This document shows positions 1 to 64,000 of a stretch of DNA of 64,000 bases, piece by piece; positions within the stretch are counted from its first letter, which is position 1, and each line of letters opens with the position of its first letter. The stretch covers positions 4,506-68,505 of the forward strand of contig JBAZBR010000003.1 in the NCBI GenBank assembly GCA_041671325.1, in the 5' to 3' direction. Origin of the DNA: Patescibacteria group bacterium. Lineage in GTDB: Bacteria; Patescibacteriota; Patescibacteriia; PEXW01. The notes under the pieces are model-generated. The model did no database searches and was not told the origin of the DNA. It was given only the letters and a program-made list of their open reading frames with translations. The position numbers were made by a program, and so were the translations under genes.

Positions 1-170
1 TTTAAAGTATGCCAATAATTAGGACCGACAAAACACGATGTCATAATGGTTAAGGCGGTATATCTTGACCCGAATTTATCTCGGGATTTTGAGGTATTGA
101 TACGAATTGTTTCCCAGGTTTAACTTTCTAGTATGCTCACGATTTATTTAATTTAAGGGCAGTATAATTT

Positions 171-199
171 TTGACATTTTACGGGGCCTGAATTAAGCT
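171..199 (+). promoter_or_regulatory. candidate sigma70-like promoter upstream of STAS gene (TTGACA-17-TAAGCT; alternative -10 TATAAT at 163-168)
   Basis: TTGACA at 171-176; perfect TATAAT at 163-168; precedes RBS AAGGAGG and ATG at 251. Confidence 0.3.
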
Positions 200-250
200 T
201 AGCTAAATTTAAATTGAACTTTGTCAACAATATAACGAAGGAGGCTGGAC

Positions 251-634
251 ATGGGTCGCGACTCTAAGTTGAAAGATTCGGTTATTTCCGAAAATCGAGA
301 CGGGATTGTTATTGTTGGGTTGATTGGTCAGTTTAACGGGGTGACTTTAGGCCCGGACTTGGCGAGGGTAATTGACCAAGCTTTAAACCAAGGCTCTAGA
401 AAGTTTTTGATCGACCTGGCTCAAACTACTTATATCAATAGTACTGGCCTAGGCCGGCTAATTTCCGAATTTGGCAAAGTTAAAGTGAATGGCGGCCAGA
501 CTGTCTGGTGTTGCGCTCAAAAAGACACGTATAAGCTGCTCGAAATAACCAGGTTACTTAATGTCCTGTCGTATTTTGATACGGAAGAGCAAGCCGTCCA
601 AGCCTTGCAGGACTCCCAAGTCGCCGCCAAATGA
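251..634 (+). CDS. STAS-domain anti-sigma factor antagonist (SpoIIAA-like)
   Basis: 127 aa; STAS-like core IDLAQTTYINSTGLGRLI; RBS AAGGAGG 7 nt upstream of ATG. Confidence 0.65.
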   Translation: MGRDSKLKDSVISENRDGIVIVGLIGQFNGVTLGPDLARVIDQALNQGSRKFLIDLAQTTYINSTGLGRLISEFGKVKVNGGQTVWCCAQKDTYKLLEITRLLNVLSYFDTEEQAVQALQDSQVAAK

Positions 635-688
635 CCAAGCGATTTTTTGAAAAAACCGTCACGTGATATACGCGGCGGTTTTTGCTAT

Positions 689-916
689 TTAACCTGGGTT
701 TATATAGGGATAGGTATCCGTAAAGCTGAAACCGCATCTTGGGCAAATGTTTTGGAATTTCAGTTGTCCGGCTATTGCCGAAGTGCAGGTGCTTTGCATT
801 TTGCTCCCGCACTGGGGGCAAGTCTTTAGCTTGGCTTGAGCCTTGTTTGCATAAATGATTATCCCAATTGAGCAAAGAACCAGTAAAGCCAGGAAAATCC
901 CTATACCTAGGGTCAT
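689..916 (-). CDS. small membrane protein with C-terminal zinc ribbon
   Basis: 75 aa; N-terminal hydrophobic helix; paired CPQCG ... CPRCG motifs argue against a random ORF. Confidence 0.4.
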   Translation of the reverse strand: MTLGIGIFLALLVLCSIGIIIYANKAQAKLKTCPQCGSKMQSTCTSAIAGQLKFQNICPRCGFSFTDTYPYINPG

Positions 917-1047
917 AAAGAACCTTTCTGCTCTAGAGGTGGATTATCAATGGCTTTAACCTAAATCTTGGACTATCAACTGTCAAGAAAATTAATAAAA
1001 AACAGAGCCAATACCTGGCCCCATTTTTTGTTAATCAATATTAATAC

Positions 1048-1614
1048 TTATTCGCTGGCAGCAAGATATTCTGAATATTTTCGCGCTCCCATTTTTCTTA
1101 TTTGCGCCAAGTCATTTTTAAATCCCATTAGAGAGTCTCTTAATTTTTGGCATTCTAAAATTTTATCAGCCGCTTGCAATGCCATATCAGTATTATCAGC
1201 CTTTTTAAATCCTTGATATGCAAATTTGATAGCAGTTTCATTAGTAGCAAGAGCTGACTCTAAAAGTCCGATATGTTCATGTAATCTTTTAGAATCAAAT
1301 CCAGCAGATCCTATCAATTCCTTGGTTTCTTTAAATGAAGTCGACAGTTTTTCGATGCTCCGACTATAGTCTTTAAAAATGTCAGGCGCATAATATTCCC
1401 CGCTATTTAATTTTCTATCTAAATCTTTCACCAACTCAGGATCATTAAACTCTTTAGCATAAGCGCGTATTCTATTGATTGCTTCAACCCCACGAGCTTC
1501 TTGGCCATTAACAACTCCTGCTGCTATTTTTGCTTCTTCTAATTCCTCCGGAGTCTCCGGATTTGGATTTTCAAGTTTTGGGTCGTAAGCCGGATGTCCT
1601 GATTCTATGCCCAT
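1048..1614 (-). CDS. hypothetical protein (helical, acidic)
   Basis: 188 aa ORF; no recognisable motif. Confidence 0.45.
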   Translation of the reverse strand: MGIESGHPAYDPKLENPNPETPEELEEAKIAAGVVNGQEARGVEAINRIRAYAKEFNDPELVKDLDRKLNSGEYYAPDIFKDYSRSIEKLSTSFKETKELIGSAGFDSKRLHEHIGLLESALATNETAIKFAYQGFKKADNTDMALQAADKILECQKLRDSLMGFKNDLAQIRKMGARKYSEYLAASE

Positions 1615-1817
1615 ATATTTAAAGGTTAATTTAATAAAATAATACTTAATTAAAGTATAATCGAATAAGTAAGATTAGCAAAATATTGGCCGTTTGTCAA
1701 GCATCCTTATAAAAAACACTTGATTATTCGCGGTTTTTTCCATAAAATATAACCACTGACCGAAATAAAGGAGGAATTTTAAAAATGCCGTGCGAATCAG
1801 GCGGATAAACCCATTAC

Positions 1818-4487
1818 ATGTATTTAGAAAAACTCGAAATCCAAGGTTTCAAATCCTTTGCCCATAAAACCACGTTGGAATTCCAGCGTGGCATTGCCGT
1901 GATTGTCGGGCCGAATGGCTCGGGCAAGTCTAATGTGGCCGATGCTGTCCGTTGGGTTTTGGGCGAACAAAGCTTGAAAATGATCCGCGGCAAGAAGAGC
2001 GAGGACGTGATTTTTGCCGGCAGCGACAAAAAGACCAGGCTTGGTATGGCTGAGGTGACTTTGACTTTGGATAACGCCGACCGCAAGGCGCCGATTGATT
2101 ATGACAAGGTCGTCATTGCCCGGCGCATATATAAGGACGGCACTTCCGAATACATCATGAATGGCTCGGCCACCCGTTTATCCGATATCCAGCTGCTTTT
2201 AGCCCGTTCCAACATTGGCCAAAGGACTTATTCGGTCATTGGCCAAGGCGCGGTGGACGCGGTGTTATTAGCCAGCCCGACCGAAAGGAAAGAATTTTTT
2301 GACGAAGCCGCTGGCGTTCGGCCTTTCCAAATGAAGCGCGAACAAGCCGAACACAAATTAGCTGCCACGCGGGAGAATTTAGGCCAAGCCCAGCTTTTGA
2401 TTGATGAAATTGCCCCGCGCTTGCGTTCGCTCACTCGCCAAGTTAAAAGATTGAGTGAACGGGAGGAAATCCAAAAGGGCTTGCGGGACTTGCAAGTCCA
2501 AGCATATGCCACCAAGCTGGTGGGTTTGCGGCAGGAACTGCATCTGGTTCGGGAAAAAGCTGGCGAGGCTGAAACAGAACAAGAAAGCGCTTTGGAATTT
2601 GTCAGTACCATCCAAGCCAAGCTTGACCAGGAAGAGCGCGGCTCCACCCGCCATGAAAGTTTCAACCAGTTGCAAAATGACTACCAGCAATTAGTTGAGA
2701 AAAGGAACCGTTTGCTTACCGAGCGGGCGGCTTTGGCCGGCAAAGTGGCGGCCAGTTTAGCCAAGGCTGGCCAATCCAATTTAGTCTGGCTGAACGCGCA
2801 AAAATCCGAATATGAATCCAAATTGCAAGCTGCTGAAGATGCGTACCGGCATTTGAAGGAAAAATTCGCCAAATTGAATGAGCAGGCAAAATCGGCCAAG
2901 ACCGAAGCTGAAGCTTTTGATAAGGAAATAAAAAATATTGAGAACCAATTATTAAAAGCTGAAGAATCCTTGAAAACCAAGACCACCCTGACTTTGCCGG
3001 ATTTAGCCAAAGATGTGGTGGAAGTGGTAACCCGCCACCAAAAATTTTTGCAAGCCATCAAGGCCGCAGTGACGCCGGAAGAATTTTCAGCTTTAAAAAA
3101 AGAAGCCCATCGCCTGGAAATTGAGGCGGATAAGTTTGTGCAAAAAATTAACGCCCAAGCGCCGAGTATTGATCCCACGGAATTAATCGCCCTGCAGCGG
3201 AGTTTGCACGAAAGCATGAAAGCCAAGGAAATCAAGACCAGGGCGGAAAATATCTTGTCAGCTGAAGTGAAAATTTTAAACGAGAAGCTATTCAATGAGG
3301 AGAAGGAAATCAGCCGCTTGAAAGAGGAATTGGGCAGAATCAGTAAAGATCTAAAACTTTCAGATTTAAAACCTAAGAATCCGGCTGAGGCTGAAGCGTT
3401 GGTAAACCAAGCCCAAGATGAAATGGATAAGCAGTTGGCAGAGCTGGAAGCAAAAATCCAAGAAGCCAAAACTGGCGTGGAAGAGTTTAATAAAAGTGAA
3501 CAAGGAAAAAGGGACAAATTATTCGCTTTGCAAAGGGAGGCTCGGGAAGCCCAAGATCAAGTTCGGGAAGCCGAAAGCCGTTTAGGGGACTTGCGGGTAG
3601 ATTTGGCGCGTTTGGAAACCAGGGAAGAAGATATTTTGCGCGAACTTCGGGCGGAATTGCCGGCAGAATACGTTGAAAAAGTGGAAAGCGCCAAAAAGAT
3701 TCCCGAACATACCAACTTGTCGAAGCTGGAAGAAGAAGTCGCCAAAACCAAGCATGCCTTGGAATTGATCGGCGGGATTGATGAGAACGCGGTTAAAGAA
3801 TACGAAGAAACCAAAACCCGTTATGATTTCTTGACCACCCAAGTGGCGGATTTGAATAAGGCCGCGGAAGATTTGGAAGTGGGCATCCAGAAATTGGAAA
3901 AAATAATCAAGGAAAAATTTGAAACATCTTTTTCCAAAGTTTCTTTGGAATTTTCCAAATATTTCAAGATTCTCTTTAATGGCGGCCATGCCAGCCTGGA
4001 ATTAGTCAAAGAAATAATTTTGCCGCCTGAAGCACAGGCAGATTTGGATGAGGATGAAGAAGATGGTGACGAGGCTGAAGAAATGGAATTGGAACCCAAG
4101 AAAATCAAAGGTGAAAAGGTGGTTACGGGCGTGGATATTTTTGCCACACCGCCAGGCAAGAAACTTAGAGGTATTGGCATGCTTTCCGGCGGTGAAAGAG
4201 CCTTGACTTCCATTGCCTTGATCTGTGCCATCTTAGCTTCTAACCCTTCACCCTTCGTGGTTTTGGATGAAGTTGACGCGGCCCTGGATGAATCCAATTC
4301 CATCCGCTTTGCCCAAATTTTGGAAAAACTTGCCCACCGCACCCAATTCATTACCATTTCCCACAACCGCGCCACCATGCAGCGCGCCATCCTTTTATAC
4401 GGCGTGACCATGGGTGATGACGGAGTCTCAAAGCTTTTGTCAGTCAAAATGGAGGACGTGGATAAAGTGGTTAATTCCAAGCATTAA
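1818..4487 (+). CDS. smc: SMC-like chromosome segregation ATPase (short, hinge not evident)
   Basis: N-terminal LEIQGFKSF plus Walker A GPNGSGKSN; C-terminal signature LSGGERALTSIAL and Walker B VVLDEVDAALDE; ~600 aa of K/E-rich coiled coil; only 889 aa. Confidence 0.8.
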   Translation: MYLEKLEIQGFKSFAHKTTLEFQRGIAVIVGPNGSGKSNVADAVRWVLGEQSLKMIRGKKSEDVIFAGSDKKTRLGMAEVTLTLDNADRKAPIDYDKVVIARRIYKDGTSEYIMNGSATRLSDIQLLLARSNIGQRTYSVIGQGAVDAVLLASPTERKEFFDEAAGVRPFQMKREQAEHKLAATRENLGQAQLLIDEIAPRLRSLTRQVKRLSEREEIQKGLRDLQVQAYATKLVGLRQELHLVREKAGEAETEQESALEFVSTIQAKLDQEERGSTRHESFNQLQNDYQQLVEKRNRLLTERAALAGKVAASLAKAGQSNLVWLNAQKSEYESKLQAAEDAYRHLKEKFAKLNEQAKSAKTEAEAFDKEIKNIENQLLKAEESLKTKTTLTLPDLAKDVVEVVTRHQKFLQAIKAAVTPEEFSALKKEAHRLEIEADKFVQKINAQAPSIDPTELIALQRSLHESMKAKEIKTRAENILSAEVKILNEKLFNEEKEISRLKEELGRISKDLKLSDLKPKNPAEAEALVNQAQDEMDKQLAELEAKIQEAKTGVEEFNKSEQGKRDKLFALQREAREAQDQVREAESRLGDLRVDLARLETREEDILRELRAELPAEYVEKVESAKKIPEHTNLSKLEEEVAKTKHALELIGGIDENAVKEYEETKTRYDFLTTQVADLNKAAEDLEVGIQKLEKIIKEKFETSFSKVSLEFSKYFKILFNGGHASLELVKEIILPPEAQADLDEDEEDGDEAEEMELEPKKIKGEKVVTGVDIFATPPGKKLRGIGMLSGGERALTSIALICAILASNPSPFVVLDEVDAALDESNSIRFAQILEKLAHRTQFITISHNRATMQRAILLYGVTMGDDGVSKLLSVKMEDVDKVVNSKH

Positions 4488-4491
4488 GGCT

Positions 4492-4520
4492 TGACATTTT
4501 TAAGTTTTTAGACTAGGATA
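4492..4520 (+). promoter_or_regulatory. candidate promoter TTGACA-17-TAGGAT
   Basis: TTGACA at 4492-4497, TAGGAT 17 nt downstream; upstream of ORF 4561. Confidence 0.3.
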
Positions 4521-4560
4521 TTGAATTAGATTATTAATTTATCTTTAAATCAACAAATAT

Positions 4561-4848
4561 ATGGAACCAAATCCAGAACGCGAAAATATAATGAAGAATG
4601 AGGCTCTTATGTCCGCTTTAGCGGAATTTCATGAGATGATTCCTCATCTGCCTGAACAGGCGCAAATTGAGCAAACTCAAATTACTGATTTGCTCGACGG
4701 TGGGTCTTCAATTGGACAGGAGTTAGACCATGAACAAGGAAGGGCGTTTGCAGATTGGATAGTTGCCGGTGAACAGAATTTGAAGTCAAAAGAAGAATTT
4801 GTTGCCGCAGCTCTTGAGAAAATCAAAAAGCTTAAAGGCGAAAATTAA
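4561..4848 (+). CDS. hypothetical small acidic protein
   Basis: 95 aa ORF in the intergenic gap between smc and rpsP. Confidence 0.35.
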   Translation: MEPNPERENIMKNEALMSALAEFHEMIPHLPEQAQIEQTQITDLLDGGSSIGQELDHEQGRAFADWIVAGEQNLKSKEEFVAAALEKIKKLKGEN

Positions 4849-4940
4849 ATAAGCTATAAAAAAGGAGATTAATCAAGAAAATAATCTTCTTTTTTGTTGC
4901 TCTTGACCAAAGATTAGAAATAATTTACACTACTTCCACT

Positions 4941-5384
4941 ATGGTCTCAATCAGATTAAAAAGAGTCGGGAAAAAAGGCAGCGCCACTTTCCGTTTTGTG
5001 GTGTCTGATAAAAGGAAGGACACCATTGGCCCGGCTTTGGAAATTTTGGGTTCTTATAACCCGCATGTTAATCCCCCGGCAATCCAGGTTAAAGCTGACC
5101 GGGTTCAATACTGGCTTTCCAAAGGTGCCCAGCCTTCGGCTTCAGTGCATAACCTTTTAGTTACGGCAGGCGCTTTAAAGGCTGAAAAAGTCATTGTGGC
5201 CAAGGCAAAAAAACCAAAGGAAGAAGTAAAACCAGAAGCTAAAGCAGCACCAAAAGCCGAATCTAAACCCGAGGTTAAACCTGAAGCAGCTAAGCCTGAG
5301 GTTAAAGCAGAGGTAAAAGTTGAAGATCCAGCTCCGCAGGAAAAGATTGAAGAGAAAAAAGCAGAAGAGCCAGTAAAAAGCTAA
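4941..5384 (+). CDS. rpsP: 30S ribosomal protein S16 with K/A/E/P-rich C-terminal extension
   Basis: MVSIRLKRVGKKGSATFRFVV ... YNPH ... QYWLSKGAQPS is canonical S16; ~60 aa low-complexity tail (KPEAKAAPKAESKPEVKPE...). Confidence 0.9.
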   Translation: MVSIRLKRVGKKGSATFRFVVSDKRKDTIGPALEILGSYNPHVNPPAIQVKADRVQYWLSKGAQPSASVHNLLVTAGALKAEKVIVAKAKKPKEEVKPEAKAAPKAESKPEVKPEAAKPEVKAEVKVEDPAPQEKIEEKKAEEPVKS

Positions 5385-5408
5385 AAAACTCAATTTATAA
5401 AATCAATG

Positions 5409-5431
5409 ACCCGCTTATTCGGCGGGTTTTT
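5409..5431 (+). terminator. rho-independent terminator after rpsP
   Basis: ACCCGC-TTATTC-GGCGGGT followed by TTTTT. Confidence 0.55.
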
Positions 5432-5591
5432 GACAACCAGGCTTTGGCTTGCTATTTTTCCCATATCGCTAATGTACCTGTCGCTTCTGTAGTCAAAGAG
5501 GCTTTGGTACACGGCAAGCCAAACCGGTCCTACTAAGTCGAAAGGATTGTCGGTAACTGGCCAAAATTTTAACAATTAACGACAAACTGTT

Positions 5592-5948
5592 ATGGCAGAG
5601 AAATATCAAGATTCAGAGTTCGTCGAATATCTTGTCAAATCGATAGTCGACAACCCGAACGATGTAAAGGTCGAACGCACGGTCGATGAGATGGGCGTGC
5701 TGATTACTTTGCACGTGAACCCGTCCGACTTGGGCCAAGTCATTGGCCGACAAGGACAGACCGCCAAGAGCATCCGGACCCTTTTAAGAGTGGTGGGTGC
5801 CAAGAACCACGCTAGAGTGAACATGAAAATCTTCGAACCCGAAGGTTACAGGAAGTTTGATGGCGACAAAGGCGGCCAAAGAGGCGACAGACCAGCGTCT
5901 GCGCCAGCATCAGAAGATGCCAACTTGGCTGACGACTTAAAACTATAA
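5592..5948 (+). CDS. KH-domain RNA-binding protein (UPF0109/YlqC-like) with G/R/D-rich tail
   Basis: KH core VIGRQGQTAKSIRTLL; conserved position after rpsP. Confidence 0.75.
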   Translation: MAEKYQDSEFVEYLVKSIVDNPNDVKVERTVDEMGVLITLHVNPSDLGQVIGRQGQTAKSIRTLLRVVGAKNHARVNMKIFEPEGYRKFDGDKGGQRGDRPASAPASEDANLADDLKL

Positions 5949-5958
5949 TTTTAAAATC

Positions 5959-5989
5959 AAGAAAGGGAACCCTAGGGTTCCCTTTCTTT
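5959..5989 (+). terminator. rho-independent terminator
   Basis: perfect hairpin AAGAAAGGGAACC-CTA-GGGTTCCCTTTCTT followed by T-run. Confidence 0.65.
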
Positions 5990-6072
5990 GTATACCAAAA
6001 AAGCCCTTGCGACGGAGGATTTTTTTATCGTGAAGGAGAGTTCGAAAGGACTCTTTTTGTTTTAGTTGATTA

Positions 6073-6200
6073 TTTGTCATTCCGACCGAAGCGAACGAAA
6101 GTGAGCGTAGTGGAGGAATCTCGTTTGATTCAGACGAGATCCCCCGCCTGCCTTGCTAGTTCGGCGGGCAGGTCGGCAAGGCTCAGGATGACAAAAAATA
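6073..6200 (+). repeat. structured GC-rich repeat, copy A (TIR TTTGTCAT / ATGACAAA; core CCCGCCTGCC ... GGCGGGCAGGTCG)
   Basis: terminal inverted repeats plus internal GC palindromes; shares core with copies at 7148-7310 and 25611-25700. Confidence 0.5.
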
Positions 6201-6386
6201 TTTTCATATTGACAATATTTAACACTTAAATTAAATTAAGCGGAAGTTCTTTGATAACCGTCTACCTACGTTAGACAAGCTTAGTCGGGCAGGACTAGGC
6301 AAAACCGAAAACAACCTAAAACCACTAAAGGGTTTAGGGCTAAAGCCATAGCCGACGGTACTTAACCTAGGCGACTGGAGGATTTT

Positions 6387-6926
6387 ATGGATCTTCTTGA
6401 ACAACTTTTTGAACGTGCGCAAACTTCAGTAGTCGTGCGAATGCACATAACTAAAGAAAACAGTGGTTACTCGGTGCATATCATTATTTTTACTGGGGAG
6501 CGCGATTATTTTATTGCATGTTCGGCTAAATACCAAATGGAAGGACGACGTTGGTTGTCAAAGACTTCTGAGCTACAACGTTTTTCAATCGGTTCATACC
6601 CAGGTTGTGCCGAGTCCCAGAAAAGCCGTGATTTTCTTAGCAAACTGTTTGCAACGCATTTATGCTCGCTACGCGAGAATGTACAGTTCATTGCGACGCA
6701 CGAAGACTCAGGTGCGGATGCCGCTACGAGTCCCCAGATTCTTATATGCCTCACACACCTCGTAGCTTATTTGCAAGGCCAGGTCGGTATTAAGAAATAT
6801 GAGTCGCTCGATGGCCATTCTATTTATTACTGGGAGTCTATGTTGTGCGATCGCCTCATGGGGTTTATCGGCGAACAGATGGAACGTCAACGTCAAAGCG
6901 GCTTAGCTTTCTTGCGAGATCATTAA
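6387..6926 (+). CDS. hypothetical protein carried within the GC-rich insertion
   Basis: 179 aa ORF with GGAGG RBS 8 nt upstream; no family recognised; lies between repeat copies A and B. Confidence 0.4.
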   Translation: MDLLEQLFERAQTSVVVRMHITKENSGYSVHIIIFTGERDYFIACSAKYQMEGRRWLSKTSELQRFSIGSYPGCAESQKSRDFLSKLFATHLCSLRENVQFIATHEDSGADAATSPQILICLTHLVAYLQGQVGIKKYESLDGHSIYYWESMLCDRLMGFIGEQMERQRQSGLAFLRDH

Positions 6927-7147
6927 ATCTCTTCTTTCAATTTCACCGTCTGCTCCTGCCCCCCGCCAGCCCGACACGCTGTCGAGGCGAGCGGAAATTC
7001 GTCTGCGCAAGGCCGCAGATAAAGTAAATGTTAAAAGACAGTCCTGCCCGGCTGTCTTTTTTTATTCCATCAGGCATTTTAGCGAGGTCCAGCCTTCGCA
7101 GCCGCTTCGGCGGAGTAAGTCAGGCGGGCACGGTGGTTCTTCTTTTT

Positions 7148-7310
7148 CTGTCATTGCGAGCCCCGCACAGCGGGGCGTGGCAATCTTACTCGGACGTCAT
7201 TAAGAAAGATTGCTCCCGCCTGCCTTTGCCCTGCCTGCCTGTCGGTAGGCAGACGAAGTATGGCGGGCAGGTCGTCAGTGACCATGGGTACTTCCTCGCA
7301 ATGACACAAT
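7148..7310 (+). repeat. structured GC-rich repeat, copy B (12-bp TIR TGTCATTGCGAG / CTCGCAATGACA)
   Basis: perfect 12-bp terminal inverted repeat; internal GCAATCTT ... AAGATTGC and CCCGCCTGCC ... GGCGGGCAGGTCG palindromes; same orientation as copy A. Confidence 0.55.
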
Positions 7311-7477
7311 GGAACTTTTGTGCTAATTTATTTTCGTACCTACCTTGGTACATTTTCTTTCAACTTTTTCAAGGAGGTATCCTTGAAACGTAAATACGAT
7401 TTTTGCCATTGGCCGGAGGATGGCGGTTAGAGCGAACACCGTCGCCAATCGTCAAACCTTTGCTTTATGGCAAAAAG

Positions 7478-7510
7478 CAGGCCACCCTGAAAAGAGGTGG
7501 CCTTTATTTA
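7478..7510 (+). terminator. hairpin plus T-tract (AGGCCACC-CTGAAAAGA-GGTGGCCT TTATTT)
   Basis: perfect 8-bp stem followed by T-rich run. Confidence 0.45.
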
Positions 7511-7686
7511 CACAATCTGATAGTAGTTTATACTATAAACAAATCGTCCTTTTTAAACCTTTAGCTGAAAGGAGTCATTACAATGCAAGGAAAACATTTT
7601 GAACCCAGTGATGGAGGGTAAGGCAATGCGCAGAGAAAAAAAACTTCGCGGGGCCGGCGATAGTTGCCACCACAAAGGCGGCGGAA

Positions 7687-8010
7687 TTGATGGCTCGTTC
7701 AAGGGCGGCGGCACTGGCGAAAGACGTCGCCATTTTGGCGAAGGAGACGGGGGCTAGCATGCAAGACAAGACTCCTGCGACACAACGGTCGTTTTGGTAT
7801 CAGACCTGGATGGCAGAAGAATTCTTTCTGCCGGCTCTCGCGAGTGGTATCGCTTGGCTCATGTACTCCAATTGTGACGCTTTGTTCCCGTATCACCCAG
7901 CTACCAAATCCTTGATTAAAGCGATAGTTGTCGCGGCAGCAGTCTTGAGCTTTGTGCCTTTCGGGCTAAAATTGTACTTTAGGTTAAAGTCCCGAATTTT
8001 CCGAGGCTAA
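7687..8010 (+). CDS. hypothetical small membrane protein
   Basis: 107 aa; two predicted hydrophobic helices; GC-rich. Confidence 0.35.
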   Translation: MMARSRAAALAKDVAILAKETGASMQDKTPATQRSFWYQTWMAEEFFLPALASGIAWLMYSNCDALFPYHPATKSLIKAIVVAAAVLSFVPFGLKLYFRLKSRIFRG

Positions 8011-8157
8011 ATGAAGCTTCCGCGATGACTTAGCAAAAGAGGATGCTATGCGCGAAAACAACTTTCGTCATCGGGACAATGGCGAAGATGACGGATAAGC
8101 CAAGGGGCGACTTTCTTAAGTCGCCCCTATTTTTTTAATAAATGTTAAACTATATTC

Positions 8158-8802
8158 ATGCAATTCGATATTATTACAATCTTCCCCCAGGCTTTTGGTT
8201 ACTTGGAACAAAGCATAATTGGTCGGGCGGTTAAGCATGGCAAAATTAAAGTTAAAATCCATGATTTGCGTAAATGGACCATTGACAAACATAAGACCGT
8301 AGATGACCGGCCCTATGGCGGGGGTCCAGGCATGGTCATGAAAGTGGAGCCGCTTTTTAAGGCGCTGAAAGCCATAAAGAAAAAAAGAAAAGCCAAGGTT
8401 GTTTTATTTTCGGCCAAAGGTGAAAATTTTACCCAAGTCAGAGCTAAGTCTTGGAAAAATTTGGACCAAATAATTTTAATCCCCGGCCGTTATGAAGGTA
8501 TTGATGAGAGGATTTTAAAATGGGTGGATGAAGAAATTTCCATTGGCGATTATGTTTTAACCGGCGGGGAATTGCCGACCATGGTGGTAATTGATGCGAT
8601 TAGTCGTTTAATCCCGGGCGTGTTGGGCAAAGATGAATCCAGCCAAGATGAGTCGCACCAAACCCCTGGTTGGTTGGAATATCCGCATTACACCCGGCCA
8701 GAGAGTTTTAAAAAAATGAAAGTGCCAAAAGAACTTTTGAGCGGTGATCCTAAGAAAGTTACTGCCTGGCGGGCAAAACATGCAAAAATAAAGAAAATAT
8801 GA
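8158..8802 (+). CDS. trmD: tRNA (guanine37-N1)-methyltransferase
   Basis: MQFDIITIFP ... DRPYGGGPGMVMK ... GDYVLTGGELP are TrmD hallmarks. Confidence 0.9.
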   Translation: MQFDIITIFPQAFGYLEQSIIGRAVKHGKIKVKIHDLRKWTIDKHKTVDDRPYGGGPGMVMKVEPLFKALKAIKKKRKAKVVLFSAKGENFTQVRAKSWKNLDQIILIPGRYEGIDERILKWVDEEISIGDYVLTGGELPTMVVIDAISRLIPGVLGKDESSQDESHQTPGWLEYPHYTRPESFKKMKVPKELLSGDPKKVTAWRAKHAKIKKI

Positions 8803-10112
8803 AACTCGATGCCTCGGTCTTGAAAATCCCTGGCTTCCGCCGGCTCTGGGCTAGCCAAGTGGCGTCTTTGGCAGCTACAAATATTTTAACTTTTGCTTTT
8901 GTCTTGGCTGTTTATGCCCATTCCAAGTCAAACGCCGCGGTCGCTGTTTTAGTGGGCATGCAAAGCATTCCGCCAATTTTGTTTTCCTCGCTCGCTGGAG
9001 TTTTGGCGGACAGCTATGATCGCCGGCGGGTTTTGATTTTTGTCCATCTGACCCGGGCGGCCAGCGTGGTTTTGGCAATAATTTTTGCCAAGTGGACTTT
9101 AGGCGTGCTTCTGGCCGCCTTTATAATGCACACTCTTTCCCAGCTTTTTACGCCAGCCACTTCAGCCGCTATTCCCCAGGTGGTACCCAAGGAAAAGCTT
9201 TTTGCCGCAAATTCCTTTTTCACGCTTACCACTTACGCGCTTTTTTTAATTGGCTATGGTGCGGCCGCACCATTAATTGATCTTTTTGGCGATCGTTTGA
9301 CTTATGCAATCGGCTTGATGTTTTACCTCTTGGCTGTCTTGGTGGCTTATCGTTTGCCTGAATTGGCTGACCATTTGGCCAAGCTTAAAGAGCCTCGCTT
9401 GGCTTTAGCCAAGCACCTTCGTTTGGTCTGGGTTCGTTTTGTGGAAGGCGTGAAATATGTTCGCAAGGATGCCATAATCGGCGTGCTTTTATTGCAGGTT
9501 TCAATTCTGATTGCCGTAGAAAAATCATTTGCTTCACTCATGCCTTCTTTTGCTTTAGACTTTTTGGGTTTCCGTGTCCGTGATATTACTTTGGTATTTA
9601 TTATACCCACAGCTGTCGGTACTTTACTTGGAGTATTTTTGGCAAATAAATTAAAACACCGCATCCCGCTACATCGGCTGGTAACTTTTGGTATTACGCT
9701 GGATGCCCTGGCTTTGCTTCTGGCTATTGCTATCGTACCGCTCGCCCACTGGTTACCAGATTTGATTCCGGCTTTCAGTCCAAACGGAGTCAGGTTGGCC
9801 TTAGTCATTTTGCTTGCCGGGGCATCAGGCTTTGCTGACCCATTCATTTTGGTTTCGGCCCAAACAGTTTTACAGGATCGTACGCCTAATCACGAGCAAG
9901 GCCGGGTTTTTGGCTTGCAAAATACTGTCCAAAATCTGTTTGCTTTTGTACCAGTCATTGGCATTGGCGCCTTAAGCGGGATTATTGCTGTGCCCGCGGT
10001 TATTACTAGTTTGGGCGCGATTGTGGGGATTACCGCCATTGCTGGCGCGGTCTTTTTCCATAAACATCAGCTTACCACTGGGCAGATGGAAAGGCATAAA
10101 TTACCAGAATAA
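8799..10112 (+). CDS. MFS-type transporter
   Basis: 437 aa; ~12 hydrophobic segments; overlaps the trmD stop (ATGA). Confidence 0.75.
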   Translation: MKLDASVLKIPGFRRLWASQVASLAATNILTFAFVLAVYAHSKSNAAVAVLVGMQSIPPILFSSLAGVLADSYDRRRVLIFVHLTRAASVVLAIIFAKWTLGVLLAAFIMHTLSQLFTPATSAAIPQVVPKEKLFAANSFFTLTTYALFLIGYGAAAPLIDLFGDRLTYAIGLMFYLLAVLVAYRLPELADHLAKLKEPRLALAKHLRLVWVRFVEGVKYVRKDAIIGVLLLQVSILIAVEKSFASLMPSFALDFLGFRVRDITLVFIIPTAVGTLLGVFLANKLKHRIPLHRLVTFGITLDALALLLAIAIVPLAHWLPDLIPAFSPNGVRLALVILLAGASGFADPFILVSAQTVLQDRTPNHEQGRVFGLQNTVQNLFAFVPVIGIGALSGIIAVPAVITSLGAIVGITAIAGAVFFHKHQLTTGQMERHKLPE

Positions 10113-10116
10113 AATA

Positions 10117-10145
10117 ATCCGGCTAGCGTGAGGCGCTAGCCGGAT
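10117..10145. terminator. bidirectional hairpin terminator between convergent genes
   Basis: ATCCGGCTAGCG-TGAGG-CGCTAGCCGGAT, 12-bp stem. Confidence 0.5.
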
Positions 10146-10172
10146 AGACCAAATTACCATTTCATCTGATTA

Positions 10173-10715
10173 TCAAACCAGGTTATTTTTGAGTTGCTTC
10201 AGTTGTCCAATCACGACCAGTACACTCCCGATCCCAAGTGCGCCGACGACGTACGGTACGCCATCTTCGAGTCCTGGAAGGATCGCTTTTGCCGCCCATA
10301 GGTAGACTACTGTTGTTCCGAGTCCCAGGAGTATGTAAAAGAGCGACTTAATCCGTGTATACATATACGAGAGGATATACACCGATAGAGCAACTGACGG
10401 TTCCAGCCACTTCAGGCCAGAAACATACTGATCCTTGGTTGATATTCCAAGTGCGATGAGCACGAGCATTATGCCGATGTACCACCAGAACATACAGAAG
10501 ATCCCGATGATACAGGCTGCCGGCGTATTGCCTTCGCGGATACTGACGAAGAGCCCGATCGAATGGAAAATCGCCCCGAAAAGTAGGATCAGCAACCCAC
10601 CCGGATGCGGCGGTAAAGATTTGACCTGAAGTCCGATAAAGAGAAAACACAGGGAAATGATACTGAAAAGGACAAAAATTACCGTGTTTAAAGGTTTTTG
10701 CATTGGTCCTCCCAA
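10173..10715 (-). CDS. hypothetical integral membrane protein
   Basis: 180 aa, 5-6 hydrophobic segments; GC-richer than its flanks. Confidence 0.5.
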   Translation of the reverse strand: MGGPMQKPLNTVIFVLFSIISLCFLFIGLQVKSLPPHPGGLLILLFGAIFHSIGLFVSIREGNTPAACIIGIFCMFWWYIGIMLVLIALGISTKDQYVSGLKWLEPSVALSVYILSYMYTRIKSLFYILLGLGTTVVYLWAAKAILPGLEDGVPYVVGALGIGSVLVVIGQLKQLKNNLV

Positions 10716-11389
10716 ACTATTTTAGATTTTGTTTCAGTGTGTTTTGTGAATATTTTAATTAGAGATAAACCTATCATGGTATAATAGAAAACGTCAATAT
10801 CAAACGTTGATCCAGGAGTCATGGTTGGCATGAATAATTGTGGGCTTATTTTCACCGATATCCATTATAGATTGATTTACCTACCCGGACTTGACAGGCT
10901 TCAGGATCTTAGTTATGATGTTAGAGCCGATAATTTATAGTTCTTGTACCGTAAATTCGGCAGAATAAACCTTATTTTATGTAAAGCTTTAGAAAACTGA
11001 CAATTCAGGTTTTTAAAGAGGAAAAGACAGTGATGCCTATGAAAAGGCCTCCCTGTTTTTCTTTAGCCCTCCGAAGCCGGGCGAAGGAGGGTTTGGAAAG
11101 GTTAACTCGAAAGATCGTTGACAACTAAAGAGTGGTAAGATGAACTCTAAGGTGAAAGCAATTTCGCTTTAGAGCAAATAGAACGTCAATTTCAATAAAT
11201 CTTTTTCTTGGATTTTTTAAATCCAAGGCAGTTTTTTAAAAAGTTTTCTGCGATAAACTTTGTTGAGAGCCAATGCTTTCAAACTTATTTGAGAGTTTTC
11301 CGGCATAGCCGGACCCGGCTTTGCCGGGGATCCTACCCAGCTTTTTCTTAATTGACAAAGTTGGTTTAAAGATTTAATTCTTAAAGATT

Positions 11390-12970
<1,581 letters not shown>

Positions 12971-13235
12971 CTAGGGAGATACGGTGTCGTCCCACCAAAT
13001 GGTGGGACACATTATAGTCGTGCTGTCAGTTTAGATTGCCTTCGGGGCAATATAAACTGACAACTATTGCCTCGTGAAACGAGGTATTGATAAGTTCTAT
13101 TTTATTTCTCTTACCACTCTTGAGTTGTTAACATGATGACATCCCGCATAAACAATAGGGCCGGCTGCCTGCGGGATGGCACCTCGCATTTAGCTATTGT
13201 TTCGATAATAAAGATTTACAAATTGCGGGGGCCAA

Positions 13236-13267
13236 AGGGCTGGCCTATGACGGCCAGTCTTTTTTTG
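13236..13267 (+). terminator. candidate terminator downstream of 16S
   Basis: CTGGCC-TATGAC-GGCCAG followed by TCTTTTTTT. Confidence 0.45.
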
Positions 13268-13370
13268 ATAAGTTATTAATACTTGGTTTTTAAGGGCGAC
13301 TAGCTCCCCGTATCACTCCCTTCGGTCGGATACGGGGCAGTCAGATGGTTTGCGATAAGCCCCTGCGGTG

Positions 13371-13459
13371 GGCGACTAGCTCAGATGGTTAGAGCGTTCA
13401 CCCCGTACCAAAGGGGGCATGTAGCTCAGATGGTTAGAGCGTTCACCCCGTACCAAAGG
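13371..13459 (+). repeat. two tandem 44-nt copies of a truncated tRNA-Ile 5' half plus linker (..GTAGCTCAGATGGTTAGAGCG TTCACCCCGTACCAAAGGG)
   Basis: direct repeats immediately 5' of the intact tRNA-Ile; weaker degenerate copies at 13301-13370. Confidence 0.6.
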
Positions 13460-13536
13460 GGGCATGTAGCTCAGATGGTTAGAGCGCGTCACTGATAATG
13501 ACGAGGTCCCTGGTTCGACTCCAGGCATGCCCACCA
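13460..13536 (+). tRNA. tRNA-Ile (anticodon GAT)
   Basis: manual cloverleaf: acceptor GGGCATG/CATGCCC, anticodon loop CTGATAA, T-loop TTCGACT, encoded CCA. Confidence 0.85.
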
Positions 13537-13786
13537 TTGCCCCTTTTGGTACGGGGCGGAGCTGATAATGACCTGCCTGCGCGAAGCCGCTTCGGCAAAG
13601 GCAGGCGAGGTCTCAGGTTTCCGGCATAGCCGGACCCGGCTCTGCCGGGCGATTCCTGAGTCGCCCACCACGCGTCATCGCTTGCTTCACCTTCCGCATA
13701 ACCAAGGTTTTGGTTCTGCTCCAGGTTCCGCAAGCGTGCCGCTTTACCCATTTCATCAAAGATGAAATGGGGACCCCCTGGTTTAT

Positions 13787-13863
13787 GGGTTCGTAGCTCA
13801 GTTGGTTAGAGCGCCACATTGACATTGTGGAGGTCAGAGGTTCAACTCCTCTCGGACCCACCA
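13787..13863 (+). tRNA. tRNA-Val (anticodon GAC)
   Basis: acceptor GGGTTCG/CGGACCC, anticodon loop TTGACAT, T-loop TTCAACT, CCA. Confidence 0.85.
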
Positions 13864-14074
13864 GTTCGTTTCGTGCTTCGCCCTGCGTGAGCACGCTAAC
13901 GCTTGCTCACTCCGGACTCCGCACGAAGCCTCGCTTTCCCGACAAATCCGTACTCGCTTCGCTGCGTTCCTGATTTGTCGGGGTTTATTCCGCAAGTGTG
14001 CCGCTTTCCCCACGCGCCAGTTCCGCCGCGTGGGGCCCTCAATTTTGCAATTTTAAAACTCAGTTCACTTTGGG

Positions 14075-14149
14075 GCCGAGTTAGCTCAGTGGTAGAGCGC
14101 AGCCCTGAAGAGGCTGGCGTCGTCAGTTCGATTCTGACACTCGGCACCA
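14075..14149 (+). tRNA. tRNA-Phe (anticodon GAA)
   Basis: acceptor GCCGAGT/ACTCGGC, anticodon loop CTGAAGA, T-loop TTCGATT, CCA; flanked by inverted repeat CAGTTCACTTTGG / CCAAAGTGAACTG. Confidence 0.85.
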
Positions 14150-14192
14150 AAGTGAACTGAGAAGAGGGCTTTCAATTATTAAAAACTTCTAA

Positions 14193-14269
14193 CGGGGTGT
14201 AGTTCAGTTGGCTAGAACGCTCGCTTTGGGAGCGAGAGGTCCGCGGTTCGAGTCCGCGCACCCCGACCA
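14193..14269 (+). tRNA. tRNA-Pro (anticodon TGG)
   Basis: acceptor CGGGGTG/CACCCCG, anticodon loop TTTGGGA, T-loop TTCGAGT, CCA. Confidence 0.8.
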
Positions 14270-14520
14270 GCTCGTTTCACGCTGCGAGCTCTGTTTTGCC
14301 GTAAACGGCAAAAGCGCCGCTCTACGCGTGAAGCCTCGCTTTCCCCATTTCATCTTTGATGAAATGGGGACCCCCAAGTTGGTTTCCACAAGCACGCCGT
14401 TTTCCCCACGCGCCAGTTCCGCCGCGTGGGGCGAATTGATTTTGCATTAAAAATTTTGGGACCCCAGGAAAATTTAAACAAACAAAAAAGCCGTGCAATG
14501 AAGACGACTTTTTTAAATAA

Positions 14521-14736
14521 CTAGACAATGGCAAGTGCTTTTGGCCTGGTGTCTACCCAACAGACGGGGCAGAAGTAACCATCAACAAAGGCATACATAA
14601 AAACGTCAGAAACAGTGAAAACGTAGCCACACGCATCACATGAATGGTTGGTTTTTGTATTTGGTTCAGCCATTTTTGAACGAAACTCCTTTTGGTATTT
14701 TTGTGTTAATTTTTCGAGCGTAAATCTTAACAGCAT
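14521..14736 (-). CDS. hypothetical small zinc-ribbon protein
   Basis: 71 aa with CDACG ... CPVCW cysteine pairs. Confidence 0.3.
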   Translation of the reverse strand: MLLRFTLEKLTQKYQKEFRSKMAEPNTKTNHSCDACGYVFTVSDVFMYAFVDGYFCPVCWVDTRPKALAIV

Positions 14737-14853
14737 CTTGCAAAGATGTCAAGCCTTGATTTTGGATTGGGTATACCCTGCCTGATGGAACAAGGATAAA
14801 GTGAAATTACTCGCTTTAACCTTATGTCTCATATGATCGCCCTCTTAAAATAA

Positions 14854-15624
14854 ATACCTTCAGAAGCTAAGATCAGAAAAACTTTAAGGCAAATTATCTT
14901 CGGACACAATCTCTGCTGTCCTCATTGTCACTCCAGACAAGTTTATTCTTCAGAAGACCGTTATCGTTGTCGAAAATGTCGCAAGCCTTTTAGCCTATTA
15001 TCCAATACCTGGCTTAAAGACATGAAACTTTCCCTTAGAACCTTTTGGGCGCTATTATGGTGCTGGACTCAAAAAATACCCGTTTTACAGACTCAGAAGC
15101 TCTGTCATATCCAAGAAGAATCGGTTAGATATTGGTTTAGGCAATTTAGACTACATTTACCCCAATTTGAGCCAATTTTGAACGGTCATATCCAAATGGA
15201 CGAAGCCTACTTTAAAAATTTAGCCCTGCTTATGGCTAAACAGGAGAGTAGTCGAAACCTAGCCCATCAAGTCATCTTCAAGAAGTCCGTGGACAAACGC
15301 GATGCTACCGAATTCCTGTTCCAACACGTTGAGCCTAAAAGCTATTTGCAAACTGATGGCTCTGGTATCTATCAAAACATTAACCAATGGTGGCAGGTTA
15401 AGCACAAACAGGATATTCACAAGAGATGGGAATTTGAATTAACCAGTGAAATTGAAGGGATGTTTGGCAACTTACGGACTTTTATTAGAAGAATGTATCA
15501 CCATGCCACTTCGATTTACCTGCCAGAATACGTAAGTGAATTTTGCTTCAGATTTTCCTCACCTGAAATCTTCATTTCACCCAATAGTTACTTAGCTAAA
15601 ACCCTTGTCGCTTGTTCCAACTGA
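14854..15624 (+). mobile_element. IS1595-family (ISXO2-like) transposase gene; no ATG at the 5' end of the conserved N-terminus
   Basis: in-frame upstream translation gives zinc ribbon CCPHCHSRQ ... RYRCRKCRKPFS typical of IS1595 N-termini; DDE-like core QMDEAYF / QTDGSGIY / E in EIEGMFGNL; in-frame TAA at 14851-14853 and no ATG before annotated M at 15022. Confidence 0.65.
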
Positions 15625-15722
15625 TATGGATTACCCATTACGGTACCCTTGACAATTTGATAAAAATTTGCTAGATTAATCGGAAAACAAAAAACGAAGA
15701 AATTGAAAAGAAAGGAGGCTGT

Positions 15723-16763
15723 ATGGCGTGGATTTTCTGGGTGGTAATAATCACCCTGATAACCTCGGCCATTGGCCGATTTTTCCTTAATAGCTCGGAA
15801 GTCAATTTTATCTCCTCGGCCATTAGCCTGATTTTTATCAGCAAGCTTTTAGGCGAGGCGACACAACATTTGGCCAGGTACCTTGGTCAAAAAAAGGCGG
15901 GGTTATTGAATGTGACTCTGAGCAACTTACCGGAAATTATTATCATCTATGCTGCCATTCGGGCAAACCAAATCGAATTAGTCCAGGGTGGTATTGTTGG
16001 TTCTATTATTGGTAATTTGCTTTTGGTTTTGGGCTTCTCGATCATTTTAGGCTGCAAAAAAAATGGGACAATGAAGTTTCAAGCTTCTACCGGTACCTAT
16101 TTTATAACCCAGCTCATGGTGGTTGGCGTAACCCTGTTATTGCCAAGCCTATTTGCCAACAGGATCCCAGTCGGGAACCAACAGATTTTCAGCAACTTGC
16201 TTTCTTATGTCCTGATCGTAGTTTATCTCTGCTATTTCTTATTCTTTCTGGATAAAGAAAGAATGGGGGTAGTGAATGAACAAGCTGAAAAAATGGATGG
16301 AACCTGGAGTAAAAAGGCTTCGCTGGCGACTTTAATCATAATGACCGCAGCTGCTTATTGGCAAAGTGAAAATCTGGTGATGGAAGTTGAAGCGGTTTCT
16401 CAAAGCTTGAATATTTCCAAAGCCATGATTGGTTTCATCATCCTGCCGGTGTTAGGTAATATTGCTGAACATGTTTCAGCAATAATGTCAGCCAGGAAAG
16501 GTTTGATTGAACTATCGCTGGCCATTTCAGTGGGTAGCGCGTCACAAGTCGGGATGATTGTTGCCCCTCTGGCAGTTATCCTTGGAACTTTGACTGGAAA
16601 TCCCATTACCTTAAATTTCGCTGGGTTACCCTTTGGTCTTTTGGCGATTTCTCTAGTCGCCACTTACATTGTCTTGAGAGATAACAAGTGGAACATGATC
16701 GAAGGCATTATGTTGATTGTTCTGTACTTCAATATGACACTAGCCTTTTTCTTTGCTCAATAA
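15723..16763 (+). CDS. Ca2+/cation:H+ antiporter (CaCA family, ChaA-like)
   Basis: two alpha-repeat motifs GNLPEIII and GNIAEHVSA; ~10 TM segments; RBS AAAGGAGG. Confidence 0.75.
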   Translation: MAWIFWVVIITLITSAIGRFFLNSSEVNFISSAISLIFISKLLGEATQHLARYLGQKKAGLLNVTLSNLPEIIIIYAAIRANQIELVQGGIVGSIIGNLLLVLGFSIILGCKKNGTMKFQASTGTYFITQLMVVGVTLLLPSLFANRIPVGNQQIFSNLLSYVLIVVYLCYFLFFLDKERMGVVNEQAEKMDGTWSKKASLATLIIMTAAAYWQSENLVMEVEAVSQSLNISKAMIGFIILPVLGNIAEHVSAIMSARKGLIELSLAISVGSASQVGMIVAPLAVILGTLTGNPITLNFAGLPFGLLAISLVATYIVLRDNKWNMIEGIMLIVLYFNMTLAFFFAQ

Positions 16764-16823
16764 CAATACCCCCTTACCATATAGATGGTAAGGGGGTGAT
16801 TTTTAAATTAAATTAATTTAATA

Positions 16824-17840
16824 TTATTTCCCAAACGAAGTTATTATTGAATAAATTGGATATAAGCCTAAAAGGACAAAAATACCAATGTAAACAAACA
16901 TTAATTTTTTACCTTTTTCACCAACTTCTGGATCAATTCCAATTGGCCTGATAGCGGCTAGGTCGTCATATAATATGCTAGTGTATGAGGCCAGGTATAA
17001 TGGCCAAATGGTCATGAAAATTGCCGTTATGCCCATAATAAAGATTGTTGGGCCAATAGGATTACTCATGCTGACGACAAAAATAACAATCATAAGAATA
17101 ATGAGCGGTATGCCCAGGGCCAACATAAATAGGCCCAGCATTAACATGGCTCCAAAAATATTTCCCCGAAATCCCCTGGCAATGATATAGCACCGCTTGA
17201 GCGCTTCAAGACCGCCAAGACCTTCCTTGGCCACAACATAAGGCATAAGCGTAAAAGCCAGCAGCATGAGTATGCCCGGGATGGCAAAGAGGATTAAGCC
17301 GCCATAAGCAACGAACAAAGAAAGAATAGTCGCGCCAATAAATGGCAAAGCTAAGCCGCCCAACCTTGATAAAGCGCTTGAATGATCAAGCTCGTTGGAG
17401 GTTAAGAATATCGCGGTAATTAAAGACAAGAGCTGGCTGACTATTACAGAAACAAAAGTGATGATTAATGACATCCAAATTATGCCCTGGCTTGTCCCCC
17501 AACTGGAAACAAAAGCACCGCCAATGCTGATTACTAGGCCAATAATGGCATAAGGCAAATAATGGATCCAGATGGTTTTTGTTTTCCCCCAAGCCCGGCT
17601 AAAAATGTGCTTGCCGATAGTATAATTTTTTGGCGAATATTCGACATTCGCAGAAACCACATGACCAGACTGATTAGGTGTAGCAGCAGACTTATTCGGT
17701 TGTGAAACAGGCACTGATTTGATGGCTTGATTTACATCAGCTTCTTGCCAGCCTTGGGCTAATAATTGCTGGCGGATTTCCTGTTCAGCCAGGCCAGATG
17801 AACGCGCATTGTAAACCCAATTTAGTAGATTTTGGTCCAT
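16824..17840 (-). CDS. membrane protein with N-terminal soluble helical domain (paralogous N-domain to the next gene)
   Basis: N-term NWVYNARSSGLAEQEIRQQLLAQGW resembles NWLVSVRQAGLSNEQIQAELLKSGW of ORF 17851-19530; then ~8 TM segments. Confidence 0.5.
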   Translation of the reverse strand: MDQNLLNWVYNARSSGLAEQEIRQQLLAQGWQEADVNQAIKSVPVSQPNKSAATPNQSGHVVSANVEYSPKNYTIGKHIFSRAWGKTKTIWIHYLPYAIIGLVISIGGAFVSSWGTSQGIIWMSLIITFVSVIVSQLLSLITAIFLTSNELDHSSALSRLGGLALPFIGATILSLFVAYGGLILFAIPGILMLLAFTLMPYVVAKEGLGGLEALKRCYIIARGFRGNIFGAMLMLGLFMLALGIPLIILMIVIFVVSMSNPIGPTIFIMGITAIFMTIWPLYLASYTSILYDDLAAIRPIGIDPEVGEKGKKLMFVYIGIFVLLGLYPIYSIITSFGK

Positions 17841-17850
17841 ATAAATATAC

Positions 17851-19530
17851 TTAAGGTTGAGTTGGCGTTGTGGATGTAATTGGTCCTAATTTATTTAAAC
17901 AATAGTTAAGGCTACTATTTTCTTCATTTTCTAATGTTGCACAAACTGTATAATTGGTTTTGTCTGCATTGAGTATATATATATATTTTTCTTCAGCAGT
18001 CGGTGGCGTCGGGAGCTTACTCATGAATCTATTCTTGTCATTAGCCAGCTCATCTAAAGCCGCTGGATATTTTGAATATTCATCAAAATATAAAGCTAAA
18101 CCAGTCCGGATTTGACCAACATCTGATTTTCTCTGGGCATCCCTGGCTTTTGATCGCGGGCCTTCTAGCAGAGGTGCAATGATTTCTTCAATCGGTTTGG
18201 CATTTTGGGGAATATCAACGGTTGGCTGCTCGTTAATATGGTCTAAGGCCAGGCTAAGAGTTATTCGAAATTGTTTTTCCCTAATATCATTGGAAGGATT
18301 TATAGGCACCACAACCAGAGATAATTCTATTTTTCTTGGACTTGAATCTGATTTATTTAACCAAAGATTTAAACTTATTTCTTTTACATAATCACTGGCC
18401 ACCCATTCCTCGGAAGTTAAAGGTGTATTTAATTCATTTAGTAAATTTTCGATTTGTATTACGCTAACCTTTCTGTTGCTTGCATCAGCACGGTAGGTTC
18501 GTACCATTTCTGAAAAATTGTCTCGTTTGATTAAAATGTTTATTCTTTGGGTATCTTGGCCGTTAATTTTTTCTGTACCAACCTTCTTTAGGGCTAGAGC
18601 TTTTGTTTTAATTGCATGTTTTGCCAGAATACCGATTTCAGTTTTAAGTTTTTCAGTTTCTTGCTGATTTGGCAGGCCCTTGGTTGTATCTTCCAAATTC
18701 AAACCGTAATTTTGTTCTGCATTTGTGGCATCAAGCGAAAACCATTGGCCTTTGAATGCACTTAAATCAACAAATGGAACCGCTGGAATTTGGCGGAGAA
18801 TTAAGTAAAGTTTCTTCTGGGTGTACCTTAATTCTGAATCTAAAGAATATTTTTGCCCATTACCCGTATAAGAACCAGACAGCGTCATGATTCCAGAACC
18901 ATCATCTAGCAGGTTTTTAGCATCAGTAATTTGATTGCTTTTGGCAGAAAGTGTTAACCGTCCATCAATAAGCAGGTCGGGCGGTAGATTGTTAAACGTG
19001 TTCAAAGAAAATCCAGACTTAGAATTTAGATTATGCATTTTTTCCGATGGAAGACTTTGATACCGCGGGTCTTTTGCTTCTGCCGCAACCCGAAAATTAA
19101 CACCTACTTCAGCATTTTGGATATTACCAAACCCCTTGATTGCCTGGTTTAGGATTTTTTCTGAGTTATTGCCTATGAAAGGGATAGGAATATAACCTTT
19201 CCAACCAGCAAATGCCACACCACCAAGAATTAAAGTTCCTACAATCACAGATAAAACCACCACTAAAGTTTTATGGCTGGTTTTGGGTTTTGTTCCGCTT
19301 GGACTAAAACCCTTTTGAGCGCCCTTGGCTAGATCCACAATATTTTCTGGCAGGGTTTGGCTGGCCTGGATTTCCTTTTGGACTGCTTCTCGGGGAGTTT
19401 GCAAGAGGTTTTGGACTTGCTCAAGGGTCCAGCCGCTTTTCAGCAATTCTGCCTGGATTTGTTCATTAGAAAGACCAGCTTGCCTGACCGAGACAAGCCA
19501 ATTTTGGATTTGGTTATTAGGATCCTCCAT
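17851..19530 (-). CDS. large membrane-anchored hypothetical protein with pilin-like SKARDAQRKSD motif near the C-terminus
   Basis: 559 aa; single TM after N-domain; C-terminal PRSKARDAQRKSDVGQIRTGLALYFDEYSKYP resembles the segment after the N-terminal helix of prepilin-type proteins. Confidence 0.5.
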   Translation of the reverse strand: MEDPNNQIQNWLVSVRQAGLSNEQIQAELLKSGWTLEQVQNLLQTPREAVQKEIQASQTLPENIVDLAKGAQKGFSPSGTKPKTSHKTLVVVLSVIVGTLILGGVAFAGWKGYIPIPFIGNNSEKILNQAIKGFGNIQNAEVGVNFRVAAEAKDPRYQSLPSEKMHNLNSKSGFSLNTFNNLPPDLLIDGRLTLSAKSNQITDAKNLLDDGSGIMTLSGSYTGNGQKYSLDSELRYTQKKLYLILRQIPAVPFVDLSAFKGQWFSLDATNAEQNYGLNLEDTTKGLPNQQETEKLKTEIGILAKHAIKTKALALKKVGTEKINGQDTQRINILIKRDNFSEMVRTYRADASNRKVSVIQIENLLNELNTPLTSEEWVASDYVKEISLNLWLNKSDSSPRKIELSLVVVPINPSNDIREKQFRITLSLALDHINEQPTVDIPQNAKPIEEIIAPLLEGPRSKARDAQRKSDVGQIRTGLALYFDEYSKYPAALDELANDKNRFMSKLPTPPTAEEKYIYILNADKTNYTVCATLENEENSSLNYCLNKLGPITSTTPTQP

Positions 19531-19663
19531 ATGATTTTTATTTTAATTTTATACCTATATCTTACCAGAAAAAGCAGTTTTAGTCAAGGAAAACACTTAT
19601 GAGCCTTGTCTTTTTCAAACTAATTGCTATATTTATGCCGATTTCTCATTAATTATTAAGCAT

Positions 19664-20116
19664 ATGGCAGAAGCAAGAAAACTTTATCGTTCGCGCAAAA
19701 ACCGCATGATTGGCGGGGTTTGCGGGGGCTTGGGCGAATATTTCAACATTGACCCCATAATTTTCCGGGCGCTTTTTGTGCTTTTTACCTTGGCTGACGG
19801 GGCAGGCATTTTGGTTTATATAGTCATGATGTTTATTGTCCCAGACGAAAACAAGGTTGAAGGCTTGGGCAAAGTCGGTTCAGTTGGGGGCGTAGTTGAT
19901 GAGATTAAAGAGGGCGCACAAAATATGGCCAGGGATTTTAAAGAGAATCCTCGCTGGATGGACAATCGCCGCAATTGGATTGGCTTGATTGTGGTGGCCA
20001 TCGGCTTGCTGATTTTGATTCAGCAAATCGTGCCCATGCATTGGTTCAGGTGGGATTTCGTCTGGCCAATCTTGATAGTGATTGTCGGTTTATTCCTAAT
20101 CTTAAAACGCAAATAA
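19664..20116 (+). CDS. PspC-domain protein
   Basis: MIGGVCGGLGEYFNIDPIIFRALFVLFTL is the PspC domain signature. Confidence 0.75.
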   Translation: MAEARKLYRSRKNRMIGGVCGGLGEYFNIDPIIFRALFVLFTLADGAGILVYIVMMFIVPDENKVEGLGKVGSVGGVVDEIKEGAQNMARDFKENPRWMDNRRNWIGLIVVAIGLLILIQQIVPMHWFRWDFVWPILIVIVGLFLILKRK

Positions 20117-20117
20117 T

Positions 20118-21086
20118 ATGGAAAATACCAATCCCCAAAATCCAGAAACAAAAAAATCAGAACCAGAAAAAAGCGTAGTTAAGGAAATTCATCATCACCA
20201 TTATGGGCAGCGCAGGCCTGGTGGGTTTTTCATTGGGCTTTTTGTTATCATTGTTGGTTTAATGTTTTTGGGCCGAGCCGCTGGTTGGCTTCCTCAAGAT
20301 ATCAATATTGATTGGAATTGGATTTGGCCCCTGATCATTATTTTTATCGGCCTTTCCATCCTAACTGGTCGAGGCTGGTTTTCTTGGCTATCTGGTACAA
20401 TCGTTACGATCATAGTTTTGGCTTTAGTTGCCTGGATGGTTTTTGGCAATTCAAGTGACAAAAATTTGACCACCCAGGAAGTGGGTTATGACAAGGCAGC
20501 TAATGTCACTAGCGCCGTGCTCAACTTGAACACTGGCGCAACCAAATTAAACATTAAAGGTGGTTCGGCTAAATTACTGACAGGGATTTTTTCCAGCTAT
20601 AATTTGGAGCTAAAACAACAGGAAGAAACCAAAGATAATATCCAGAATATTACTTTAGAAACCACTAGTTCCTGGAAATGGTTCACCTCATCCAAAAACA
20701 CCATTGATTTGCAAGTAAATAATGACCTACCAATAAACTTGAATATTGATTCCGGGGCTTCGGATATGGATTTAGATTTGACAAACGTGATGGCCAAAGC
20801 CGTTGATGTAGACACCGGAGCGTCAACCTTGAATCTGACTTTAGGTGATAAGCTTGAGCAAGCCAGCGTGAATGTGGATGCTGGGGCCAGTACCATAAAT
20901 ATCACTTTGCCTAAATCCCTAGGCGCAAAATTGAATATTGATGCCGGCGCAACCTCTAAAAACCTGTCGGATTTCAAGAAAATTGACGATAAGACTTATG
21001 AATCCAATAATTACGCCAGTACCACCAAGAAAGTAAACTTGGATTTTGGCTTAGGCGCTTCCACCCTGAACGTGAATTGGAAATAA
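20118..21086 (+). CDS. membrane protein with repetitive beta-rich C-domain (LiaF/DUF4097-like partner of PspC)
   Basis: His-rich N-term, 3 TM, repeated D.GAS.LNL/DAGASTINI units; typical genomic pairing with PspC. Confidence 0.45.
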   Translation: MENTNPQNPETKKSEPEKSVVKEIHHHHYGQRRPGGFFIGLFVIIVGLMFLGRAAGWLPQDINIDWNWIWPLIIIFIGLSILTGRGWFSWLSGTIVTIIVLALVAWMVFGNSSDKNLTTQEVGYDKAANVTSAVLNLNTGATKLNIKGGSAKLLTGIFSSYNLELKQQEETKDNIQNITLETTSSWKWFTSSKNTIDLQVNNDLPINLNIDSGASDMDLDLTNVMAKAVDVDTGASTLNLTLGDKLEQASVNVDAGASTINITLPKSLGAKLNIDAGATSKNLSDFKKIDDKTYESNNYASTTKKVNLDFGLGASTLNVNWK

Positions 21087-21156
21087 TCAGGGTTTAAAAA
21101 ACCAATTAAAAAATACCCCGAGGAATCCCTGGGGTATTTTTGGAAAGAAATTTGGA

Positions 21157-21600
21157 CTATTGGACGTGAATCTGGAATGCGTCAGGATCAGTATCAGCTT
21201 CTTTGCGCCAGACAATATCTGCGCCCCGGACGCAAAGCCAGTAGTCTTGTGGAAATCCGGCATGGATTAATTCTAATCTGAGTGAAGCAAAGAACATCGC
21301 GTGTAGGGCTGAGCATAGCAACCCAATTTTGTGTTGTTCGAGCAACTCAGCATGGATCCTTGCTTTCCAATTGAGTTCACCAGGTTGTCGGCCTTCAGAG
21401 GCGCCATTATGTGCAAATGGCGTTTTTGCTTTAAAAGCACGGTAAATGCAATAGAGCTTTCTTAGATCAGGTGACATTGTGCGAACTCGTTTATCTCCCG
21501 GCCTAAGCTTTACCTTAGTTAAGAATCCTTTTGAAACGAGCGGTGTTGGGTCGCTATACATGTACAAATCGACAATTATAGCTAAGACGTTGCTATACAT
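21157..21600 (-). CDS. hypothetical protein
   Basis: 147 aa ORF, GC-richer than neighbours. Confidence 0.35.
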   Translation of the reverse strand: MYSNVLAIIVDLYMYSDPTPLVSKGFLTKVKLRPGDKRVRTMSPDLRKLYCIYRAFKAKTPFAHNGASEGRQPGELNWKARIHAELLEQHKIGLLCSALHAMFFASLRLELIHAGFPQDYWLCVRGADIVWRKEADTDPDAFQIHVQ

Positions 21601-21687
21601 CTTTCTCTCCTTTTGGCCTAAGGTTTATGTTTAATCGTCCAAAACTTAATTTAAATAATGATAAATGTCAAATAAACCAAAGGATGC

Positions 21688-22224
21688 TTGAATTTTGATA
21701 AAAAAAGCCGCAAAATGAAATTAATGCCGTCTTTCTTCCGAAAACCAAAAAAACAGTCAAATGTTCCCTACTACCTTTGCGGCGGAATGGTTTTATTATT
21801 GGTAATAGGTATTTGGGTTTTTCTGAAGACGAAAAACCAGGATAATTTTGAATGTAAAAGTCTGCCTGCGGCTGAAAAAATTCAACAAGCGGATTTGATA
21901 GTCTCCGGAAAAGTTTTTTTAGTTTTAGCAGACGGTCCGGAAAACGCCAAAGTTTTATTTACTGCGGATAAAATTTATAAAGGCCAAATGCCTGAAGGTG
22001 GCATAGAAATTTTTGCCAAGCAAAGCACGGCCATTAAAAACCCAAGCACTAATTGTGAATTGCATTTTGCCTCAAACAACCAAGAATATTTGTTGTACTT
22101 AAAAAAAGGCGAGGATGGTTTGTTTACCACCAGCAAATGTTTTGGCAGCCGGCTTTTGGGGAACGGCTTGTCTTCTGAAGAATTTTCAATTTTAGGTGAA
22201 GGCCAAGTAGTCAATCAAACTTAA
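21688..22224 (+). CDS. hypothetical secreted/membrane-anchored protein
   Basis: N-terminal hydrophobic segment. Confidence 0.4.
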   Translation: MNFDKKSRKMKLMPSFFRKPKKQSNVPYYLCGGMVLLLVIGIWVFLKTKNQDNFECKSLPAAEKIQQADLIVSGKVFLVLADGPENAKVLFTADKIYKGQMPEGGIEIFAKQSTAIKNPSTNCELHFASNNQEYLLYLKKGEDGLFTTSKCFGSRLLGNGLSSEEFSILGEGQVVNQT

Positions 22225-22266
22225 ATTAGCTAAAATTACTTAAGTTATCATTAATCATTCTTTATT

Positions 22267-22710
22267 ATGCAAACGAACAAGGGTTTCTTATTGATTGGTT
22301 TATTTGCCGTACTTGGGTCAGCGCTTTCCGGTTATCTTTCTTATGTCAACCTATTTAAAAGTGGGTGTACGAACACTTTTTTGTCCTGCAGTGGCGGGTC
22401 TGGGCCAGTTAAGATTTTTGGCGTGCCAAACTGCGTTTACGGCTTTTTCATGTTTATGGCGGTTTTAATCTTGGCGCTTATTGGTTTGAAATTTATTAAC
22501 AAGCGTTGTATCAATAACGCTATTTTGGTTTTAGGTATAATCGGTACTTTGTTTGCCCTGGGACTTTCCATTTATGAGATATTTTGGCTTAAACCCGACA
22601 CCTTACCCGCCTGCGTGTATGGTTTTATTTTCTATGTTGGCATTTTGATTACGGCAATTGTTGGAAACAGAAAATCCTCGGAAATTAAGCCAGTTAGCAA
22701 TCAGATATAA
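22267..22710 (+). CDS. small polytopic membrane protein with conserved cysteines
   Basis: 4 TM; CTNTFLSCSGGSG and PNCVYGF / PACVYGF repeats. Confidence 0.4.
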   Translation: MQTNKGFLLIGLFAVLGSALSGYLSYVNLFKSGCTNTFLSCSGGSGPVKIFGVPNCVYGFFMFMAVLILALIGLKFINKRCINNAILVLGIIGTLFALGLSIYEIFWLKPDTLPACVYGFIFYVGILITAIVGNRKSSEIKPVSNQI

Positions 22711-22714
22711 ACTA

Positions 22715-23275
22715 ATGAAACAAGTGATAATCATACATGGTTGGGGCGGAAATCCTGAAGAAGGCTGGCTTCCCTGGGCTAGGAAAATTTTGGAATCAAC
22801 AGGTTTTAAAGTCCAAATTCCAGCAATGCCAGATACTGAAAGTCCAGATATTGAAAAATGGGTGGGAATTTTGAGGCAAACCATTACCAAACCAGATGAA
22901 CAGGCCTATTTAATCGGCCATAGCATTGGCTGTCAGGCTATATTGCGGTATTTGGAAAGTTTACCTGTCAGTATAAAAATCGGCGGGGTAATTTTTGTTG
23001 CGGGTTGGTTTGATTTAGACAACATAGAAAGTGATGAAGAGCGGGCCATTGCCAAGCCCTGGATTAACACGCCAATTGATTTTGTAAAAATAAAAAGTCA
23101 CTGTGAAAAATTCACGGTAATTTTATCGGATAATGACCCGTTTGGTTTTTTGGAAAGTAATAAGAAAATTTTTGAGGAAAAATTAGACGCCCGGGTTTTG
23201 GTGTTGCAAAATCGCGGGCATTTGATTGAGACGCAAGAATTGCCGGAAGTTATCCGGGAGATTGAAAAATTTTGA
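22715..23275 (+). CDS. alpha/beta serine hydrolase (YdeN/RBBP9-like)
   Basis: IIIHGWGGNPEEGWLPW and nucleophile elbow GHSIGC; start taken at internal MKQVII. Confidence 0.65.
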   Translation: MKQVIIIHGWGGNPEEGWLPWARKILESTGFKVQIPAMPDTESPDIEKWVGILRQTITKPDEQAYLIGHSIGCQAILRYLESLPVSIKIGGVIFVAGWFDLDNIESDEERAIAKPWINTPIDFVKIKSHCEKFTVILSDNDPFGFLESNKKIFEEKLDARVLVLQNRGHLIETQELPEVIREIEKF

Positions 23276-23284
23276 TTATAAACC

Positions 23285-23836
23285 ATGAAATTATATATTG
23301 CGGGTAAAGTTTCCAAGGACTCAAGTTTCAAGACCCATTATTGGCGTGATGGTTTTAGCGCTGAATTATCTAAAAAGTCAGGATTAAAAATAATCAATAT
23401 TGACCCGACTAAAAGTGCCGCCGGATTTAAATTTGACCACACTGATTCGAAACTAATTTATGGCCGAAATTGTTACATGATAAATATGTCTGATGTGGTG
23501 GTAGTTTATTTGAGCGACGATATTAGCGTCGGCGGTTCGCAGGAAATGTTGATCGCCAAGTATTATGGAAAGCCATTAATTGGTTTAGCACCGAAAGGCG
23601 GCAAATTTAATTTGGCTAAAAAAGAAATATTCGGAAGAGTATACAAAAAATATGTTGACCCTTATGTATTTATCGCATGTGATAAAGTTGTTGGGAATAT
23701 GACTGAATTAGCGAAAGCCCTAAAGAAGGGTGATTGGAAAAAGAAGAAGGTAAAAAATATTAAGATAATTGACGAATCTTTGCGATACTATAAGCAGAAT
23801 TTTTTGAAGCAGGATAAATACCTTATTAGCCAATGA
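23285..23836 (+). CDS. hypothetical; possibly nucleoside 2-deoxyribosyltransferase-like fold
   Basis: LYIAGK ... GGSQEMLIAKYYGKPLIGL pattern; weak. Confidence 0.35.
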   Translation: MKLYIAGKVSKDSSFKTHYWRDGFSAELSKKSGLKIINIDPTKSAAGFKFDHTDSKLIYGRNCYMINMSDVVVVYLSDDISVGGSQEMLIAKYYGKPLIGLAPKGGKFNLAKKEIFGRVYKKYVDPYVFIACDKVVGNMTELAKALKKGDWKKKKVKNIKIIDESLRYYKQNFLKQDKYLISQ

Positions 23837-24420
23837 AATTAAATAAACGGCAGAAAAAAATAAGAACTGTTGTTAAAAATCGGCAGGCTGGTTTTGTCGT
23901 TGTACTCGAAGATATTCATGATCCGCACAATGCCGCGGCGATTTTGAGGACCTGTGATGCCTTTGGCGTACAAGATGTCTGTTTTATTTTTGAAAAAGAG
24001 AAGAAGTATAACCCTAGGAAAATTGGGAAATCCAGCTCTTCTTCAGCCAATAAGTGGTTGAGTTTTAAAGTCTTTAATTCTACCCAAGATTGCTTGAAGG
24101 TTTTGAAAAAAACAGGTTATGAAATTATTGCCACAGCCCTAACTCAAAAATCTAAAAACCTTTTTAAAACCAAGTTATTATATAATAAAATTGCCTTGCT
24201 GGTCGGTAATGAACATCGGGGCTTGTCAGATTTTGCCATTAAGTCGGCTGACCAAATATTGGCTATTCCCATGCAGGGCATGGTGCAAAGCCTTAATGTT
24301 TCAGTCACGGCCGGGATTTTTATTTATGAAATAGTTAGGCAAAGACAGAAGAATATAAATAAATATCAATTAAACCCAAAATCCGCCAATAAACTGGAAA
24401 GGGATTTTCGGAAAAGATAA
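23833..24420 (+). CDS. SpoU/TrmH-family RNA 2'-O-methyltransferase
   Basis: GFVVVLEDIHDPHNAAAILRTCDAFG ... LVGNEHRGLS. Confidence 0.75.
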   Translation: MKLNKRQKKIRTVVKNRQAGFVVVLEDIHDPHNAAAILRTCDAFGVQDVCFIFEKEKKYNPRKIGKSSSSSANKWLSFKVFNSTQDCLKVLKKTGYEIIATALTQKSKNLFKTKLLYNKIALLVGNEHRGLSDFAIKSADQILAIPMQGMVQSLNVSVTAGIFIYEIVRQRQKNINKYQLNPKSANKLERDFRKR

Positions 24421-25610
24421 ATTCTCATGCCGAACCCCGCACCACAATGGATGCGAGGGCAAGTTTATTTCGGCATCTTAATGTTTAGAGATCCTGAATC
24501 GAGTTCAGGATGAGGTTTTTAATATAAGTTTGCCGCGTCGTCGCTTGGCTCCTCCTCGCTATGACATTTGCAATATTTAAAAAGAAGGCGAAATATTTTT
24601 CCGCCTCCATTGTGGAACTTCATGATATAGCTTTTGGACTTACCGGCAATCGGGACAACAATGGTCATTATCCAGATGTTTAATCCGCGTTGCACGCTGG
24701 CACTTCGCACACCGTTTCGCTAGGCCATTGAGCAGCAGGGAGAATTCATCCGCCAGTTCATTTGCTTCTAGCCATGGACTCGTGCCCGCATTCGGCTTTG
24801 GCGGTTCATTGCTGGTTGGTTGTCTGCTAAGATAGCCCAAGATTATGCCTCCTTTTTTGCAATGCTATTGCCAGGAATTCTTTCGGATCCATATTGGATT
24901 CTTCCGGTAATGGCTTGCCGTTTTGTGACATGTGGATTTTTTCGTCAGGCGCTTCGGGTACGAGAATCAACACATAATTTCGTCCGGTAGTCCGCTCGAA
25001 TATGCTGATTTCGTCGTTCAGGTTAGTTAAAGCCGATTCACATGCCGGGTCAAGGTGCCATATTCCCATTTTTAACCTCCTTTTTGGTTTATGCTTAATC
25101 CAGATTTTCTAAAAGGTTTTTGAAAAGAACGGCTTTTTCGAGCCTATAATACTATCCGCTATCAGTCAATTTGTTTAAACCGCCCTGTTAATTTTAGCTG
25201 GACTATTTATTTGTCTCCTCAAATAACGCCCAAATATCATCTCGGATGTTTTCAAACAAAGCCTCTGCTTCTTTTTTGTTTTTATCCCTTTCGGTTATTG
25301 ATAAAATGTAAGAGATCGTACCATGAACAGCATCGCCAATATTCATCCAACCATCACCGCTGCGCCAATTATTCAACCCGCTTTTTTTAAAAATTTCCAG
25401 TCTTTTTTAATCCCCCCCTTAGTTTTTTCGTCAACATCAGATTCATCAACAATAGAAATCCATGTTGTATATCTAGATTCGATTTCATTGGCAAATTTTT
25501 CTTCGGGTGACGAGTATACCTGTTCTTGTTCGCTTGGATTTTCCCGCATATGGTTAAATAATGTTAAGTTTGGAAAATTTTAAATAATATTCTTGTTGTA
25601 TTTGTTATTG

Positions 25611-25700
25611 CGATCCCGCCGTATGGCGGGATGACCTGCCCGCCGAACTCGCGCCGGCGAGGCAGGCGGGAGCAATCTTATACGTCTTTTCATTCTGCCG
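25611..25700 (-). repeat. third copy of the structured GC-rich repeat (inverse orientation)
   Basis: GGCAGGCGGGAGCAATCTTA is the reverse complement of AAGATTGCTCCCGCCTGCC in copy B; plus GCGATCCCGCC-GTAT-GGCGGGAT hairpin. Confidence 0.5.
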
Positions 25701-25715
25701 TAACGTAATAATAAT

Positions 25716-26081
25716 TTATATTTTCGAAAAAAATATCAGCTTATACCCGTCAGGATCCCTGACTGCAAATTCCCTTTTGCCCCAAGGCCAATCTTTGGGT
25801 TCACTGGAAGTCGTAATATTTTTTTCTTTCAGGGCTTGGTAAAAAGCATCAACATTTTCAACTTCGAAATAGGTGTAAATCCCAACGCCTTTCAGCCCTT
25901 CATCAGCATCAGTTTTTATCAAGGTTTTGTTTTCATCCATAAAAGCCAGCTTGTAATCGCCAAAGGTAATGCGAACCGCATCATTAGCCTTGGAAACTGT
26001 AAAACCTAAGGTTTCATAAAACTTGGTGGTTTTATACAAGTCTTTGCAGAAAAATAAAGTGGAGTGGATGCGTTTGATCAT
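25716..26081 (-). CDS. VOC/glyoxalase-family protein
   Basis: 121 aa; IHSTLFFCKDLYKTTKFYETLGF N-term typical of glyoxalase/bleomycin-resistance fold. Confidence 0.65.
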   Translation of the reverse strand: MIKRIHSTLFFCKDLYKTTKFYETLGFTVSKANDAVRITFGDYKLAFMDENKTLIKTDADEGLKGVGIYTYFEVENVDAFYQALKEKNITTSSEPKDWPWGKREFAVRDPDGYKLIFFSKI

Positions 26082-26094
26082 AAGGATGAGGGGA

Positions 26095-26823
26095 CTATTT
26101 TAAGGTTAATTCAAAAAGATATTCATTTGCATACCATTTTTTGCCAACTTTGAATATTCTGATTTTGCCAATTTGATTTAATTTTTTATACCATCCAATA
26201 TTATCTATTACAAATTCTTTAGTTGGACCAATATCAAAAGCTACCAGCCGGGCATTATAATTCTTAGCAATTTTTTTTAAAGTTTGAGTATAGTTGGTAA
26301 CCGTATAGACAATAATATAAGTTCGCGACCTTTCGTGCATGTGTTTTTTTGCAATGTCTAAAAATTTTAAAACTTGTTTGTTACCATTAGGCCCGCCATC
26401 AAAACTTCTGGTCAACTGTTTACCAATTGCCTTTCGATAATTTTTATGAACAATTTCTTGTGGAAGATTAACAACAATTACATCAAATTTTTTCTTAAAA
26501 TTGGCAAAATAGCTGCCTTTTCTTAGGTTAATTTTAACACGGTTTCTTTTAGCATTTTTGCTTGTTAGGTTGATTGCATCTTTATCATCATCTGTGGCAT
26601 AAGCTTTACCACCCAACTTTGCGGTCAGAATTGCTAAAAAGCCAGTCCCAGAGCCAATATCAATTACCAACTCGTTGGGGCTAATTTTCATGTTTTCTGC
26701 AAAAAATGACCCGTGCGGGGAAGGAGGAAATACATGTTTATTAATCTCTAGTTCAAATTTAACATTTTGAATGTTGTATTTTCTAATCTCAGTTTTTTTC
26801 ACGAAATGTAAAACTCTTACCAT
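26095..26823 (-). CDS. class I SAM-dependent methyltransferase
   Basis: motif I VIDIGSGTGFLAI; post-motif IV VVNLPQ. Confidence 0.65.
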   Translation of the reverse strand: MVRVLHFVKKTEIRKYNIQNVKFELEINKHVFPPSPHGSFFAENMKISPNELVIDIGSGTGFLAILTAKLGGKAYATDDDKDAINLTSKNAKRNRVKINLRKGSYFANFKKKFDVIVVNLPQEIVHKNYRKAIGKQLTRSFDGGPNGNKQVLKFLDIAKKHMHERSRTYIIVYTVTNYTQTLKKIAKNYNARLVAFDIGPTKEFVIDNIGWYKKLNQIGKIRIFKVGKKWYANEYLFELTLK

Positions 26824-28650
26824 TTAATTATCTTTTAATTTTTTAACTGCACGTATAATCATCTTGGCTGAGATTTTTTCATAATCCAAAAGCTGTTCAG
26901 GCTTGCCTGAATGTGGGATTTTTCGGACGGCTAAGTGAATTAGCTTAGTGTCAATGCCAGAAATTGCGCTTTTAACGGCTTCGCCAATACCGCCTTCGGG
27001 TACATGGTCTTCTACTACGATTAAATTCTTGGTTTGCTTGGCGGCGTTGCGCAAGGTTTTAACATCAATTGGTTTAATGCTATACAAATCAATAATTCTT
27101 ATGTTGATTTTCTGTTTTTGCAGTTCAGAATAAGCTTTTAAAGCTTCGTGCAAAGTAATGCCAGCCGTAATAATCGTAGCCACGTCTTTATTGCTTTGTT
27201 TCAAAATTTTACTGCCACCGATGGGAAAGCTTTCAGTGTTTTTATAGAGCACTGGGGTTTTAGCGCGAGTGGTGCGGATATAAACAATCCCCTTGGCTTT
27301 GGCGGCTTGTTCAACTAATTTTTCCGTGGCAACAGCGTCACTGGGATAAAGAACTGTGGCATTTTGCAAAGTTCGGAACATGGCAATATCTTCCAAGCCC
27401 ATTTGCGAAGCGCCGTCTTCGCCAATGGAAACCCCGGCATGGGAGCCGCAAAAAACCAAGTGAGCGTTTGAATATTGGCTCATCCTAATCTGGTCAAAAA
27501 CCCGGGTTAAGAATGCGGCAAAGGTGGAAATAAATGGCAGTTTGCCGCGCAAGGCCAAGCCTAAACCCACATCAACCATGTTTTGTTCGGCAATAAACAT
27601 TTCCAGGAATTTTTTAGGATAGGCTTTTTGAAGGAATTCCGAATAAGTGGAATTGCTGACTTCCGCATCCAAAGCAATCAGGTTAGGAAATTTTGGGCTT
27701 AGGCGAACTAAAGCATTGCCATAAGCTTCGCGGGTTGCCGCTATTTCGCCTTTTGTATAATTAACTGGCTTGGTTGATTTGATTCTTGAAATTTTGACTT
27801 TCTTTGATATTGGTTTTGAAACCACACCTCGTATTTTTTTATCAATTGTCCCAAGTTCAGCTAAAGCAGTTTTCAATTGTTCAAGTTTCAAAGTTTTGCC
27901 ATGCCAACCGTTTTTATTTTCCAAAAATGAAATACCCTTGCCCTTGAGGGTTTTGGCAATAATCATAACTGGTTTGCCGGTGGTTTTTTTCGCCTCAATA
28001 AAGGCTTTGGTAATTTGTTTAAAATCATGGCCATCAACCAAAATAGTTTTCCAGCCAAAACTAGCAATTCTTTTTTGGTGAGCATTTAAATTGTGGCCAT
28101 ACATGGTTTGGCCTCTTTGGCCCAAGCGGTTTACATCCAAAATTCCAACCAAATTATCCAGTTTGTAATACACTGCTAATTGAATAGCTTCCCAGATTTG
28201 GCCTTCAGCCATTTCCGAGTCACCTAAAAGTACAAAAGTTTTGTAAGATAATTTATCAAGCTTGGCATTCAAAGCCAGACCAACCCCAATCGACAAACCT
28301 TGGCCCAATGATCCTGTCGGTGCTTCAGTAAAAGCAAAGCCAGGGCTAGGATGGCCTTCCAGCGGGCTATTAAATTTCCTTAAAGTCAATAATTGCTTTT
28401 CGGTCAGTTTTCCCGCAGCAGCATACAGAGCGTATAAAAGTGGCGCCGCATGGCCTTTGGAAAAAATCAGCCGGTCATTGTTAGGGTTTTTTGGATTGCG
28501 TAAATCAGCCTTGAAAAATCCACCAAACATTAAACCAGTCATCAAATCTGTAGCAGATAAAGAAGAGCTAGGATGGCCAGAACCGGCGCGGGTGGTGGAG
28601 ATTAAGATGAAATAGCGGATTAATTGGGCCAGTTTTTGGAGTTTGTTCAT
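26824..28650 (-). CDS. tkt: transketolase
   Basis: TRAGSGHPSSSLSATDLM ... GDSEMAEGQIWEA; 608 aa. Confidence 0.9.
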   Translation of the reverse strand: MNKLQKLAQLIRYFILISTTRAGSGHPSSSLSATDLMTGLMFGGFFKADLRNPKNPNNDRLIFSKGHAAPLLYALYAAAGKLTEKQLLTLRKFNSPLEGHPSPGFAFTEAPTGSLGQGLSIGVGLALNAKLDKLSYKTFVLLGDSEMAEGQIWEAIQLAVYYKLDNLVGILDVNRLGQRGQTMYGHNLNAHQKRIASFGWKTILVDGHDFKQITKAFIEAKKTTGKPVMIIAKTLKGKGISFLENKNGWHGKTLKLEQLKTALAELGTIDKKIRGVVSKPISKKVKISRIKSTKPVNYTKGEIAATREAYGNALVRLSPKFPNLIALDAEVSNSTYSEFLQKAYPKKFLEMFIAEQNMVDVGLGLALRGKLPFISTFAAFLTRVFDQIRMSQYSNAHLVFCGSHAGVSIGEDGASQMGLEDIAMFRTLQNATVLYPSDAVATEKLVEQAAKAKGIVYIRTTRAKTPVLYKNTESFPIGGSKILKQSNKDVATIITAGITLHEALKAYSELQKQKINIRIIDLYSIKPIDVKTLRNAAKQTKNLIVVEDHVPEGGIGEAVKSAISGIDTKLIHLAVRKIPHSGKPEQLLDYEKISAKMIIRAVKKLKDN

Positions 28651-28746
28651 AGGCTTAGTTTATAATAATTTAGTTCGGCTTGACATAGATGGTTTTTGTA
28701 GTTAAGTTTTACTGAAAATCAAAGGTAAAAAAAGAAGGGATTTAAA

Positions 28747-29196
28747 TTGAACAAAGTTCTGTTTTACGGAGGTTCGTGGTATTCCTTTTCCAACTTTTCC
28801 GCTTTTGCGGTCTATTGGCGAGGGGCTAGGTGGATGACTTCCGAACATGCTTATCAAGCGGCTAAGTTTGAGGATCCCGAGATAATTGGGATGATCCAGA
28901 TGGCGACTTCTGCCCATGAAGCCAAACAGATTGCCAAAGCCAATAAGGAACATACCCGTCCTAATTGGCACCAAGTGAATCTTGGAATCATGAGAGAAAT
29001 TGTCAGGGCCAAGCTGTACCAGCATGCTTATATCCAAAAGAAACTTTTGGAAACCGGGGATATGGAGATTATCGAAGACTCACCCTATGATGCATTTTGG
29101 GCCAGGGGTCCTAATGGAGACGGTCAAAACAATTTGGGTAAAATTTGGATGGAACTTCGTGCTGAGTTACGTGAAAAAGCCAAAAGGCAGCCTTAA
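28747..29196 (+). CDS. NADAR-domain protein (YbiA-like)
   Basis: FSNFSAF ... RWMTSEHAYQAAKF ... NLGKIWMELR matches DUF1768/NADAR. Confidence 0.75.
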   Translation: MNKVLFYGGSWYSFSNFSAFAVYWRGARWMTSEHAYQAAKFEDPEIIGMIQMATSAHEAKQIAKANKEHTRPNWHQVNLGIMREIVRAKLYQHAYIQKKLLETGDMEIIEDSPYDAFWARGPNGDGQNNLGKIWMELRAELREKAKRQP

Positions 29197-29230
29197 AAAG
29201 CTGCCTTTTTTACTTGTGGATAACTAGGAC

Positions 29231-29259
29231 TTGACGGGTATTTTATTAGGGTCTACTAT
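29231..29259 (+). promoter_or_regulatory. candidate promoter of nrtR-like gene (TTGACG-17-TACTAT)
   Basis: -35 TTGACG at 29231-29236, 17-nt spacer, -10 TACTAT at 29254-29259. Confidence 0.4.
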
Positions 29260-29274
29260 GTGTATATCTTACAC
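29260..29274. promoter_or_regulatory. palindrome GTGTA-N5-TACAC (candidate NrtR operator 1)
   Basis: perfect 5+5 inverted repeat abutting the -10; second copy at 29979-29993. Confidence 0.45.
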
Positions 29275-29283
29275 TAAGTATAT

Positions 29284-29958
29284 ATGTCCCCTAATCCCCT
29301 AAAATATAAGTTCGCCGCCATTGCCACTGATGTGGTCATTTTCACCTTAAAACAAGGGGAATTGCAGGTTTTATTAATTAAGATGAAAAAGCAGCCTTTT
29401 GAAAAATGCTGGGCCGCCCCTGGTGGCTTGGTCAAACCCATGGAATCCGTGGAAGCCGCGGCTCGCAAGCAATTAGCCCTGAAAACTGGGGTAAAGAATA
29501 TTTATCTGGAACAGCTTTACACTTTTGGCGAAGTTAAGCGGGATCCTTTTGGCCGCGTAGTCTCAGTCGCCTATTTCGCCCTGATTCCCAGCGATTCAGT
29601 CACCCTGCATACCACCAAAGAATACGCGGACGTCCGCTGGTTTCCAGTCAAAAAATTACCAGCCTTGGCCTATGACCATGCCAAGATTATTGATACGGCA
29701 GTCCGGCGCTTGCAATCCAAAATGGGCTATACCAATATTGTCTGTAATCTTTTGCCCAAAGCCTTTTCACTTTCGGAATTGCAAGGAGTTTATGAAATCA
29801 TCCTGAATAAGCATTTTGACAAGCGGAATTTTCGGAAGAAAATTTTGAGCTTGAAATTGGTAAAGCCGATGGGTAAAAAACGGGAAGGTGAAGCAAACCG
29901 GCCAGCCCAGCTTTACACTTTTGCCAATCGTTTGATTTCTCAGGCAGAAATAATGTAA
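29284..29958 (+). CDS. nrtR: NrtR-like regulator (degenerate Nudix domain plus C-terminal winged helix)
   Basis: Nudix fold with degenerate box GGLVKPMESVEAAARKQLALKTGV (no REx2EE); C-terminal FSLSELQGVYEIILNKHFDKRNFRKKI is the NrtR wHTH signature. Confidence 0.75.
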   Translation: MSPNPLKYKFAAIATDVVIFTLKQGELQVLLIKMKKQPFEKCWAAPGGLVKPMESVEAAARKQLALKTGVKNIYLEQLYTFGEVKRDPFGRVVSVAYFALIPSDSVTLHTTKEYADVRWFPVKKLPALAYDHAKIIDTAVRRLQSKMGYTNIVCNLLPKAFSLSELQGVYEIILNKHFDKRNFRKKILSLKLVKPMGKKREGEANRPAQLYTFANRLISQAEIM

Positions 29959-29978
29959 TTTTTTTTACTTAATAGTTA

Positions 29979-29993
29979 GTGTAAAAAATACAC
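29979..29993. promoter_or_regulatory. palindrome GTGTA-N5-TACAC (candidate NrtR operator 2)
   Basis: AGTGTAAAAAATACACC; identical half-sites to 29260-29274. Confidence 0.45.
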
Positions 29994-30179
29994 CTTAAAA
30001 ATCCATTCCTTAACGCGACAATTATCGAGGAGAGCTTTCTCGAGAGTTCTTCTCCCAATTTTTTAAGTCGCGTTAAAGAAAAGGGAGACCCTCTCTAAAA
30101 AGTCCTGCTCGATTAGATCAGGGCTTTTTGGACTTTGAAAACTAAATAAAATTCACGATACGAAAAGAGGTATTGAAAA

Positions 30180-31019
30180 ATGGAAAATTTTGAGATTGCC
30201 GGCGGGACAGTTGTTGGCAAACACCACCGACTTTTGGGCTTGAACAACCAAGATACCTATCGTTGGTTCAAGACCCCAGAGGCTTTAGTGGCTATAGTCT
30301 GCGATGGCTGCAGCGAGGGCAAGCAGAGTGAAGTCGGCGCAAACATTGGCGCTGAACTAATACTCTCGGCTTTTCAAAGGCAGCTTTCGCAAATTCCAGA
30401 ACTGCCCAAACCAACCGAAGTTTTTTTTGAACGGGTTCGCCAAGAAGTCTTGGCCGAAATCAGGGTCATGTGCCTGATGTTGGGCAACAGTCTAACCGAC
30501 ACAGTCGTCAATAATTTTTTATTTACGACTGTCGGCGCCATTGTCACGCCCAAGCGGACGCTTATCTTTTCCATCGGTGATGGAGTGGTGGGCTGGAACA
30601 ACTTGATTGAAAAATTGAGTCCCCGGCCTGGCAACCAACCAGCCTACTTGGGTTATGGGTTATTCCAACCTTTGCCCAAAGGCTTTGTGGAAGACGATAT
30701 CCGTTTTCAAATCCAGGTAGATTGCCCGACTGAAGAAGTCTCGTCAATCTTTTTGGCTAGCGATGGTCTGGTTGATTTAATGCATGCTTCATTAAAGCCA
30801 ATCCCAGGCAAAACGGAAATGGTTGGGCCTTTAAGCCAATTTTGGCAAGAGGATTCCTACTTTTCCAATACAGACAAGATCCGGCGGAAATTACATTTGG
30901 TGGCCAGAGAAGTCATTAAATTGAATTCCGCGGGTCAAATGGAAAAAGAAACTGGCTGGCTGGAAGACGACACAACTTTAATAGTCATTCGCCGCAAGCC
31001 AGCAAAAACGGAGGCCTGA
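30180..31019 (+). CDS. PP2C-family (PPM) protein phosphatase
   Basis: GGTVVGKHHRLLGLNNQD ... AIVCDGCSEG ... LASDGLVDLMH pattern. Confidence 0.65.
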   Translation: MENFEIAGGTVVGKHHRLLGLNNQDTYRWFKTPEALVAIVCDGCSEGKQSEVGANIGAELILSAFQRQLSQIPELPKPTEVFFERVRQEVLAEIRVMCLMLGNSLTDTVVNNFLFTTVGAIVTPKRTLIFSIGDGVVGWNNLIEKLSPRPGNQPAYLGYGLFQPLPKGFVEDDIRFQIQVDCPTEEVSSIFLASDGLVDLMHASLKPIPGKTEMVGPLSQFWQEDSYFSNTDKIRRKLHLVAREVIKLNSAGQMEKETGWLEDDTTLIVIRRKPAKTEA

Positions 31020-31020
31020 T

Positions 31021-32895
31021 ATGGACGTGTACATACAGGGAAAAAGAGTGCGCTTGGACCCGTCCATGTCAATTGGCAAGGGCGGGGAAGCTGACATTTT
31101 CGTCAGCAACAATAAAGCCATAAAAATTTTCAAGTCTGCAACTCATCCGGATTTCACTGGCATGCCAATAGAACAGAGATTGGCTGAAGAAAAGATTTTG
31201 GAACACCAAAAAAAGTTACCAGCTTTCCCGAAAAACCTGCCAGCCAGGGTGATTGCGCCTGAAGACCTGGTTTATGACCGGAACGGGAACAAAATCATTG
31301 GCTACAGCATGAAACTGTTGAGCCAAGCTGAAGTCCTGCTGCGCTATGCCGAGCGCCAATTCCGGCAAGCTGGAATTTCTAATGAAAACATCATCAAGAT
31401 ATTCCAAGACTTGCATCTGACCGTTTCCAAACTGCACAGTGACAGAATAATCATCGGGGATTTTAATGACTTGAATGTCATGGTCAAATCCACCGAAGCT
31501 TATCTGATTGACGCGGACAGTTTCCAGTTCGGCCAATTCTGGTGCAAATTGTTCACGGCCAGGTTTACCGATCCCCTGCTTTGCAACCCCCGAGCCACAA
31601 GTTTGGAATTAACCAATCCGCACAATGCCAATTCAGATTGGTACGCCTATGCGGTCATGCTCATGCAGTGCTTATTGTTTGTGGGGCCTTATGGCGGTAT
31701 TTACAAACCCGCCAAAGCCCAAAACCGTTTGCCGCATGACGCAAGGCCCTTAAAGCGTATAACCATTTTCCATCCGGAAGTGGTTTACCCAAAACCGGCC
31801 ATTCCTTATGGAGTCCTGCCTGATGACTTGCTCCAATTCTTCCACAAAGTTTTCGAGAAAGATCAGCGCGGAGAATTTCCCAATGCATTATTTACTAACA
31901 TGCGTTGGACAACCTGTACGGCTTGCGGCAAGGAACACGCTCGGGCCATTTGTCCGTTCTGTTCCCAAGTTGCACCAGCGGCCATCAAGGAAACCACCGT
32001 GGTCAGAGGCAAGGTTATTGCCACCCGAGTTTTTAAAACTCGCGGCTTGATAGTCTATGCGGCTTACCAGGAAAATAAGCTGCGTTGGTTGGTTCACGAA
32101 AACGGCGAATTCAAAAGAGAAGACGGAACTTTGGTTGCCAAAGAAAATTTGAGCCCGCTTATGCGTTTCCGCATTCAGGGTAACTCAACTTTGATTGGTG
32201 CCAATGGTAAAGTTTTCACTTTTATTCCCGGGAAATCTTCCACTCGCTTGGATGTCGACAGTTTTGGGACTTTGCCAATGTTCGAGGCTAATAGCGAAAA
32301 ACGCTTTTGGCTGAATAACGGCAATCTCATGGCTGACGGCAAACTAGGAGTCGATTATCCGCAAAGTTTGGGTGAGGTTTTGGCCAACCAGACTTTATTC
32401 TGGGCCGGTCCAAAATTCGGCTTTGGTTTTTACCGAGCCGGTAACCTGTGCGTCGCTTTCACCTTTGACAATAACCGTCGTGGTATTAATGACCGGGTTA
32501 AAATCCCAACCCTGCGCGGCCAATTGATTGACGCCACTTGCGTTTTTACGAATGACCGGTGCTGGTTCTTAGTCAGCCTGCAAGAAGCCGGGAAAATCAT
32601 TAACCAATGTTTCCTCATCCGGCCGAATGGCCAAGTGGAAGCTTGGGCTTCTGCTGTTCAAGGTGACGAAACTTGGTTAGGAATTATTCGTGGCAAGTGC
32701 GCGGCGAATAATTTATTGTTTGCCGCCACAGACGAAGGCATTGTTCGAGTGGAACAAAGCGGGAACAGCCTGGTGGAGACCCAGAAATTCCCTGACACTG
32801 AAAGTTTTGTTAACGCCGGAAATTATTTGTTCCCGGGCAAAGAAGGAATTTATGTTGTGGGAGCCCACGACATTAGTCTTTTACGAATTCAATAA
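31021..32895 (+). CDS. atypical protein-kinase-like domain protein with zinc ribbon and beta-rich C-terminal domain
   Basis: Gly-rich loop IGKGGEADIF, AIKIFK lysine, HSDRIIIGDFNDLN catalytic-loop-like, DADSFQFG; CTACG ... CPFC; start overlaps PP2C stop (TGATATG). Confidence 0.45.
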   Translation: MDVYIQGKRVRLDPSMSIGKGGEADIFVSNNKAIKIFKSATHPDFTGMPIEQRLAEEKILEHQKKLPAFPKNLPARVIAPEDLVYDRNGNKIIGYSMKLLSQAEVLLRYAERQFRQAGISNENIIKIFQDLHLTVSKLHSDRIIIGDFNDLNVMVKSTEAYLIDADSFQFGQFWCKLFTARFTDPLLCNPRATSLELTNPHNANSDWYAYAVMLMQCLLFVGPYGGIYKPAKAQNRLPHDARPLKRITIFHPEVVYPKPAIPYGVLPDDLLQFFHKVFEKDQRGEFPNALFTNMRWTTCTACGKEHARAICPFCSQVAPAAIKETTVVRGKVIATRVFKTRGLIVYAAYQENKLRWLVHENGEFKREDGTLVAKENLSPLMRFRIQGNSTLIGANGKVFTFIPGKSSTRLDVDSFGTLPMFEANSEKRFWLNNGNLMADGKLGVDYPQSLGEVLANQTLFWAGPKFGFGFYRAGNLCVAFTFDNNRRGINDRVKIPTLRGQLIDATCVFTNDRCWFLVSLQEAGKIINQCFLIRPNGQVEAWASAVQGDETWLGIIRGKCAANNLLFAATDEGIVRVEQSGNSLVETQKFPDTESFVNAGNYLFPGKEGIYVVGAHDISLLRIQ

Positions 32896-32933
32896 GAAAC
32901 CGATAAACCAGAAAAAGAAAGATGAGGTAAAAA

Positions 32934-34676
32934 GTGAAAATTCAGGAGTACGCACAGTTGCTGCAAACCCGACAATCTGGAAATGTCCAGGGTTTGTGCG
33001 GTCGGATTATCCGGGGCAAAAAGCCAATAGACTTCTTGACCCTGACTGATGATCCGCATCGGAAGTTGGTCATGCTGATGGGCCCGGATGGTTTGCAAAA
33101 ACTTTTGGGCAAGTCTGGCTATGACATGCTGATCGAAATCGGCTATGAAAAGAATTACATTGTTCGCAAGGTCAAAGACGAGAATTGCCAGTTTAAACTG
33201 GTGGTTTTCGGGGACAATGGGCCGGCCAAACTGGCCACCTGGGATAACACTCTTGAAATTGTTTCAGGAGTGTATCCGGAAATAGCCGCCAAGCTCAAAA
33301 AGCACGCCCGGGCTTTGGCTACTACGCCTTTTGATGAAATCGAAAGGCAAGCTGGTTTTGATTTTTCCGAAGTCGATAAAATCGGGGAAAGCGATCCCCG
33401 CTACCTGATTTTTGAACGGTATAAAAGCAAGGCTGGCAGTCTCATCGACGCCCGAGCTTTCCTGTATTTTACCGTTCATTTGCGCGAACTTTTCAGCGGT
33501 GACGGATATACCTACACCGCGGATGGTAAGCGCGGCATGATGGAATACATTGTGCCGAACCTGCCGATAACTGATCTGGGCGAATCTTTCGTCATAGATC
33601 TAAACATAGAAATTCCACAAATTTTGAAAGGAAACCAGATCATGAAGACCAATCTGCCTCTGCCCAAGCATTTCGACGCCAGCCTCATTGGCGAAGTCCG
33701 TCGGATTGAATACCAGAAACTGGCTGAAGCGGCTCGCGACTACGCCCGCAAGCACGGCTTGAAACCCGCGGCTACGGACAAGTTCAAGATCTGCGTCATA
33801 CCCATTGATTGCATGAACACTTTCTGCATCCCGGGTTTTGAACTTTTTGTCGGCGGCCGTTCAGGCAAGGGCGCGGTGGAAGATAATGAGCGGCTCTGCC
33901 GTTTCATTTATCAGAACCTGGGCTACATTTCCGCCATTGCCCCGACCCTGGACACGCATATAGCCATGCAAATTTTCCATGAAATGTTCTGGGTGAATGA
34001 CCAAGGTGAACATCCCGCACCCATGACTAACATCAGCCTGCGGGACGTGGAAACCGGTATCTGGAAAGTGAACCCGGAAATTGCCGGTAGCATTGCCAAG
34101 GGCAATTACGTTGGTTTGCAGAAACATGTGCTGCACTATTGCCGCAAGCTCAGCGACAACGGCAAATACCTGCTGACCATTTGGCCTTACCACGCCATGC
34201 TCGGCGGTATCGGCCATGCCCTGGTATCCAGTGTGGAAGAAGCGATCTTCTTCCATAACATCGCCCGCCGCAGCCAGACCAATTTTCAGATTAAAGGCGG
34301 CAACCCGCTGACTGAAAATTATTCCATCTTCAAGCCTGAAGTCCTGGATACGGATGGCGGCCAGTCCATTGCCCAGAAGAATTCCAAATTCTTGGCCAAC
34401 CTGCTGGAATTCGACGCGGTGATTATCGCCGGCCAAGCCAAGAGCCATTGCGTGGCTTGGACCATTGATGACCTCTTGACCGAAATCAAGGCCCAGGACG
34501 AATCCCTGGCGAAAAAAGTCTACCTATTGGCAGACTGCACTTCGCCGGTGGTGGTTCCCGGTATCGTGGATTTTACCGACCAAGCCGATGCCGCGTTCCA
34601 GCGCTTTGCCGCAGCGGGCATGCACATTGTCCGTTCCACTGAGCCGATAGACCAGTGGCCTGGCATCAATCTTTAA
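32934..34676 (+). CDS. large protein with novel N-terminal region and C-terminal isochorismatase/nicotinamidase-like cysteine hydrolase domain
   Basis: KICVIPIDCMNTF (Asp strand) and VIIAGQAKSHCVAWTI (catalytic Cys strand) match the isochorismatase family; N-terminal ~270 aa unassigned. Confidence 0.5.
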   Translation: MKIQEYAQLLQTRQSGNVQGLCGRIIRGKKPIDFLTLTDDPHRKLVMLMGPDGLQKLLGKSGYDMLIEIGYEKNYIVRKVKDENCQFKLVVFGDNGPAKLATWDNTLEIVSGVYPEIAAKLKKHARALATTPFDEIERQAGFDFSEVDKIGESDPRYLIFERYKSKAGSLIDARAFLYFTVHLRELFSGDGYTYTADGKRGMMEYIVPNLPITDLGESFVIDLNIEIPQILKGNQIMKTNLPLPKHFDASLIGEVRRIEYQKLAEAARDYARKHGLKPAATDKFKICVIPIDCMNTFCIPGFELFVGGRSGKGAVEDNERLCRFIYQNLGYISAIAPTLDTHIAMQIFHEMFWVNDQGEHPAPMTNISLRDVETGIWKVNPEIAGSIAKGNYVGLQKHVLHYCRKLSDNGKYLLTIWPYHAMLGGIGHALVSSVEEAIFFHNIARRSQTNFQIKGGNPLTENYSIFKPEVLDTDGGQSIAQKNSKFLANLLEFDAVIIAGQAKSHCVAWTIDDLLTEIKAQDESLAKKVYLLADCTSPVVVPGIVDFTDQADAAFQRFAAAGMHIVRSTEPIDQWPGINL

Positions 34677-34745
34677 AAAAGATTATGCCAGCAAGTTTCA
34701 AAACCCTGTAACCAAAAACGTAAATCAAGCATAAGGAGATATACA

Positions 34746-35531
34746 ATGTCACAAACAAGTGCAAAGCAGCTGATTAAAAACGCTGCGCAAGAAGGTCTGC
34801 TTACGGCCGGAGCCACTAAAGCTCTGAACGTGGTGGACATTGGTGCGGAAATTGAAGCCGCGCTGGGCGTGGACGTCGACAATGTCCAGTCCAGCGAAGT
34901 CATTCTGGTTTCCCAAATGCCGGACGACTCGGATTCCATTCGTTTTGCCGGGAATACCCAGAACGTTCGGGATGGTCACAATGAAGTGATCGAAGCTTTG
35001 CGGGAAACCAAACAGGCCGATAGTATTCTGGCTCACACCCGATACTTGAACGGCTTCATCCTTTTCCCATACCAGCCGATCGCCCAGGCCGTGCTCATGG
35101 ACCAGAACAATTATGATCCGAATATGGGCACGCCCCTGTATGACCAGACCGTTGTCCTCTTGGGAACCGTGTTGGCCAAAGCTCAGGCTTTTGCTGACAA
35201 CGGCGTACCAGTCAGGACCATCACTTTGATCATCAGCGACGGCGCTGACCAAGGTTCGCACCGTTCAACTCCCAAAGACTGCGCCAAGATTGTGGCTGAC
35301 ATGCTGAAAAGCGAAAACCACATTGTCGCGTCCATGGGCATTGATGATGGCTCAACCGATTTCCGGCGAGTGTTCGGGGAAATGGGCATTCCGGATGAAT
35401 GGATTATTACCCCCAAGAATGACAAACATTCCATCCGCCAAGCCTTCCGCATGTTTTCCCAGTCGGCGGTCCGGGCCAGCCAAAGTGCTGCCAATTTCAG
35501 CAAATTGCAAGTCGGCGGCTTTGGTTCCTAA
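34746..35531 (+). CDS. vWA-like domain protein
   Basis: MIDAS-like DDSDS, downstream GTPLYDQT and TLIISDGADQG. Confidence 0.45.
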   Translation: MSQTSAKQLIKNAAQEGLLTAGATKALNVVDIGAEIEAALGVDVDNVQSSEVILVSQMPDDSDSIRFAGNTQNVRDGHNEVIEALRETKQADSILAHTRYLNGFILFPYQPIAQAVLMDQNNYDPNMGTPLYDQTVVLLGTVLAKAQAFADNGVPVRTITLIISDGADQGSHRSTPKDCAKIVADMLKSENHIVASMGIDDGSTDFRRVFGEMGIPDEWIITPKNDKHSIRQAFRMFSQSAVRASQSAANFSKLQVGGFGS

Positions 35532-35752
35532 ACCAAAATTGCACCTTTAGCCAAGGGGAGGGATCTTAAAAAGATTCCTCCCCAAATTTTCTTTTGACCC
35601 TTGACAAAATCAAGATAATAGGTTAAGGTCACAGGCTATTTTTATAGAAATTTGTTCTGGAAAACCCCAAGTTTTCATTAGCAAATTTGTGTAAACAAAC
35701 AGTAAATAAACATTGAATCATTTCTAATTTTTAAAAGGAGAAAATTCAGGTA

Positions 35753-36433
35753 ATGAAGAAAAGCAGTCTGAAAATTGTTGGAGTTATGGCTTTTGCCATG
35801 GTCGTGATTTTATTCATGCAAAGCTACCCCAATTCAAAAACAAACGAAAAGGAGAATAAGACAATGAAATCGGCTTTGATTGTGGTTGACGTGCAAAACG
35901 ACTTTTGTCCGGGAGGCACCTTGGCTGTTCCAAAAGGTGACGAGGTGGTTCCGATAATCAACGACCTGATGGAGACAACGTTAAAAAGTCAGATCGACCT
36001 GGTGGTTTTTTCTCGGGATTATCATCCGGCGGATTGTGACCATTTTAAAAAATGGCCACCCCATTGCATTCAGAACACCAAAGGTGCGGGATTCCATGCC
36101 GGTCTGCGGTTCCCCAAAGGTTCGGTCGTAATTTCCAAAGGCATGGATATTCACGATGATGCCTATTCGGCCTTTGAAGGTTGCACCGACGCCGGTGTGA
36201 GCTTGGAGGAAGGATTGAAAGACTCCAAGATTGAACGGCTGTTTGTTGTGGGATTGGCAACCGACTATTGCGTCAGGTCAACGGTGCTTGATGCTCTGAG
36301 CAAGGGTTTTGAAGTGGTTGTTGTCATTGACGCCTGTCGCGCCGTTAATCTCAGTGCTGGCGACGGCCCAAACGCAATCATGGAAATGTTGGATGCCGGC
36401 GCCTCAATCGTACATATTTCGGCCCTGAATTAA
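35753..36433 (+). CDS. pncA: nicotinamidase/pyrazinamidase (alternative start 35864 gives a canonical N-terminus)
   Basis: ALIVVDVQNDFCPGG ... ATDYCVRST; longest ORF adds a hydrophobic N-terminal 37 aa; both ATGs have AAGGAG-type RBS. Confidence 0.85.
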   Translation: MKKSSLKIVGVMAFAMVVILFMQSYPNSKTNEKENKTMKSALIVVDVQNDFCPGGTLAVPKGDEVVPIINDLMETTLKSQIDLVVFSRDYHPADCDHFKKWPPHCIQNTKGAGFHAGLRFPKGSVVISKGMDIHDDAYSAFEGCTDAGVSLEEGLKDSKIERLFVVGLATDYCVRSTVLDALSKGFEVVVVIDACRAVNLSAGDGPNAIMEMLDAGASIVHISALN

Positions 36434-36517
36434 GAACAAAACGGAAGAGTGGTTGGTTGAAATATATCAGCCACTCTCCCCAATTTTTTTAGAGACTTGT
36501 AACGCTCAAACGTTTCA

Positions 36518-36560
36518 GATCTCTGGCCACAACTTTAGTTGCGACCATGCTCATTTTAAA
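36518..36560 (+). promoter_or_regulatory. conserved leader hairpin plus T-tract, copy 1
   Basis: TCTCTGGCCACAACTTTAGTTGCGACCATGCTCATTTT; near-identical element at 37591-37630. Confidence 0.4.
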
Positions 36561-36606
36561 CTTTTGAAAACTAAATACAGTAAACATACACAGAAGGAGA
36601 AACTGA

Positions 36607-37500
36607 ATGACCACCTATGTTCCTGATGGCAAAGTTTACCGGACCCAAGAAGGTACGGTAATTGAAGTCATTGGTGAAACTTATGCCAATGGCTTGCCGG
36701 GTGTTATTTGTTTGAACCCGGAAGCACCGGAAGGAGAGCGAATTTACCGGAAGGTATTTACTACCAAAAGAATCTATCTTCCCGAGGAGTATGGGCTGGC
36801 GGTAAAGGAGCACGTTGAACATCCGGATAATTTTATTATCTCGATGAACGGGTACTCCCGCATCAGCCCAGCCCAATGCCAGCAGTATGGCGTTTTCCCT
36901 GGGGAGTATGAACAGGCTTGTGCCGCCATTATTCGTGAAGCCATTTCCCATCTGCGCCTGAAATTTAAAGGCGCGCAGCTCCGCCTGATTTACGGAGCCT
37001 CGGATCTCGGAGTGGATATGGCTATCGAGAGTGTTGCCCGAGATTTCAATCTTTATCCGCTGGGCTTTTCCTGTCCAAGGTACATGATGTACGTCAAAGA
37101 TGATGACATGCCCGTGTACGTGGCGGTGAATTCCGATGCGTATGCCGACTTGTACATCAAGACTCTGGACTTGCTCATTGCTACAGGTGGACGCGAGCAA
37201 GCTCTGAAGCATGATATCTTGGCTGCCTGCCTTTACGGCAAGCGTATCCACTTTGTGGATGTGCTCGGCTGCCTTTCTCGAAATGGCGGCGTACCCGCAA
37301 CGGTATCTAATGCCGACGGCACCGTACGTGTTGAAAACGCACCTGCCGCATTCGGCCGGTACGTTTCCTTCTTTAGTCGGGATGACGGTGTGCTGCAGAC
37401 CCCGCCAGGTGGTGACAAGTGGGATGCACTTTTCCTGAACATTCAATCGGTTGCGACCGCTGTGTGTCGCAACAAAATGTCACCTGCCCGCATGTTTTAG
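36607..37500 (+). CDS. hypothetical; possible LOG/SLOG-like Rossmann protein
   Basis: LIYGASDLGVDMA and LLIATGGREQAL loosely resemble LOG-family glycine-rich motifs; weak. Confidence 0.3.
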   Translation: MTTYVPDGKVYRTQEGTVIEVIGETYANGLPGVICLNPEAPEGERIYRKVFTTKRIYLPEEYGLAVKEHVEHPDNFIISMNGYSRISPAQCQQYGVFPGEYEQACAAIIREAISHLRLKFKGAQLRLIYGASDLGVDMAIESVARDFNLYPLGFSCPRYMMYVKDDDMPVYVAVNSDAYADLYIKTLDLLIATGGREQALKHDILAACLYGKRIHFVDVLGCLSRNGGVPATVSNADGTVRVENAPAAFGRYVSFFSRDDGVLQTPPGGDKWDALFLNIQSVATAVCRNKMSPARMF

Positions 37501-37590
37501 TGAAATACCACTAGGAGTATGGATGAATAATCCCTACTCCTAGTAACCTTTTCTATCAAGAGATATGCAATGATGTTTGAATCATTATAT

Positions 37591-37630
37591 GTCTCTGGCC
37601 ACAACATTAAGTTGCGGCCATGTTCTTTCA
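37591..37630 (+). promoter_or_regulatory. conserved leader hairpin plus T-tract, copy 2
   Basis: GTCTCTGGCCACAACATTAAGTTGCGGCCATGTTCTTTC. Confidence 0.4.
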
Positions 37631-37671
37631 AAAACAATTAATGTGAAAATAGAAGAAAGTGAGGCAAAAAA

Positions 37672-39054
37672 ATGCCACGAATAGCGATTTACGGTTTGAG
37701 TGCCAACCCACCGGGTTTGCACCATCGGCGCATTGTCATGAACCTAACGCAACAGTTTGATCGCGTCATTGTGGTCCCATGCGGACCACGGCCGGATAAA
37801 CTGACCACGAATGATATTGCTCCCATCCACCGGGCAGTTATGACCGACCTAACTTTCGGGGATATTCCTAAGGTTACGGTTGATTTGACTGACCTGGAAC
37901 AAGACATATTTACCCGCACCTGGACTTTGCTTGATCGGTACTCTGAGGCTGGTGAATGTTGGTTAGTGGTCGGCAGTGATCTGATCATTGGCGGCGCTAA
38001 TGGTCAGTCAATAATCCAGTTGGAATGGGAACATGGATTGGAAATTTGGCAGAAATCAATAATGGTTGTGCCACGCCATAACTTCCCTTACCAGCCTGAA
38101 GATTTGCCGCCCCAGGTCATGCTTTTACCAGACATCCATGACGGTTCAAGTACGGAAATTCGCGAGAAGGTTTTCAGTCATCAAGCCTTTTATGATTTGG
38201 TCATGCCCGCAGTGGCTGAGTATATCGAACGGCATGGATTGTATCGGGGTATGCAGCCTAATTTTCTTTCACCCGAGACATCAATTGCCAAGCCGCGAGT
38301 ACTATGCGTGATCGATTCGTTGAATCCACGGGCGGGCGAAATTGCCGAGTGGCTTACACCAGTGTGTGTGGAAGATCTGCCCAACTGCATTGTGGCAGTC
38401 GGCGGTGACGGTTTTATGCTGCAGGTCATCCGTGAACACTGGCGAAAACGTTTGCCCATCATTGGGTTGAACGCTGGCCATCGTGGTTTTCTGCTCAATG
38501 AATTTCCAGCCGGTACTAATGTCCATAGTTTCTTCCGGAAGTTAACTATTCTACAGTCGCCCTTACTATATGTAACCGCGGTCCTCTCGAATGGTTCAAC
38601 GATTTCGCAGCTGGCATTTAATGATGCCTGGTTGCGTTCAATCAACGGTGGTCAAGCTGCTTGGCTGGAAGTAACGGTCGATGACGAGGTGAGATTACCG
38701 AAGTTAGTGGGTGACGGTGCCTTGATCGCGACTGCTGGCGGCTCCACGAGTTATGCTCGGGCATTAGGCGTAAAACCTATGCCTGTCGGAACGCAGCAGA
38801 TAATCTTGGCTGGGATGAACGTCTTTGAACCGTTTGGCTGGGGACCGGTCCATTTGGGACTTAGCCAGCGCGTCCAACTTCGTTCATTGGATTCAGAAAA
38901 ACGGGGCGTGGAAGGATTTGTTGACGGCATACCTCTAGGTCGTGTTATTAGCCTGGATGTGCGCGTCAGCCGTATTGCCGCAGCTGAACTGGCATTTTTG
39001 CCAGGCAATGATCCGCAGCGGAAAATCCTCGCTCTTCAGTTTCCCGAACATTAA
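37672..39054 (+). CDS. fusion of nicotinate-mononucleotide adenylyltransferase (NadD-like) and NAD kinase
   Basis: N-half: IAIYGLSANPPGLHH, LVVGSDLI, C-terminal SSTEIREKV (NadD SxTxIR); C-half: VAVGGDGFML (GGDG), NAGHRGFL, DGALIATAGGSTSYARALGV (NAD kinase). Confidence 0.75.
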   Translation: MPRIAIYGLSANPPGLHHRRIVMNLTQQFDRVIVVPCGPRPDKLTTNDIAPIHRAVMTDLTFGDIPKVTVDLTDLEQDIFTRTWTLLDRYSEAGECWLVVGSDLIIGGANGQSIIQLEWEHGLEIWQKSIMVVPRHNFPYQPEDLPPQVMLLPDIHDGSSTEIREKVFSHQAFYDLVMPAVAEYIERHGLYRGMQPNFLSPETSIAKPRVLCVIDSLNPRAGEIAEWLTPVCVEDLPNCIVAVGGDGFMLQVIREHWRKRLPIIGLNAGHRGFLLNEFPAGTNVHSFFRKLTILQSPLLYVTAVLSNGSTISQLAFNDAWLRSINGGQAAWLEVTVDDEVRLPKLVGDGALIATAGGSTSYARALGVKPMPVGTQQIILAGMNVFEPFGWGPVHLGLSQRVQLRSLDSEKRGVEGFVDGIPLGRVISLDVRVSRIAAAELAFLPGNDPQRKILALQFPEH

Positions 39055-39066
39055 TTTTTTAAAGGG

Positions 39067-39098
39067 GTGGAGCGTGCTGTTTACAGCTCGCTCCACCA
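39067..39098 (+). terminator. hairpin after nadD-nadK fusion
   Basis: GGTGGAGCG-TGCTGTTTACAGCT-CGCTCCACC, perfect 9-bp stem. Confidence 0.45.
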
Positions 39099-39226
39099 CC
39101 TAAATTATTTTAAAGCCTTGTCCCGAAATATTTCGGCACAGTGCTTTCACCCGAAAAATATTTTCGAGTGATGCTCATTTACAAAATGCAAGTAATAAAA
39201 CGTTTAGAATAAACAGGAGATTTTTT

Positions 39227-39787
39227 ATGAGACAGAAAGGTAGACCGGTAATCGCAAAAGAGCCTTTTACCGCTAAGACCATTACTACTGATGGTGGTCG
39301 CATTCGGAAGGTCTTTCAGACATCCGATTCAGCGAACGTCCTGATATACATTGCGGATAAAGATCAGATTCTTTTGGTCCGCCAGCAGCGTGAAGCTATG
39401 GCACGCGTCGGTAATCCAAAAGGTTGGATTATTGAAAGCGTTGCCGGTCGTTTCGATCGGAAAGAATCTGTGCGTCGACTTCTTGCACGCGAAGCAAGTG
39501 AAGAAGTTGGCGGTACAATTCGTCCCAAGGATATTGTGCTCCTTAATAATGGTGCACCACTGGCGCTTTCGGCTGGTTGTCTGGTGGAAAAGGCATGGCT
39601 CGGTTATATCGCAATCACCAGTGACCAGCTGGAAAAGACTGATCGCCAGTATGGCTTGAAAGAAGAAGGCGAGAGCATTACCCGCGTCTTCTTGCCAGTT
39701 AGTGGGCTGGAGAACTTTACGTGCGAGGACGTCCGCGTTTTCGCGCTCCTCCAGTGGTTCTTACGGAAAATAATAGGCAAAAGATAA
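39227..39787 (+). CDS. Nudix hydrolase
   Basis: intact Nudix box GRFDRKESVRRLLAREASEEVGG. Confidence 0.75.
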   Translation: MRQKGRPVIAKEPFTAKTITTDGGRIRKVFQTSDSANVLIYIADKDQILLVRQQREAMARVGNPKGWIIESVAGRFDRKESVRRLLAREASEEVGGTIRPKDIVLLNNGAPLALSAGCLVEKAWLGYIAITSDQLEKTDRQYGLKEEGESITRVFLPVSGLENFTCEDVRVFALLQWFLRKIIGKR

Positions 39788-39802
39788 AGAAAGGAGGAAG
39801 CC

Positions 39803-41065
39803 GTGAGCTTCCAAAGGATATGGCGAGGAAGTGGCGAGCCAATCATTACCTCGCTACTCGACGTGGACTTCTACAAGTTCACCATGGGAAACTTCATCTA
39901 CCGATTTTATCGGGACGTGATTGTCGCCTTCGGCATGAAGAACCGGACTTCAGGTGTCCGCCTGGCCGACTTCATTAATGAGCAAGAGCTCCGGGCCGAG
40001 CTTGATCATATCCGCACGCTCCGTTTCACTCAGAGTGAGATCTACTACTTGCGTGGAATGGACGTCTATGGGAAGAATATGTTTTCGGAAGAGTACCTTG
40101 AGTATCTTAAGACGGTTCAGTTGCCGCCATATGATCTTAAGGTAGTCGATGGACAATTCGACCTGAAATTCACTGGCCCGTGGGCTGCGGTTTCCCTTTG
40201 GGAAACGATTGCTCTGTGTATCGTCAACGAGCTGTACTATCGTGCTCTACTCCGTGACTTAAGTCGATTTGACCGTCAGGCGATTTATGCTAATGGCACT
40301 CGTCGTCTGCACGACAAGATTGAAATTCTGAAACAGCATTTGCGCATCACTTTTATCGAGTTTGGTACGCGCCGCCGTTTTGGCCGGGTTTGGCAGAGCG
40401 ACGCTACTTGCGCCATGGCTGAGGAACTTCCGCCATCGCAATTCCGCGGCACGTCGAACACATATCTTGCGTTTAAGTACGGCCTAACCCCTGGGGGCAC
40501 CAATGCGCACGAGCTACAGATGGTGGTTGCCGCGTTAGCGAACTCGGATGCTGAACTTCTCGCTTCTACCGGTATCGTGCTTGATCAGTGGTTTAATATG
40601 TATGGACCAGGCCTTTCAATTGCGTTGCCCGACACTTTTGGATCCGAATTCTTCTTCAAAGTTTTTGGCGAAGAAAGGGCACGGAAGTGGAAAGGTACAC
40701 GCGAAGACTCTGCCGATCCCCTGACTGCTGGTGAAGAACGAATTCAGTACTATCGCAATTTCGGTATTGACCCGATGACGAAGCTCTGGTTGCCAAGTGA
40801 CGGGCTTGATCTTGGCAAAATCCTGAAGATCGACGAGTTGTATGGTGATCGCATAATCATCTCTTATGGCTGGGGCACGACGCTCACGAATGATTTGGGT
40901 TTGCCGACCTTATCGCTCGTGGCCAAAGCGATTGCCGCCAATGGCCGAGGGACCGTGAAGCTCTCTGATAACCTTCAGAAAGCTATGGGTCCGGCTGATC
41001 AAGTCGAACGATACAAACGCGTATTCGGGTATACCAATGCTCGAAGCGAAGTTTGTAAAGTCTGA
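39803..41065 (+). CDS. pncB: nicotinate phosphoribosyltransferase
   Basis: N-terminal LLDVDFYKFTMGNFIY; 420 aa; GTG start with RBS GGAGGAAG. Confidence 0.8.
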   Translation: MSFQRIWRGSGEPIITSLLDVDFYKFTMGNFIYRFYRDVIVAFGMKNRTSGVRLADFINEQELRAELDHIRTLRFTQSEIYYLRGMDVYGKNMFSEEYLEYLKTVQLPPYDLKVVDGQFDLKFTGPWAAVSLWETIALCIVNELYYRALLRDLSRFDRQAIYANGTRRLHDKIEILKQHLRITFIEFGTRRRFGRVWQSDATCAMAEELPPSQFRGTSNTYLAFKYGLTPGGTNAHELQMVVAALANSDAELLASTGIVLDQWFNMYGPGLSIALPDTFGSEFFFKVFGEERARKWKGTREDSADPLTAGEERIQYYRNFGIDPMTKLWLPSDGLDLGKILKIDELYGDRIIISYGWGTTLTNDLGLPTLSLVAKAIAANGRGTVKLSDNLQKAMGPADQVERYKRVFGYTNARSEVCKV

Positions 41066-41082
41066 GCAATACTTGCATATAG

Positions 41083-41120
41083 GTGGTGAGGCCGGTCAAT
41101 TGACTAGCCTCACCCCTTTT
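41083..41120 (+). terminator. terminator after pncB
   Basis: GGTGAGGCCGGTCAATTGACTAGCCTCACC followed by CCTTTTCTC. Confidence 0.45.
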
Positions 41121-41201
41121 CTCAAGTTATCAAATTAAAAATTGATAGTTTAAGAAAAAGTTCATTACAATTTTACAAATACGCATCTCCTAAATTTTGG
41201 G

Positions 41202-42023
41202 ATGTTAGAAAGCGAGGATGCAACAATGATGCCAAAAGATTTGATTTTGGTCAGACACGCCGAATCAGAAGGCAATTTAGCCAACAAACTTTCACGCGCG
41301 GGCGACCATAGCGCTTTTACCCCGGAATTTTCCCAGCGCCACAGTTCCAAATGGCGGCTAACCGATAAAGGGATTTATCAGGCGAAAAGTGCTGGTGAGT
41401 GGTTGGCTTCATATTTCCCCTTTACTTTTGAACGCCAGTACACTTCCGAATATCTTCGGGCCGTGGAAACCGCCATGTATTTAGGGCTCGGTGGTGAATG
41501 GTACTTGGATTTCAATTTACGCGAGCGTGATCAGGGAGTGATGGATGTTTTGCCGGACAACGAGCGCCAGAGCCGTTATGCTGAAGAGCTCCGTCGTCGG
41601 GAAATTGACAGTTTTTTCTGGGCGCCGGCTGGGGGCGAATCTTTAGCCCAAGCTTGTTTGCGCATTGATCGGGTGCTGACTACCCTGCACCGCGAGTGTA
41701 GCAACAAGCGCGTCATCATCGTTAACCATGGCGAAATCATGTGGGCTTTCCGGGTCAGGCTGGAGCGTATGACCCAGATAAGGTTCCATGAGTTGGATGC
41801 GTCTGAAGATCCTCTGGACCATATCCATAATTGCCAAATCCTTCACTATACCCGTATCAATCCATTTACTGGTGAAGAGGCGCGTTATATGAATTGGATG
41901 CGGTCAATTTGTCCTTGGGACACAACACTTTCGTCGAATGACTGGCAAGAAATCATCCGCCCGAGGTTTACAGACGCAGATCTGAGAACCTTGGTAGAAA
42001 GCACCCCGCGTCTGATTCAGTAA
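41202..42023 (+). CDS. histidine phosphatase family protein (PGM/SixA-like)
   Basis: LILVRHAESEGN RHG motif. Confidence 0.7.
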   Translation: MLESEDATMMPKDLILVRHAESEGNLANKLSRAGDHSAFTPEFSQRHSSKWRLTDKGIYQAKSAGEWLASYFPFTFERQYTSEYLRAVETAMYLGLGGEWYLDFNLRERDQGVMDVLPDNERQSRYAEELRRREIDSFFWAPAGGESLAQACLRIDRVLTTLHRECSNKRVIIVNHGEIMWAFRVRLERMTQIRFHELDASEDPLDHIHNCQILHYTRINPFTGEEARYMNWMRSICPWDTTLSSNDWQEIIRPRFTDADLRTLVESTPRLIQ

Positions 42024-42110
42024 TTTGGTTTCATATTTGTAAAACATCGGTGGTGGAATTCATCGGACTTCTACCACCCCTTATCTGAGTTACTAAAAAA
42101 TTTGGTGATT

Positions 42111-42156
42111 CAGATAAAGAAAAAGAGAAACAGTTCGTTAACTTTAATATAAAGGA
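42111..42156 (+). promoter_or_regulatory. conserved promoter/leader motif, copy 1
   Basis: CAGATAAAGAAAAAGAGAAACAGTTCGTTAACTTTAATATAAAGGA; paralogous motif at 43005-43057. Confidence 0.4.
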
Positions 42157-42163
42157 TTAATAC

Positions 42164-42931
42164 ATGAAGATCATTTATTGGTTGGAAGAATACCCAGCAA
42201 CTTGTCAGAAGTCAGTATTCTTGGCTGGACCAACAGCACGACAAGGCGAAACGCCTTCTTGGCGTCCAGCTGCGGTGGAAGCATTACGTAACCTAGGATA
42301 CGATGGGCAGATTTTCATCCCCGAGCCCAGACCTGGCCAAAGCTGGCCAACCTACGATCAACATGACGCGGTAGTTGATTGGGAAGTAAATGGGCTCAAT
42401 CGAGCTGATTGCATTTTCTTTTGGGTACCGCGTGATGAGAAGGTTTTACCGGGGTTCACAACCAATATTGAATTCGGTGATTTTTTCAAGTCAGGTCGAG
42501 TGGTTCTCGGCGCTCCGGAGACAGCCGTAAGGATGCATTACATGAAATATCGTGGACTAAAAGAAAGCGGTATTATCATGCAGAGCAGTTTAATAAACAC
42601 GGCCGAACAAGCTATACGGTTGATAGGGGTTGGTGCATTAAGAGAAGGAACGGAAGTTCTTGTACCTGCAAATATCTGGATGAACAAAACTTTCCAATAT
42701 TGGTATGAGGAAGTCCGTCCAGTTGGTTATAAGCTTCGTTATGCAATACCCTTGATGGCCCAATATGACGAAAGACATATACTCAGGTCCTTTGCCATAA
42801 AAATTGGCATTGGTGAAATCGATGGTCAACTTAATCGAGACCTTTTCTTATTTGGAAGCCCGGAAGGTTTCTATCTTAATAGTTCCGGTGGTTCTGTCCA
42901 GAACAGAGGAGGTAAATTCACGATCTTTTAG
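42164..42931 (+). CDS. nucleoside 2-deoxyribosyltransferase-like protein
   Basis: VFLAGPTARQG ... ADCIFFWVPRD ... TNIEFGDF pattern resembles NDT family. Confidence 0.4.
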   Translation: MKIIYWLEEYPATCQKSVFLAGPTARQGETPSWRPAAVEALRNLGYDGQIFIPEPRPGQSWPTYDQHDAVVDWEVNGLNRADCIFFWVPRDEKVLPGFTTNIEFGDFFKSGRVVLGAPETAVRMHYMKYRGLKESGIIMQSSLINTAEQAIRLIGVGALREGTEVLVPANIWMNKTFQYWYEEVRPVGYKLRYAIPLMAQYDERHILRSFAIKIGIGEIDGQLNRDLFLFGSPEGFYLNSSGGSVQNRGGKFTIF

Positions 42932-43004
42932 AAAATTGAAGAGTGCAGGAATTGGAAATTTTTCTGTCCCTGCACCCTTTATCCAAGCCGTTAAGATATT
43001 GGCG

Positions 43005-43057
43005 GTTTAGATAAAGAAAAAAGAAAAAAGTTCTTAACATTATATTTCACAAGGAGT
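43005..43057 (+). promoter_or_regulatory. conserved promoter/leader motif, copy 2
   Basis: TTAGATAAAGAAAAAAGAAAAAAGTTCTTAACATTATATTTCACAAGGAG. Confidence 0.4.
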
Positions 43058-43061
43058 TGCC

Positions 43062-43610
43062 ATGAATTTTCCGGAAACCCTGTTGAACCCCAGAATTCGA
43101 TTGGTTCGGGCAAACGTGGGCGATGCCGAACGGATTCTTGCTGCGTTGGAACCGAGCTCAACGCAAAACCTCAGTTTTTTTTCGAAAAAGATAGACCTAG
43201 AAAAGCAACGTAAATATCTTGCAAGTCAATGTGCCAGTGACGATAATTGGCTATGGGTTGTTGAACGTATCAGCGACGGCATGATTCTTGGCACTGCCGG
43301 TCTGCACGAAATCGACAGAGTCAATCATAATGCCCGTCTTGGTTTTCTTATCTTCCGCAAAGAACATCGAGGCCAAGGCTATGGCACCGAAACTATTGTG
43401 CAGGTTTTACGCCAGGCCTTTATGGTTTTTAGGCTGAACAAGGTTTATCTGAAAGTATTTACCAGCAATCCTATGGCAGACCATTATCGAAAAATGGGTT
43501 TTGTTGACGAGGGTGTTCTCCTTCAGGAATATTGTTTAAAAGGAGAATACCACGACATGTTTCGATTGGCCTTTTTGAAAGCTGACTGGCGCGCGAAGAT
43601 CTTGGCATGA
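43062..43610 (+). CDS. GNAT-family N-acetyltransferase (RimJ/RimL-like)
   Basis: acetyl-CoA motif FRKEHRGQGYGTE. Confidence 0.75.
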   Translation: MNFPETLLNPRIRLVRANVGDAERILAALEPSSTQNLSFFSKKIDLEKQRKYLASQCASDDNWLWVVERISDGMILGTAGLHEIDRVNHNARLGFLIFRKEHRGQGYGTETIVQVLRQAFMVFRLNKVYLKVFTSNPMADHYRKMGFVDEGVLLQEYCLKGEYHDMFRLAFLKADWRAKILA

Positions 43611-43750
43611 AATCAAAAAGCGGTCGTTTTGGTTGGAGGAAGGTAACCCTTTCCTCCAACCAATCCTTAATTGATTCGCAAAAATAATTTTGGCGGATGA
43701 ATTAAAGAAAAAGCAAATTGAAAATAAAATAATCAGAAAGGAGACGCGCT

Positions 43751-45754
43751 TTGTCTACTACCACAGGAGCTTTTTTGGACATACGCAAACACGGCTTTGT
43801 ACGGGTGGCGGCGATTGTCCCGGAAGTGACTTTGTCAAATCCGTTACAGAATGCCCAAAATCACCTGCGCTACTTGCGGCAAGCTTATGAACAAGGCGCC
43901 ATGTATGCGGTCTGTCCGGAATTGGGGCTGACTGGCTACAGTAATGGCGATTTATTCTTTTCTCATGTTTTGATCGAAGCCGCATTGAAAGCGCTTAGGT
44001 TTCTGCTAGCGGAAAGCCGGTCAATGGACATGGTCATATCAGTGGGCATGCCATTGATCGTCGACGAACAGCTTTATAATTGCGCGGTGACCTTTTGTAA
44101 AGGTCAAATTTTGGGAATTACGCCCAAAGCCTATCCGCCAGAGTACCGGGAGTTTTATGAAGCTCGACATTTTGCTCGGGCTAGTAATGCCCGGAGTACC
44201 ACGGTGGAAATCTTAGGCCAATTAGTTCCATTTGGCACAGATATCCTGATTCGCTGTACGCAATATCCCAACCTGGTGATATTCACTGAAATTTGTGAAG
44301 ACCTTTGGGTGCCTATCCCGCCAAGTTCACACGCGGCGCTGGCTGGGGCAACGGTCTTGGCAAACTTGTCAGCTTCCAACATCACTATTGGCAAGGATGA
44401 GTATCGTCGCCAGTTAGTCGTCGCTTCTTCCGGCCGCAACCTGGCCGTGCAGATTTACTGCGCAACCGGGTTTGGCGAATCAACCGCTGATTTGGCCTGG
44501 GATGGAGCGGTCTGTATTGCCTCTGGCGGTAAATTACTCAAGACCAACCAGCGCTTTTTAATTGGCGGTTCATGTACGGTTACCGATGTTGATTTGCATC
44601 AGCTCATGCTTAACCGTCGCCAGAGTTCATTTCGCCAGAACGGAACCGACCATGCGCGGATATTCCGCACGGTTGAGTATCATGCTCCGTTGGGTATTTT
44701 GAATAAATCGATATTCGAGAAATTCATTTACCCAATCGAAGCTTTTCCGTTTGTGCCAAATAACCCGGCTGACCGCGATGAGCGTTGTCAGGAAACCTTC
44801 AATATCCAGACCAGCAGCCTGGCCCGGCGGTTAAAGGTATTTCCAACAGATCGTCAGAAATTGATCCTTGGTTTATCTGGCGGCCAGGATTCTACCCACG
44901 CCTTACTGGTGGCCGCCTATACCATGGACTTGCTTGGCTTGCCGCGAACTAACATTATCGCCTTGACCATGCCGGGATTTGGGACGACCGAACGGACCAA
45001 AGGCAATGCCCAAAAGTTGGCGGAAGCCCTGGGTGTCACCTTTCGGGAAATTTCTATAGTTGAGCTGACCAATGTCCTGCTTAAGAGCATTGGTCACGAT
45101 ATGTCAGTCAGGAATTCAACTTATGAAAATTCCCAAGCTTGGGCTCGCAAATTCGTCGAGTTAGCTTTAGCCGGCGATGAAGGCGCCATGGACTTAGGCA
45201 CGGGCGATCTTTCGGAATTGGCGCTGGGTTGGACTACCATGTTTGGCGATCACGCCTCGCATTATAACCCCAATCCCGGGGTACCCAAGACGCTGATTAG
45301 TCACCTTATGCGTTGGACTGCCGAGCATGTTTTTGCGAAAGAAACTGCGGTTCAGAAAGTACTTTTGGATATTCTGGCCACGCCCATCTCACCTGAACTG
45401 CAACCAGCCGGGGCTGATGGCCAGATTGTTCAAAAAACCGAGGACATCAATGGTCCTTACGAATTGCATGATTTCTTCCTTTACCACTTTGTGCGTTTTG
45501 GCCGTTCGCCCCTGACCATTGCCAGGTTGGCGATGCAGGCGTTTCAAGATCGGTATACTTTGGCCGAAATTAAGAAGTGGTTGGGCGTATTCCTGCGTAA
45601 GTTCTTTGCTAACCAGTTCAAACGGGACTGTCTGCCCAATGGGCCCAAGGTTGGTTTAACCTCCTTATCGCCCAGGGGTGATTGGCGCATGCCGCCCGAG
45701 GCTGATTCGACAATTTGGTTGGATGACCTCGCGAAAATTCCCGATGAATTGTAA
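43751..45754 (+). CDS. nadE: glutamine-dependent NAD+ synthetase (CN-hydrolase plus synthetase domains), TTG start
   Basis: nitrilase-like N-domain (VRVAAIVPE ... FTEICEDLWVP) and P-loop LILGLSGGQDSTH; 667 aa. Confidence 0.88.
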   Translation: MSTTTGAFLDIRKHGFVRVAAIVPEVTLSNPLQNAQNHLRYLRQAYEQGAMYAVCPELGLTGYSNGDLFFSHVLIEAALKALRFLLAESRSMDMVISVGMPLIVDEQLYNCAVTFCKGQILGITPKAYPPEYREFYEARHFARASNARSTTVEILGQLVPFGTDILIRCTQYPNLVIFTEICEDLWVPIPPSSHAALAGATVLANLSASNITIGKDEYRRQLVVASSGRNLAVQIYCATGFGESTADLAWDGAVCIASGGKLLKTNQRFLIGGSCTVTDVDLHQLMLNRRQSSFRQNGTDHARIFRTVEYHAPLGILNKSIFEKFIYPIEAFPFVPNNPADRDERCQETFNIQTSSLARRLKVFPTDRQKLILGLSGGQDSTHALLVAAYTMDLLGLPRTNIIALTMPGFGTTERTKGNAQKLAEALGVTFREISIVELTNVLLKSIGHDMSVRNSTYENSQAWARKFVELALAGDEGAMDLGTGDLSELALGWTTMFGDHASHYNPNPGVPKTLISHLMRWTAEHVFAKETAVQKVLLDILATPISPELQPAGADGQIVQKTEDINGPYELHDFFLYHFVRFGRSPLTIARLAMQAFQDRYTLAEIKKWLGVFLRKFFANQFKRDCLPNGPKVGLTSLSPRGDWRMPPEADSTIWLDDLAKIPDEL

Positions 45755-45875
45755 TTTGCTATTTGAAAAACCGACTCCCAAAAGGGGCCGGTTTTTTTTA
45801 TTTGTTTATCATTATAAAAAGGACATCCGTCTTGGATGCCCTTAAGGTTCAATTAGAATCGTCTTTGTCATAGCC

Positions 45876-46235
45876 TTAGTCATTGGCTTTCCGGTAATAA
45901 ATATCCCTGGGTGGAATGGATTTTTTAGGTTTAAATTTTGGCATGAGCCATAGGAATATGAGACTAAATGCCACACCGATCGCCAAGCATATACTTATGG
46001 TTTGCCAAGCCTTGATTCCCTCAAAATACAGAACTATAGCACTAGTGATCAGGCAAACACTAGTAATGCCCATGCCCAGATTAGCCATGGCTGGAATTAT
46101 CGCAGGTTTCAAGGTGCTTTTGCGAATCATAAAGAATGACACAACGAAGAGCAAGTTTAAAAAAGTCAGTATTACGAGCATGATAAGATTGTCAGTGCTC
46201 ATCTTTCCTCCAGTTTGAAATTGTGCAAAGAACAA
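45876..46235 (-). CDS. small membrane protein
   Basis: 119 aa, 3 hydrophobic helices. Confidence 0.4.
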   Translation of the reverse strand: MFFAQFQTGGKMSTDNLIMLVILTFLNLLFVVSFFMIRKSTLKPAIIPAMANLGMGITSVCLITSAIVLYFEGIKAWQTISICLAIGVAFSLIFLWLMPKFKPKKSIPPRDIYYRKAND

Positions 46236-46338
46236 TTCAAGAAAACCTTAGTAGAAAACCCTGATTTAGTCAATTCCCCATGCTTATTTATTAATACAAA
46301 ATTGGCGTGGGGGTCAAACTTCCCCAGCTATAGTTTGA

Positions 46339-46623
46339 GTGCTAGGCTTAAAAATATCCAGCATATTTAACCTTTATTTTGAAAGCGAGGTGAATCGTAT
46401 GAAAGGATTAAATATATTTGATTGGATCGCTATTGTTTTGTTGGTCATTGGCGGAATAAATTGGGGCCTGGTGGGCCTGACAAATTTTGATATTGTCGAA
46501 ACAATTTTTGGCGGAATAAATTTTGGAGCTCGATTTGTTTATGTCTTGGTCGGCTTGGCCGCAATTTATTTGGGCGCGGTTTCAGTCCAATTCAGCCGCA
46601 AGGATTTACCGCCGAATTTATAG
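46339..46623 (+). CDS. DUF378-family small membrane protein
   Basis: MKGLNIFDWIAIVLLVIGGINWGLVGL. Confidence 0.6.
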   Translation: MLGLKISSIFNLYFESEVNRMKGLNIFDWIAIVLLVIGGINWGLVGLTNFDIVETIFGGINFGARFVYVLVGLAAIYLGAVSVQFSRKDLPPNL

Positions 46624-46635
46624 TATAGTAAAAGA

Positions 46636-47253
46636 ATGAAAGTGATTTTCGCCTCCCATAATCCGGGCAAGATTAAAGAAATGAACGCTATCCTAGCGGA
46701 TTTAGGCATTGAAGCAATTGGCGCGGAAGCCGCCGGGATCAGCCTGGAACCGGAAGAAAACGGCAAGACTTTTGCGGAGAATGCATTGCTTAAAGCCAGG
46801 TTTGTTTTAGAAAAAATTAAGGAGAAGACTTGGGTTATCGCTGATGATTCGGGCTTGTGTATCCACGCGCTGAATGGCGCGCCAGGGGTTTTTTCTGCAC
46901 GCTGGGCAGGCGAAGGCGTTAGTTCTAAAGAAATGGTTAGTCACACTTTAGAAGAGTTAAAAGACGTGCCTGAACCAATGCGCACTGCATGGATGGAGTC
47001 TGCTGTAGTTTTGATTTCGCCCGATGGGCAGGAATGGACTTTTGATGGCCGGGTTTACGGCCTAATCAGCTTTGTCCCCAAAGGCGCTCCCAGGAGCAAA
47101 ATGCCATACGATGCGATTTTTATTCCCCGGAATTTTACTAAAACTTTTGCGGAAATGACTGATGAAGAAAAGAATTCCTTAAGCCACCGCGGCGAAGCTT
47201 TCCGGAAAATGAAATACTTCATCAAGAAAAATTTAGACTTGTTTTCAAAATAA
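46636..47253 (+). CDS. rdgB: non-canonical purine NTP pyrophosphatase (RdgB/HAM1)
   Basis: MKVIFASHNPGKIKEMNAIL ... DDSGLCIHALNGAPGVFSARW. Confidence 0.85.
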   Translation: MKVIFASHNPGKIKEMNAILADLGIEAIGAEAAGISLEPEENGKTFAENALLKARFVLEKIKEKTWVIADDSGLCIHALNGAPGVFSARWAGEGVSSKEMVSHTLEELKDVPEPMRTAWMESAVVLISPDGQEWTFDGRVYGLISFVPKGAPRSKMPYDAIFIPRNFTKTFAEMTDEEKNSLSHRGEAFRKMKYFIKKNLDLFSK

Positions 47254-48248
47254 TGCCAAAAAACTTGATTAAAAACTGGGGTGAGAAAATTGCCAAACAG
47301 AATAATTTTCTGCATTCTCGAAAGATTTACCAAGCCAGGACGCAAACTAATGACCAGATCCGGAATGTAATTTATTCTGGGTTATTCAAGAAAAAACCGG
47401 CGATTTTAAAAATTTACAATGAAGGCAAGTCGACTGATGAACCCTTAGCCCTAGAAGCTTTTAACCGGCTTAACCGCAGTAAAAATTTAAAAGCTCCCAA
47501 GCTTTTTAAATACAAGATTTTATCCTTGAACAGCGGCTGGTTGATTGAACAAGAGCTAATTCTGGGTAAATTTTTAAAATCGCCGCTCTCCACTTCCGAA
47601 AGACAGGAATTTTTAAAGGTTTATTTGGAATACCGGAAAACTTTTCCAACCAGGCCGCATCGAAATTTGCTTTTAAACGAAAAACTTACAGCCAACCTTT
47701 TCCACCTGCATCGTATTCCCCACTGGCTGCAAATGGCTATCAATAAAGAAGAGAAAAACCAAAACAGGAAAGCGCCTTCAGTTTTATTGGCAAAAGAATT
47801 TGCGCCCAGATTTGAAAAAGGTTTGGAAATAATCAATCGGGAATTTAAAAACCGAAAAATGTTGTGGTGCCATGGGCATTTCAAACCAAAGGAAATTTTT
47901 AAAGGCATGGATGGCAGATATTATTTAACGGATTTTGCCCATGTCAAAATGTATCCCGAGGGTTATGAACTGGCTTTTATGGTTTGGGCGGATTGGTTAA
48001 TGCCCGGTGATTGGAAATTACCTTATGCCAAATGGAAAAAGCCGGTTTTTGCTTGGATAAAGGATTTAAAAAAGCTGGCAAAGGTATTAAAAATAAAAAG
48101 ATTCAACGACTTAATAAAAGCCAGCTTGATTGAAAGGATTTTTGGCGCGATTTTGGCAGATGTGGTTGCCCGGGATTGGTCTTTGAAAGAAAAAAGACAA
48201 AGGTTGAAATTATTGTATAAATTATTTGATGAATTAGTTAAGCCATGA
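47253..48248 (+). CDS. APH/choline-kinase-like phosphotransferase-fold protein (variant catalytic motif)
   Basis: WCHGHFKPKEIF in place of HGDxxxxN; LTDFAHV in place of DFE/DFG. Confidence 0.4.
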   Translation: MPKNLIKNWGEKIAKQNNFLHSRKIYQARTQTNDQIRNVIYSGLFKKKPAILKIYNEGKSTDEPLALEAFNRLNRSKNLKAPKLFKYKILSLNSGWLIEQELILGKFLKSPLSTSERQEFLKVYLEYRKTFPTRPHRNLLLNEKLTANLFHLHRIPHWLQMAINKEEKNQNRKAPSVLLAKEFAPRFEKGLEIINREFKNRKMLWCHGHFKPKEIFKGMDGRYYLTDFAHVKMYPEGYELAFMVWADWLMPGDWKLPYAKWKKPVFAWIKDLKKLAKVLKIKRFNDLIKASLIERIFGAILADVVARDWSLKEKRQRLKLLYKLFDELVKP

Positions 48249-48577
48249 AACCCAAATCAAATTTTTACGCCTTGGTTTATGCCATGGTCAAAAAGATCCC
48301 TCGGGGCAAAGTTGCCACTTATGGCCAAATTGCTTCTTTAATTGGCTCACCCAAAGCCGCCCAAATGGTGGGTTGGGCTTTACATGCTTTGGATGAAAAT
48401 CCTCATCCAGAAGTGCCGTGGCAAAGAGTAATAAATCGTTTAGGCTTTATTTCCACTACTTGTCTTGAACACACGGCTGACGAACAAGCCTGGCTTTTAC
48501 AAAAAGAAGGCGTTAAAGTAGTCAAAAAAGAAAAGATGTGGTTTGTTGACCTAGATAAATATTTATGGAAAAAGTAA
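48245..48577 (+). CDS. MGMT-family DNA-binding domain protein lacking the catalytic Cys (Atl/YbaZ-like)
   Basis: PRGKVATYGQIASLIG ... PWQRVIN (PCHRV replaced by PWQRV). Confidence 0.65.
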   Translation: MKPKSNFYALVYAMVKKIPRGKVATYGQIASLIGSPKAAQMVGWALHALDENPHPEVPWQRVINRLGFISTTCLEHTADEQAWLLQKEGVKVVKKEKMWFVDLDKYLWKK

Positions 48578-48595
48578 ACAGTAATAATTTTTTTT

Positions 48596-49384
48596 ATGAA
48601 TGATTGGCAGGTTGTCGAAAACTTAAATGACATACCGTTAAACGACGTTCAAGGCGTGGTTGCGGATATTGATTATACTTTAGTCGATTTTGCGCCGGCC
48701 CATAAGGCTGGCATACAGGCATTGGCCAAAATGTTCAATCCACAATTAGCTGTAAAGGTTGATAAGTTATTTCATTTGATTTTAGAAGGGCATCGCAAAC
48801 CTAAACATGAAGTCTGGGCTGAGAGAGAGGAATTTGACCAACTTATGGAACAAATGAAAAAAATTGAGACGGTCGATAAAGAACATGATTTTAAGGTATG
48901 GAGTCGCGAGGCTTGGTTAATAATAGCTGCCCGTGAGCAAGGTTTACGGTTGACTACTAATTCTTTAGCTTTAGCACGAGATGCTTACTGGCAAACCGTT
49001 AGAAAAGATTCAAAGCTTTATCTAGACGCTAAAGAATTTACATCGGCTTTATCGAATCAGAATATACCTTTAGTGCTAATGACTGGCAGTGATTCCGTAC
49101 TAAGCTTGCAAGAAACGACCGGTAAACTGGTTTATGATCCAATTTTTTCCGAAACATATAAACGCCAAAGCCTGAAACAATTGCCAATAAGATATTCCGG
49201 CTTAGTTATTGGTGATCCAGCCGATAAACCCCACCCGAAGTTTTTTGATAAGCTCGAGAATGAATTGGCTAAATTGAAAATAAATCTCAAAAACACAATT
49301 TTTATTGGCGACTCCCCTCTTAACGATTTGACCGTGCCCTCGGAAAGGGGTTATAAGACTTATTACATTAATCGTAATAAGTAA
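48596..49384 (+). CDS. HAD-superfamily hydrolase
   Basis: motif I VVADIDYTLVDF (DxDxT); C-terminal GDSPLND. Confidence 0.5.
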   Translation: MNDWQVVENLNDIPLNDVQGVVADIDYTLVDFAPAHKAGIQALAKMFNPQLAVKVDKLFHLILEGHRKPKHEVWAEREEFDQLMEQMKKIETVDKEHDFKVWSREAWLIIAAREQGLRLTTNSLALARDAYWQTVRKDSKLYLDAKEFTSALSNQNIPLVLMTGSDSVLSLQETTGKLVYDPIFSETYKRQSLKQLPIRYSGLVIGDPADKPHPKFFDKLENELAKLKINLKNTIFIGDSPLNDLTVPSERGYKTYYINRNK

Positions 49385-49514
49385 TTGAGTAAGATAAAAT
49401 GCGGTGGGTGGATTTAAAAAATACCTCTGGAAAACCAGGCGTAGCATGATTTTCCGCCTTACTATTTATATTTAAAAAAACCCCACACCGACCGTAATCG
49501 GCATGGGGTAAAAG

Positions 49515-50198
49515 CTATACACTCAATAAGGGCTTTACCTCGCGAAGAACTAGAAATTTACTGTCAGACAAAATATAGTCGGTATTGAGAAACGAGAAGG
49601 CGAGTCCGTCTTTGTCAGCTTCCATAAGTGAAACTACCTGTTTGCCATTTTTTTCAAAGCGAACGCCGCAAACAGAACAGATATAATCCTTTTCGAGCTC
49701 TTCCGGAAACTGTTTAAAGAATGTTTCCGAAATGGGCCTATCGATTTCCAGAGCTTTTTGCTCTTTACAGATGGACAAGTGTTTCTCGATATTCATTCCC
49801 TTCTCGCACGGGATCAGCTCGACCGTTACTTCGAGGCTTCCGCTGAAGCGAATCGGAAACTGGTCAAATTCGAGGTCACTGTTAACATGTTGGTAGTTTT
49901 CTTTGGTGGGAAATCTCTTCCAACACTTCTGATCAAAATCGACGATGAATGTGAAGAACCTTCGATTGTCGACCAGTATGCCGCAAATAGCATCCGTGAT
50001 GTTTTTCTCTTTCAGGATTCGCCGAAGGTCATCATCACTTCCCCCGCGAGCGACAATACCATCAATAAGGGCCTTTAAGACCTCAAACCCAGTACCCGCT
50101 CCGCTTAGTATCCTACTTTTGTAAATCATAACCGATACTCCTTTGTATTTGGCATACCCCTTATCGCAGCCACTTTGGCGCGACTTAAGGCTTACCAA
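49515..50198 (-). CDS. hypothetical protein with CxxC pair
   Basis: 227 aa; YICSVCGVRF. Confidence 0.35.
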   Translation of the reverse strand: MVSLKSRQSGCDKGYAKYKGVSVMIYKSRILSGAGTGFEVLKALIDGIVARGGSDDDLRRILKEKNITDAICGILVDNRRFFTFIVDFDQKCWKRFPTKENYQHVNSDLEFDQFPIRFSGSLEVTVELIPCEKGMNIEKHLSICKEQKALEIDRPISETFFKQFPEELEKDYICSVCGVRFEKNGKQVVSLMEADKDGLAFSFLNTDYILSDSKFLVLREVKPLLSV

Positions 50199-50202
50199 TT
50201 TT

Positions 50203-50256
50203 GAGAACAGCCCTCTGGAGGCCTGTAAATTCAGGCCTATTCAGGAGGCTGTTCTC
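50203..50256. promoter_or_regulatory. long inverted repeat between divergent genes
   Basis: TTGAGAACAGCC ... GGCTGTTCTCAA 12-bp arms enclosing an AGGCCTG / CAGGCCT inner stem. Confidence 0.35.
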
Positions 50257-50457
50257 AAATCGGAGGGATGATATTGAAATTGCAAACTATTGTGGCATCG
50301 TCTAGTTCTACGCTTGTTTAATAAGTTGTCAAAGAGTTTAACCGGGCATAATATGCTATATATTAAAAAGTGTCTATAATTTTTCACAATGTTGTGATTT
50401 AGCAACAAAAATTGACATATTTATAGCGATAATGTATACTATATTTGTGAATTATCC

Positions 50458-51219
50458 GTGACAGATATGGAAATCTTTAAACAATTACAAAATCTTGGCT
50501 TCAGCTTGAATAAAGCTAAAACCTACCTAGCCTGCCTTGAATTGGGGTCAGCGCCGGCTTCGGTAATTGCCCAAAAAGCCGGGCTGGAGCGCACCACCAC
50601 ATACAAACTCCTGGAAGAACTGGCTTCTGAGCAACTGATTGACGAGGATGTGGCCACCAAAGTCAAAACCTACGTCACCCGCTCGCCAAAAGAATTACTC
50701 CAACATCTGCAGGAAAAGCAAAAAACAGCCGACAGCTTAATTCCTATCTTACTTGAACAGGTTCACAAATCCACGCCTCCGCCCCGCATCAGGTTTTATT
50801 CCGGCCTCCGGGGGATCAAACAAGTTTTCGAGGATGCACTGACTGTTGAAAAAAAGGTGGTATATACGTTCTCCCCCATTCAGAGCATTCTTGACCATTT
50901 CGGCCCGACCTATTCACGGCATTACCTGGCTCAGCGAAAAAAGCTTGGCATCACTCGGCAAGCCCTTCGGCAACTGTCGGATAAAAAAGAAATCCCCGGG
51001 ACGTGGGATTTGTTCGCTTCAGACGAGCGTACTGCCAGGGAAGTGCGGTTCTTGCCGAAAGGCATTACTTTCCAAAGTTTAATCCAGATTTATGATGAAA
51101 AAATTTCCTTTATCTCTTTCAGTGAGCGCTATTACGCTTTTATCATTGAAAACCAGGAGCTAGCGGACTTCATGAAGCAAATATTCCAGCTCTTGTGGCT
51201 TGGCGCCCAAAAAACATAG
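50458..51219 (+). CDS. TrmB-family transcriptional regulator
   Basis: N-terminal wHTH LNKAKTYLACLELGSAPASVIAQKAGLERTTTYKLLEEL. Confidence 0.7.
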   Translation: MTDMEIFKQLQNLGFSLNKAKTYLACLELGSAPASVIAQKAGLERTTTYKLLEELASEQLIDEDVATKVKTYVTRSPKELLQHLQEKQKTADSLIPILLEQVHKSTPPPRIRFYSGLRGIKQVFEDALTVEKKVVYTFSPIQSILDHFGPTYSRHYLAQRKKLGITRQALRQLSDKKEIPGTWDLFASDERTAREVRFLPKGITFQSLIQIYDEKISFISFSERYYAFIIENQELADFMKQIFQLLWLGAQKT

Positions 51220-51292
51220 CTTGCATGTTTAATTTCAAAAAAATTGAACTTTAAATATTTATGGAAAAAGTAATTATTAACTCTTTAAATTT

Positions 51293-51610
51293 ATGAAGCA
51301 ACAAAAAATCGTTGATGAATTTATGGCTGAAAGGGGTTGGCATAAATACCATACGCCCAAAGAATTGTTATTAGGAATGGTGGAAGAAATCGGCGAGTTC
51401 CGGAATATCATCAAGTGGTCTTTGGATGAAGAAACAGTCAAGAAAAAAATTATGGAAAATCACGCTGAGGTCGAGAATTTTTTTGGGGATATGCTTTGGG
51501 AATTGTCATCCTTGGCCAATTATTGCCAAGTGGATTTGTCAGACGCCCTGGACAAAGTCATTGAAGAGCACAAGACCAGGTTTCCAGTGAAAACCAATCA
51601 GTACAAATAG
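51293..51610 (+). CDS. MazG-like nucleotide pyrophosphohydrolase
   Basis: FMAERGWHKYHTPKELLLGMVEEIGEF. Confidence 0.7.
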   Translation: MKQQKIVDEFMAERGWHKYHTPKELLLGMVEEIGEFRNIIKWSLDEETVKKKIMENHAEVENFFGDMLWELSSLANYCQVDLSDALDKVIEEHKTRFPVKTNQYK

Positions 51611-51616
51611 TTTGAC

Positions 51617-52450
51617 TTATTTTAGTATTTGTGAAAAAAGTAATTTTAATTTGTTGAAGTTGGTCAAGTAGCTAAAGCAAGCGCAAATTTTAAAATAAAT
51701 TATCTTAAGGGGATTATATTTAGGTAATTTCAAAATTTTTGTTTCGGCTAAAAATTGTATTTTATTAAGATACCCCCTTTTTAATAACTCATTTAAAATA
51801 TCTTGAGTTTGAATTATATGAATTTGTCTAGATTTTGCATATTCAATCATACTTTTATCCTCAGTCATAATACCTAACGAAAATATATCGCTTATTGCTA
51901 AGTGGGTCTGATCTATTAGCGAAAGCGCTTTCAAATTATTTTTTGAACAATAATCAGAGAATATTGTTGAGTTAATTTTAAGGTGTTCTGAGGTATCTAC
52001 ATCAAATCTTAAACAACCGTATTTTTTCCCTTCAATCAACAAACTTTGTCCTTCATATGACGAAGAGATGCTATACATGAGATCAATAAGAAAATAGTAT
52101 CGAATTAATTCTGATTCTTTTAAAATATTAAAATTTCCAATTGGTCTATCGTTTTTAATTTCTTTTGATTCATTGTCTTCAAATTCTCCCAGTGTTACTG
52201 ATGCCGGGGTAATTGTGTTTATATATTCTTTCCAAAAATAATGAGGCATTTCATTAGACCCGAATTTTGTGATAACAATTTGATTTTTGTAAGCCTCAAA
52301 AATATATCGTAGTCTATTTTGTTTTCTAAAACGTTCAGCCAAACTATTGTCTAGAATAAAATATTCTCGCATATTAGAATAATCCCTCGGGTCATATATT
52401 TTTTCAGATTCAGGGATATCTACATGCGAATATTGAGTTTTTATAGTCAT
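51617..52450 (-). CDS. hypothetical protein (very AT-rich)
   Basis: 277 aa ORF directly downstream of tRNA-Gly on the same strand. Confidence 0.4.
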   Translation of the reverse strand: MTIKTQYSHVDIPESEKIYDPRDYSNMREYFILDNSLAERFRKQNRLRYIFEAYKNQIVITKFGSNEMPHYFWKEYINTITPASVTLGEFEDNESKEIKNDRPIGNFNILKESELIRYYFLIDLMYSISSSYEGQSLLIEGKKYGCLRFDVDTSEHLKINSTIFSDYCSKNNLKALSLIDQTHLAISDIFSLGIMTEDKSMIEYAKSRQIHIIQTQDILNELLKRGYLNKIQFLAETKILKLPKYNPLKIIYFKICACFSYLTNFNKLKLLFSQILK

Positions 52451-52684
52451 CTAGAAGTATTATTTAACTAAAAATGTTTATTATATAATTTTCAATACAA
52501 AAAGCTTCTATGTTATACACGGAGAGGAAACTCACTGCCGCCCTTTGATTCCCTAAGGGGTCCCACGAATGTGGAGCGCACGAACGAAGTGAGGAGCACG
52601 CATTCGTGGGTGAAGCGAGCTGCGCCTGGAACCTGCAGTGGACAAGCCTGCGCGTTCACGGAAGGTGAAAGGCGCATACGCGCG

Positions 52685-52758
52685 TGGAGCGGGTAGGGGG
52701 AATCGAACCCCCGGCAACAGCTTGGAAAGCTGTGGTATTACCATTATACGATACCCGC
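52685..52758 (-). tRNA. tRNA-Gly (anticodon TCC)
   Basis: reverse-complement cloverleaf: acceptor GCGGGTA/TACCCGC, anticodon loop TTTCCAA, T-arm GGGGG-TTCGATT-CCCCC, CCA. Confidence 0.8.
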
Positions 52759-52907
52759 ATGGTCAATTTAATTTCTCTCATAAAAGACTGTAGAAGTCAA
52801 TTTTTAGAAAAAACAATCTTTATTTTTTTACCTAAAGACGTTTTTGGGTTTTTGTTAAGAAAATGCTATAATTTTTATGTTAAAAGCCAACATTTTAAAA
52901 TAAAACA

Positions 52908-54563
52908 ATGATAAAGGAGGACCAAAAAATTATCGATATCTTGCTTCGGGAAAGCTATATTACCGAAGAGGATGTTAAGAAAGCCCAAACTTACGCCAAA
53001 GACAATAATGCTTCAATGGCGGATTATTTAATTTTGGAAGATATCATCACCAAGGACCTGCTGGGCCAGGCAATTGCCGAAGCTTTTAAGGTCAGATATG
53101 CAGACTTGAATTCCTATCCTCCCAGCCGTGAACAGGTGATAGTTATTCCGGAAGAATTAGCCAAGAAGCTTCGGGTGGTTTTGTTTTCCGAAGGCAAGAA
53201 AGAAGTGATTATCAGCACCGATAATCCAGCGCAACCAGGGTTGGTAATAAAATTACAACCCATATTCCCGAAAAAGAAAGTGATCATAAATTATTCATTA
53301 ACAGAAGACATTGACCAAACTTTCGCGCATTACCGCAAGCCCTTAGGCACCCGGTTCACGGAAATAATCTCTGCCAAAAAACAAGTCGCACCAGAACTTT
53401 TAGAAGCTATTATCGGTGAAGCCCTGACTTACCGGGCTTCGGATGTGCATTTTGACCCGCAGGAAAAAGACGTGGTCATCCGTTTCCGGATTGACGGGGT
53501 TTTGCATGAGGCTGGCCGGATTCCAAAGCTTATTTTTGAGAACATCCTTAACCGGGTAAAAGTCCAAGGCCACTTGCGCATTGATGAACATTTTTCTACC
53601 CAAGACGGAGCTATGCGCTTTTTGTACAGGAATAAACCAATCGATTTGCGGATTTCCATTGCCCCAACCCTGGACGGTGAAAAAATTGTCTTAAGAATTT
53701 TGGCCGAATATGTCAAAAATTTTACCTTGACTGATTTGGGCGTCGCTTCCAAAGATTTAGGCAAAGTTTTTGAAGCCATCCAAAAGCCTTTTGGCATGAT
53801 TATTGTCACTGGCCCGACTGGCGCTGGTAAAACTACCACGCTGTATGGCGTGCTGCACATGTTGAACCGGCCAGAAGTGAATATTGCCACTATTGAAGAT
53901 CCAGTTGAGTACAAGGTTATAGGCTTAAACCAAATCCAGGTAAACGAGCTTACCAATTTAACTTTTGCCAAAGGCTTGCGCTCAATCGCCAGGCAAGACC
54001 CAGACATCATTATGGTTGGCGAAATCCGCGACCGGGAAACCGCGGAAATCAGCGTCAATGCCGCCCTGACTGGCCACCTCTTATTATCGACCTTTCACGC
54101 TAATGACGCAGCCACGGCCATTCCCCGCTTGATTGAAATGGGTATTGAGCCGTTTTTACTGGCTTCAACCTTGGAACTATTAGTTGCCCAAAGATTAGCC
54201 AGAAAACTTTGCGAAAATTGCCGTTATAGCATTACCTATCCTAGGCGAGATTTAGACAAACTTTTGCCAAATTCAGAATTTTGGTTACCAGGCAAAAGCG
54301 CCACGCTTTACCGATCCAAGGGCTGTAAGAATTGCAGCGGCACTGGCTACAAAGGTCGGGTCGGTATATTTGAATTCATCACCATAAACCGGAATTTGAA
54401 GAATTTAATCAACCAAAGGCCCAATAGTCAGGAAGTTTGGGCAATTGCCAAACAAAATGGCGCAAAAAGTTTATTTGAAGATGGCATGGAGAAAGTAAAA
54501 AGCGGCGCGACTTCTTTAGAGGAACTGCTTCGAGTGGCCACCCCACCAGAGGTAAATAAATAA
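52908..54563 (+). CDS. pilB: type IV pilus assembly ATPase PilB (GspE family)
   Basis: Walker A GPTGAGKTTT; GspE box VIGLNQIQVNELTNLTFAKGLRSIARQDPDIIMVGEIRD; tetracysteine CENC ... CKNC. Confidence 0.9.
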   Translation: MIKEDQKIIDILLRESYITEEDVKKAQTYAKDNNASMADYLILEDIITKDLLGQAIAEAFKVRYADLNSYPPSREQVIVIPEELAKKLRVVLFSEGKKEVIISTDNPAQPGLVIKLQPIFPKKKVIINYSLTEDIDQTFAHYRKPLGTRFTEIISAKKQVAPELLEAIIGEALTYRASDVHFDPQEKDVVIRFRIDGVLHEAGRIPKLIFENILNRVKVQGHLRIDEHFSTQDGAMRFLYRNKPIDLRISIAPTLDGEKIVLRILAEYVKNFTLTDLGVASKDLGKVFEAIQKPFGMIIVTGPTGAGKTTTLYGVLHMLNRPEVNIATIEDPVEYKVIGLNQIQVNELTNLTFAKGLRSIARQDPDIIMVGEIRDRETAEISVNAALTGHLLLSTFHANDAATAIPRLIEMGIEPFLLASTLELLVAQRLARKLCENCRYSITYPRRDLDKLLPNSEFWLPGKSATLYRSKGCKNCSGTGYKGRVGIFEFITINRNLKNLINQRPNSQEVWAIAKQNGAKSLFEDGMEKVKSGATSLEELLRVATPPEVNK

Positions 54564-54568
54564 TTTCC

Positions 54569-55678
54569 ATGGCGACAACCAAAACTAAAAAACCTGATCC
54601 AAGCGAAAAGCGGAACCTTTTTGGCTTAGGTTTTTCTAAAGACCGGGAATATGTTTTGGAAAACTTGGCTATGCTTCTAAGCGCAGGCATGGATGTCTTG
54701 TCAGCTCTTGATTCCTTAAAGCATGAGATTGGTTCAAGTAAGATGAAAAAAATCCTGGCCGAATTGGAATTTAAAATTTCCGATGGCTCGGCTCTGTGGC
54801 GCGCATTAGAACCAAGCAAACTATTGCCCAGTTACATGTTATCCTTAGTCAGGACCGGCGAAGAAAGCGGGCGTTTAACGGAAAATCTAAAAGTCTTGGT
54901 CAACCAACAAGTTAAAGATCGGGAATTCAAGTCCAAATTGAAATCAGCCATGGTTTATCCGGGTATTGTTTTTGGTTTGACCGTGGTTATAGGTTTGGGC
55001 GTGGCCTGGTTTATTTTGCCAAAACTTTCCGTGGTGTTTGCTTCCTTAAACCAAACTATGCCCTGGATCACCAAGGTCTTTATAAATTTTGGTTCGACTT
55101 TAAAGACCAACGGCGTGTTTATCGTTCCCGCGATAATTATCCTGCTTGTCTTTTTGGTTTACATTTTGTTCATTAATTACAAGACCAAACACTTGGGACA
55201 AGAAGTTTTTTTCCATTTCCCGGGCATCAGGCGCTTAATCCAAGAAGTAGAAATTTCCAGGTTCGGCTTTATTTTAGGAACTTTGTTAGATTCTGGTATC
55301 CCAGTTATTGAATCGATTAATTCTTTGCGGCAAGCCACAACTTTGGTCGCCTACCAAAAATTCTATGAGCATATTAAGCACAATATAGAGCAGGGTAATT
55401 CTTTTAAAACCAGCTTTGAAACTTTTAAAGGTAGCCGCCGGCTATTACCCTCGCCTTACCAACAATTAATCGTCAGCGGTGAAAAGTCTGGTCGGCTGTC
55501 AGAATCTCTCCAGTACATTGGCAAAATTTTTGATAATAAAATTGAAAACAGTAGTAAAAATATAGCCGTGATTTTGGAGCCTGTCCTCTTAGTCATTGTT
55601 TGGTTAGGGGTCGTAGCCGTAGCTGTGGCCGTCATTTTGCCAATTTATAACATGCTGGGAAATTTCAACACTACTTAA
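54569..55678 (+). CDS. pilC: type IV pilus platform protein PilC (GspF family)
   Basis: two T2SSF repeats, 3 TM segments. Confidence 0.85.
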   Translation: MATTKTKKPDPSEKRNLFGLGFSKDREYVLENLAMLLSAGMDVLSALDSLKHEIGSSKMKKILAELEFKISDGSALWRALEPSKLLPSYMLSLVRTGEESGRLTENLKVLVNQQVKDREFKSKLKSAMVYPGIVFGLTVVIGLGVAWFILPKLSVVFASLNQTMPWITKVFINFGSTLKTNGVFIVPAIIILLVFLVYILFINYKTKHLGQEVFFHFPGIRRLIQEVEISRFGFILGTLLDSGIPVIESINSLRQATTLVAYQKFYEHIKHNIEQGNSFKTSFETFKGSRRLLPSPYQQLIVSGEKSGRLSESLQYIGKIFDNKIENSSKNIAVILEPVLLVIVWLGVVAVAVAVILPIYNMLGNFNTT

Positions 55679-55762
55679 AAAATGGCTGAAAAAAAATTTT
55701 AAAAAAATCGACCAAAGGCTTTACCCCGTTCCACTTTTCACAAAAATATTTCAAATTCAATA

Positions 55763-56248
55763 ATGATCGGCGAACGAAAAAAAACCAATAATCATCAGAA
55801 TAGACCTTTTTTGAAAAGTGGAACGGGGTTTACGCTATTAGAGGTATTGTTATCAATCGCCATAATCGGGGTTTTAGCCGCTACTGGCGTGCCAATTTAC
55901 CAGTCTTTGCAAAACCGGAATGATTTAGATATTGCTGCCACCAGTTTGGCTCAAGCTTTAAGGCGAGCGCAAACTTTGTCCCAAGCCGTAGACGGTGACA
56001 GCAATTGGGGCGTTAGTATCCAAGCCGGAAACATAATTTTATTCCAAGGGATTTCTTACGCTACCCGGAATTCTAATTTTGATGAAACCACCTCGATTTC
56101 CCCGACCATAAATTTAAGCGGTTTTAATGAAGTAGTTTTTAGCAAATTTTCAGGCTTGCCCATTTCTATTGGGAGCTTGACCTTAACTTCCTTGAATAAT
56201 GAAACCAGGACGCTCAGTATCAACACTAAAGGCACGGTCATTTATTAA
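55763..56248 (+). CDS. prepilin-type minor pilin
   Basis: class III signal: basic leader then GFTLLEVLLSIAIIGVLAA. Confidence 0.7.
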   Translation: MIGERKKTNNHQNRPFLKSGTGFTLLEVLLSIAIIGVLAATGVPIYQSLQNRNDLDIAATSLAQALRRAQTLSQAVDGDSNWGVSIQAGNIILFQGISYATRNSNFDETTSISPTINLSGFNEVVFSKFSGLPISIGSLTLTSLNNETRTLSINTKGTVIY

Positions 56249-57968
56249 AAAGGGTTTTTCCTTGGTTGAGATAATTTTGGCCGCCTCTATTTTTGCGCTT
56301 TTAGTCACAGTTTTTGTGGGCGCTTTTATTTTTGCCAGGGAAAGTACGGCTTTAGCCGGATCACGCGCTCGGGCGGTCTTAATTGCTGAAGAAGGTTTGG
56401 AAGCTACCCGGAATATCCGAGATGGTGATTTCGCAAGCTTAACTGATGGCAACCATGGTTTGGATAATTCTTCAAATAATTGGAATTTTAACAGCACCTC
56501 GGATGTCAGCGATGTTTTTACCCGCCAAATTGCCATTTCAACCATTGATGCTAACACTAAACAAGTCGTGGCTAATGTCACTTGGCAGCAAAACGCGCAG
56601 AGAACTGGTTCAGTAGCATTGACTACGCGTCTGACCAATTGGTTGTCAGCAGTAAGTACGCTGACTGGCGGCCTACTTTTTTATGGTGATGGTACAACCA
56701 CGCCAAAATATAGGGCTTATGATAGTTCCGCAAATACCTTTGGCACTGAAACAGGATCTGCAATTTCAGCTTCTGGCCAAACCTTTGTTATGCGCGTGTC
56801 ACCCACCAAAACCGAAGCCATTGCCGGCTATGTCACCTCAACTGGGGTGTTGAATGTCATGTGCTTTAATGGTTTAACCTGGAGCCAAGAATGGACAGCC
56901 AACGTTGGCGGCACTGGCACCACCCGTCGGTTTGATATTGCTTACGAAACTACGACAGGTGATGTTATGGTTTTATACAGTACTAACACTGCAACAACAA
57001 ATGAGCTGGCTTATCGAAGTAAGCCCGGAAATGCTGGCTGTCGAACTGCATGGTCAGGTCCTACTAACTTGGATCCAATTAGGACCTCTGGAATTGTCCA
57101 ATGGGTAAAAATGGCCTGGGACAGGCGGGCAGGTCAAAATTTAATCACTGCCATTTGGGCCGATGCCAACTCTGACTTATCAGCCATGGTTTGGAGCGGC
57201 TCAGCCTGGGGAAATGAACCAAGCACAGCCATGACAACAACTTTGGAGGTCATTGCCACTGCTCAAGACGTTGAGGATTTTGATGTGGAATATGAATCTT
57301 TATCTGGTGACCTAATGGTGGTTTGGTCAAATGTTGGTGGGGCTAATGTCAATACCGTTCGCTATCGTATTTGCACCGGCGGATTACCGGCGTGTACTTG
57401 GAGTGCCATAACTACGCCGCCAACCTTTCGCGACGATGCAACCAACTTGGATATTTCTGTCAATCCCAATACTGATGAAATTGTTTTTGCTTCCATTGGC
57501 AATGCCCAAAGCGATTTGCAATTGGGTTATTGGAGTGGTTCAGCTTGGACTAACACAGCCAATACTGATACTTCTTGTAACACGCCGATTACCGGATCCA
57601 AATTGGTTTCCACTGGCTGGCTGATTTCCGGCGCTACTACTCGTTCAGTGGTGGTTTACCAAGACCAAGGTTCAAATAACGTTGATTGGTATGTGGGCAA
57701 TGCCGGAACCTTCACTAAACAAACCGATGCTGCGGTTTCGCCAAGCCCGGCTAACCCAAAGGGCTATTTGGATATTCAAATGAATCCTTTAAGTGAAGAC
57801 CAGCTAATGTATGTAATTTCGGATAATGCTAATGACCTCTTTGCCAAGCGATTGGCCATGACTGCGGTTCCAGCCTTTACTTGGACAAACTCTGATGGTA
57901 CTGCCTTAGAAACTACTTTGCCGCAAAAAATTAATAGCCCATTCGCCTTTGCTTATTGGAGACAATAA
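56199..57968 (+). CDS. large (589 aa) prepilin-type protein
   Basis: KKGFSLVEIILAASIFALLV prepilin N-terminus; T/S/N-rich beta domain; 50-nt overlap with previous gene. Confidence 0.6.
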   Translation: MKPGRSVSTLKARSFIKKGFSLVEIILAASIFALLVTVFVGAFIFARESTALAGSRARAVLIAEEGLEATRNIRDGDFASLTDGNHGLDNSSNNWNFNSTSDVSDVFTRQIAISTIDANTKQVVANVTWQQNAQRTGSVALTTRLTNWLSAVSTLTGGLLFYGDGTTTPKYRAYDSSANTFGTETGSAISASGQTFVMRVSPTKTEAIAGYVTSTGVLNVMCFNGLTWSQEWTANVGGTGTTRRFDIAYETTTGDVMVLYSTNTATTNELAYRSKPGNAGCRTAWSGPTNLDPIRTSGIVQWVKMAWDRRAGQNLITAIWADANSDLSAMVWSGSAWGNEPSTAMTTTLEVIATAQDVEDFDVEYESLSGDLMVVWSNVGGANVNTVRYRICTGGLPACTWSAITTPPTFRDDATNLDISVNPNTDEIVFASIGNAQSDLQLGYWSGSAWTNTANTDTSCNTPITGSKLVSTGWLISGATTRSVVVYQDQGSNNVDWYVGNAGTFTKQTDAAVSPSPANPKGYLDIQMNPLSEDQLMYVISDNANDLFAKRLAMTAVPAFTWTNSDGTALETTLPQKINSPFAFAYWRQ

Positions 57969-57975
57969 TAAAGTT

Positions 57976-58500
57976 ATGAGAATTATTTCAAGGAAAAAAT
58001 CAGGATTTACCCTAATTGAATTACTTTTGTATATTTCCATGATTTCAGTGGTGGTTTTTATTATTTCTAGTTTTATGTTCTTAATCCTGCAAGCCAGGAT
58101 CAAAAACCAGACGATTGCCGAAGTTGAGCAACAAGGTTCACAAGTTATGCAAATAATTACCCAAACCATCAGGAATGCTACGGGCATCACCGCGCCCAGC
58201 GCTATAGGCATAGAAGCTACAGGCGCTACCCTAACCGTACCAACCCCGGCTAACAGTCCCACGATTTTCAGCCGTGACAATTCAACCCAGCAAATCATAA
58301 TGAAAGAGGGTTCAGCGGCTGCTGTCGCTTTGACCAATACGCGGGTGACAGTGAATGGTTTGACCTTTTTGAATAATTCCCGAAGTTCGACTTCCAGGAT
58401 TCTCCAAGTTAGCATTACTCTGTCCGCGGTCAACCCCAATAACCGGAATGAGTATGAATATTCCAAAACCTTTATTTCTTCCGCGCAATTAAGACCTTAA
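57976..58500 (+). CDS. prepilin-type minor pilin (start at internal MRIISRKK)
   Basis: RKKSGFTLIELLLYISMISVVVF. Confidence 0.6.
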   Translation: MRIISRKKSGFTLIELLLYISMISVVVFIISSFMFLILQARIKNQTIAEVEQQGSQVMQIITQTIRNATGITAPSAIGIEATGATLTVPTPANSPTIFSRDNSTQQIIMKEGSAAAVALTNTRVTVNGLTFLNNSRSSTSRILQVSITLSAVNPNNRNEYEYSKTFISSAQLRP

Positions 58501-58503
58501 ACC

Positions 58504-58911
58504 ATGTATCGATTGGACAAAAAAAATCAGACCCCCGGATATATAGCCTTAATTAGCATTTTAATTCTGGGTGCAGTTGGCGTGGCCGTGGCAGTGTCTG
58601 TGCTATTAATGGGTTTAAATAATTCAAAAACCAGTTTTGCGGTTGAACAATCAAACCAGAGCAAAGCCCTGGCTAATGCTTGTGCTGAAACTGCTTTGCA
58701 ACAGATTAAAAATTTGAATTCCTACTCTGGCACGGGCAATTTAAGCACAAGTCAGGGTAATTGCGCTTACACGGTTACTAATACTGGGGGCCAAAACCGG
58801 ACGGTTACAGCTTCTGGTACGGTGGGAACAATAATCAGGAAAATATCAATCAGCATTTCTGCAATTACTCCCACAATAGCCATTTCTTCTTGGCAAGAAG
58901 TGGCAAATTAG
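58504..58911 (+). CDS. pilin-like protein with N-terminal hydrophobic helix (PilX-like?)
   Basis: GYIALISILILGAVGVAVAVSVLL; no clear G-F/E cleavage motif. Confidence 0.4.
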   Translation: MYRLDKKNQTPGYIALISILILGAVGVAVAVSVLLMGLNNSKTSFAVEQSNQSKALANACAETALQQIKNLNSYSGTGNLSTSQGNCAYTVTNTGGQNRTVTASGTVGTIIRKISISISAITPTIAISSWQEVAN

Positions 58912-58974
58912 CCGTTAATATGTTATAGTGCATTTAAACTTTACCAAATTTATTCATTAATATAAGTAAAAAAT

Positions 58975-59430
58975 ATGAAACACAAAAACCATAAAGGCTT
59001 TACCCTCCTGGAAATTCTCTTGGTCGTGGCTGCCATTGGCATCTTGGCCGGCATCGTGATTCTGGCTTTGAACCCAAACAAACAGCTGGGCGATACCCGC
59101 AATGCCCAAAGAAGATCAGACGTGACGACGGTTTTAAACGCAGTTTACCAATATTCCATTGATAATAACGGGACTATCCCTGCTGACATAGCTATAACAG
59201 CCAAGGAGATTTGTAATACCGGGATTTCCGCCGCAGATTGTACTTTAGCCGGCCTGGCTTATCTTGGAGACCTGACTTTAAACGAAAAATATCTAACAGC
59301 AATCCCAAAAGATCCTACAACTGCTACCACTAATAGTGCAAAATATACTATTTTAAAAACGGCAAATAACCGTATAACCGTGGCTGCGCCAAGCGCTGAA
59401 CAGAGTGCAACTATTAGTGTTACCCGTTAA
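58975..59430 (+). CDS. type IV major pilin, paralog 1
   Basis: HKGFTLLEILLVVAAIGILAGIVILALNP; conserved C-terminus APSAEQSATISVTR. Confidence 0.8.
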   Translation: MKHKNHKGFTLLEILLVVAAIGILAGIVILALNPNKQLGDTRNAQRRSDVTTVLNAVYQYSIDNNGTIPADIAITAKEICNTGISAADCTLAGLAYLGDLTLNEKYLTAIPKDPTTATTNSAKYTILKTANNRITVAAPSAEQSATISVTR

Positions 59431-59441
59431 CTAAATTATTT

Positions 59442-59900
59442 ATGAATAACAAAAAAGGTTTTACCCTCTTAGAAATCTTACTGGTCGTGGCTGCCATTGG
59501 CATCTTGGCCGGCATCGTGATTCTGGCTTTGAACCCAAACAAACAGCTGGGCGATACCCGCAATGCCCAAAGAAGATCAGACGTGACGACGATTCTAAAT
59601 GGGGTATACCAGTATGCTATAGACAATAATGGCAACCTGCCAACAATTTCTACTAATGCAACTTGCAGCGCTACTGCCGCTTACCAAATCTGCAAAGCCA
59701 CACCCGCTGGTACCTGCGCAACAGGCGTGGATTTGACCGTATTAACTGCCAACCAAAAATATTTATCAGCCATGCCAGTTGACCCGACAGTTTCATCGGC
59801 GGACGGTACTGGGTATTATATCGTGAAAAGTACCAACGGCCGAATTACAGTGTGTGCGCCCAGCGCCGAACAGAGCGCCAGTATTAGCGTAACCCGATAA
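59442..59900 (+). CDS. type IV major pilin, paralog 2
   Basis: KKGFTLLEILLVVAAIGILAGIVILALNP; ~110 nt identical to paralog 1 at the 5' end; same C-terminus. Confidence 0.8.
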   Translation: MNNKKGFTLLEILLVVAAIGILAGIVILALNPNKQLGDTRNAQRRSDVTTILNGVYQYAIDNNGNLPTISTNATCSATAAYQICKATPAGTCATGVDLTVLTANQKYLSAMPVDPTVSSADGTGYYIVKSTNGRITVCAPSAEQSASISVTR

Positions 59901-60159
59901 TTTAAATTAAATTTTATAAAAAACCGGAGCCTGAAAAAGCCCTGGTTTTTAGTTGGAAATTCTAATTATCTTCTTGGTTTTATGCTGCCCAGAAACCAGC
60001 TGGATTCTTTTGCATCCTATTTCTTCCTTGACTAGCTTAAATACTTCTTGGTTCGCTTGGTTATGCTTGGCCGAAGTTGAAACCATGACCAAATAACCAT
60101 CCTTAGTTTTTTGGATGGATGATTTTTTTGAATTAGGAATTACCTGCAGTTTGATTAAT

Positions 60160-60933
60160 TTACTTGCAGTATTTGGCATAAGGCCGGAGCTTTGCCAAAA
60201 TTTTAGTTTGGCCAGCGTAAAGGTCGGAATTTTCATTAATCCAAGTTTTTCCAAATTGGTCTAAAACAGCCCCACCGGCTTCTTTTACAATAATTATGCC
60301 AGCGGCCACATCCCAGATATTCACTGGGTTGGCGATGATTACGGCGTCTAACCGGCCAGCTGCTAAATAAGCCATGTCCAATGCCGTGGAGCCAGAATGC
60401 CTAACTGCCCTAACTTGGGAGCTTAATTTTTCAGCCAGGACCAAAGAGGCGTGCAAAGATTTTGCTGAGTGGCTATAACCATAACCGATTATAGTTTGGT
60501 TTAAAGGTTTGGCTGAATTTAATTTTAAAGCCTTGCCGTTTTTTTCTGCTCCATGCCCGCGAGCTGCAATAAATTTTTCACCAGTAGCCGGGCAAGTAAT
60601 GATGCCAAACAGGATGTCGTTACCATCAGCTAAGGCAATGGAAACGCCAAAAAATGGGATGTGCAGGACAAAATTAGTGGTGCCGTCCAGAGGATCAATT
60701 ATCCAATGGAGTCTGGATGGTCGATTGTGGCCTTCTTCGGAAATCACGCCAATTCCAGGAAAATGTTTTTTTAGGATTTTTTGGATTAATAAATTACAGG
60801 CCCGATCAGTGGAAGTTACCAATTCATGGGCCGATTTGGCCTGGTAATCCTGCTTATGGAGCTTATGGAAGTTTTTTAATAACAGCTGGTTGGCCGCGTT
60901 AGCCGCCTGCAAAGCCGCTTTGATTGGTTGCAT
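60160..60933 (-). CDS. inositol monophosphatase family protein
   Basis: WIIDPLDGTTNFV and downstream GHGAEKNG motifs. Confidence 0.8.
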   Translation of the reverse strand: MQPIKAALQAANAANQLLLKNFHKLHKQDYQAKSAHELVTSTDRACNLLIQKILKKHFPGIGVISEEGHNRPSRLHWIIDPLDGTTNFVLHIPFFGVSIALADGNDILFGIITCPATGEKFIAARGHGAEKNGKALKLNSAKPLNQTIIGYGYSHSAKSLHASLVLAEKLSSQVRAVRHSGSTALDMAYLAAGRLDAVIIANPVNIWDVAAGIIIVKEAGGAVLDQFGKTWINENSDLYAGQTKILAKLRPYAKYCK

Positions 60934-60936
60934 AGA

Positions 60937-61584
60937 TTATTTTCCTTTAAGCCAATAATAGCAGTTAGCCAGGTATTCCCTCAAGACGACTTTAGTTGAG
61001 AGCAATCTTCGAGAAAAAGTTTTTTGGTTGATTAGGCTTCGGTCAGCAGCGCGGCAAATGATATTTCCGCCTAGTTCCCTGAAGAATTTACATGCCCGGT
61101 AAGTGTGGAAATCAGAAGTTAATATGATAATTTTAGTCCAACCCTGGTCTTGAGCGATGGTTAAAGTTTGTTGGGCATTTTCCCAAGTATTTTCTGCTTG
61201 GGCTTCTTGGATAATTGCTTGGGCTGGTACGCCGTTTTGCTGAAGTAATTCAGCCATAGTAGGCGCCTCAGCAAAAGGATTTCTGCCGACCCTGCCCCCA
61301 GTAACCACGATTTTAGGCGCTAAGTGTTCATTGAAAATTTGGGCTCCACTCAAAACCCTTTCTCTGGTTTTAAAAGACATTTCGCCGGTTTTGGCATCTA
61401 CGCCACCGCCCAGGACTACAATGGCATCAGCTTTTTGCAAGGGATCCTGGACAAGCCAGACTTTAGAAAGTCCAGCATTAAAATCAGTAAAACCGGCTAA
61501 TAAGAAAAAAGCCACCAATACCCCAAGCAAAGTAGCAAAATAATATTTCAGTTGAATAGTTTTCTTGGGCTTAACTGGTTCCAT
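60937..61584 (-). CDS. DUF218 (YdcF/SanA/ElyC-like) protein with N-terminal TM
   Basis: ADAIVVLGGGV ... IVVTGGRV. Confidence 0.65.
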   Translation of the reverse strand: MEPVKPKKTIQLKYYFATLLGVLVAFFLLAGFTDFNAGLSKVWLVQDPLQKADAIVVLGGGVDAKTGEMSFKTRERVLSGAQIFNEHLAPKIVVTGGRVGRNPFAEAPTMAELLQQNGVPAQAIIQEAQAENTWENAQQTLTIAQDQGWTKIIILTSDFHTYRACKFFRELGGNIICRAADRSLINQKTFSRRLLSTKVVLREYLANCYYWLKGK

Positions 61585-61585
61585 T

Positions 61586-62461
61586 TTATTTATCCCGAAA
61601 TTTTTTTAACAGCCTGATGTCATCAAGGTGCTTGCGGTCATGCGGAGTTTCCACAATCAGGTCAATATTTTTTAATTTTGGATGTTTAACCAATTCCCTG
61701 AAGCTCGCCAGGCCAATTTCCCCATCGCCCAGGTGTGCATGCCGGTCTTTGTGTTCACCAAGTTTAGCCTGGCTGTCGTTGGCATGAATCAGTTTCAAAA
61801 AATTAAGCCCGATTTTCTTATCGAACTCTTTTAGTAAGTTATCCAGGCTTTTTTTATTCCGTAAATCATAACCCGTGGCAAAAGCATGGCAAGTGTCAAA
61901 GCAAATGCCCAGGCGGGAGCTTTGGGCTTTGAGCTTTGGGCTGGAAGTCAGCTCTTTTATAAGATAAGCTAGTTCTTCCAAGGTGTCGCCAATAGTTTTG
62001 CCTGCCCCAGCCGAGTTTTCGATTAAAAACAAGCTTGAACCTTTGTAGCCAGTCAATATTTTTTTTAAACCCTGGGCAACGGTTTTCAAGGCGATTTTTT
62101 CTGGTTGTTCTTTGGCTGAACCCAAATGCGTCATAATGGCTGTTACGCCCAGAAGCGTTGCCCTTTCCAATTCTTCCCTGACAATGGAAATTGAACCGTA
62201 TTTAATCCGGTTATTCTCTGAAGCGAAATTTATGAAATACGGAGTGTGGATGTAAGTTCTGGGGAATTTGAATTTTTTATTTGTGTTTTTAAACTCGTTG
62301 ACAATTGTTTTAGTCAATTTTGGAGCTGGACCGCCTTGGGGCGGACGTGAAAAAAATTGGTAGGTCTCGCAACCCAAGTCGTGCGCATTTTTAGGACAGT
62401 TTTGAACTCCGCCGGCGGCAGAGACATGGAGGCCGAATAGCATATTTAAATGGTAACACAT
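61586..62461 (-). CDS. nfo: endonuclease IV (AP endonuclease family 2)
   Basis: LFGLHVSAAGG N-term, His/Asp/Glu metal ligands in TIM-barrel pattern (THLGS ... IENSAGAG ... CFDTCHAFA). Confidence 0.85.
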   Translation of the reverse strand: MCYHLNMLFGLHVSAAGGVQNCPKNAHDLGCETYQFFSRPPQGGPAPKLTKTIVNEFKNTNKKFKFPRTYIHTPYFINFASENNRIKYGSISIVREELERATLLGVTAIMTHLGSAKEQPEKIALKTVAQGLKKILTGYKGSSLFLIENSAGAGKTIGDTLEELAYLIKELTSSPKLKAQSSRLGICFDTCHAFATGYDLRNKKSLDNLLKEFDKKIGLNFLKLIHANDSQAKLGEHKDRHAHLGDGEIGLASFRELVKHPKLKNIDLIVETPHDRKHLDDIRLLKKFRDK

Positions 62462-62545
62462 TTAGATTGCTTGCCTAAAGACTAGAATTAAGAAGAGCCA
62501 CTCTTATGAGGAGTGGCTTTCAAGAAACTGATTGATAGCCCACGA

Positions 62546-62959
62546 TTATTGTTGATTAATCGCGGCTTGGAACATTTTTGTGGCAACGGCGTGGGCAAAG
62601 GTCACCGCCCTCTTATCGTCAAACTGGTCCCGCTCAAAATTAGAAAGTGAAATCGATTCAACGCCAGTAAATTGATTGGAGCGGGCAAAAACCGCAAGCC
62701 CATGCAAGCCTGTGCCTGCAAAACCTGGTGAATTTACCCATTCTGCCGAAAGGAATAGGGTGTCTACTCCTTCGCCGAATTTGACGTGGCGTTCGGTCCA
62801 GACCTGAATTACTTCCTGGCGTACAATGCCGCTGTTTTCACCAGTAACCACGACCTCGGCGAACTTCAGGTTTTTTGAATGGCCAAAGCAAGTAGGATAA
62901 ATTAAAACCACCGCAGCAATAAGAAGTATCCCCACACTTATGCCAAGGAAAATTCGCAT
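62546..62959 (-). CDS. hypothetical secreted protein
   Basis: N-terminal signal-like hydrophobic segment. Confidence 0.4.
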   Translation of the reverse strand: MRIFLGISVGILLIAAVVLIYPTCFGHSKNLKFAEVVVTGENSGIVRQEVIQVWTERHVKFGEGVDTLFLSAEWVNSPGFAGTGLHGLAVFARSNQFTGVESISLSNFERDQFDDKRAVTFAHAVATKMFQAAINQQ

Positions 62960-63130
62960 AAAACCTCCAATACATTGTTTGTATACAGAACTAATTTAAT
63001 AAGCAAAAGTATCAAGGATTTGGTTTTTTGTCAAACCTTGTTTGTTATATGGTTATGCAATTTTTGAGGATTGACAAAATTAATAAATTAGCGTATCTTA
63101 TATTGTTAAAATCAAAAAGGAGGGAAATCG

Positions 63131-63270
63131 TGAAACAAAAAGAAAGAATCAAAAGAGTCAAGAGACGGATTCCTTTGCCGAGAAAAACCGGTGGCGCTCA
63201 TAAGAAGAAAAAGGGTCGCGCATCGTATAACCGGAAAAGGGACAAACAAATTGTTATTTTGGATGATTAA
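63131..63270 (+). CDS. very basic 46-aa peptide (GTG start) followed by terminator-like hairpin
   Basis: RBS AAAGGAGGG 6 nt before GTG; KRVKRRIPLPRKTGGAHKKKKGRASYNRKRD; AGCCC ... GGGCT plus TTTTATT at 63272-63300. Confidence 0.3.
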
Positions 63271-63379
63271 AGCCCAGGATCAAACACCCGGGCTTTTATT
63301 ATTGGCAAAAATTTGTAAATCCGCTAAGTTCAAATCCAAAACAGAAAATAAACCGTTAATTTACAATAAGGAGAAGTTT

Positions 63380-64000
63380 GTGGTTAGACACACCGAAATT
63401 GAGAGGCGTTTTGTCCTGCTAAACCCAAACCTTGGGTATATCAAGCGCAATAGCATTGGCAGCCGAATTTGCCAAGGCTATTTTCCAACCCCGGCGCATA
63501 ACACTGTCAGGATCAGGCAAGTTGATTGGTTTAATTATTCCGTCGCTAGTAAAAAGGGCATAGGCCGATCCAGGCTTGAAACAGAATTTACGCTGACTGA
63601 TTTTTTTCAAGGTAAGACCCTGTTAGACGCCTATCAGTACCATCTGAAAAAAAGAAGGTACCGAGTCGGGATATTTGAGGTCGATATTTATAAAGGCTCC
63701 TTGGCTGGTCTAATTATCCTGGAAAGGGAAATGCATGCAGTAGATGAAGAGTTTGAATTACCAGAATGGGCCGGACCCGAAAGCGCAATTGAAATTACGG
63801 AAAAAATCAGCGGTTATGATTTGGCAAAGCTGGCCAGCCTACTCTCTGGGATCAAAGACCATCCGCCAGTGGCTGAATTAGTGACGGAACAACTGCCAAT
63901 TACTGTCATAACGGGCGGTCCAGGCTCAGGCAAAACCGGGATCTTGGATATCTTGCAGAAGGAAATGGCTGACATCTACCACTTTATTCCTGAGGCCGCG
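63380..64000 (+). CDS. CYTH-domain plus P-loop NTPase protein (5' partial, runs off the window; GTG start)
   Basis: RHTEIERRFVL (CYTH ExExK) at the N-term; ITVITGGPGSGKTGILDIL Walker A; RBS AAGGAGAAG. Confidence 0.5.
   Translation, partial: MVRHTEIERRFVLLNPNLGYIKRNSIGSRICQGYFPTPAHNTVRIRQVDWFNYSVASKKGIGRSRLETEFTLTDFFQGKTLLDAYQYHLKKRRYRVGIFEVDIYKGSLAGLIILEREMHAVDEEFELPEWAGPESAIEITEKISGYDLAKLASLLSGIKDHPPVAELVTEQLPITVITGGPGSGKTGILDILQKEMADIYHFIPEAA

Follow-up and report, generated by a model that had tools for sequence, protein, structure and literature searches.

Among described bacterial repeats, the closest counterparts of the elements reported here are the REPINs, which are doublets of REP sequences that form hairpins and are mobilised by RAYT transposases (Bertels & Rainey 2011, PMC3116915), and the Rickettsia palindromic elements (RPEs; reviewed in PMC10969869). 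Repeats of this already known REP/REPIN/RPE-like kind are present in a 64,000-nt stretch of a Patescibacteria (Parcubacteria-like) genome (hereafter the window), where they occupy part of the spacer between khpA and trmD together with an orphan open reading frame of 179 aa (ORF179). A name for this particular family was found neither in Rfam, which gave no match at gathering score and only chance-level matches at E up to 5, nor in the full-text literature, where neither the repeat sequences nor MITEs or palindromic repeats in CPR/Patescibacteria led to anything relevant. The khpA-trmD gap is an ordinary variable spacer, neither one transposon nor a replaced rimM, and, with a probability put at about 60%, it is best explained as a fast-turning-over spacer in which REPIN/RPE-like selfish hairpin repeats are combined with an independently gained orphan gene.

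The khpA-trmD spacer

The genes at the locus follow the order SMC (1818-4487), a 95-aa ORF, rpsP, khpA, a 2.2-kb spacer, trmD and an MFS transporter, and the assignments of rpsP, khpA (the KH gene) and trmD made in an earlier note on this DNA, drawn up from the sequence without database searches, agree with Pfam/NCBIfam (Table 1). The same note had described a GC-rich segment of ~1.4 kb, whereas the spacer extends over 5949-8157 (2209 bp). The claim of high GC is weak, with 47.1% GC for 6000-7420 against 43.7% for the window and only 45% for ORF179, and the surplus sits in the repeats (54-64%) and in positions 6927-7148 (54.5%). On its left the variable spacer has a conserved edge made of two predicted hairpins directly 3' of khpA, both being common to the relative L203 (L203 1-30 at 100% and 98-156 at 82%). 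The right edge of the insertion is formed by a predicted structured, non-coding block that is resident and lies outside the repeats, aligning to L203 215-425 and L204 609-815 with eight compensated pairs. The only mobile-element gene in the Pfam annotation of the 64-kb window is an IS1595-family DDE fragment (15178-15624), the ends of which are unrelated to the repeats.

The segment had also been placed where rimM would be. RimM is indeed absent from the window, but the placement is misleading, as RimM is likewise absent from the khpA-trmD position of every sampled Patescibacteria locus, and in about two thirds of these loci khpA ends <300 bp before trmD. RimM was found in only 10 loci, none of them labelled Patescibacteria (the labels being Acidobacteria, Clostridia or Endomicrobiaceae), with its identity confirmed by Pfam on one example. 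As no sampled Patescibacteria locus has a rimM between khpA and trmD, nothing was displaced by the segment, and a replacement of rimM is not supported.

Table 1. Coordinates of genes, repeats and predicted signals in the window
Feature	Position	Strand	Description
rpsP	4941-5384		Pfam/NCBIfam
khpA	5592-5948		Pfam/NCBIfam
Two terminator-like hairpins	5959-6058	+	3' of khpA; 5959-5988 a perfect 15+15 palindrome; 6033-6058
Repeat A	6073-6196	+	Head-outward inverted doublet, 124 bp; TTTGTCAT/ATGACAAA at its bounds
Promoter-like site	6209-6237	+	TTGACA-17-TAAATT upstream of ORF179; 10/12 matches, consensus match only
Putative Shine-Dalgarno	~6377-6382		GGAGGA, a few nt upstream of the ORF179 ATG
ORF179	6387-6926	+	179-aa orphan ORF
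Intrinsic-terminator-like hairpin	7033-7060	+	With T-run, 3' of ORF179
Decayed unit D	~7075-7141	+	Half of the nested-hairpin motif (GTCAGGCGGG); partly complementary to 7202-7226
Repeat B	7149-7306	+	Head-outward inverted doublet of two TGC-type units, 158 bp
Non-coding conserved block	7307-7515	+	Two predicted hairpins and a terminator at 7479-7503
trmD	8158-8802		Pfam/NCBIfam
Repeat cluster E	24424-24566	.	Three degenerate units of GCC-, CCT- and TGC-type (relaxed scan)
Repeat C	25603-25679	+	Single TGC-type unit, TGTTATTGCGA...GCAATCTT

Anatomy of the repeats

The basic unit of the family has the form (T)GTCAT-NNN-GAG, loop, N'N'N'-ATC(T/C), and makes a hairpin of 25-105 bp. In repeat A, a TCC-type left unit (GTCAT...ATC core at 6076-6120) is paired with a CCT-type right unit, while repeat B has a left-unit core at 7150-7185 and a right-unit core at 7208-7305. 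Each doublet has one unit, the right-hand one in both A and B, with a loop that contains a second hairpin (CCCGCCTGCC...GGCGGGCAGGTC). This nested hairpin, which in C lies in the sole unit, is what had been noted as a conserved palindromic core. It is present in all three repeats as CCCGCCTGCC...GGCGGGCAGG, located at 6143-6152 and 6163-6172 in A and at 7215-7224 and 7262-7271 in B, where the loop of the nested hairpin is 37 nt long. When the core pattern was searched with a gap of 4-34 nt, a range outside which the loop of B falls, the window had two matches and 100 shuffles had none. In C, two hairpins lie within the loop, and the shared CCTGCCCGCC...GGCAGGCGGG module makes up one of them.

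Terminal inverted repeats, reported earlier for both elements flanking ORF179, are present at the bounds of A (Table 1) and, as a perfect 12-nt pair, at the ends of B (TGTCATTGCGAG/CTCGCAATGACA); the third copy previously located near 25611-25700 corresponds to C. The repeats themselves are real, as first described, but not as two same-orientation copies of one 130-160 bp element: the alignment of A with B has a mean column identity of 57%, with only modules of 8-13 nt in common, and judged by this comparison A and B are different members of a family. All three repeats are predicted to fold far more stably than their shuffles, with energies of -83.1 kcal/mol for B (z -6.3), -53.5 kcal/mol for A (z -4.7) and about -43 to -45 kcal/mol for C (z about -3.9 to -5). 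No T-run follows A, B or C. Target-site duplications were not visible, the flanks of A, B and the elements in L058, L203 and L204 showing no direct repeat.

The window contains at least four repeat clusters, all of which are intergenic and located directly past the stop codon or terminator of a gene. C lies 36 nt beyond the stop codon of a minus-strand glyoxalase-family gene and cluster E starts 4 nt downstream of the stop codon of a SpoU methylase gene. Cluster E and the decayed unit D, to which the relaxed scan also pointed, had both been missed in the earlier note.

The unit family in metagenomes and viral contigs

Members of the family have a very wide distribution in metagenomic DNA and in contigs of viruses: the TGC unit is present in at least 120 IMG/VR viral-contig stretches and the nested hairpin in at least 120 JGI metagenome stretches. 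The closure of GTCAT-NNN-GA within 150 nt by its cognate N'N'N'-ATC was determined across 2.07 Mb of fetched loci. The cognate triplet followed in 48 of 57 TGC cases (GCA), 20 of 25 TCT cases (AGA), 14 of 22 CCT cases (AGG), 9 of 15 CCC cases (GGG) and 6 of 8 TCC cases (GGA), while non-cognate closures were near zero. Because the closing triplet can be told almost perfectly from the left one, the hairpin is the conserved feature; a stem pair that was not forced by the search also has double changes, indicating covariation, and the GTCAT head and ATC tail are invariant in 21 aligned 32-nt units. The nested hairpin has two non-Watson-Crick positions, and a tabulation of their bases gave no information, the sequences having been chosen by the very pattern in question.

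Units that lie close together favor the head-outward (+-) arrangement (57 of 97 pairs, with 17, 12 and 11 in the other arrangements), and 27 of these 57 doublets mix two stem subfamilies. Identical variants of the module plus its loop were found within unrelated carrier hairpins, and the nested module thus moves or recombines independently of its carrier. In the viral contigs 63% of units are intergenic, compared with ~15% of the sequence, and in the first locus set the intergenic share is 82%. No protein family recurrently adjoins the module or the units, the top clusters being relatives from the same locus or coding coincidences. The repeat anatomy, stem covariation, wide distribution, intergenic enrichment and doublet preference are direct observations.

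Turnover of the spacer in relatives

Relatives from the clade of the window were recovered through their TrmD homologues, which have 85% identity to the TrmD of the window in L203 and L204, 76% in L003 and 72% in L206 and L207; L003, a Candidatus Parcubacteria MAG, is the closest species-level genome. Within this clade the khpA-trmD spacer is hypervariable, with lengths of 486 bp (L003), 574 bp (L205), ~860 bp (L204), ~915 bp (L207), ~1030 bp (L206) and 2209 bp (the window), and relatives also have large unrelated genes between rpsP and khpA. The spacer of L003 is unrelated to that of the window and offers no junction information. The matches of L203 to the window cover the khpA terminator (5958-5988) and 6005-6063, resume directly with 7291-7430 and include trmD. 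L203 is thus without 6064-7202, a stretch with repeat A, the cassette of ORF179, unit D and the left-hand unit of B. Relative to close relatives the segment is thus an insertion, as had been suggested, and its absence from the relatives and the abundance of the repeats elsewhere are both in keeping with that suggestion. The exact insertion junctions, and with them any target-site duplication relative to L203, are not definable because the sequence has diverged at the left junction, while the right one lies inside a unit.

Where the window has the right unit of B, one TGC unit of 41 bp is kept in L203 (174-214), its 21-nt loop being a different one, and since this unit is there without the cassette, the right unit of B is resident and pre-dates the cargo. 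Repeat A is absent from L203 and L204. The latter has a CCT/TCT doublet at the place of B and, at a greater distance upstream, another ORF that belongs to no family. In L206 and L207 the doublets immediately precede trmD, and L003 and L205 have no units. Given these differences in presence and type, units come, go and switch subfamily at orthologous spacers. Three relatives nonetheless retain a unit at the position of B, followed after 17 nt by a -10-like hexamer (ATGACA-17 nt-TAATTT/TAAAAT), which hints at a local function rather than pure selfishness, and donation of a -35 box by the unit end at 7301-7329 is possible at this one place. As general -35 donors the unit ends (ATGACA) were rejected, -10 hexamers not being enriched at 16-18 nt from the ends of 333 units.

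Units also sit inside conserved genes. The trmD of another Patescibacterium, L058, has a 129-bp (43-codon) TGC doublet in frame within a loop, where the TrmD of the window and others have nothing, and the trmD of L026 has a unit in a second loop. Subfamily turnover and in-frame insertion were observed directly, as were the lack of the segment in relatives and the status of ORF179 as an orphan.

The orphan ORF

The orphan ORF noted earlier is present at 6387-6926 and has no homologue but itself among 5.8 billion clusters, none in an exhaustive HMMER search of 1.84 billion representative proteins, and no match in Pfam, NCBIfam, PHROGs, PADLOC or PDB sequences. A single-sequence AF2 model reached a pLDDT of 45.9, too poor for a fold search. 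The codon score of ORF179 (0.029) is 2.6 SD below the mean of host genes (0.276 +/- 0.095) and falls inside the range of wrong-frame ORFs, while the chance of a 179-codon open frame within 2 kb is, by our own estimate, roughly 0.01, and the Shine-Dalgarno, promoter-like and terminator-like signals of Table 1 likewise speak for a gene. ORF179 is probably a real, recently acquired orphan gene, and it may be one without expression. It is absent from all six relatives (0/6), making a gain in the lineage of the window the parsimonious direction.

A model for the spacer

In the preferred explanation, a spacer that turns over quickly houses two unrelated things, selfish hairpin repeats and an orphan gene that was gained independently of them. 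The units would spread and be replaced in the form of single-stranded hairpins on which an enzyme acts in trans from a gene located elsewhere, one that would recognise the invariant head beside a variable stem on ssDNA, as RAYTs do with REPs or as in IS200/IS605; the lack of target-site duplications fits such a single-stranded, RAYT-type mechanism. Counting against this explanation, no mobilising enzyme, including RAYT Y1/HUH, is present in the Pfam annotation of the 64-kb window, and no protein recurs beside the units. Units usually stand as head-outward inverted doublets and their own loops accept further hairpins; the sites at which they are mostly tolerated are those directly behind the 3' ends of genes and the variable loops of proteins. 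A recent burst in this genome is disfavoured because the copies in the window have diverged from each other. The orphan cassette, putatively composed of the promoter-like site, the Shine-Dalgarno, ORF179 and the terminator, would have been gained after the split from the relatives with 85% TrmD identity, and its entry may have been aided by illegitimate or homologous recombination at the repeats, letting foreign DNA in. What had been offered as a MITE-like element, a composite mobile element or a family of structured RNAs is accordingly retained as a MITE/REP-like structured family, but neither as a composite element nor as a dedicated structured RNA.

Alternative explanations

A shared host function could instead explain why the units occur across phyla, and the hairpins might be immobile and kept by the host at gene 3' ends to stabilise mRNA, attenuate transcription, bind protein or donate promoters. 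This is unlikely overall, though it deserves some weight, as all four clusters in the window lie just beyond a stop codon or terminator, one position has kept a unit in three relatives with the promoter-like spacing given above, and as RNA the GTCAT strand folds more stably in 64 of 83 units (vs 18; p = 2e-8), having twice as many G-U pairs. Part of that stability is due to the GCGAAGC-type mini-hairpin that many units contain. The orientation of units relative to genes is however unbiased in the viral contigs (50:46 overall; 39:38 for solitary units) and was counted as unbiased in the other loci (27:18), as was that of the nested hairpin, and a strand-specific RNA role is consequently not supported; the missing T-runs, the unenriched -10 boxes, the units in frame within coding regions and the swapping of subfamilies at an orthologous site likewise speak against host function. 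A dedicated structured RNA is not supported, there being neither an Rfam match nor an orientation bias. That A and B are instead the ends of one composite or cassette-like mobile block with ORF179 as its cargo is very improbable. The two are alike in their left-to-right architecture and bracket ORF179, and the stretch missing from L203 begins ~10 nt before A and ends within B, but A and B belong to different unit subfamilies with the low identity noted above, the right unit of B is resident in L203 without the cassette, no transposase is carried by or flanks either repeat, and the flanks show no target-site duplication. The cassette is also without a second copy, given that ORF179 has no homologue anywhere, and in ~3 Mb of fetched loci the inverted unit pairs separated by 0.6-3.5 kb enclose no recurrent ORF or other cargo.

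A related proposal treats the units as attC-like folded recombination sites at which a recombinase inserts orphan cassettes, with the spacer as a hotspot of capture. Imperfect palindromes with strand asymmetry do adjoin orphan ORFs, and lineage-specific ORFs without a family, none of them with a Pfam match, occupy the operon spacers of relatives (ORF179 in the window, 3-314 in L204, 122 aa in L205, 140 and 225 aa in L206, and 312 aa in L003). Such a system is nevertheless improbable here, as the Pfam annotation of the 64-kb window includes no integrase or recombinase, the cargo genes of relatives are at differing positions in the spacer, cargo ORFs occur in L003 and L205 in the absence of any unit, the majority of units elsewhere have no orphan ORF beside them, and the units apparently lack the R/L boxes typical of attC. 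Somewhat less far-fetched, if still doubtful, is the idea that the units and the CCCGCCTGCC...GGCGGGCAGGTC module together make up a set of cosmopolitan hairpins that insert into one another's loops, with their clusters acting as hotspots of orphan-gene capture; insertion may then proceed preferentially into the loops or tips of existing hairpins by a single-strand mechanism, and the hairpins may be carried between phyla by phages. No description of a mutually loop-inserting hairpin system was found in the literature. An assembly chimera or chance similarity can be dismissed for practical purposes. The source is a metagenome-assembled genome and the Logan contig breaks at 6155 and 7115, near the repeats, but three independent assemblies are 100% identical over the region, an artefact being excluded by the identity of the window to an ENA contig over 12,002 nt and to the Logan contig over 961 nt, and chance similarity is opposed by the absence of the core pattern from 100 shuffles.

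Implications for annotation

Under the preferred explanation little changes for the khpA-trmD locus itself, where no housekeeping gene was displaced. The units have wider consequences, given how frequent they are in metagenomic and viral sequence. They occur in frame within real genes and generate spurious ORFs, including a 121-aa ORF at 7028-7393 and a 44-aa gene called inside B on the ENA contig; they may also break assemblies. Because the family is very common, has no name that could be found and confuses gene calling, it merits a proper description, and a description of the family together with its mobilising enzyme would aid the annotation of Patescibacteria and other uncultured lineages.

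Comparison with known systems

Like a composite transposon or an integron cassette array, the locus has a gene bracketed by repeated structured elements, but it differs from both in that the window encodes no transposase or integrase that could serve the repeats, the flanks are unlike each other, the cargo is unseen elsewhere and the right-hand unit is older. With bacterial MITEs and BIME-type mosaic repeats the family shares small, non-coding, structured and multi-copy elements with terminal inverted repeats and a modular mosaic composition. Unlike MITEs, it shows no target-site duplication and, in the ~3 Mb of fetched loci, no parent IS with matching ends, those of the IS1595 fragment being unrelated, and, unlike in MITEs and BIMEs, the inverted ends are here the heads of two hairpin units.

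The likeness to RPEs (PMC10969869) lies in palindromes of ~100-150 bp that stand in frame in conserved genes of a reduced-genome bacterium, here in the trmD of L058; the RPE-like in-frame cases, those of L058 and L026, are outside the window, the sequence family and host phylum are unrelated to those of RPEs, and most copies are here intergenic. Compared with REPINs (PMC3116915), the head is (T)GTCAT rather than GTAG-like, nearly half of the doublets (27/57) combine two stem subfamilies, the loops hold nested hairpins, the family extends across many environments and viral contigs rather than one genome, and the 64-kb window has no RAYT. The shared features are nonetheless many: as in REPINs, the units are short, extragenic palindromes with an invariant head beside a stem with compensatory changes, inverted doublets with a spacer are over-represented and should, by prediction, fold into long hairpins as ssDNA or mRNA, and singlets occur as apparent remnants.

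Conserved elements and insertions in the operon spacers

Within the clade of the window, the spacers of the rpsP-khpA-trmD operon are insertion hotspots, with large unrelated genes occurring inside the operon in the relatives L003, L004, L006 and L206 (coordinates in the table). Some products of these genes, including those of 563 and 635 aa, are predicted to be secreted, and the two genes that were scanned, from L003 (312 aa) and L206 (225 aa), had no Pfam match. The non-coding leader of khpA (window 5495-5591) has about 81% identity to its L003 counterpart, equal to the conservation of the coding region, and may have a regulatory role.

Downstream of repeat B, a comparison of three genomes revealed a ~200-nt non-coding block (window 7307-7515) with counterparts in the two relatives with 85% TrmD identity, L203 (215-425) and L204 (609-815). 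The block contains two hairpins and a bidirectional terminator, has compensatory changes at eight pairs compared with L203 and L204, and may be a small RNA or leader. Upstream of it, all three genomes possess ATGACA, which closes a repeat unit and is followed after 17 nt by TAATTT or TAAAAT.

Ahead of trmD, a small ORF (window 7599-7757; possible start, 7626) encodes a Gly/His-rich peptide (...GAGDSCHHKGGGIDGSFKGGGTGERRRHFGEGDGG) with no match in Pfam or PHROGs that is also kept in L204 (911-1063) and is more weakly conserved in L206 and L207 (72% TrmD identity). ORF107 (window 7687-8010) overlaps this ORF in a different frame and, because L204 lacks a counterpart of the part at window 7770-8060, could be spurious or lineage-specific.

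Features of the window and of the operon in relatives
Feature	Locus	Positions
Hairpins in conserved non-coding block	Window	7336-7351; 7367-7388
Bidirectional terminator in the same block	Window	7479-7503
IS1595-family DDE transposase (PF12762) fragment, 148 aa	Window	15178-15624 (remnant about 14850-15625)
Large operon-internal gene	L003	7962-8900
Large operon-internal genes	L004	5596-7503; 8000-9991
Large operon-internal gene	L006	7191-8882
Large operon-internal gene	L206	2543-3220

Repeat units beyond the spacer

A SpoU methylase gene is followed, beginning 4 nt past its stop codon, by a fourth cluster of the hairpin repeat family, with three degenerate units (window 24424-24566); the earlier note had not named this cluster among the repeat copies. 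The ends of the IS1595-family remnant show no relation to the hairpin repeats.

The 16S gene (window 11390-12970) is followed by genes for tRNA-Ile, Val, Phe and Pro, and Rfam reported no 23S gene across the whole window. In a relaxed scan, the 16S 5' end (11404-11422; GATCCTGGCTCAGGATGAA) matched a CCT-type unit with one mismatch, probably by coincidence. Immediately 5' of tRNA-Ile, a 45-nt tRNA 5' half is present in three tandem copies (13370-13504), and repeated blocks bearing perfect 27-nt inverted repeats (13726-14432) occur between these four tRNA genes.

In Patescibacteria, TrmD has two variable loops that tolerate repeat-unit insertions; examples from genomes other than that of the window are an in-frame insertion of 129 bp (43 codons) at L058 867-995 and an in-frame unit at about L026 2322-2352. 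Seven TGC-type units are present in a 6.6-kb predicted viral contig from IMG/VR (L238), and the frequent occurrence of units across IMG/VR in general suggests that they have been moved between hosts by phages or prophages.

What the first reader, a model, noticed from the sequence alone, without database searches (positions are those of the whole stretch)
37672..39054. Single-polypeptide fusion of NaMN adenylyltransferase (NadD-like) and NAD kinase
The N-half carries the NadD hallmarks (nucleotidyltransferase HxGH-like PPGLHH and the C-terminal SSTEIR motif). The C-half carries the NAD kinase GGDG, NxGxxGFL and DG...GSTSYA motifs. In most bacteria nadD and nadK are separate genes. A fusion would couple the adenylylation step to NADP formation.
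Basis: seen in the sequence. Interest (0 to 1): 0.6.

Follow-up and report, generated by a model that had tools for sequence, protein, structure and literature searches.

The report
NadD–NAD kinase fusion enzyme gene
A single gene in an uncultured Patescibacteria genome really does join a NadD-type adenylyltransferase to an NAD kinase. The same two-enzyme protein is common in several uncultured bacterial phyla, but I found no study of it, so it is a genuine, modestly interesting variant of known NAD(P) enzymes.

Summary
Window 37672-39054 (+) is one uninterrupted 460-aa ORF, and three independent assemblies contain it identically.

- **N-terminal domain:** residues 1-195 are a NadD-type nucleotidyltransferase. 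The profile hits B. subtilis NadD at E 3e-23, and the AF2 model matches NadD structures with TM 0.73-0.83.
- **C-terminal domain:** residues about 209-460 are a complete short NAD kinase. GGDG, NxGHxGFL, ND and DG..GSTSYA are all present, with TM 0.75-0.81 to solved NAD kinases.
- **Distribution:** more than 200 full-length homologues (at least 81 clusters at 50% identity) have the same architecture. They come from Patescibacteria, Verrucomicrobiota, Planctomycetota and Acidobacteriota, and none were found in viral collections.
- **Motif:** the N domain belongs to a distinct NadD subtype with FNPPGxHH in place of HxGH, plus PCGxRPDK and GSSxxIR. The subtype also exists as a standalone protein and fused to NadE.
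- **Context:** in Patescibacteria the fused or standalone form occupies the NadD position in a pncA–pncB–nadE salvage island next to nrtR. One relative carries nadD-like and nadK as separate genes in that island.

Best reading: a bifunctional NaMN adenylyltransferase/NAD kinase that catalyses steps 3 and 5 of nicotinamide-to-NADP salvage. These steps are not consecutive, because NadE acts between them, so "coupling" is only partly supported. Substrate preference was not tested. I found no literature on the fusion. It is a new variant of a known kind, of modest interest.

The parts
37672..39054 (+). Complete fusion gene (460 codons plus TAA stop)
   Evidence: the identical protein is found in three assemblies
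37672..38256 (+). NadD-type adenylyltransferase domain (residues 1 to about 195)
   Evidence: TIGR00482 covers residues 6-191 at 3.8e-14. Profile A2 hits B. subtilis NadD 1kam at 3.3e-23 over its full length. The AF2 model has pLDDT 96.3, and its best Foldseek hits are bacterial NadD structures with TM 0.73-0.83.
37705..37725 (+). NPPGLHH, a variant of the (H/T)xGH ATP-binding motif (G15-L16-H17-H18)
   Evidence: Aligned to NadD 'DPVHIGH' and VPA0413 'NPPSLGH'. H18 is invariant and H17 is at least 90% conserved. FNPPGxHH is shared by fused and standalone members.
37777..37800 (+). PCGPRPDK, the subtype-specific conserved loop after strand 2 (R40 and K43 invariant)
38143..38163 (+). GSSTEIR, the ISSTxxR-type C-terminal motif of NadD/NMNAT
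38257..38295 (+). Short linker (residues about 196-208, MQPNFLSPETSIA)
   Evidence: This segment has low conservation in A1. The AF2 secondary structure shows coil between H179-188 and E199-203/E210-214.
38296..39051 (+). NAD kinase module (residues about 209-460), with an N-terminal alpha/beta domain and a C-terminal beta-sandwich domain
   Evidence: PRK04761 scores 1.1e-35 over residues 238-457. phmmer hits LmNADK1 at 8e-9. Foldseek matches NAD kinases at E 4e-19 with TMt 0.75-0.81.
38401..38412 (+). GGDG motif; D246 aligns with the GGDG aspartate D45 of L. monocytogenes NADK1
   Evidence: alignment; invariant in A1
38470..38496 (+). NAGHRGFLL (NxGxxGFL motif)
38617..38631 (+). FNDAW; N317-D318 align with N122-E123 of LmNADK1
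38710..38757 (+). GDGALIATAGGSTSYA; D348, T359 and Y361 align with D150, T161 and Y163 of LmNADK1
37593..37620 (+). Conserved 28-nt palindrome/hairpin CTCTGGCCACAAC-ATTAA-GTTGCGGCCA, about 50 nt upstream of the start codon; a possible regulatory element of this gene
   Evidence: A copy also lies upstream of the neighbouring 297-aa gene and upstream of the orthologous fusion in L089, with one compensatory C-G to T-A pair.
35753..36433 (+). Context: nicotinamidase PncA
   Evidence: Isochorismatase 3e-30; PRK11609 scores 179.8 bits against a cut-off of 174
39227..39787 (+). Context: Nudix hydrolase of the ADP-ribose pyrophosphatase (YffH/AdpP) type
39803..41065 (+). Context: nicotinate phosphoribosyltransferase PncB
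   Evidence: NF003704 scores 403.7 bits against a cut-off of 379
43751..45754 (+). Context: glutamine-dependent NAD synthetase NadE (CN_hydrolase plus NAD_synthase domains)
   Evidence: NF002730 scores 799 bits against a cut-off of 473; Pfam domains
29284..29958 (+). Context: NrtR-family (Nudix plus winged-helix) ADP-ribose-responsive regulator, flanked by two candidate operators at 29258-29276 and 29977-29995

Best explanation
The gene encodes a bifunctional NAD(P)-biosynthesis enzyme.

- **N-terminal domain.** It is a member of a distinct NadD subtype and most likely adenylylates nicotinate mononucleotide with ATP to give NaAD.
- **C-terminal domain.** It is a complete short-type NAD kinase that phosphorylates the adenosine 2'-OH of NAD to give NADP.
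- **Pathway in this Patescibacteria host.** The protein is part of a nicotinamide/nicotinate salvage island: PncA (Nam to NA), PncB (NA to NaMN), fusion N domain (NaMN to NaAD), NadE (NaAD to NAD), fusion C domain (NAD to NADP). The two fused activities therefore bracket NadE rather than following one another.
- **Likely benefit of the fusion.** This is inferred. The benefit is probably co-expression in fixed stoichiometry of two indispensable enzymes in a reduced genome, possibly with the oligomeric kinase core acting as a scaffold. Direct channelling is less likely.

**Shown:** the ORF is intact, both folds and their motifs are present, the architecture is conserved across phyla, and the gene sits in this context. 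**Inferred:** both activities, the NaMN preference, and the reason for the fusion.
For: - **Intact ORF and both domains:**
- **N domain.** The profile hits genuine NadD enzymes over their full length, with 1kam at 3.3e-23. The AF2 model (pLDDT 96.3) matches NadD crystal structures with TM 0.73-0.83. H18, K43, the GxD motif (G101, D103), W119, W126 and S160/R164 are conserved in 41 homologues.
- **C domain.** Foldseek matches NAD kinases at E about 4e-19 with TMt 0.75-0.81. The GGDG aspartate, the ND pair and DG...GST.Y align to LmNADK1 D45, N122/E123, D150, T161 and Y163 and are invariant or nearly so.
- **Whole protein.** The full-length model has pLDDT 92.3 and pTM 0.91.
- **Family size.** There are 218 full fusions among the proteins retrieved. 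Of the 150 best-scoring representatives at 50% identity, 81 are full fusions.
- **Context supporting NaMN.** The fusion lies between pncA and pncB with nadE downstream in the window, in L089 (72% identity) and in a Sungiibacteriota genome, L018. Standalone members of the same subtype occupy the same slot in pncA/pncB/nadE clusters in L090 and L091. The same subtype is found fused to NadE, the next enzyme after NadD (P0241, P0264, P0272). In L089 a separate NadR-like NMNAT/RNK with PnuC covers the NMN route.
- **Split form.** L092 has nadD-like and a separate nadK in one island.
Against: - No enzyme assay exists for any member, as far as seven literature searches of the held library show.
- The canonical HxGH motif is replaced by GxHH, so catalytic competence of the N domain is inferred from conservation only.
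- Scores are below the NCBIfam equivalog cut-offs for both NadD (53 vs 112) and NAD kinase (123 vs 211).
- NaMN versus NMN preference cannot be read from the sequence. Alignments around the SYT motif were ambiguous.
- Outside Patescibacteria the fusion is not next to NAD genes, so the context argument applies to only one lineage.
- I could not check whether these genomes also carry separate nadD or nadK genes.
Confidence: 0.68

Rival explanations
1. The N domain uses NMN, or NMN and NaMN equally. The single polypeptide would then carry out two consecutive steps, NMN to NAD to NADP. That is adenylylation followed by phosphorylation of the adenosine ribose, which is the logic of eukaryotic CoA synthase (PPAT-DPCK). 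Substrate hand-over between domains would be possible.
For: - Fusions often join consecutive steps.
- The motif region FNPPxxxH resembles VPA0413 (PRK08887), which NCBIfam annotates as 'nicotinate-nicotinamide nucleotide adenylyltransferase'.
- pTM 0.91 suggests a fixed arrangement of the two domains.
- In Verrucomicrobiota, Planctomycetota and Acidobacteriota the gene has no Preiss-Handler neighbours.
Against: - The best sequence and structure matches are NaMN-preferring bacterial NadD enzymes, while eukaryotic and archaeal NMNATs match only weakly.
- The operon slot lies between pncA/pncB and nadE.
- The same subtype is found fused to NadE.
- A separate NadR-type NMNAT is present in the sister genome.
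Confidence: 0.2
2. The N domain is catalytically dead and acts as a ligand-sensing regulatory domain of the kinase, binding NaMN, NMN, NAD or ATP. The protein would then be only an NAD kinase, as NCBI names it.
For: - The first His and the Gly of HxGH are replaced.
- The Pfam score is only at the cut-off, and the NCBIfam score is below it.
- NCBI pipelines call it simply 'NAD(+)/NADH kinase'.
Against: - The universal last His (H18), K43, the GxD motif, SSTxIR and the Trp residues are conserved in a NadD-like pattern across phyla.
- Standalone proteins with the same GxHH motif are the only NadD candidates seen in the retrieved stretches of the pncB-nadE clusters.
- Human NMNAT also lacks the first His and the Gly (from my own knowledge of the GxFxPx[H/T]xxH motif).
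Confidence: 0.07
3. The kinase domain phosphorylates NaAD, the product of the N domain, to give NaADP (NAADP). NadE then amidates NaADP to NADP, which would reorder the pathway.
For: The only support is the logic that fused domains often act consecutively, together with NadE being encoded nearby.
Against: - No NAD kinase or NAD synthetase is known to work this way, as far as I know.
- The NAD-kinase substrate-contact residues are of the ordinary type.
- No specific evidence supports this route.
Confidence: 0.03
4. The single ORF is an artefact: two adjacent genes were merged by a sequencing or assembly error.
For: None was found.
Against: - Three assemblies contain the identical ORF.
- More than 200 full-length homologues from four phyla have the same domain junction.
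Confidence: 0.01

Closest known systems
Bacterial NadD (nicotinate-mononucleotide adenylyltransferase; e.g. B. subtilis 1kam/1kaq, B. anthracis 3e27, E. faecium 8aih)
   Same: - The fold is the same (TM 0.73-0.83) and the profile matches over the full length (3e-23).
- The GxFxP loop, the terminal His, the GxD motif, the Trp residues and the SSTxIR motif are shared.
- The genomic role next to pncB and nadE is the same.
   Different: - HxGH is replaced by GxHH.
- A PCGxRPDK loop replaces the P-x-x-PPHK-type loop.
- The score is below the TIGR00482 cut-off.
- Here the domain is fused to a kinase.
Short single-gene NAD kinase of Alphaproteobacteria (NCBIfam NF003406 / PRK04761)
   Same: This is the best-scoring NAD kinase model (1.1e-35, positions 38-255 of 257). 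It is also the closest standalone relative in GTDB genomes, at 29-37% identity over residues about 235-457, and all catalytic motifs are shared.
   Different: - The score is below the equivalog cut-off (123 vs 211 bits).
- The fusion carries an N-terminal NadD-like domain.
- It is found in Patescibacteria, Verrucomicrobiota, Planctomycetota and Acidobacteriota rather than Alphaproteobacteria.
VPA0413 of Vibrio parahaemolyticus (PDB 3h05; NCBIfam NF006479 / PRK08887 'nicotinate-nicotinamide nucleotide adenylyltransferase')
   Same: It is the best single-sequence PDB hit of the N half (2.7e-5). It shares the FNPP...H loop and lacks the first His of HxGH, having S-L-G-H.
   Different: - It is shorter (177 aa) and keeps the Gly.
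- It ranks well below the NadD enzymes in the profile search.
- The PDB entry names it an uncharacterized protein; I know of no assay (my own recollection).
Other bifunctional NAD(P) enzymes: archaeal NADP phosphatase/NAD kinase (MJ0917 type, NF010678), NadR (NMNAT plus ribosylnicotinamide kinase), NadM-Nudix
   Same: These are precedents for fusing an NAD kinase or an N(a)MN adenylyltransferase to another enzyme of the same cofactor network.
   Different: - The partner domains are different.
- The N domain here is NadD-type, not NadR- or NadM-type. In L089 the NadR model TIGR01526 hits a separate neighbouring gene, and no NadR/NadM model is listed among the 25 best NCBIfam hits shown for the fusion.
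- I found no description of a NadD-NadK combination.
Adenylyltransferase-kinase fusions of other cofactors: bacterial RibF (FAD synthetase) and eukaryotic CoA synthase (PPAT-DPCK)
   Same: Both pair a HIGH-type nucleotidyltransferase domain with a kinase in one chain for dinucleotide cofactor synthesis. This is an analogy drawn from my own knowledge.
   Different: Those fusions catalyse consecutive steps and use unrelated kinase folds. Here the fused steps are probably separated by NadE.

Membership tests
NadD / nicotinate-nucleotide adenylyltransferase (TIGR00482, PF01467) | Nucleotidyltransferase alpha/beta fold superimposable on solved NadD structures | tested here: met
   The AF2 N-domain model has pLDDT 96.3. 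The top 48 Foldseek hits are NadD-type N(a)MN adenylyltransferases, almost all bacterial NadD plus P. falciparum NaMNAT, with TM 0.67-0.83.
NadD / nicotinate-nucleotide adenylyltransferase (TIGR00482, PF01467) | Score above the curated family cut-off | tested here: not met
   TIGR00482 scores 53.2 bits against a cut-off of 112.45, and all NadD equivalog models are below cut-off. Pfam CTP_transf_like scores 21.0 against 21.0, which is borderline.
NadD / nicotinate-nucleotide adenylyltransferase (TIGR00482, PF01467) | GxFxPxHxGH ATP-binding motif | tested here: inconclusive
   G-L-S-A-N-P-P-G-L-H-H: the terminal His (H18) is invariant, but the first His is replaced by Gly and the Gly by His. This variant is conserved across the subtype.
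NadD / nicotinate-nucleotide adenylyltransferase (TIGR00482, PF01467) | C-terminal ISSTxxR motif | tested here: met
   GSSTEIR at residues 158-164; R164 is invariant and S160 is at least 90% conserved.
NadD / nicotinate-nucleotide adenylyltransferase (TIGR00482, PF01467) | Pathway position between PncB (or NadC) and NadE | tested here: met
   The order pncA-fusion-pncB-nadE is seen in the window, L089 and L018. Standalone subtype members sit in the same slot in L090 and L091.
NadD / nicotinate-nucleotide adenylyltransferase (TIGR00482, PF01467) | NaMN-preferring adenylyltransferase activity | not testable with these tools
   This needs an enzyme assay.
NAD kinase (PF01513 / PF20143; NadK/PpnK) | GGDG motif with the catalytic Asp | tested here: met
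   G244-G245-D246-G247 are invariant, and D246 aligns with LmNADK1 D45.
NAD kinase (PF01513 / PF20143; NadK/PpnK) | NxGxxGFL motif and the C-terminal DG...(T)GST(A)Y substrate-binding segment | tested here: met
   N267-A-G-H-R-G-F-L and G347-D-G...G-G-S-T-S-Y361 are conserved in A1.
NAD kinase (PF01513 / PF20143; NadK/PpnK) | Two-domain NAD kinase fold | tested here: met
   Foldseek E 4e-19, with TMt 0.75-0.81 to the L. monocytogenes, T. maritima and M. tuberculosis enzymes.
NAD kinase (PF01513 / PF20143; NadK/PpnK) | Score above the curated cut-off | tested here: inconclusive
   Pfam NAD_kinase scores 33.1 against 25.5, which is met. NCBIfam PRK04761 scores 123 against 211, which is not met.
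NAD kinase (PF01513 / PF20143; NadK/PpnK) | ATP- or polyphosphate-dependent phosphorylation of NAD | not testable with these tools
   This needs an enzyme assay.
NadR / NadM type NMN adenylyltransferases | Match to the NadR (TIGR01526) or archaeal NadM (TIGR01527) models | tested here: not met
   No NadR or NadM model appears among the 25 best NCBIfam hits shown for the fusion. Those models do hit the separate NadR-like gene in L089.

The most novel reading that the evidence does not exclude
The fusion is a self-contained 'NADP synthase'. Either the N domain accepts NMN, or the kinase accepts NaAD. One polypeptide would then convert a pyridine mononucleotide plus two ATP directly into a 2'-phosphorylated dinucleotide, with hand-over between two rigidly packed domains. 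This would be an NAD(P) counterpart of CoA synthase. The subtype-specific GxHH and PCGxRPDK motifs would mark a mechanistically distinct adenylyltransferase.
Probability: 0.15. Interest if true: 0.55.

Novelty: new variant of a known kind. Interest (0 to 1): 0.35.

Why it matters
- **Annotation.** NadD and NadK are among the few near-universal, essential enzymes of NAD(P) synthesis, and NadD in particular has been pursued as an antibacterial target. This is a widespread natural fusion of the two, built on a NadD subtype with a non-canonical ATP motif. It is currently annotated only as "NAD kinase" in most records. Metabolic reconstructions of Patescibacteria, Verrucomicrobiota, Planctomycetota and Acidobacteriota will therefore wrongly score NadD as missing.
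- **A testable question.** Characterising the protein would fix that annotation gap. It would also show whether the terminal His alone (GxHH) is enough for catalysis, and whether fusing steps 3 and 5 has any kinetic meaning.
- **Scale.** This is a useful but incremental finding, not a new kind of system.

Tried and rejected
1. **Phage origin or an NAD-reconstitution anti-defence cluster.** Rejected. The window carries NusB, RNase III, S16, TrmD, SMC, tRNAs and type IV pilus genes. The fusion is absent from GenBank phages and IMG/VR, where only NadK-half matches appear.
2. **Paralogues of either half elsewhere in the window.** None found.
3. **Conserved synteny outside Patescibacteria.** None found.
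4. **Riboswitch or other known RNA in the island.** No Rfam match at E up to 1.
5. **NrtR operator directly upstream of the fusion.** Not found. Candidate boxes lie only beside nrtR itself, so NrtR control of the fusion remains unproven.
6. **Reading NaMN/NMN specificity from positions equivalent to E. coli NadD Y84/Y118.** Abandoned, because HMM alignments around the SYT motif disagree with one another.
7. **Single origin of the fusion.** A quick neighbour-joining tree of N domains did not separate fused from standalone forms cleanly, so I make no claim.
9. **Literature.** Seven full-text searches and five papers opened or searched gave nothing on a NadD-NadK fusion.
Full report
**The observation**

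Window 37672-39054 (+) is a single 460-codon ORF. It has an ATG start, a GAGG ribosome-binding site, a TAA stop, and no interruption. Pfam finds CTP_transf_like (residues 10-166, exactly at the cut-off) and NAD_kinase. NCBIfam finds NadD TIGR00482 over residues 6-191 (3.8e-14) and NAD kinase PRK04761 over residues 238-457 (1.1e-35), both below the equivalog cut-offs.

The identical protein is encoded on contigs from three independent assemblies. The top 120 of 599 database hits include well over 100 proteins of about 460 aa that align end to end at 46-73% identity. A frameshift, a missed stop or a chimeric assembly is excluded.

**What organism this is**

The window is cellular, not viral. It encodes NusB, RNase III, ribosomal protein S16, TrmD, an SMC protein, five tRNAs and a type IV pilus cluster. 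NCBI files the exact protein under "Patescibacteria group bacterium". The fusion does not occur in GenBank phages or in IMG/VR, where only the kinase half finds relatives.

**The two halves**

N half:
- A profile built from the N half plus 41 standalone relatives hits genuine bacterial NadD enzymes over their whole length. B. subtilis 1kam scores 3.3e-23, and the E. faecium, S. aureus and B. anthracis enzymes follow. Eukaryotic NMNATs match only at the C-terminal SSTxIR region.
- The AF2 model of the N domain (pLDDT 96.3) superimposes on NadD crystal structures with TM 0.73-0.83.

C half:
- In the full-length model (pLDDT 92.3, pTM 0.91) the C half matches solved NAD kinases at E about 4e-19, with TMt 0.75-0.81.
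- Alignment with L. monocytogenes NADK1 puts D246 on D45 (GGDG), N317-D318 on N122-E123, D348 on D150, and T359 and Y361 on T161 and Y163. All of these are invariant or nearly so in 41 fusion proteins.
- The linker is only about a dozen residues long.

**A non-canonical ATP motif**

Against P. aeruginosa NadD (DPVHIGH), B. subtilis NadD (DPPHNGH) and VPA0413 (NPPSLGH), the window protein reads NPPGLHH. The first His of HxGH is therefore Gly, the Gly is His, and only the last His is retained.

This is not erosion in one gene. FNPPGxHH, PCGxRPDK and GSSxxIR are the signature of a whole NadD subtype, shared by fused, standalone and otherwise-fused members. Active NMNATs with Thr at the first position and no Gly are known; human NMNAT is one example, from my own knowledge. 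Catalysis is therefore plausible but unproven.

**Distribution and architectures**

- A search of 1.84 billion cluster representatives with the N half alone gave 169 representatives at E of 1e-30 or better.
- Among the best 150, 81 are full NadD-NadK fusions, 5 are truncated fusions, 46 are standalone proteins of about 190-205 aa, and 12 have other architectures.
- The other architectures include NadE plus NadD-like (P0241, P0264, P0272), CobT-like plus NadD-like plus NadK (P0294), and NadD-like plus Nudix (P0240).
- In GTDB species genomes, full fusions occur in Verrucomicrobiota (Luteolibacter, Prosthecobacter), Planctomycetota (Gemmataceae, Planctomycetaceae), Acidobacteriota (Blastocatellia) and Patescibacteria (Sungiibacteriota).
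- The nearest standalone kinases are the short alphaproteobacterial type, at about 29-37% identity.

**Genomic context**

In the window the gene lies in an island running from about 28.7 to 46 kb. The genes in order are:
- a NADAR protein
- NrtR
- PP2C
- three unknown proteins
- PncA
- an unknown 297-aa protein
- the fusion
- an ADP-ribose-pyrophosphatase-like Nudix protein
- PncB
- a histidine phosphatase
- a deoxyribosyltransferase-like protein
- a GNAT acetyltransferase
- glutamine-dependent NadE

Relatives show related arrangements:
- A 72%-identical relative (L089) has an ADP-ribosylglycohydrolase, NrtR, PnuC, a NadR-like NMNAT/kinase, PncA, the fusion, Nudix, PncB and NadE.
- A Sungiibacteriota genome (L018) has PncA, the fusion, PncB, the histidine phosphatase and NadE.
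- Standalone members of the subtype sit in the same slot. L090 has NadD-like, PncB and NadE. L091 has PncA, NadD-like, Nudix, PncB and NadE. L092 has NadD-like and a separate 268-aa NAD kinase in one island.
- Outside Patescibacteria the fusion has no NAD-related neighbours.

**Mechanism**

The simplest reading is a bifunctional NaMN adenylyltransferase/NAD kinase. The Preiss-Handler genes around it need a NaMN adenylyltransferase, and the N domain is the only candidate in the island. The same subtype is also found fused to NadE, the enzyme that follows NadD. In the sister genome the NMN route has its own NadR-type enzyme.

On this reading the fused activities are steps 3 and 5 of nicotinamide-to-NADP salvage, with NadE in between. 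Fusions of non-consecutive steps are known; E. coli HisB is one example, from my own knowledge.

Three rivals remain:
- NMN or dual specificity, which would make the steps consecutive. I put this at about 0.2.
- A catalytically inert, regulatory N domain, at about 0.07.
- A NaAD-kinase route, at about 0.03.

Only enzymology can decide between them.

**Novelty**

Seven full-text searches found no description of a NadD-NadK fusion. Pipelines already label such proteins. NCBI uses "NAD(+)/NADH kinase", and one JGI entry reads [quoted passage not shown]. The architecture is therefore present in databases but apparently uncharacterised.

I rate it a new variant of a known kind. Its practical value is mainly for annotation, because NadD will be scored as missing in these phyla. 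Its biochemical value lies in the GxHH motif.

Noticed in passing
window 28747-46000: The fusion sits in a dense NAD/ADP-ribose island: NADAR, NrtR, PP2C, three unknown proteins, PncA, an unknown 297-aa protein, the fusion, Nudix, PncB, His_Phos_1, a Nuc_deoxyri_tr2-like protein, GNAT and NadE. From about 30 to 46 kb the GC content is about 0.47-0.49 (one 2-kb bin at 0.43), against about 0.37-0.42 in the flanks. This suggests a horizontally acquired or compositionally distinct block.
   Followed up: partly
window 29258-29276 and 29977-29995: Two sites resemble the NrtR operator, TAGTGTA-N5-TACACTA, which contains the published GT-N7-AC core (PMC2330246). One overlaps the nrtR promoter region and the other lies just after nrtR. 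Similar sites flank nrtR in L089. No such site lies directly upstream of the fusion.
   Followed up: partly
window 37593-37620 and about 36527-36553; L089 about 9925-9952: A conserved palindrome/hairpin, CTCTGG(C/T)CACAAC-N4-5-GTTGCG(G/A)CCA, lies 50-70 nt upstream of the fusion and of the neighbouring 297-aa gene, and upstream of the orthologous fusion in L089. One pair changes in a compensatory way. Its function is unknown, and it could be an operator or an RNA hairpin.
   Followed up: partly
window 39119-39171; L089 about 11450-11505: Two tandem palindromes, CCCGAAA(N3-5)TTTCG(G/A)G, lie in the leader of the Nudix-pncB unit. Both are conserved in L089 with different loop sequences. There is no Rfam match.
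   Followed up: no
window 41110-41160, 42070-42120, 42975-43025, 43660-43715: Four consecutive intergenic regions (upstream of the histidine phosphatase, the NDT-like gene, GNAT and nadE) each hold an AT-rich hairpin whose sequence varies. Several stem mismatches are G.U-compatible. Each hairpin is followed by the invariant AAGAAAAAG about 35-45 nt before the start codon. This could be a repeated leader element or promoter architecture. It remains unexplained.
   Followed up: no
window 30180-35531; L091 1-4056; L092 1-3133: A PP2C phosphatase and three proteins with no Pfam match (624, 580 and 261 aa) are conserved next to the NAD genes in related genomes, at 48-62% identity. The 261-aa protein has a DxSxS-like 'DDSDS' stretch and may be vWA-like. 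That is my guess and was not tested. The set could be a signalling module linked to NAD/ADP-ribose metabolism.
   Followed up: partly
window 36607-37500; L092 4619-5512: A 297-aa protein with no Pfam, NCBIfam or PHROG match lies directly upstream of the fusion. In L092 a 56%-identical copy lies about 0.5 kb upstream of the standalone NadD-like gene, with two small ORFs between. It may be an uncharacterised component of the salvage island.
   Followed up: partly
window 41202-42023; L018 12973-13782: A histidine-phosphatase-superfamily protein (best NCBIfam hit is CobC alpha-ribazole phosphatase, weak) is conserved at 51% identity between pncB and nadE in a distant Sungiibacteriota genome. A role on a phosphorylated pyridine nucleotide, such as NADP or NaMN phosphatase activity, is conceivable but untested.
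   Followed up: no
proteins P0241, P0264, P0272, P0294, P0240, P0248: The same GxHH NadD subtype also occurs fused to NAD synthetase (with or without the glutaminase domain), to a CobT-like phosphoribosyltransferase plus NadK, to a Nudix domain, and as a tandem NadD-NadD-NadK. This subtype appears unusually prone to fusion with NAD-pathway partners.
   Followed up: partly
window about 1-12000 versus 15000-64000: In the ENA assembly the window's sequence is split between two contigs, k141_712465 (which ends near window position 12000) and k141_1044463. The window therefore comes from a more contiguous assembly of the same organism. A four-tRNA cluster (Ile, Val, Phe, Pro) lies at 13460-14269, near the join.
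   Followed up: no
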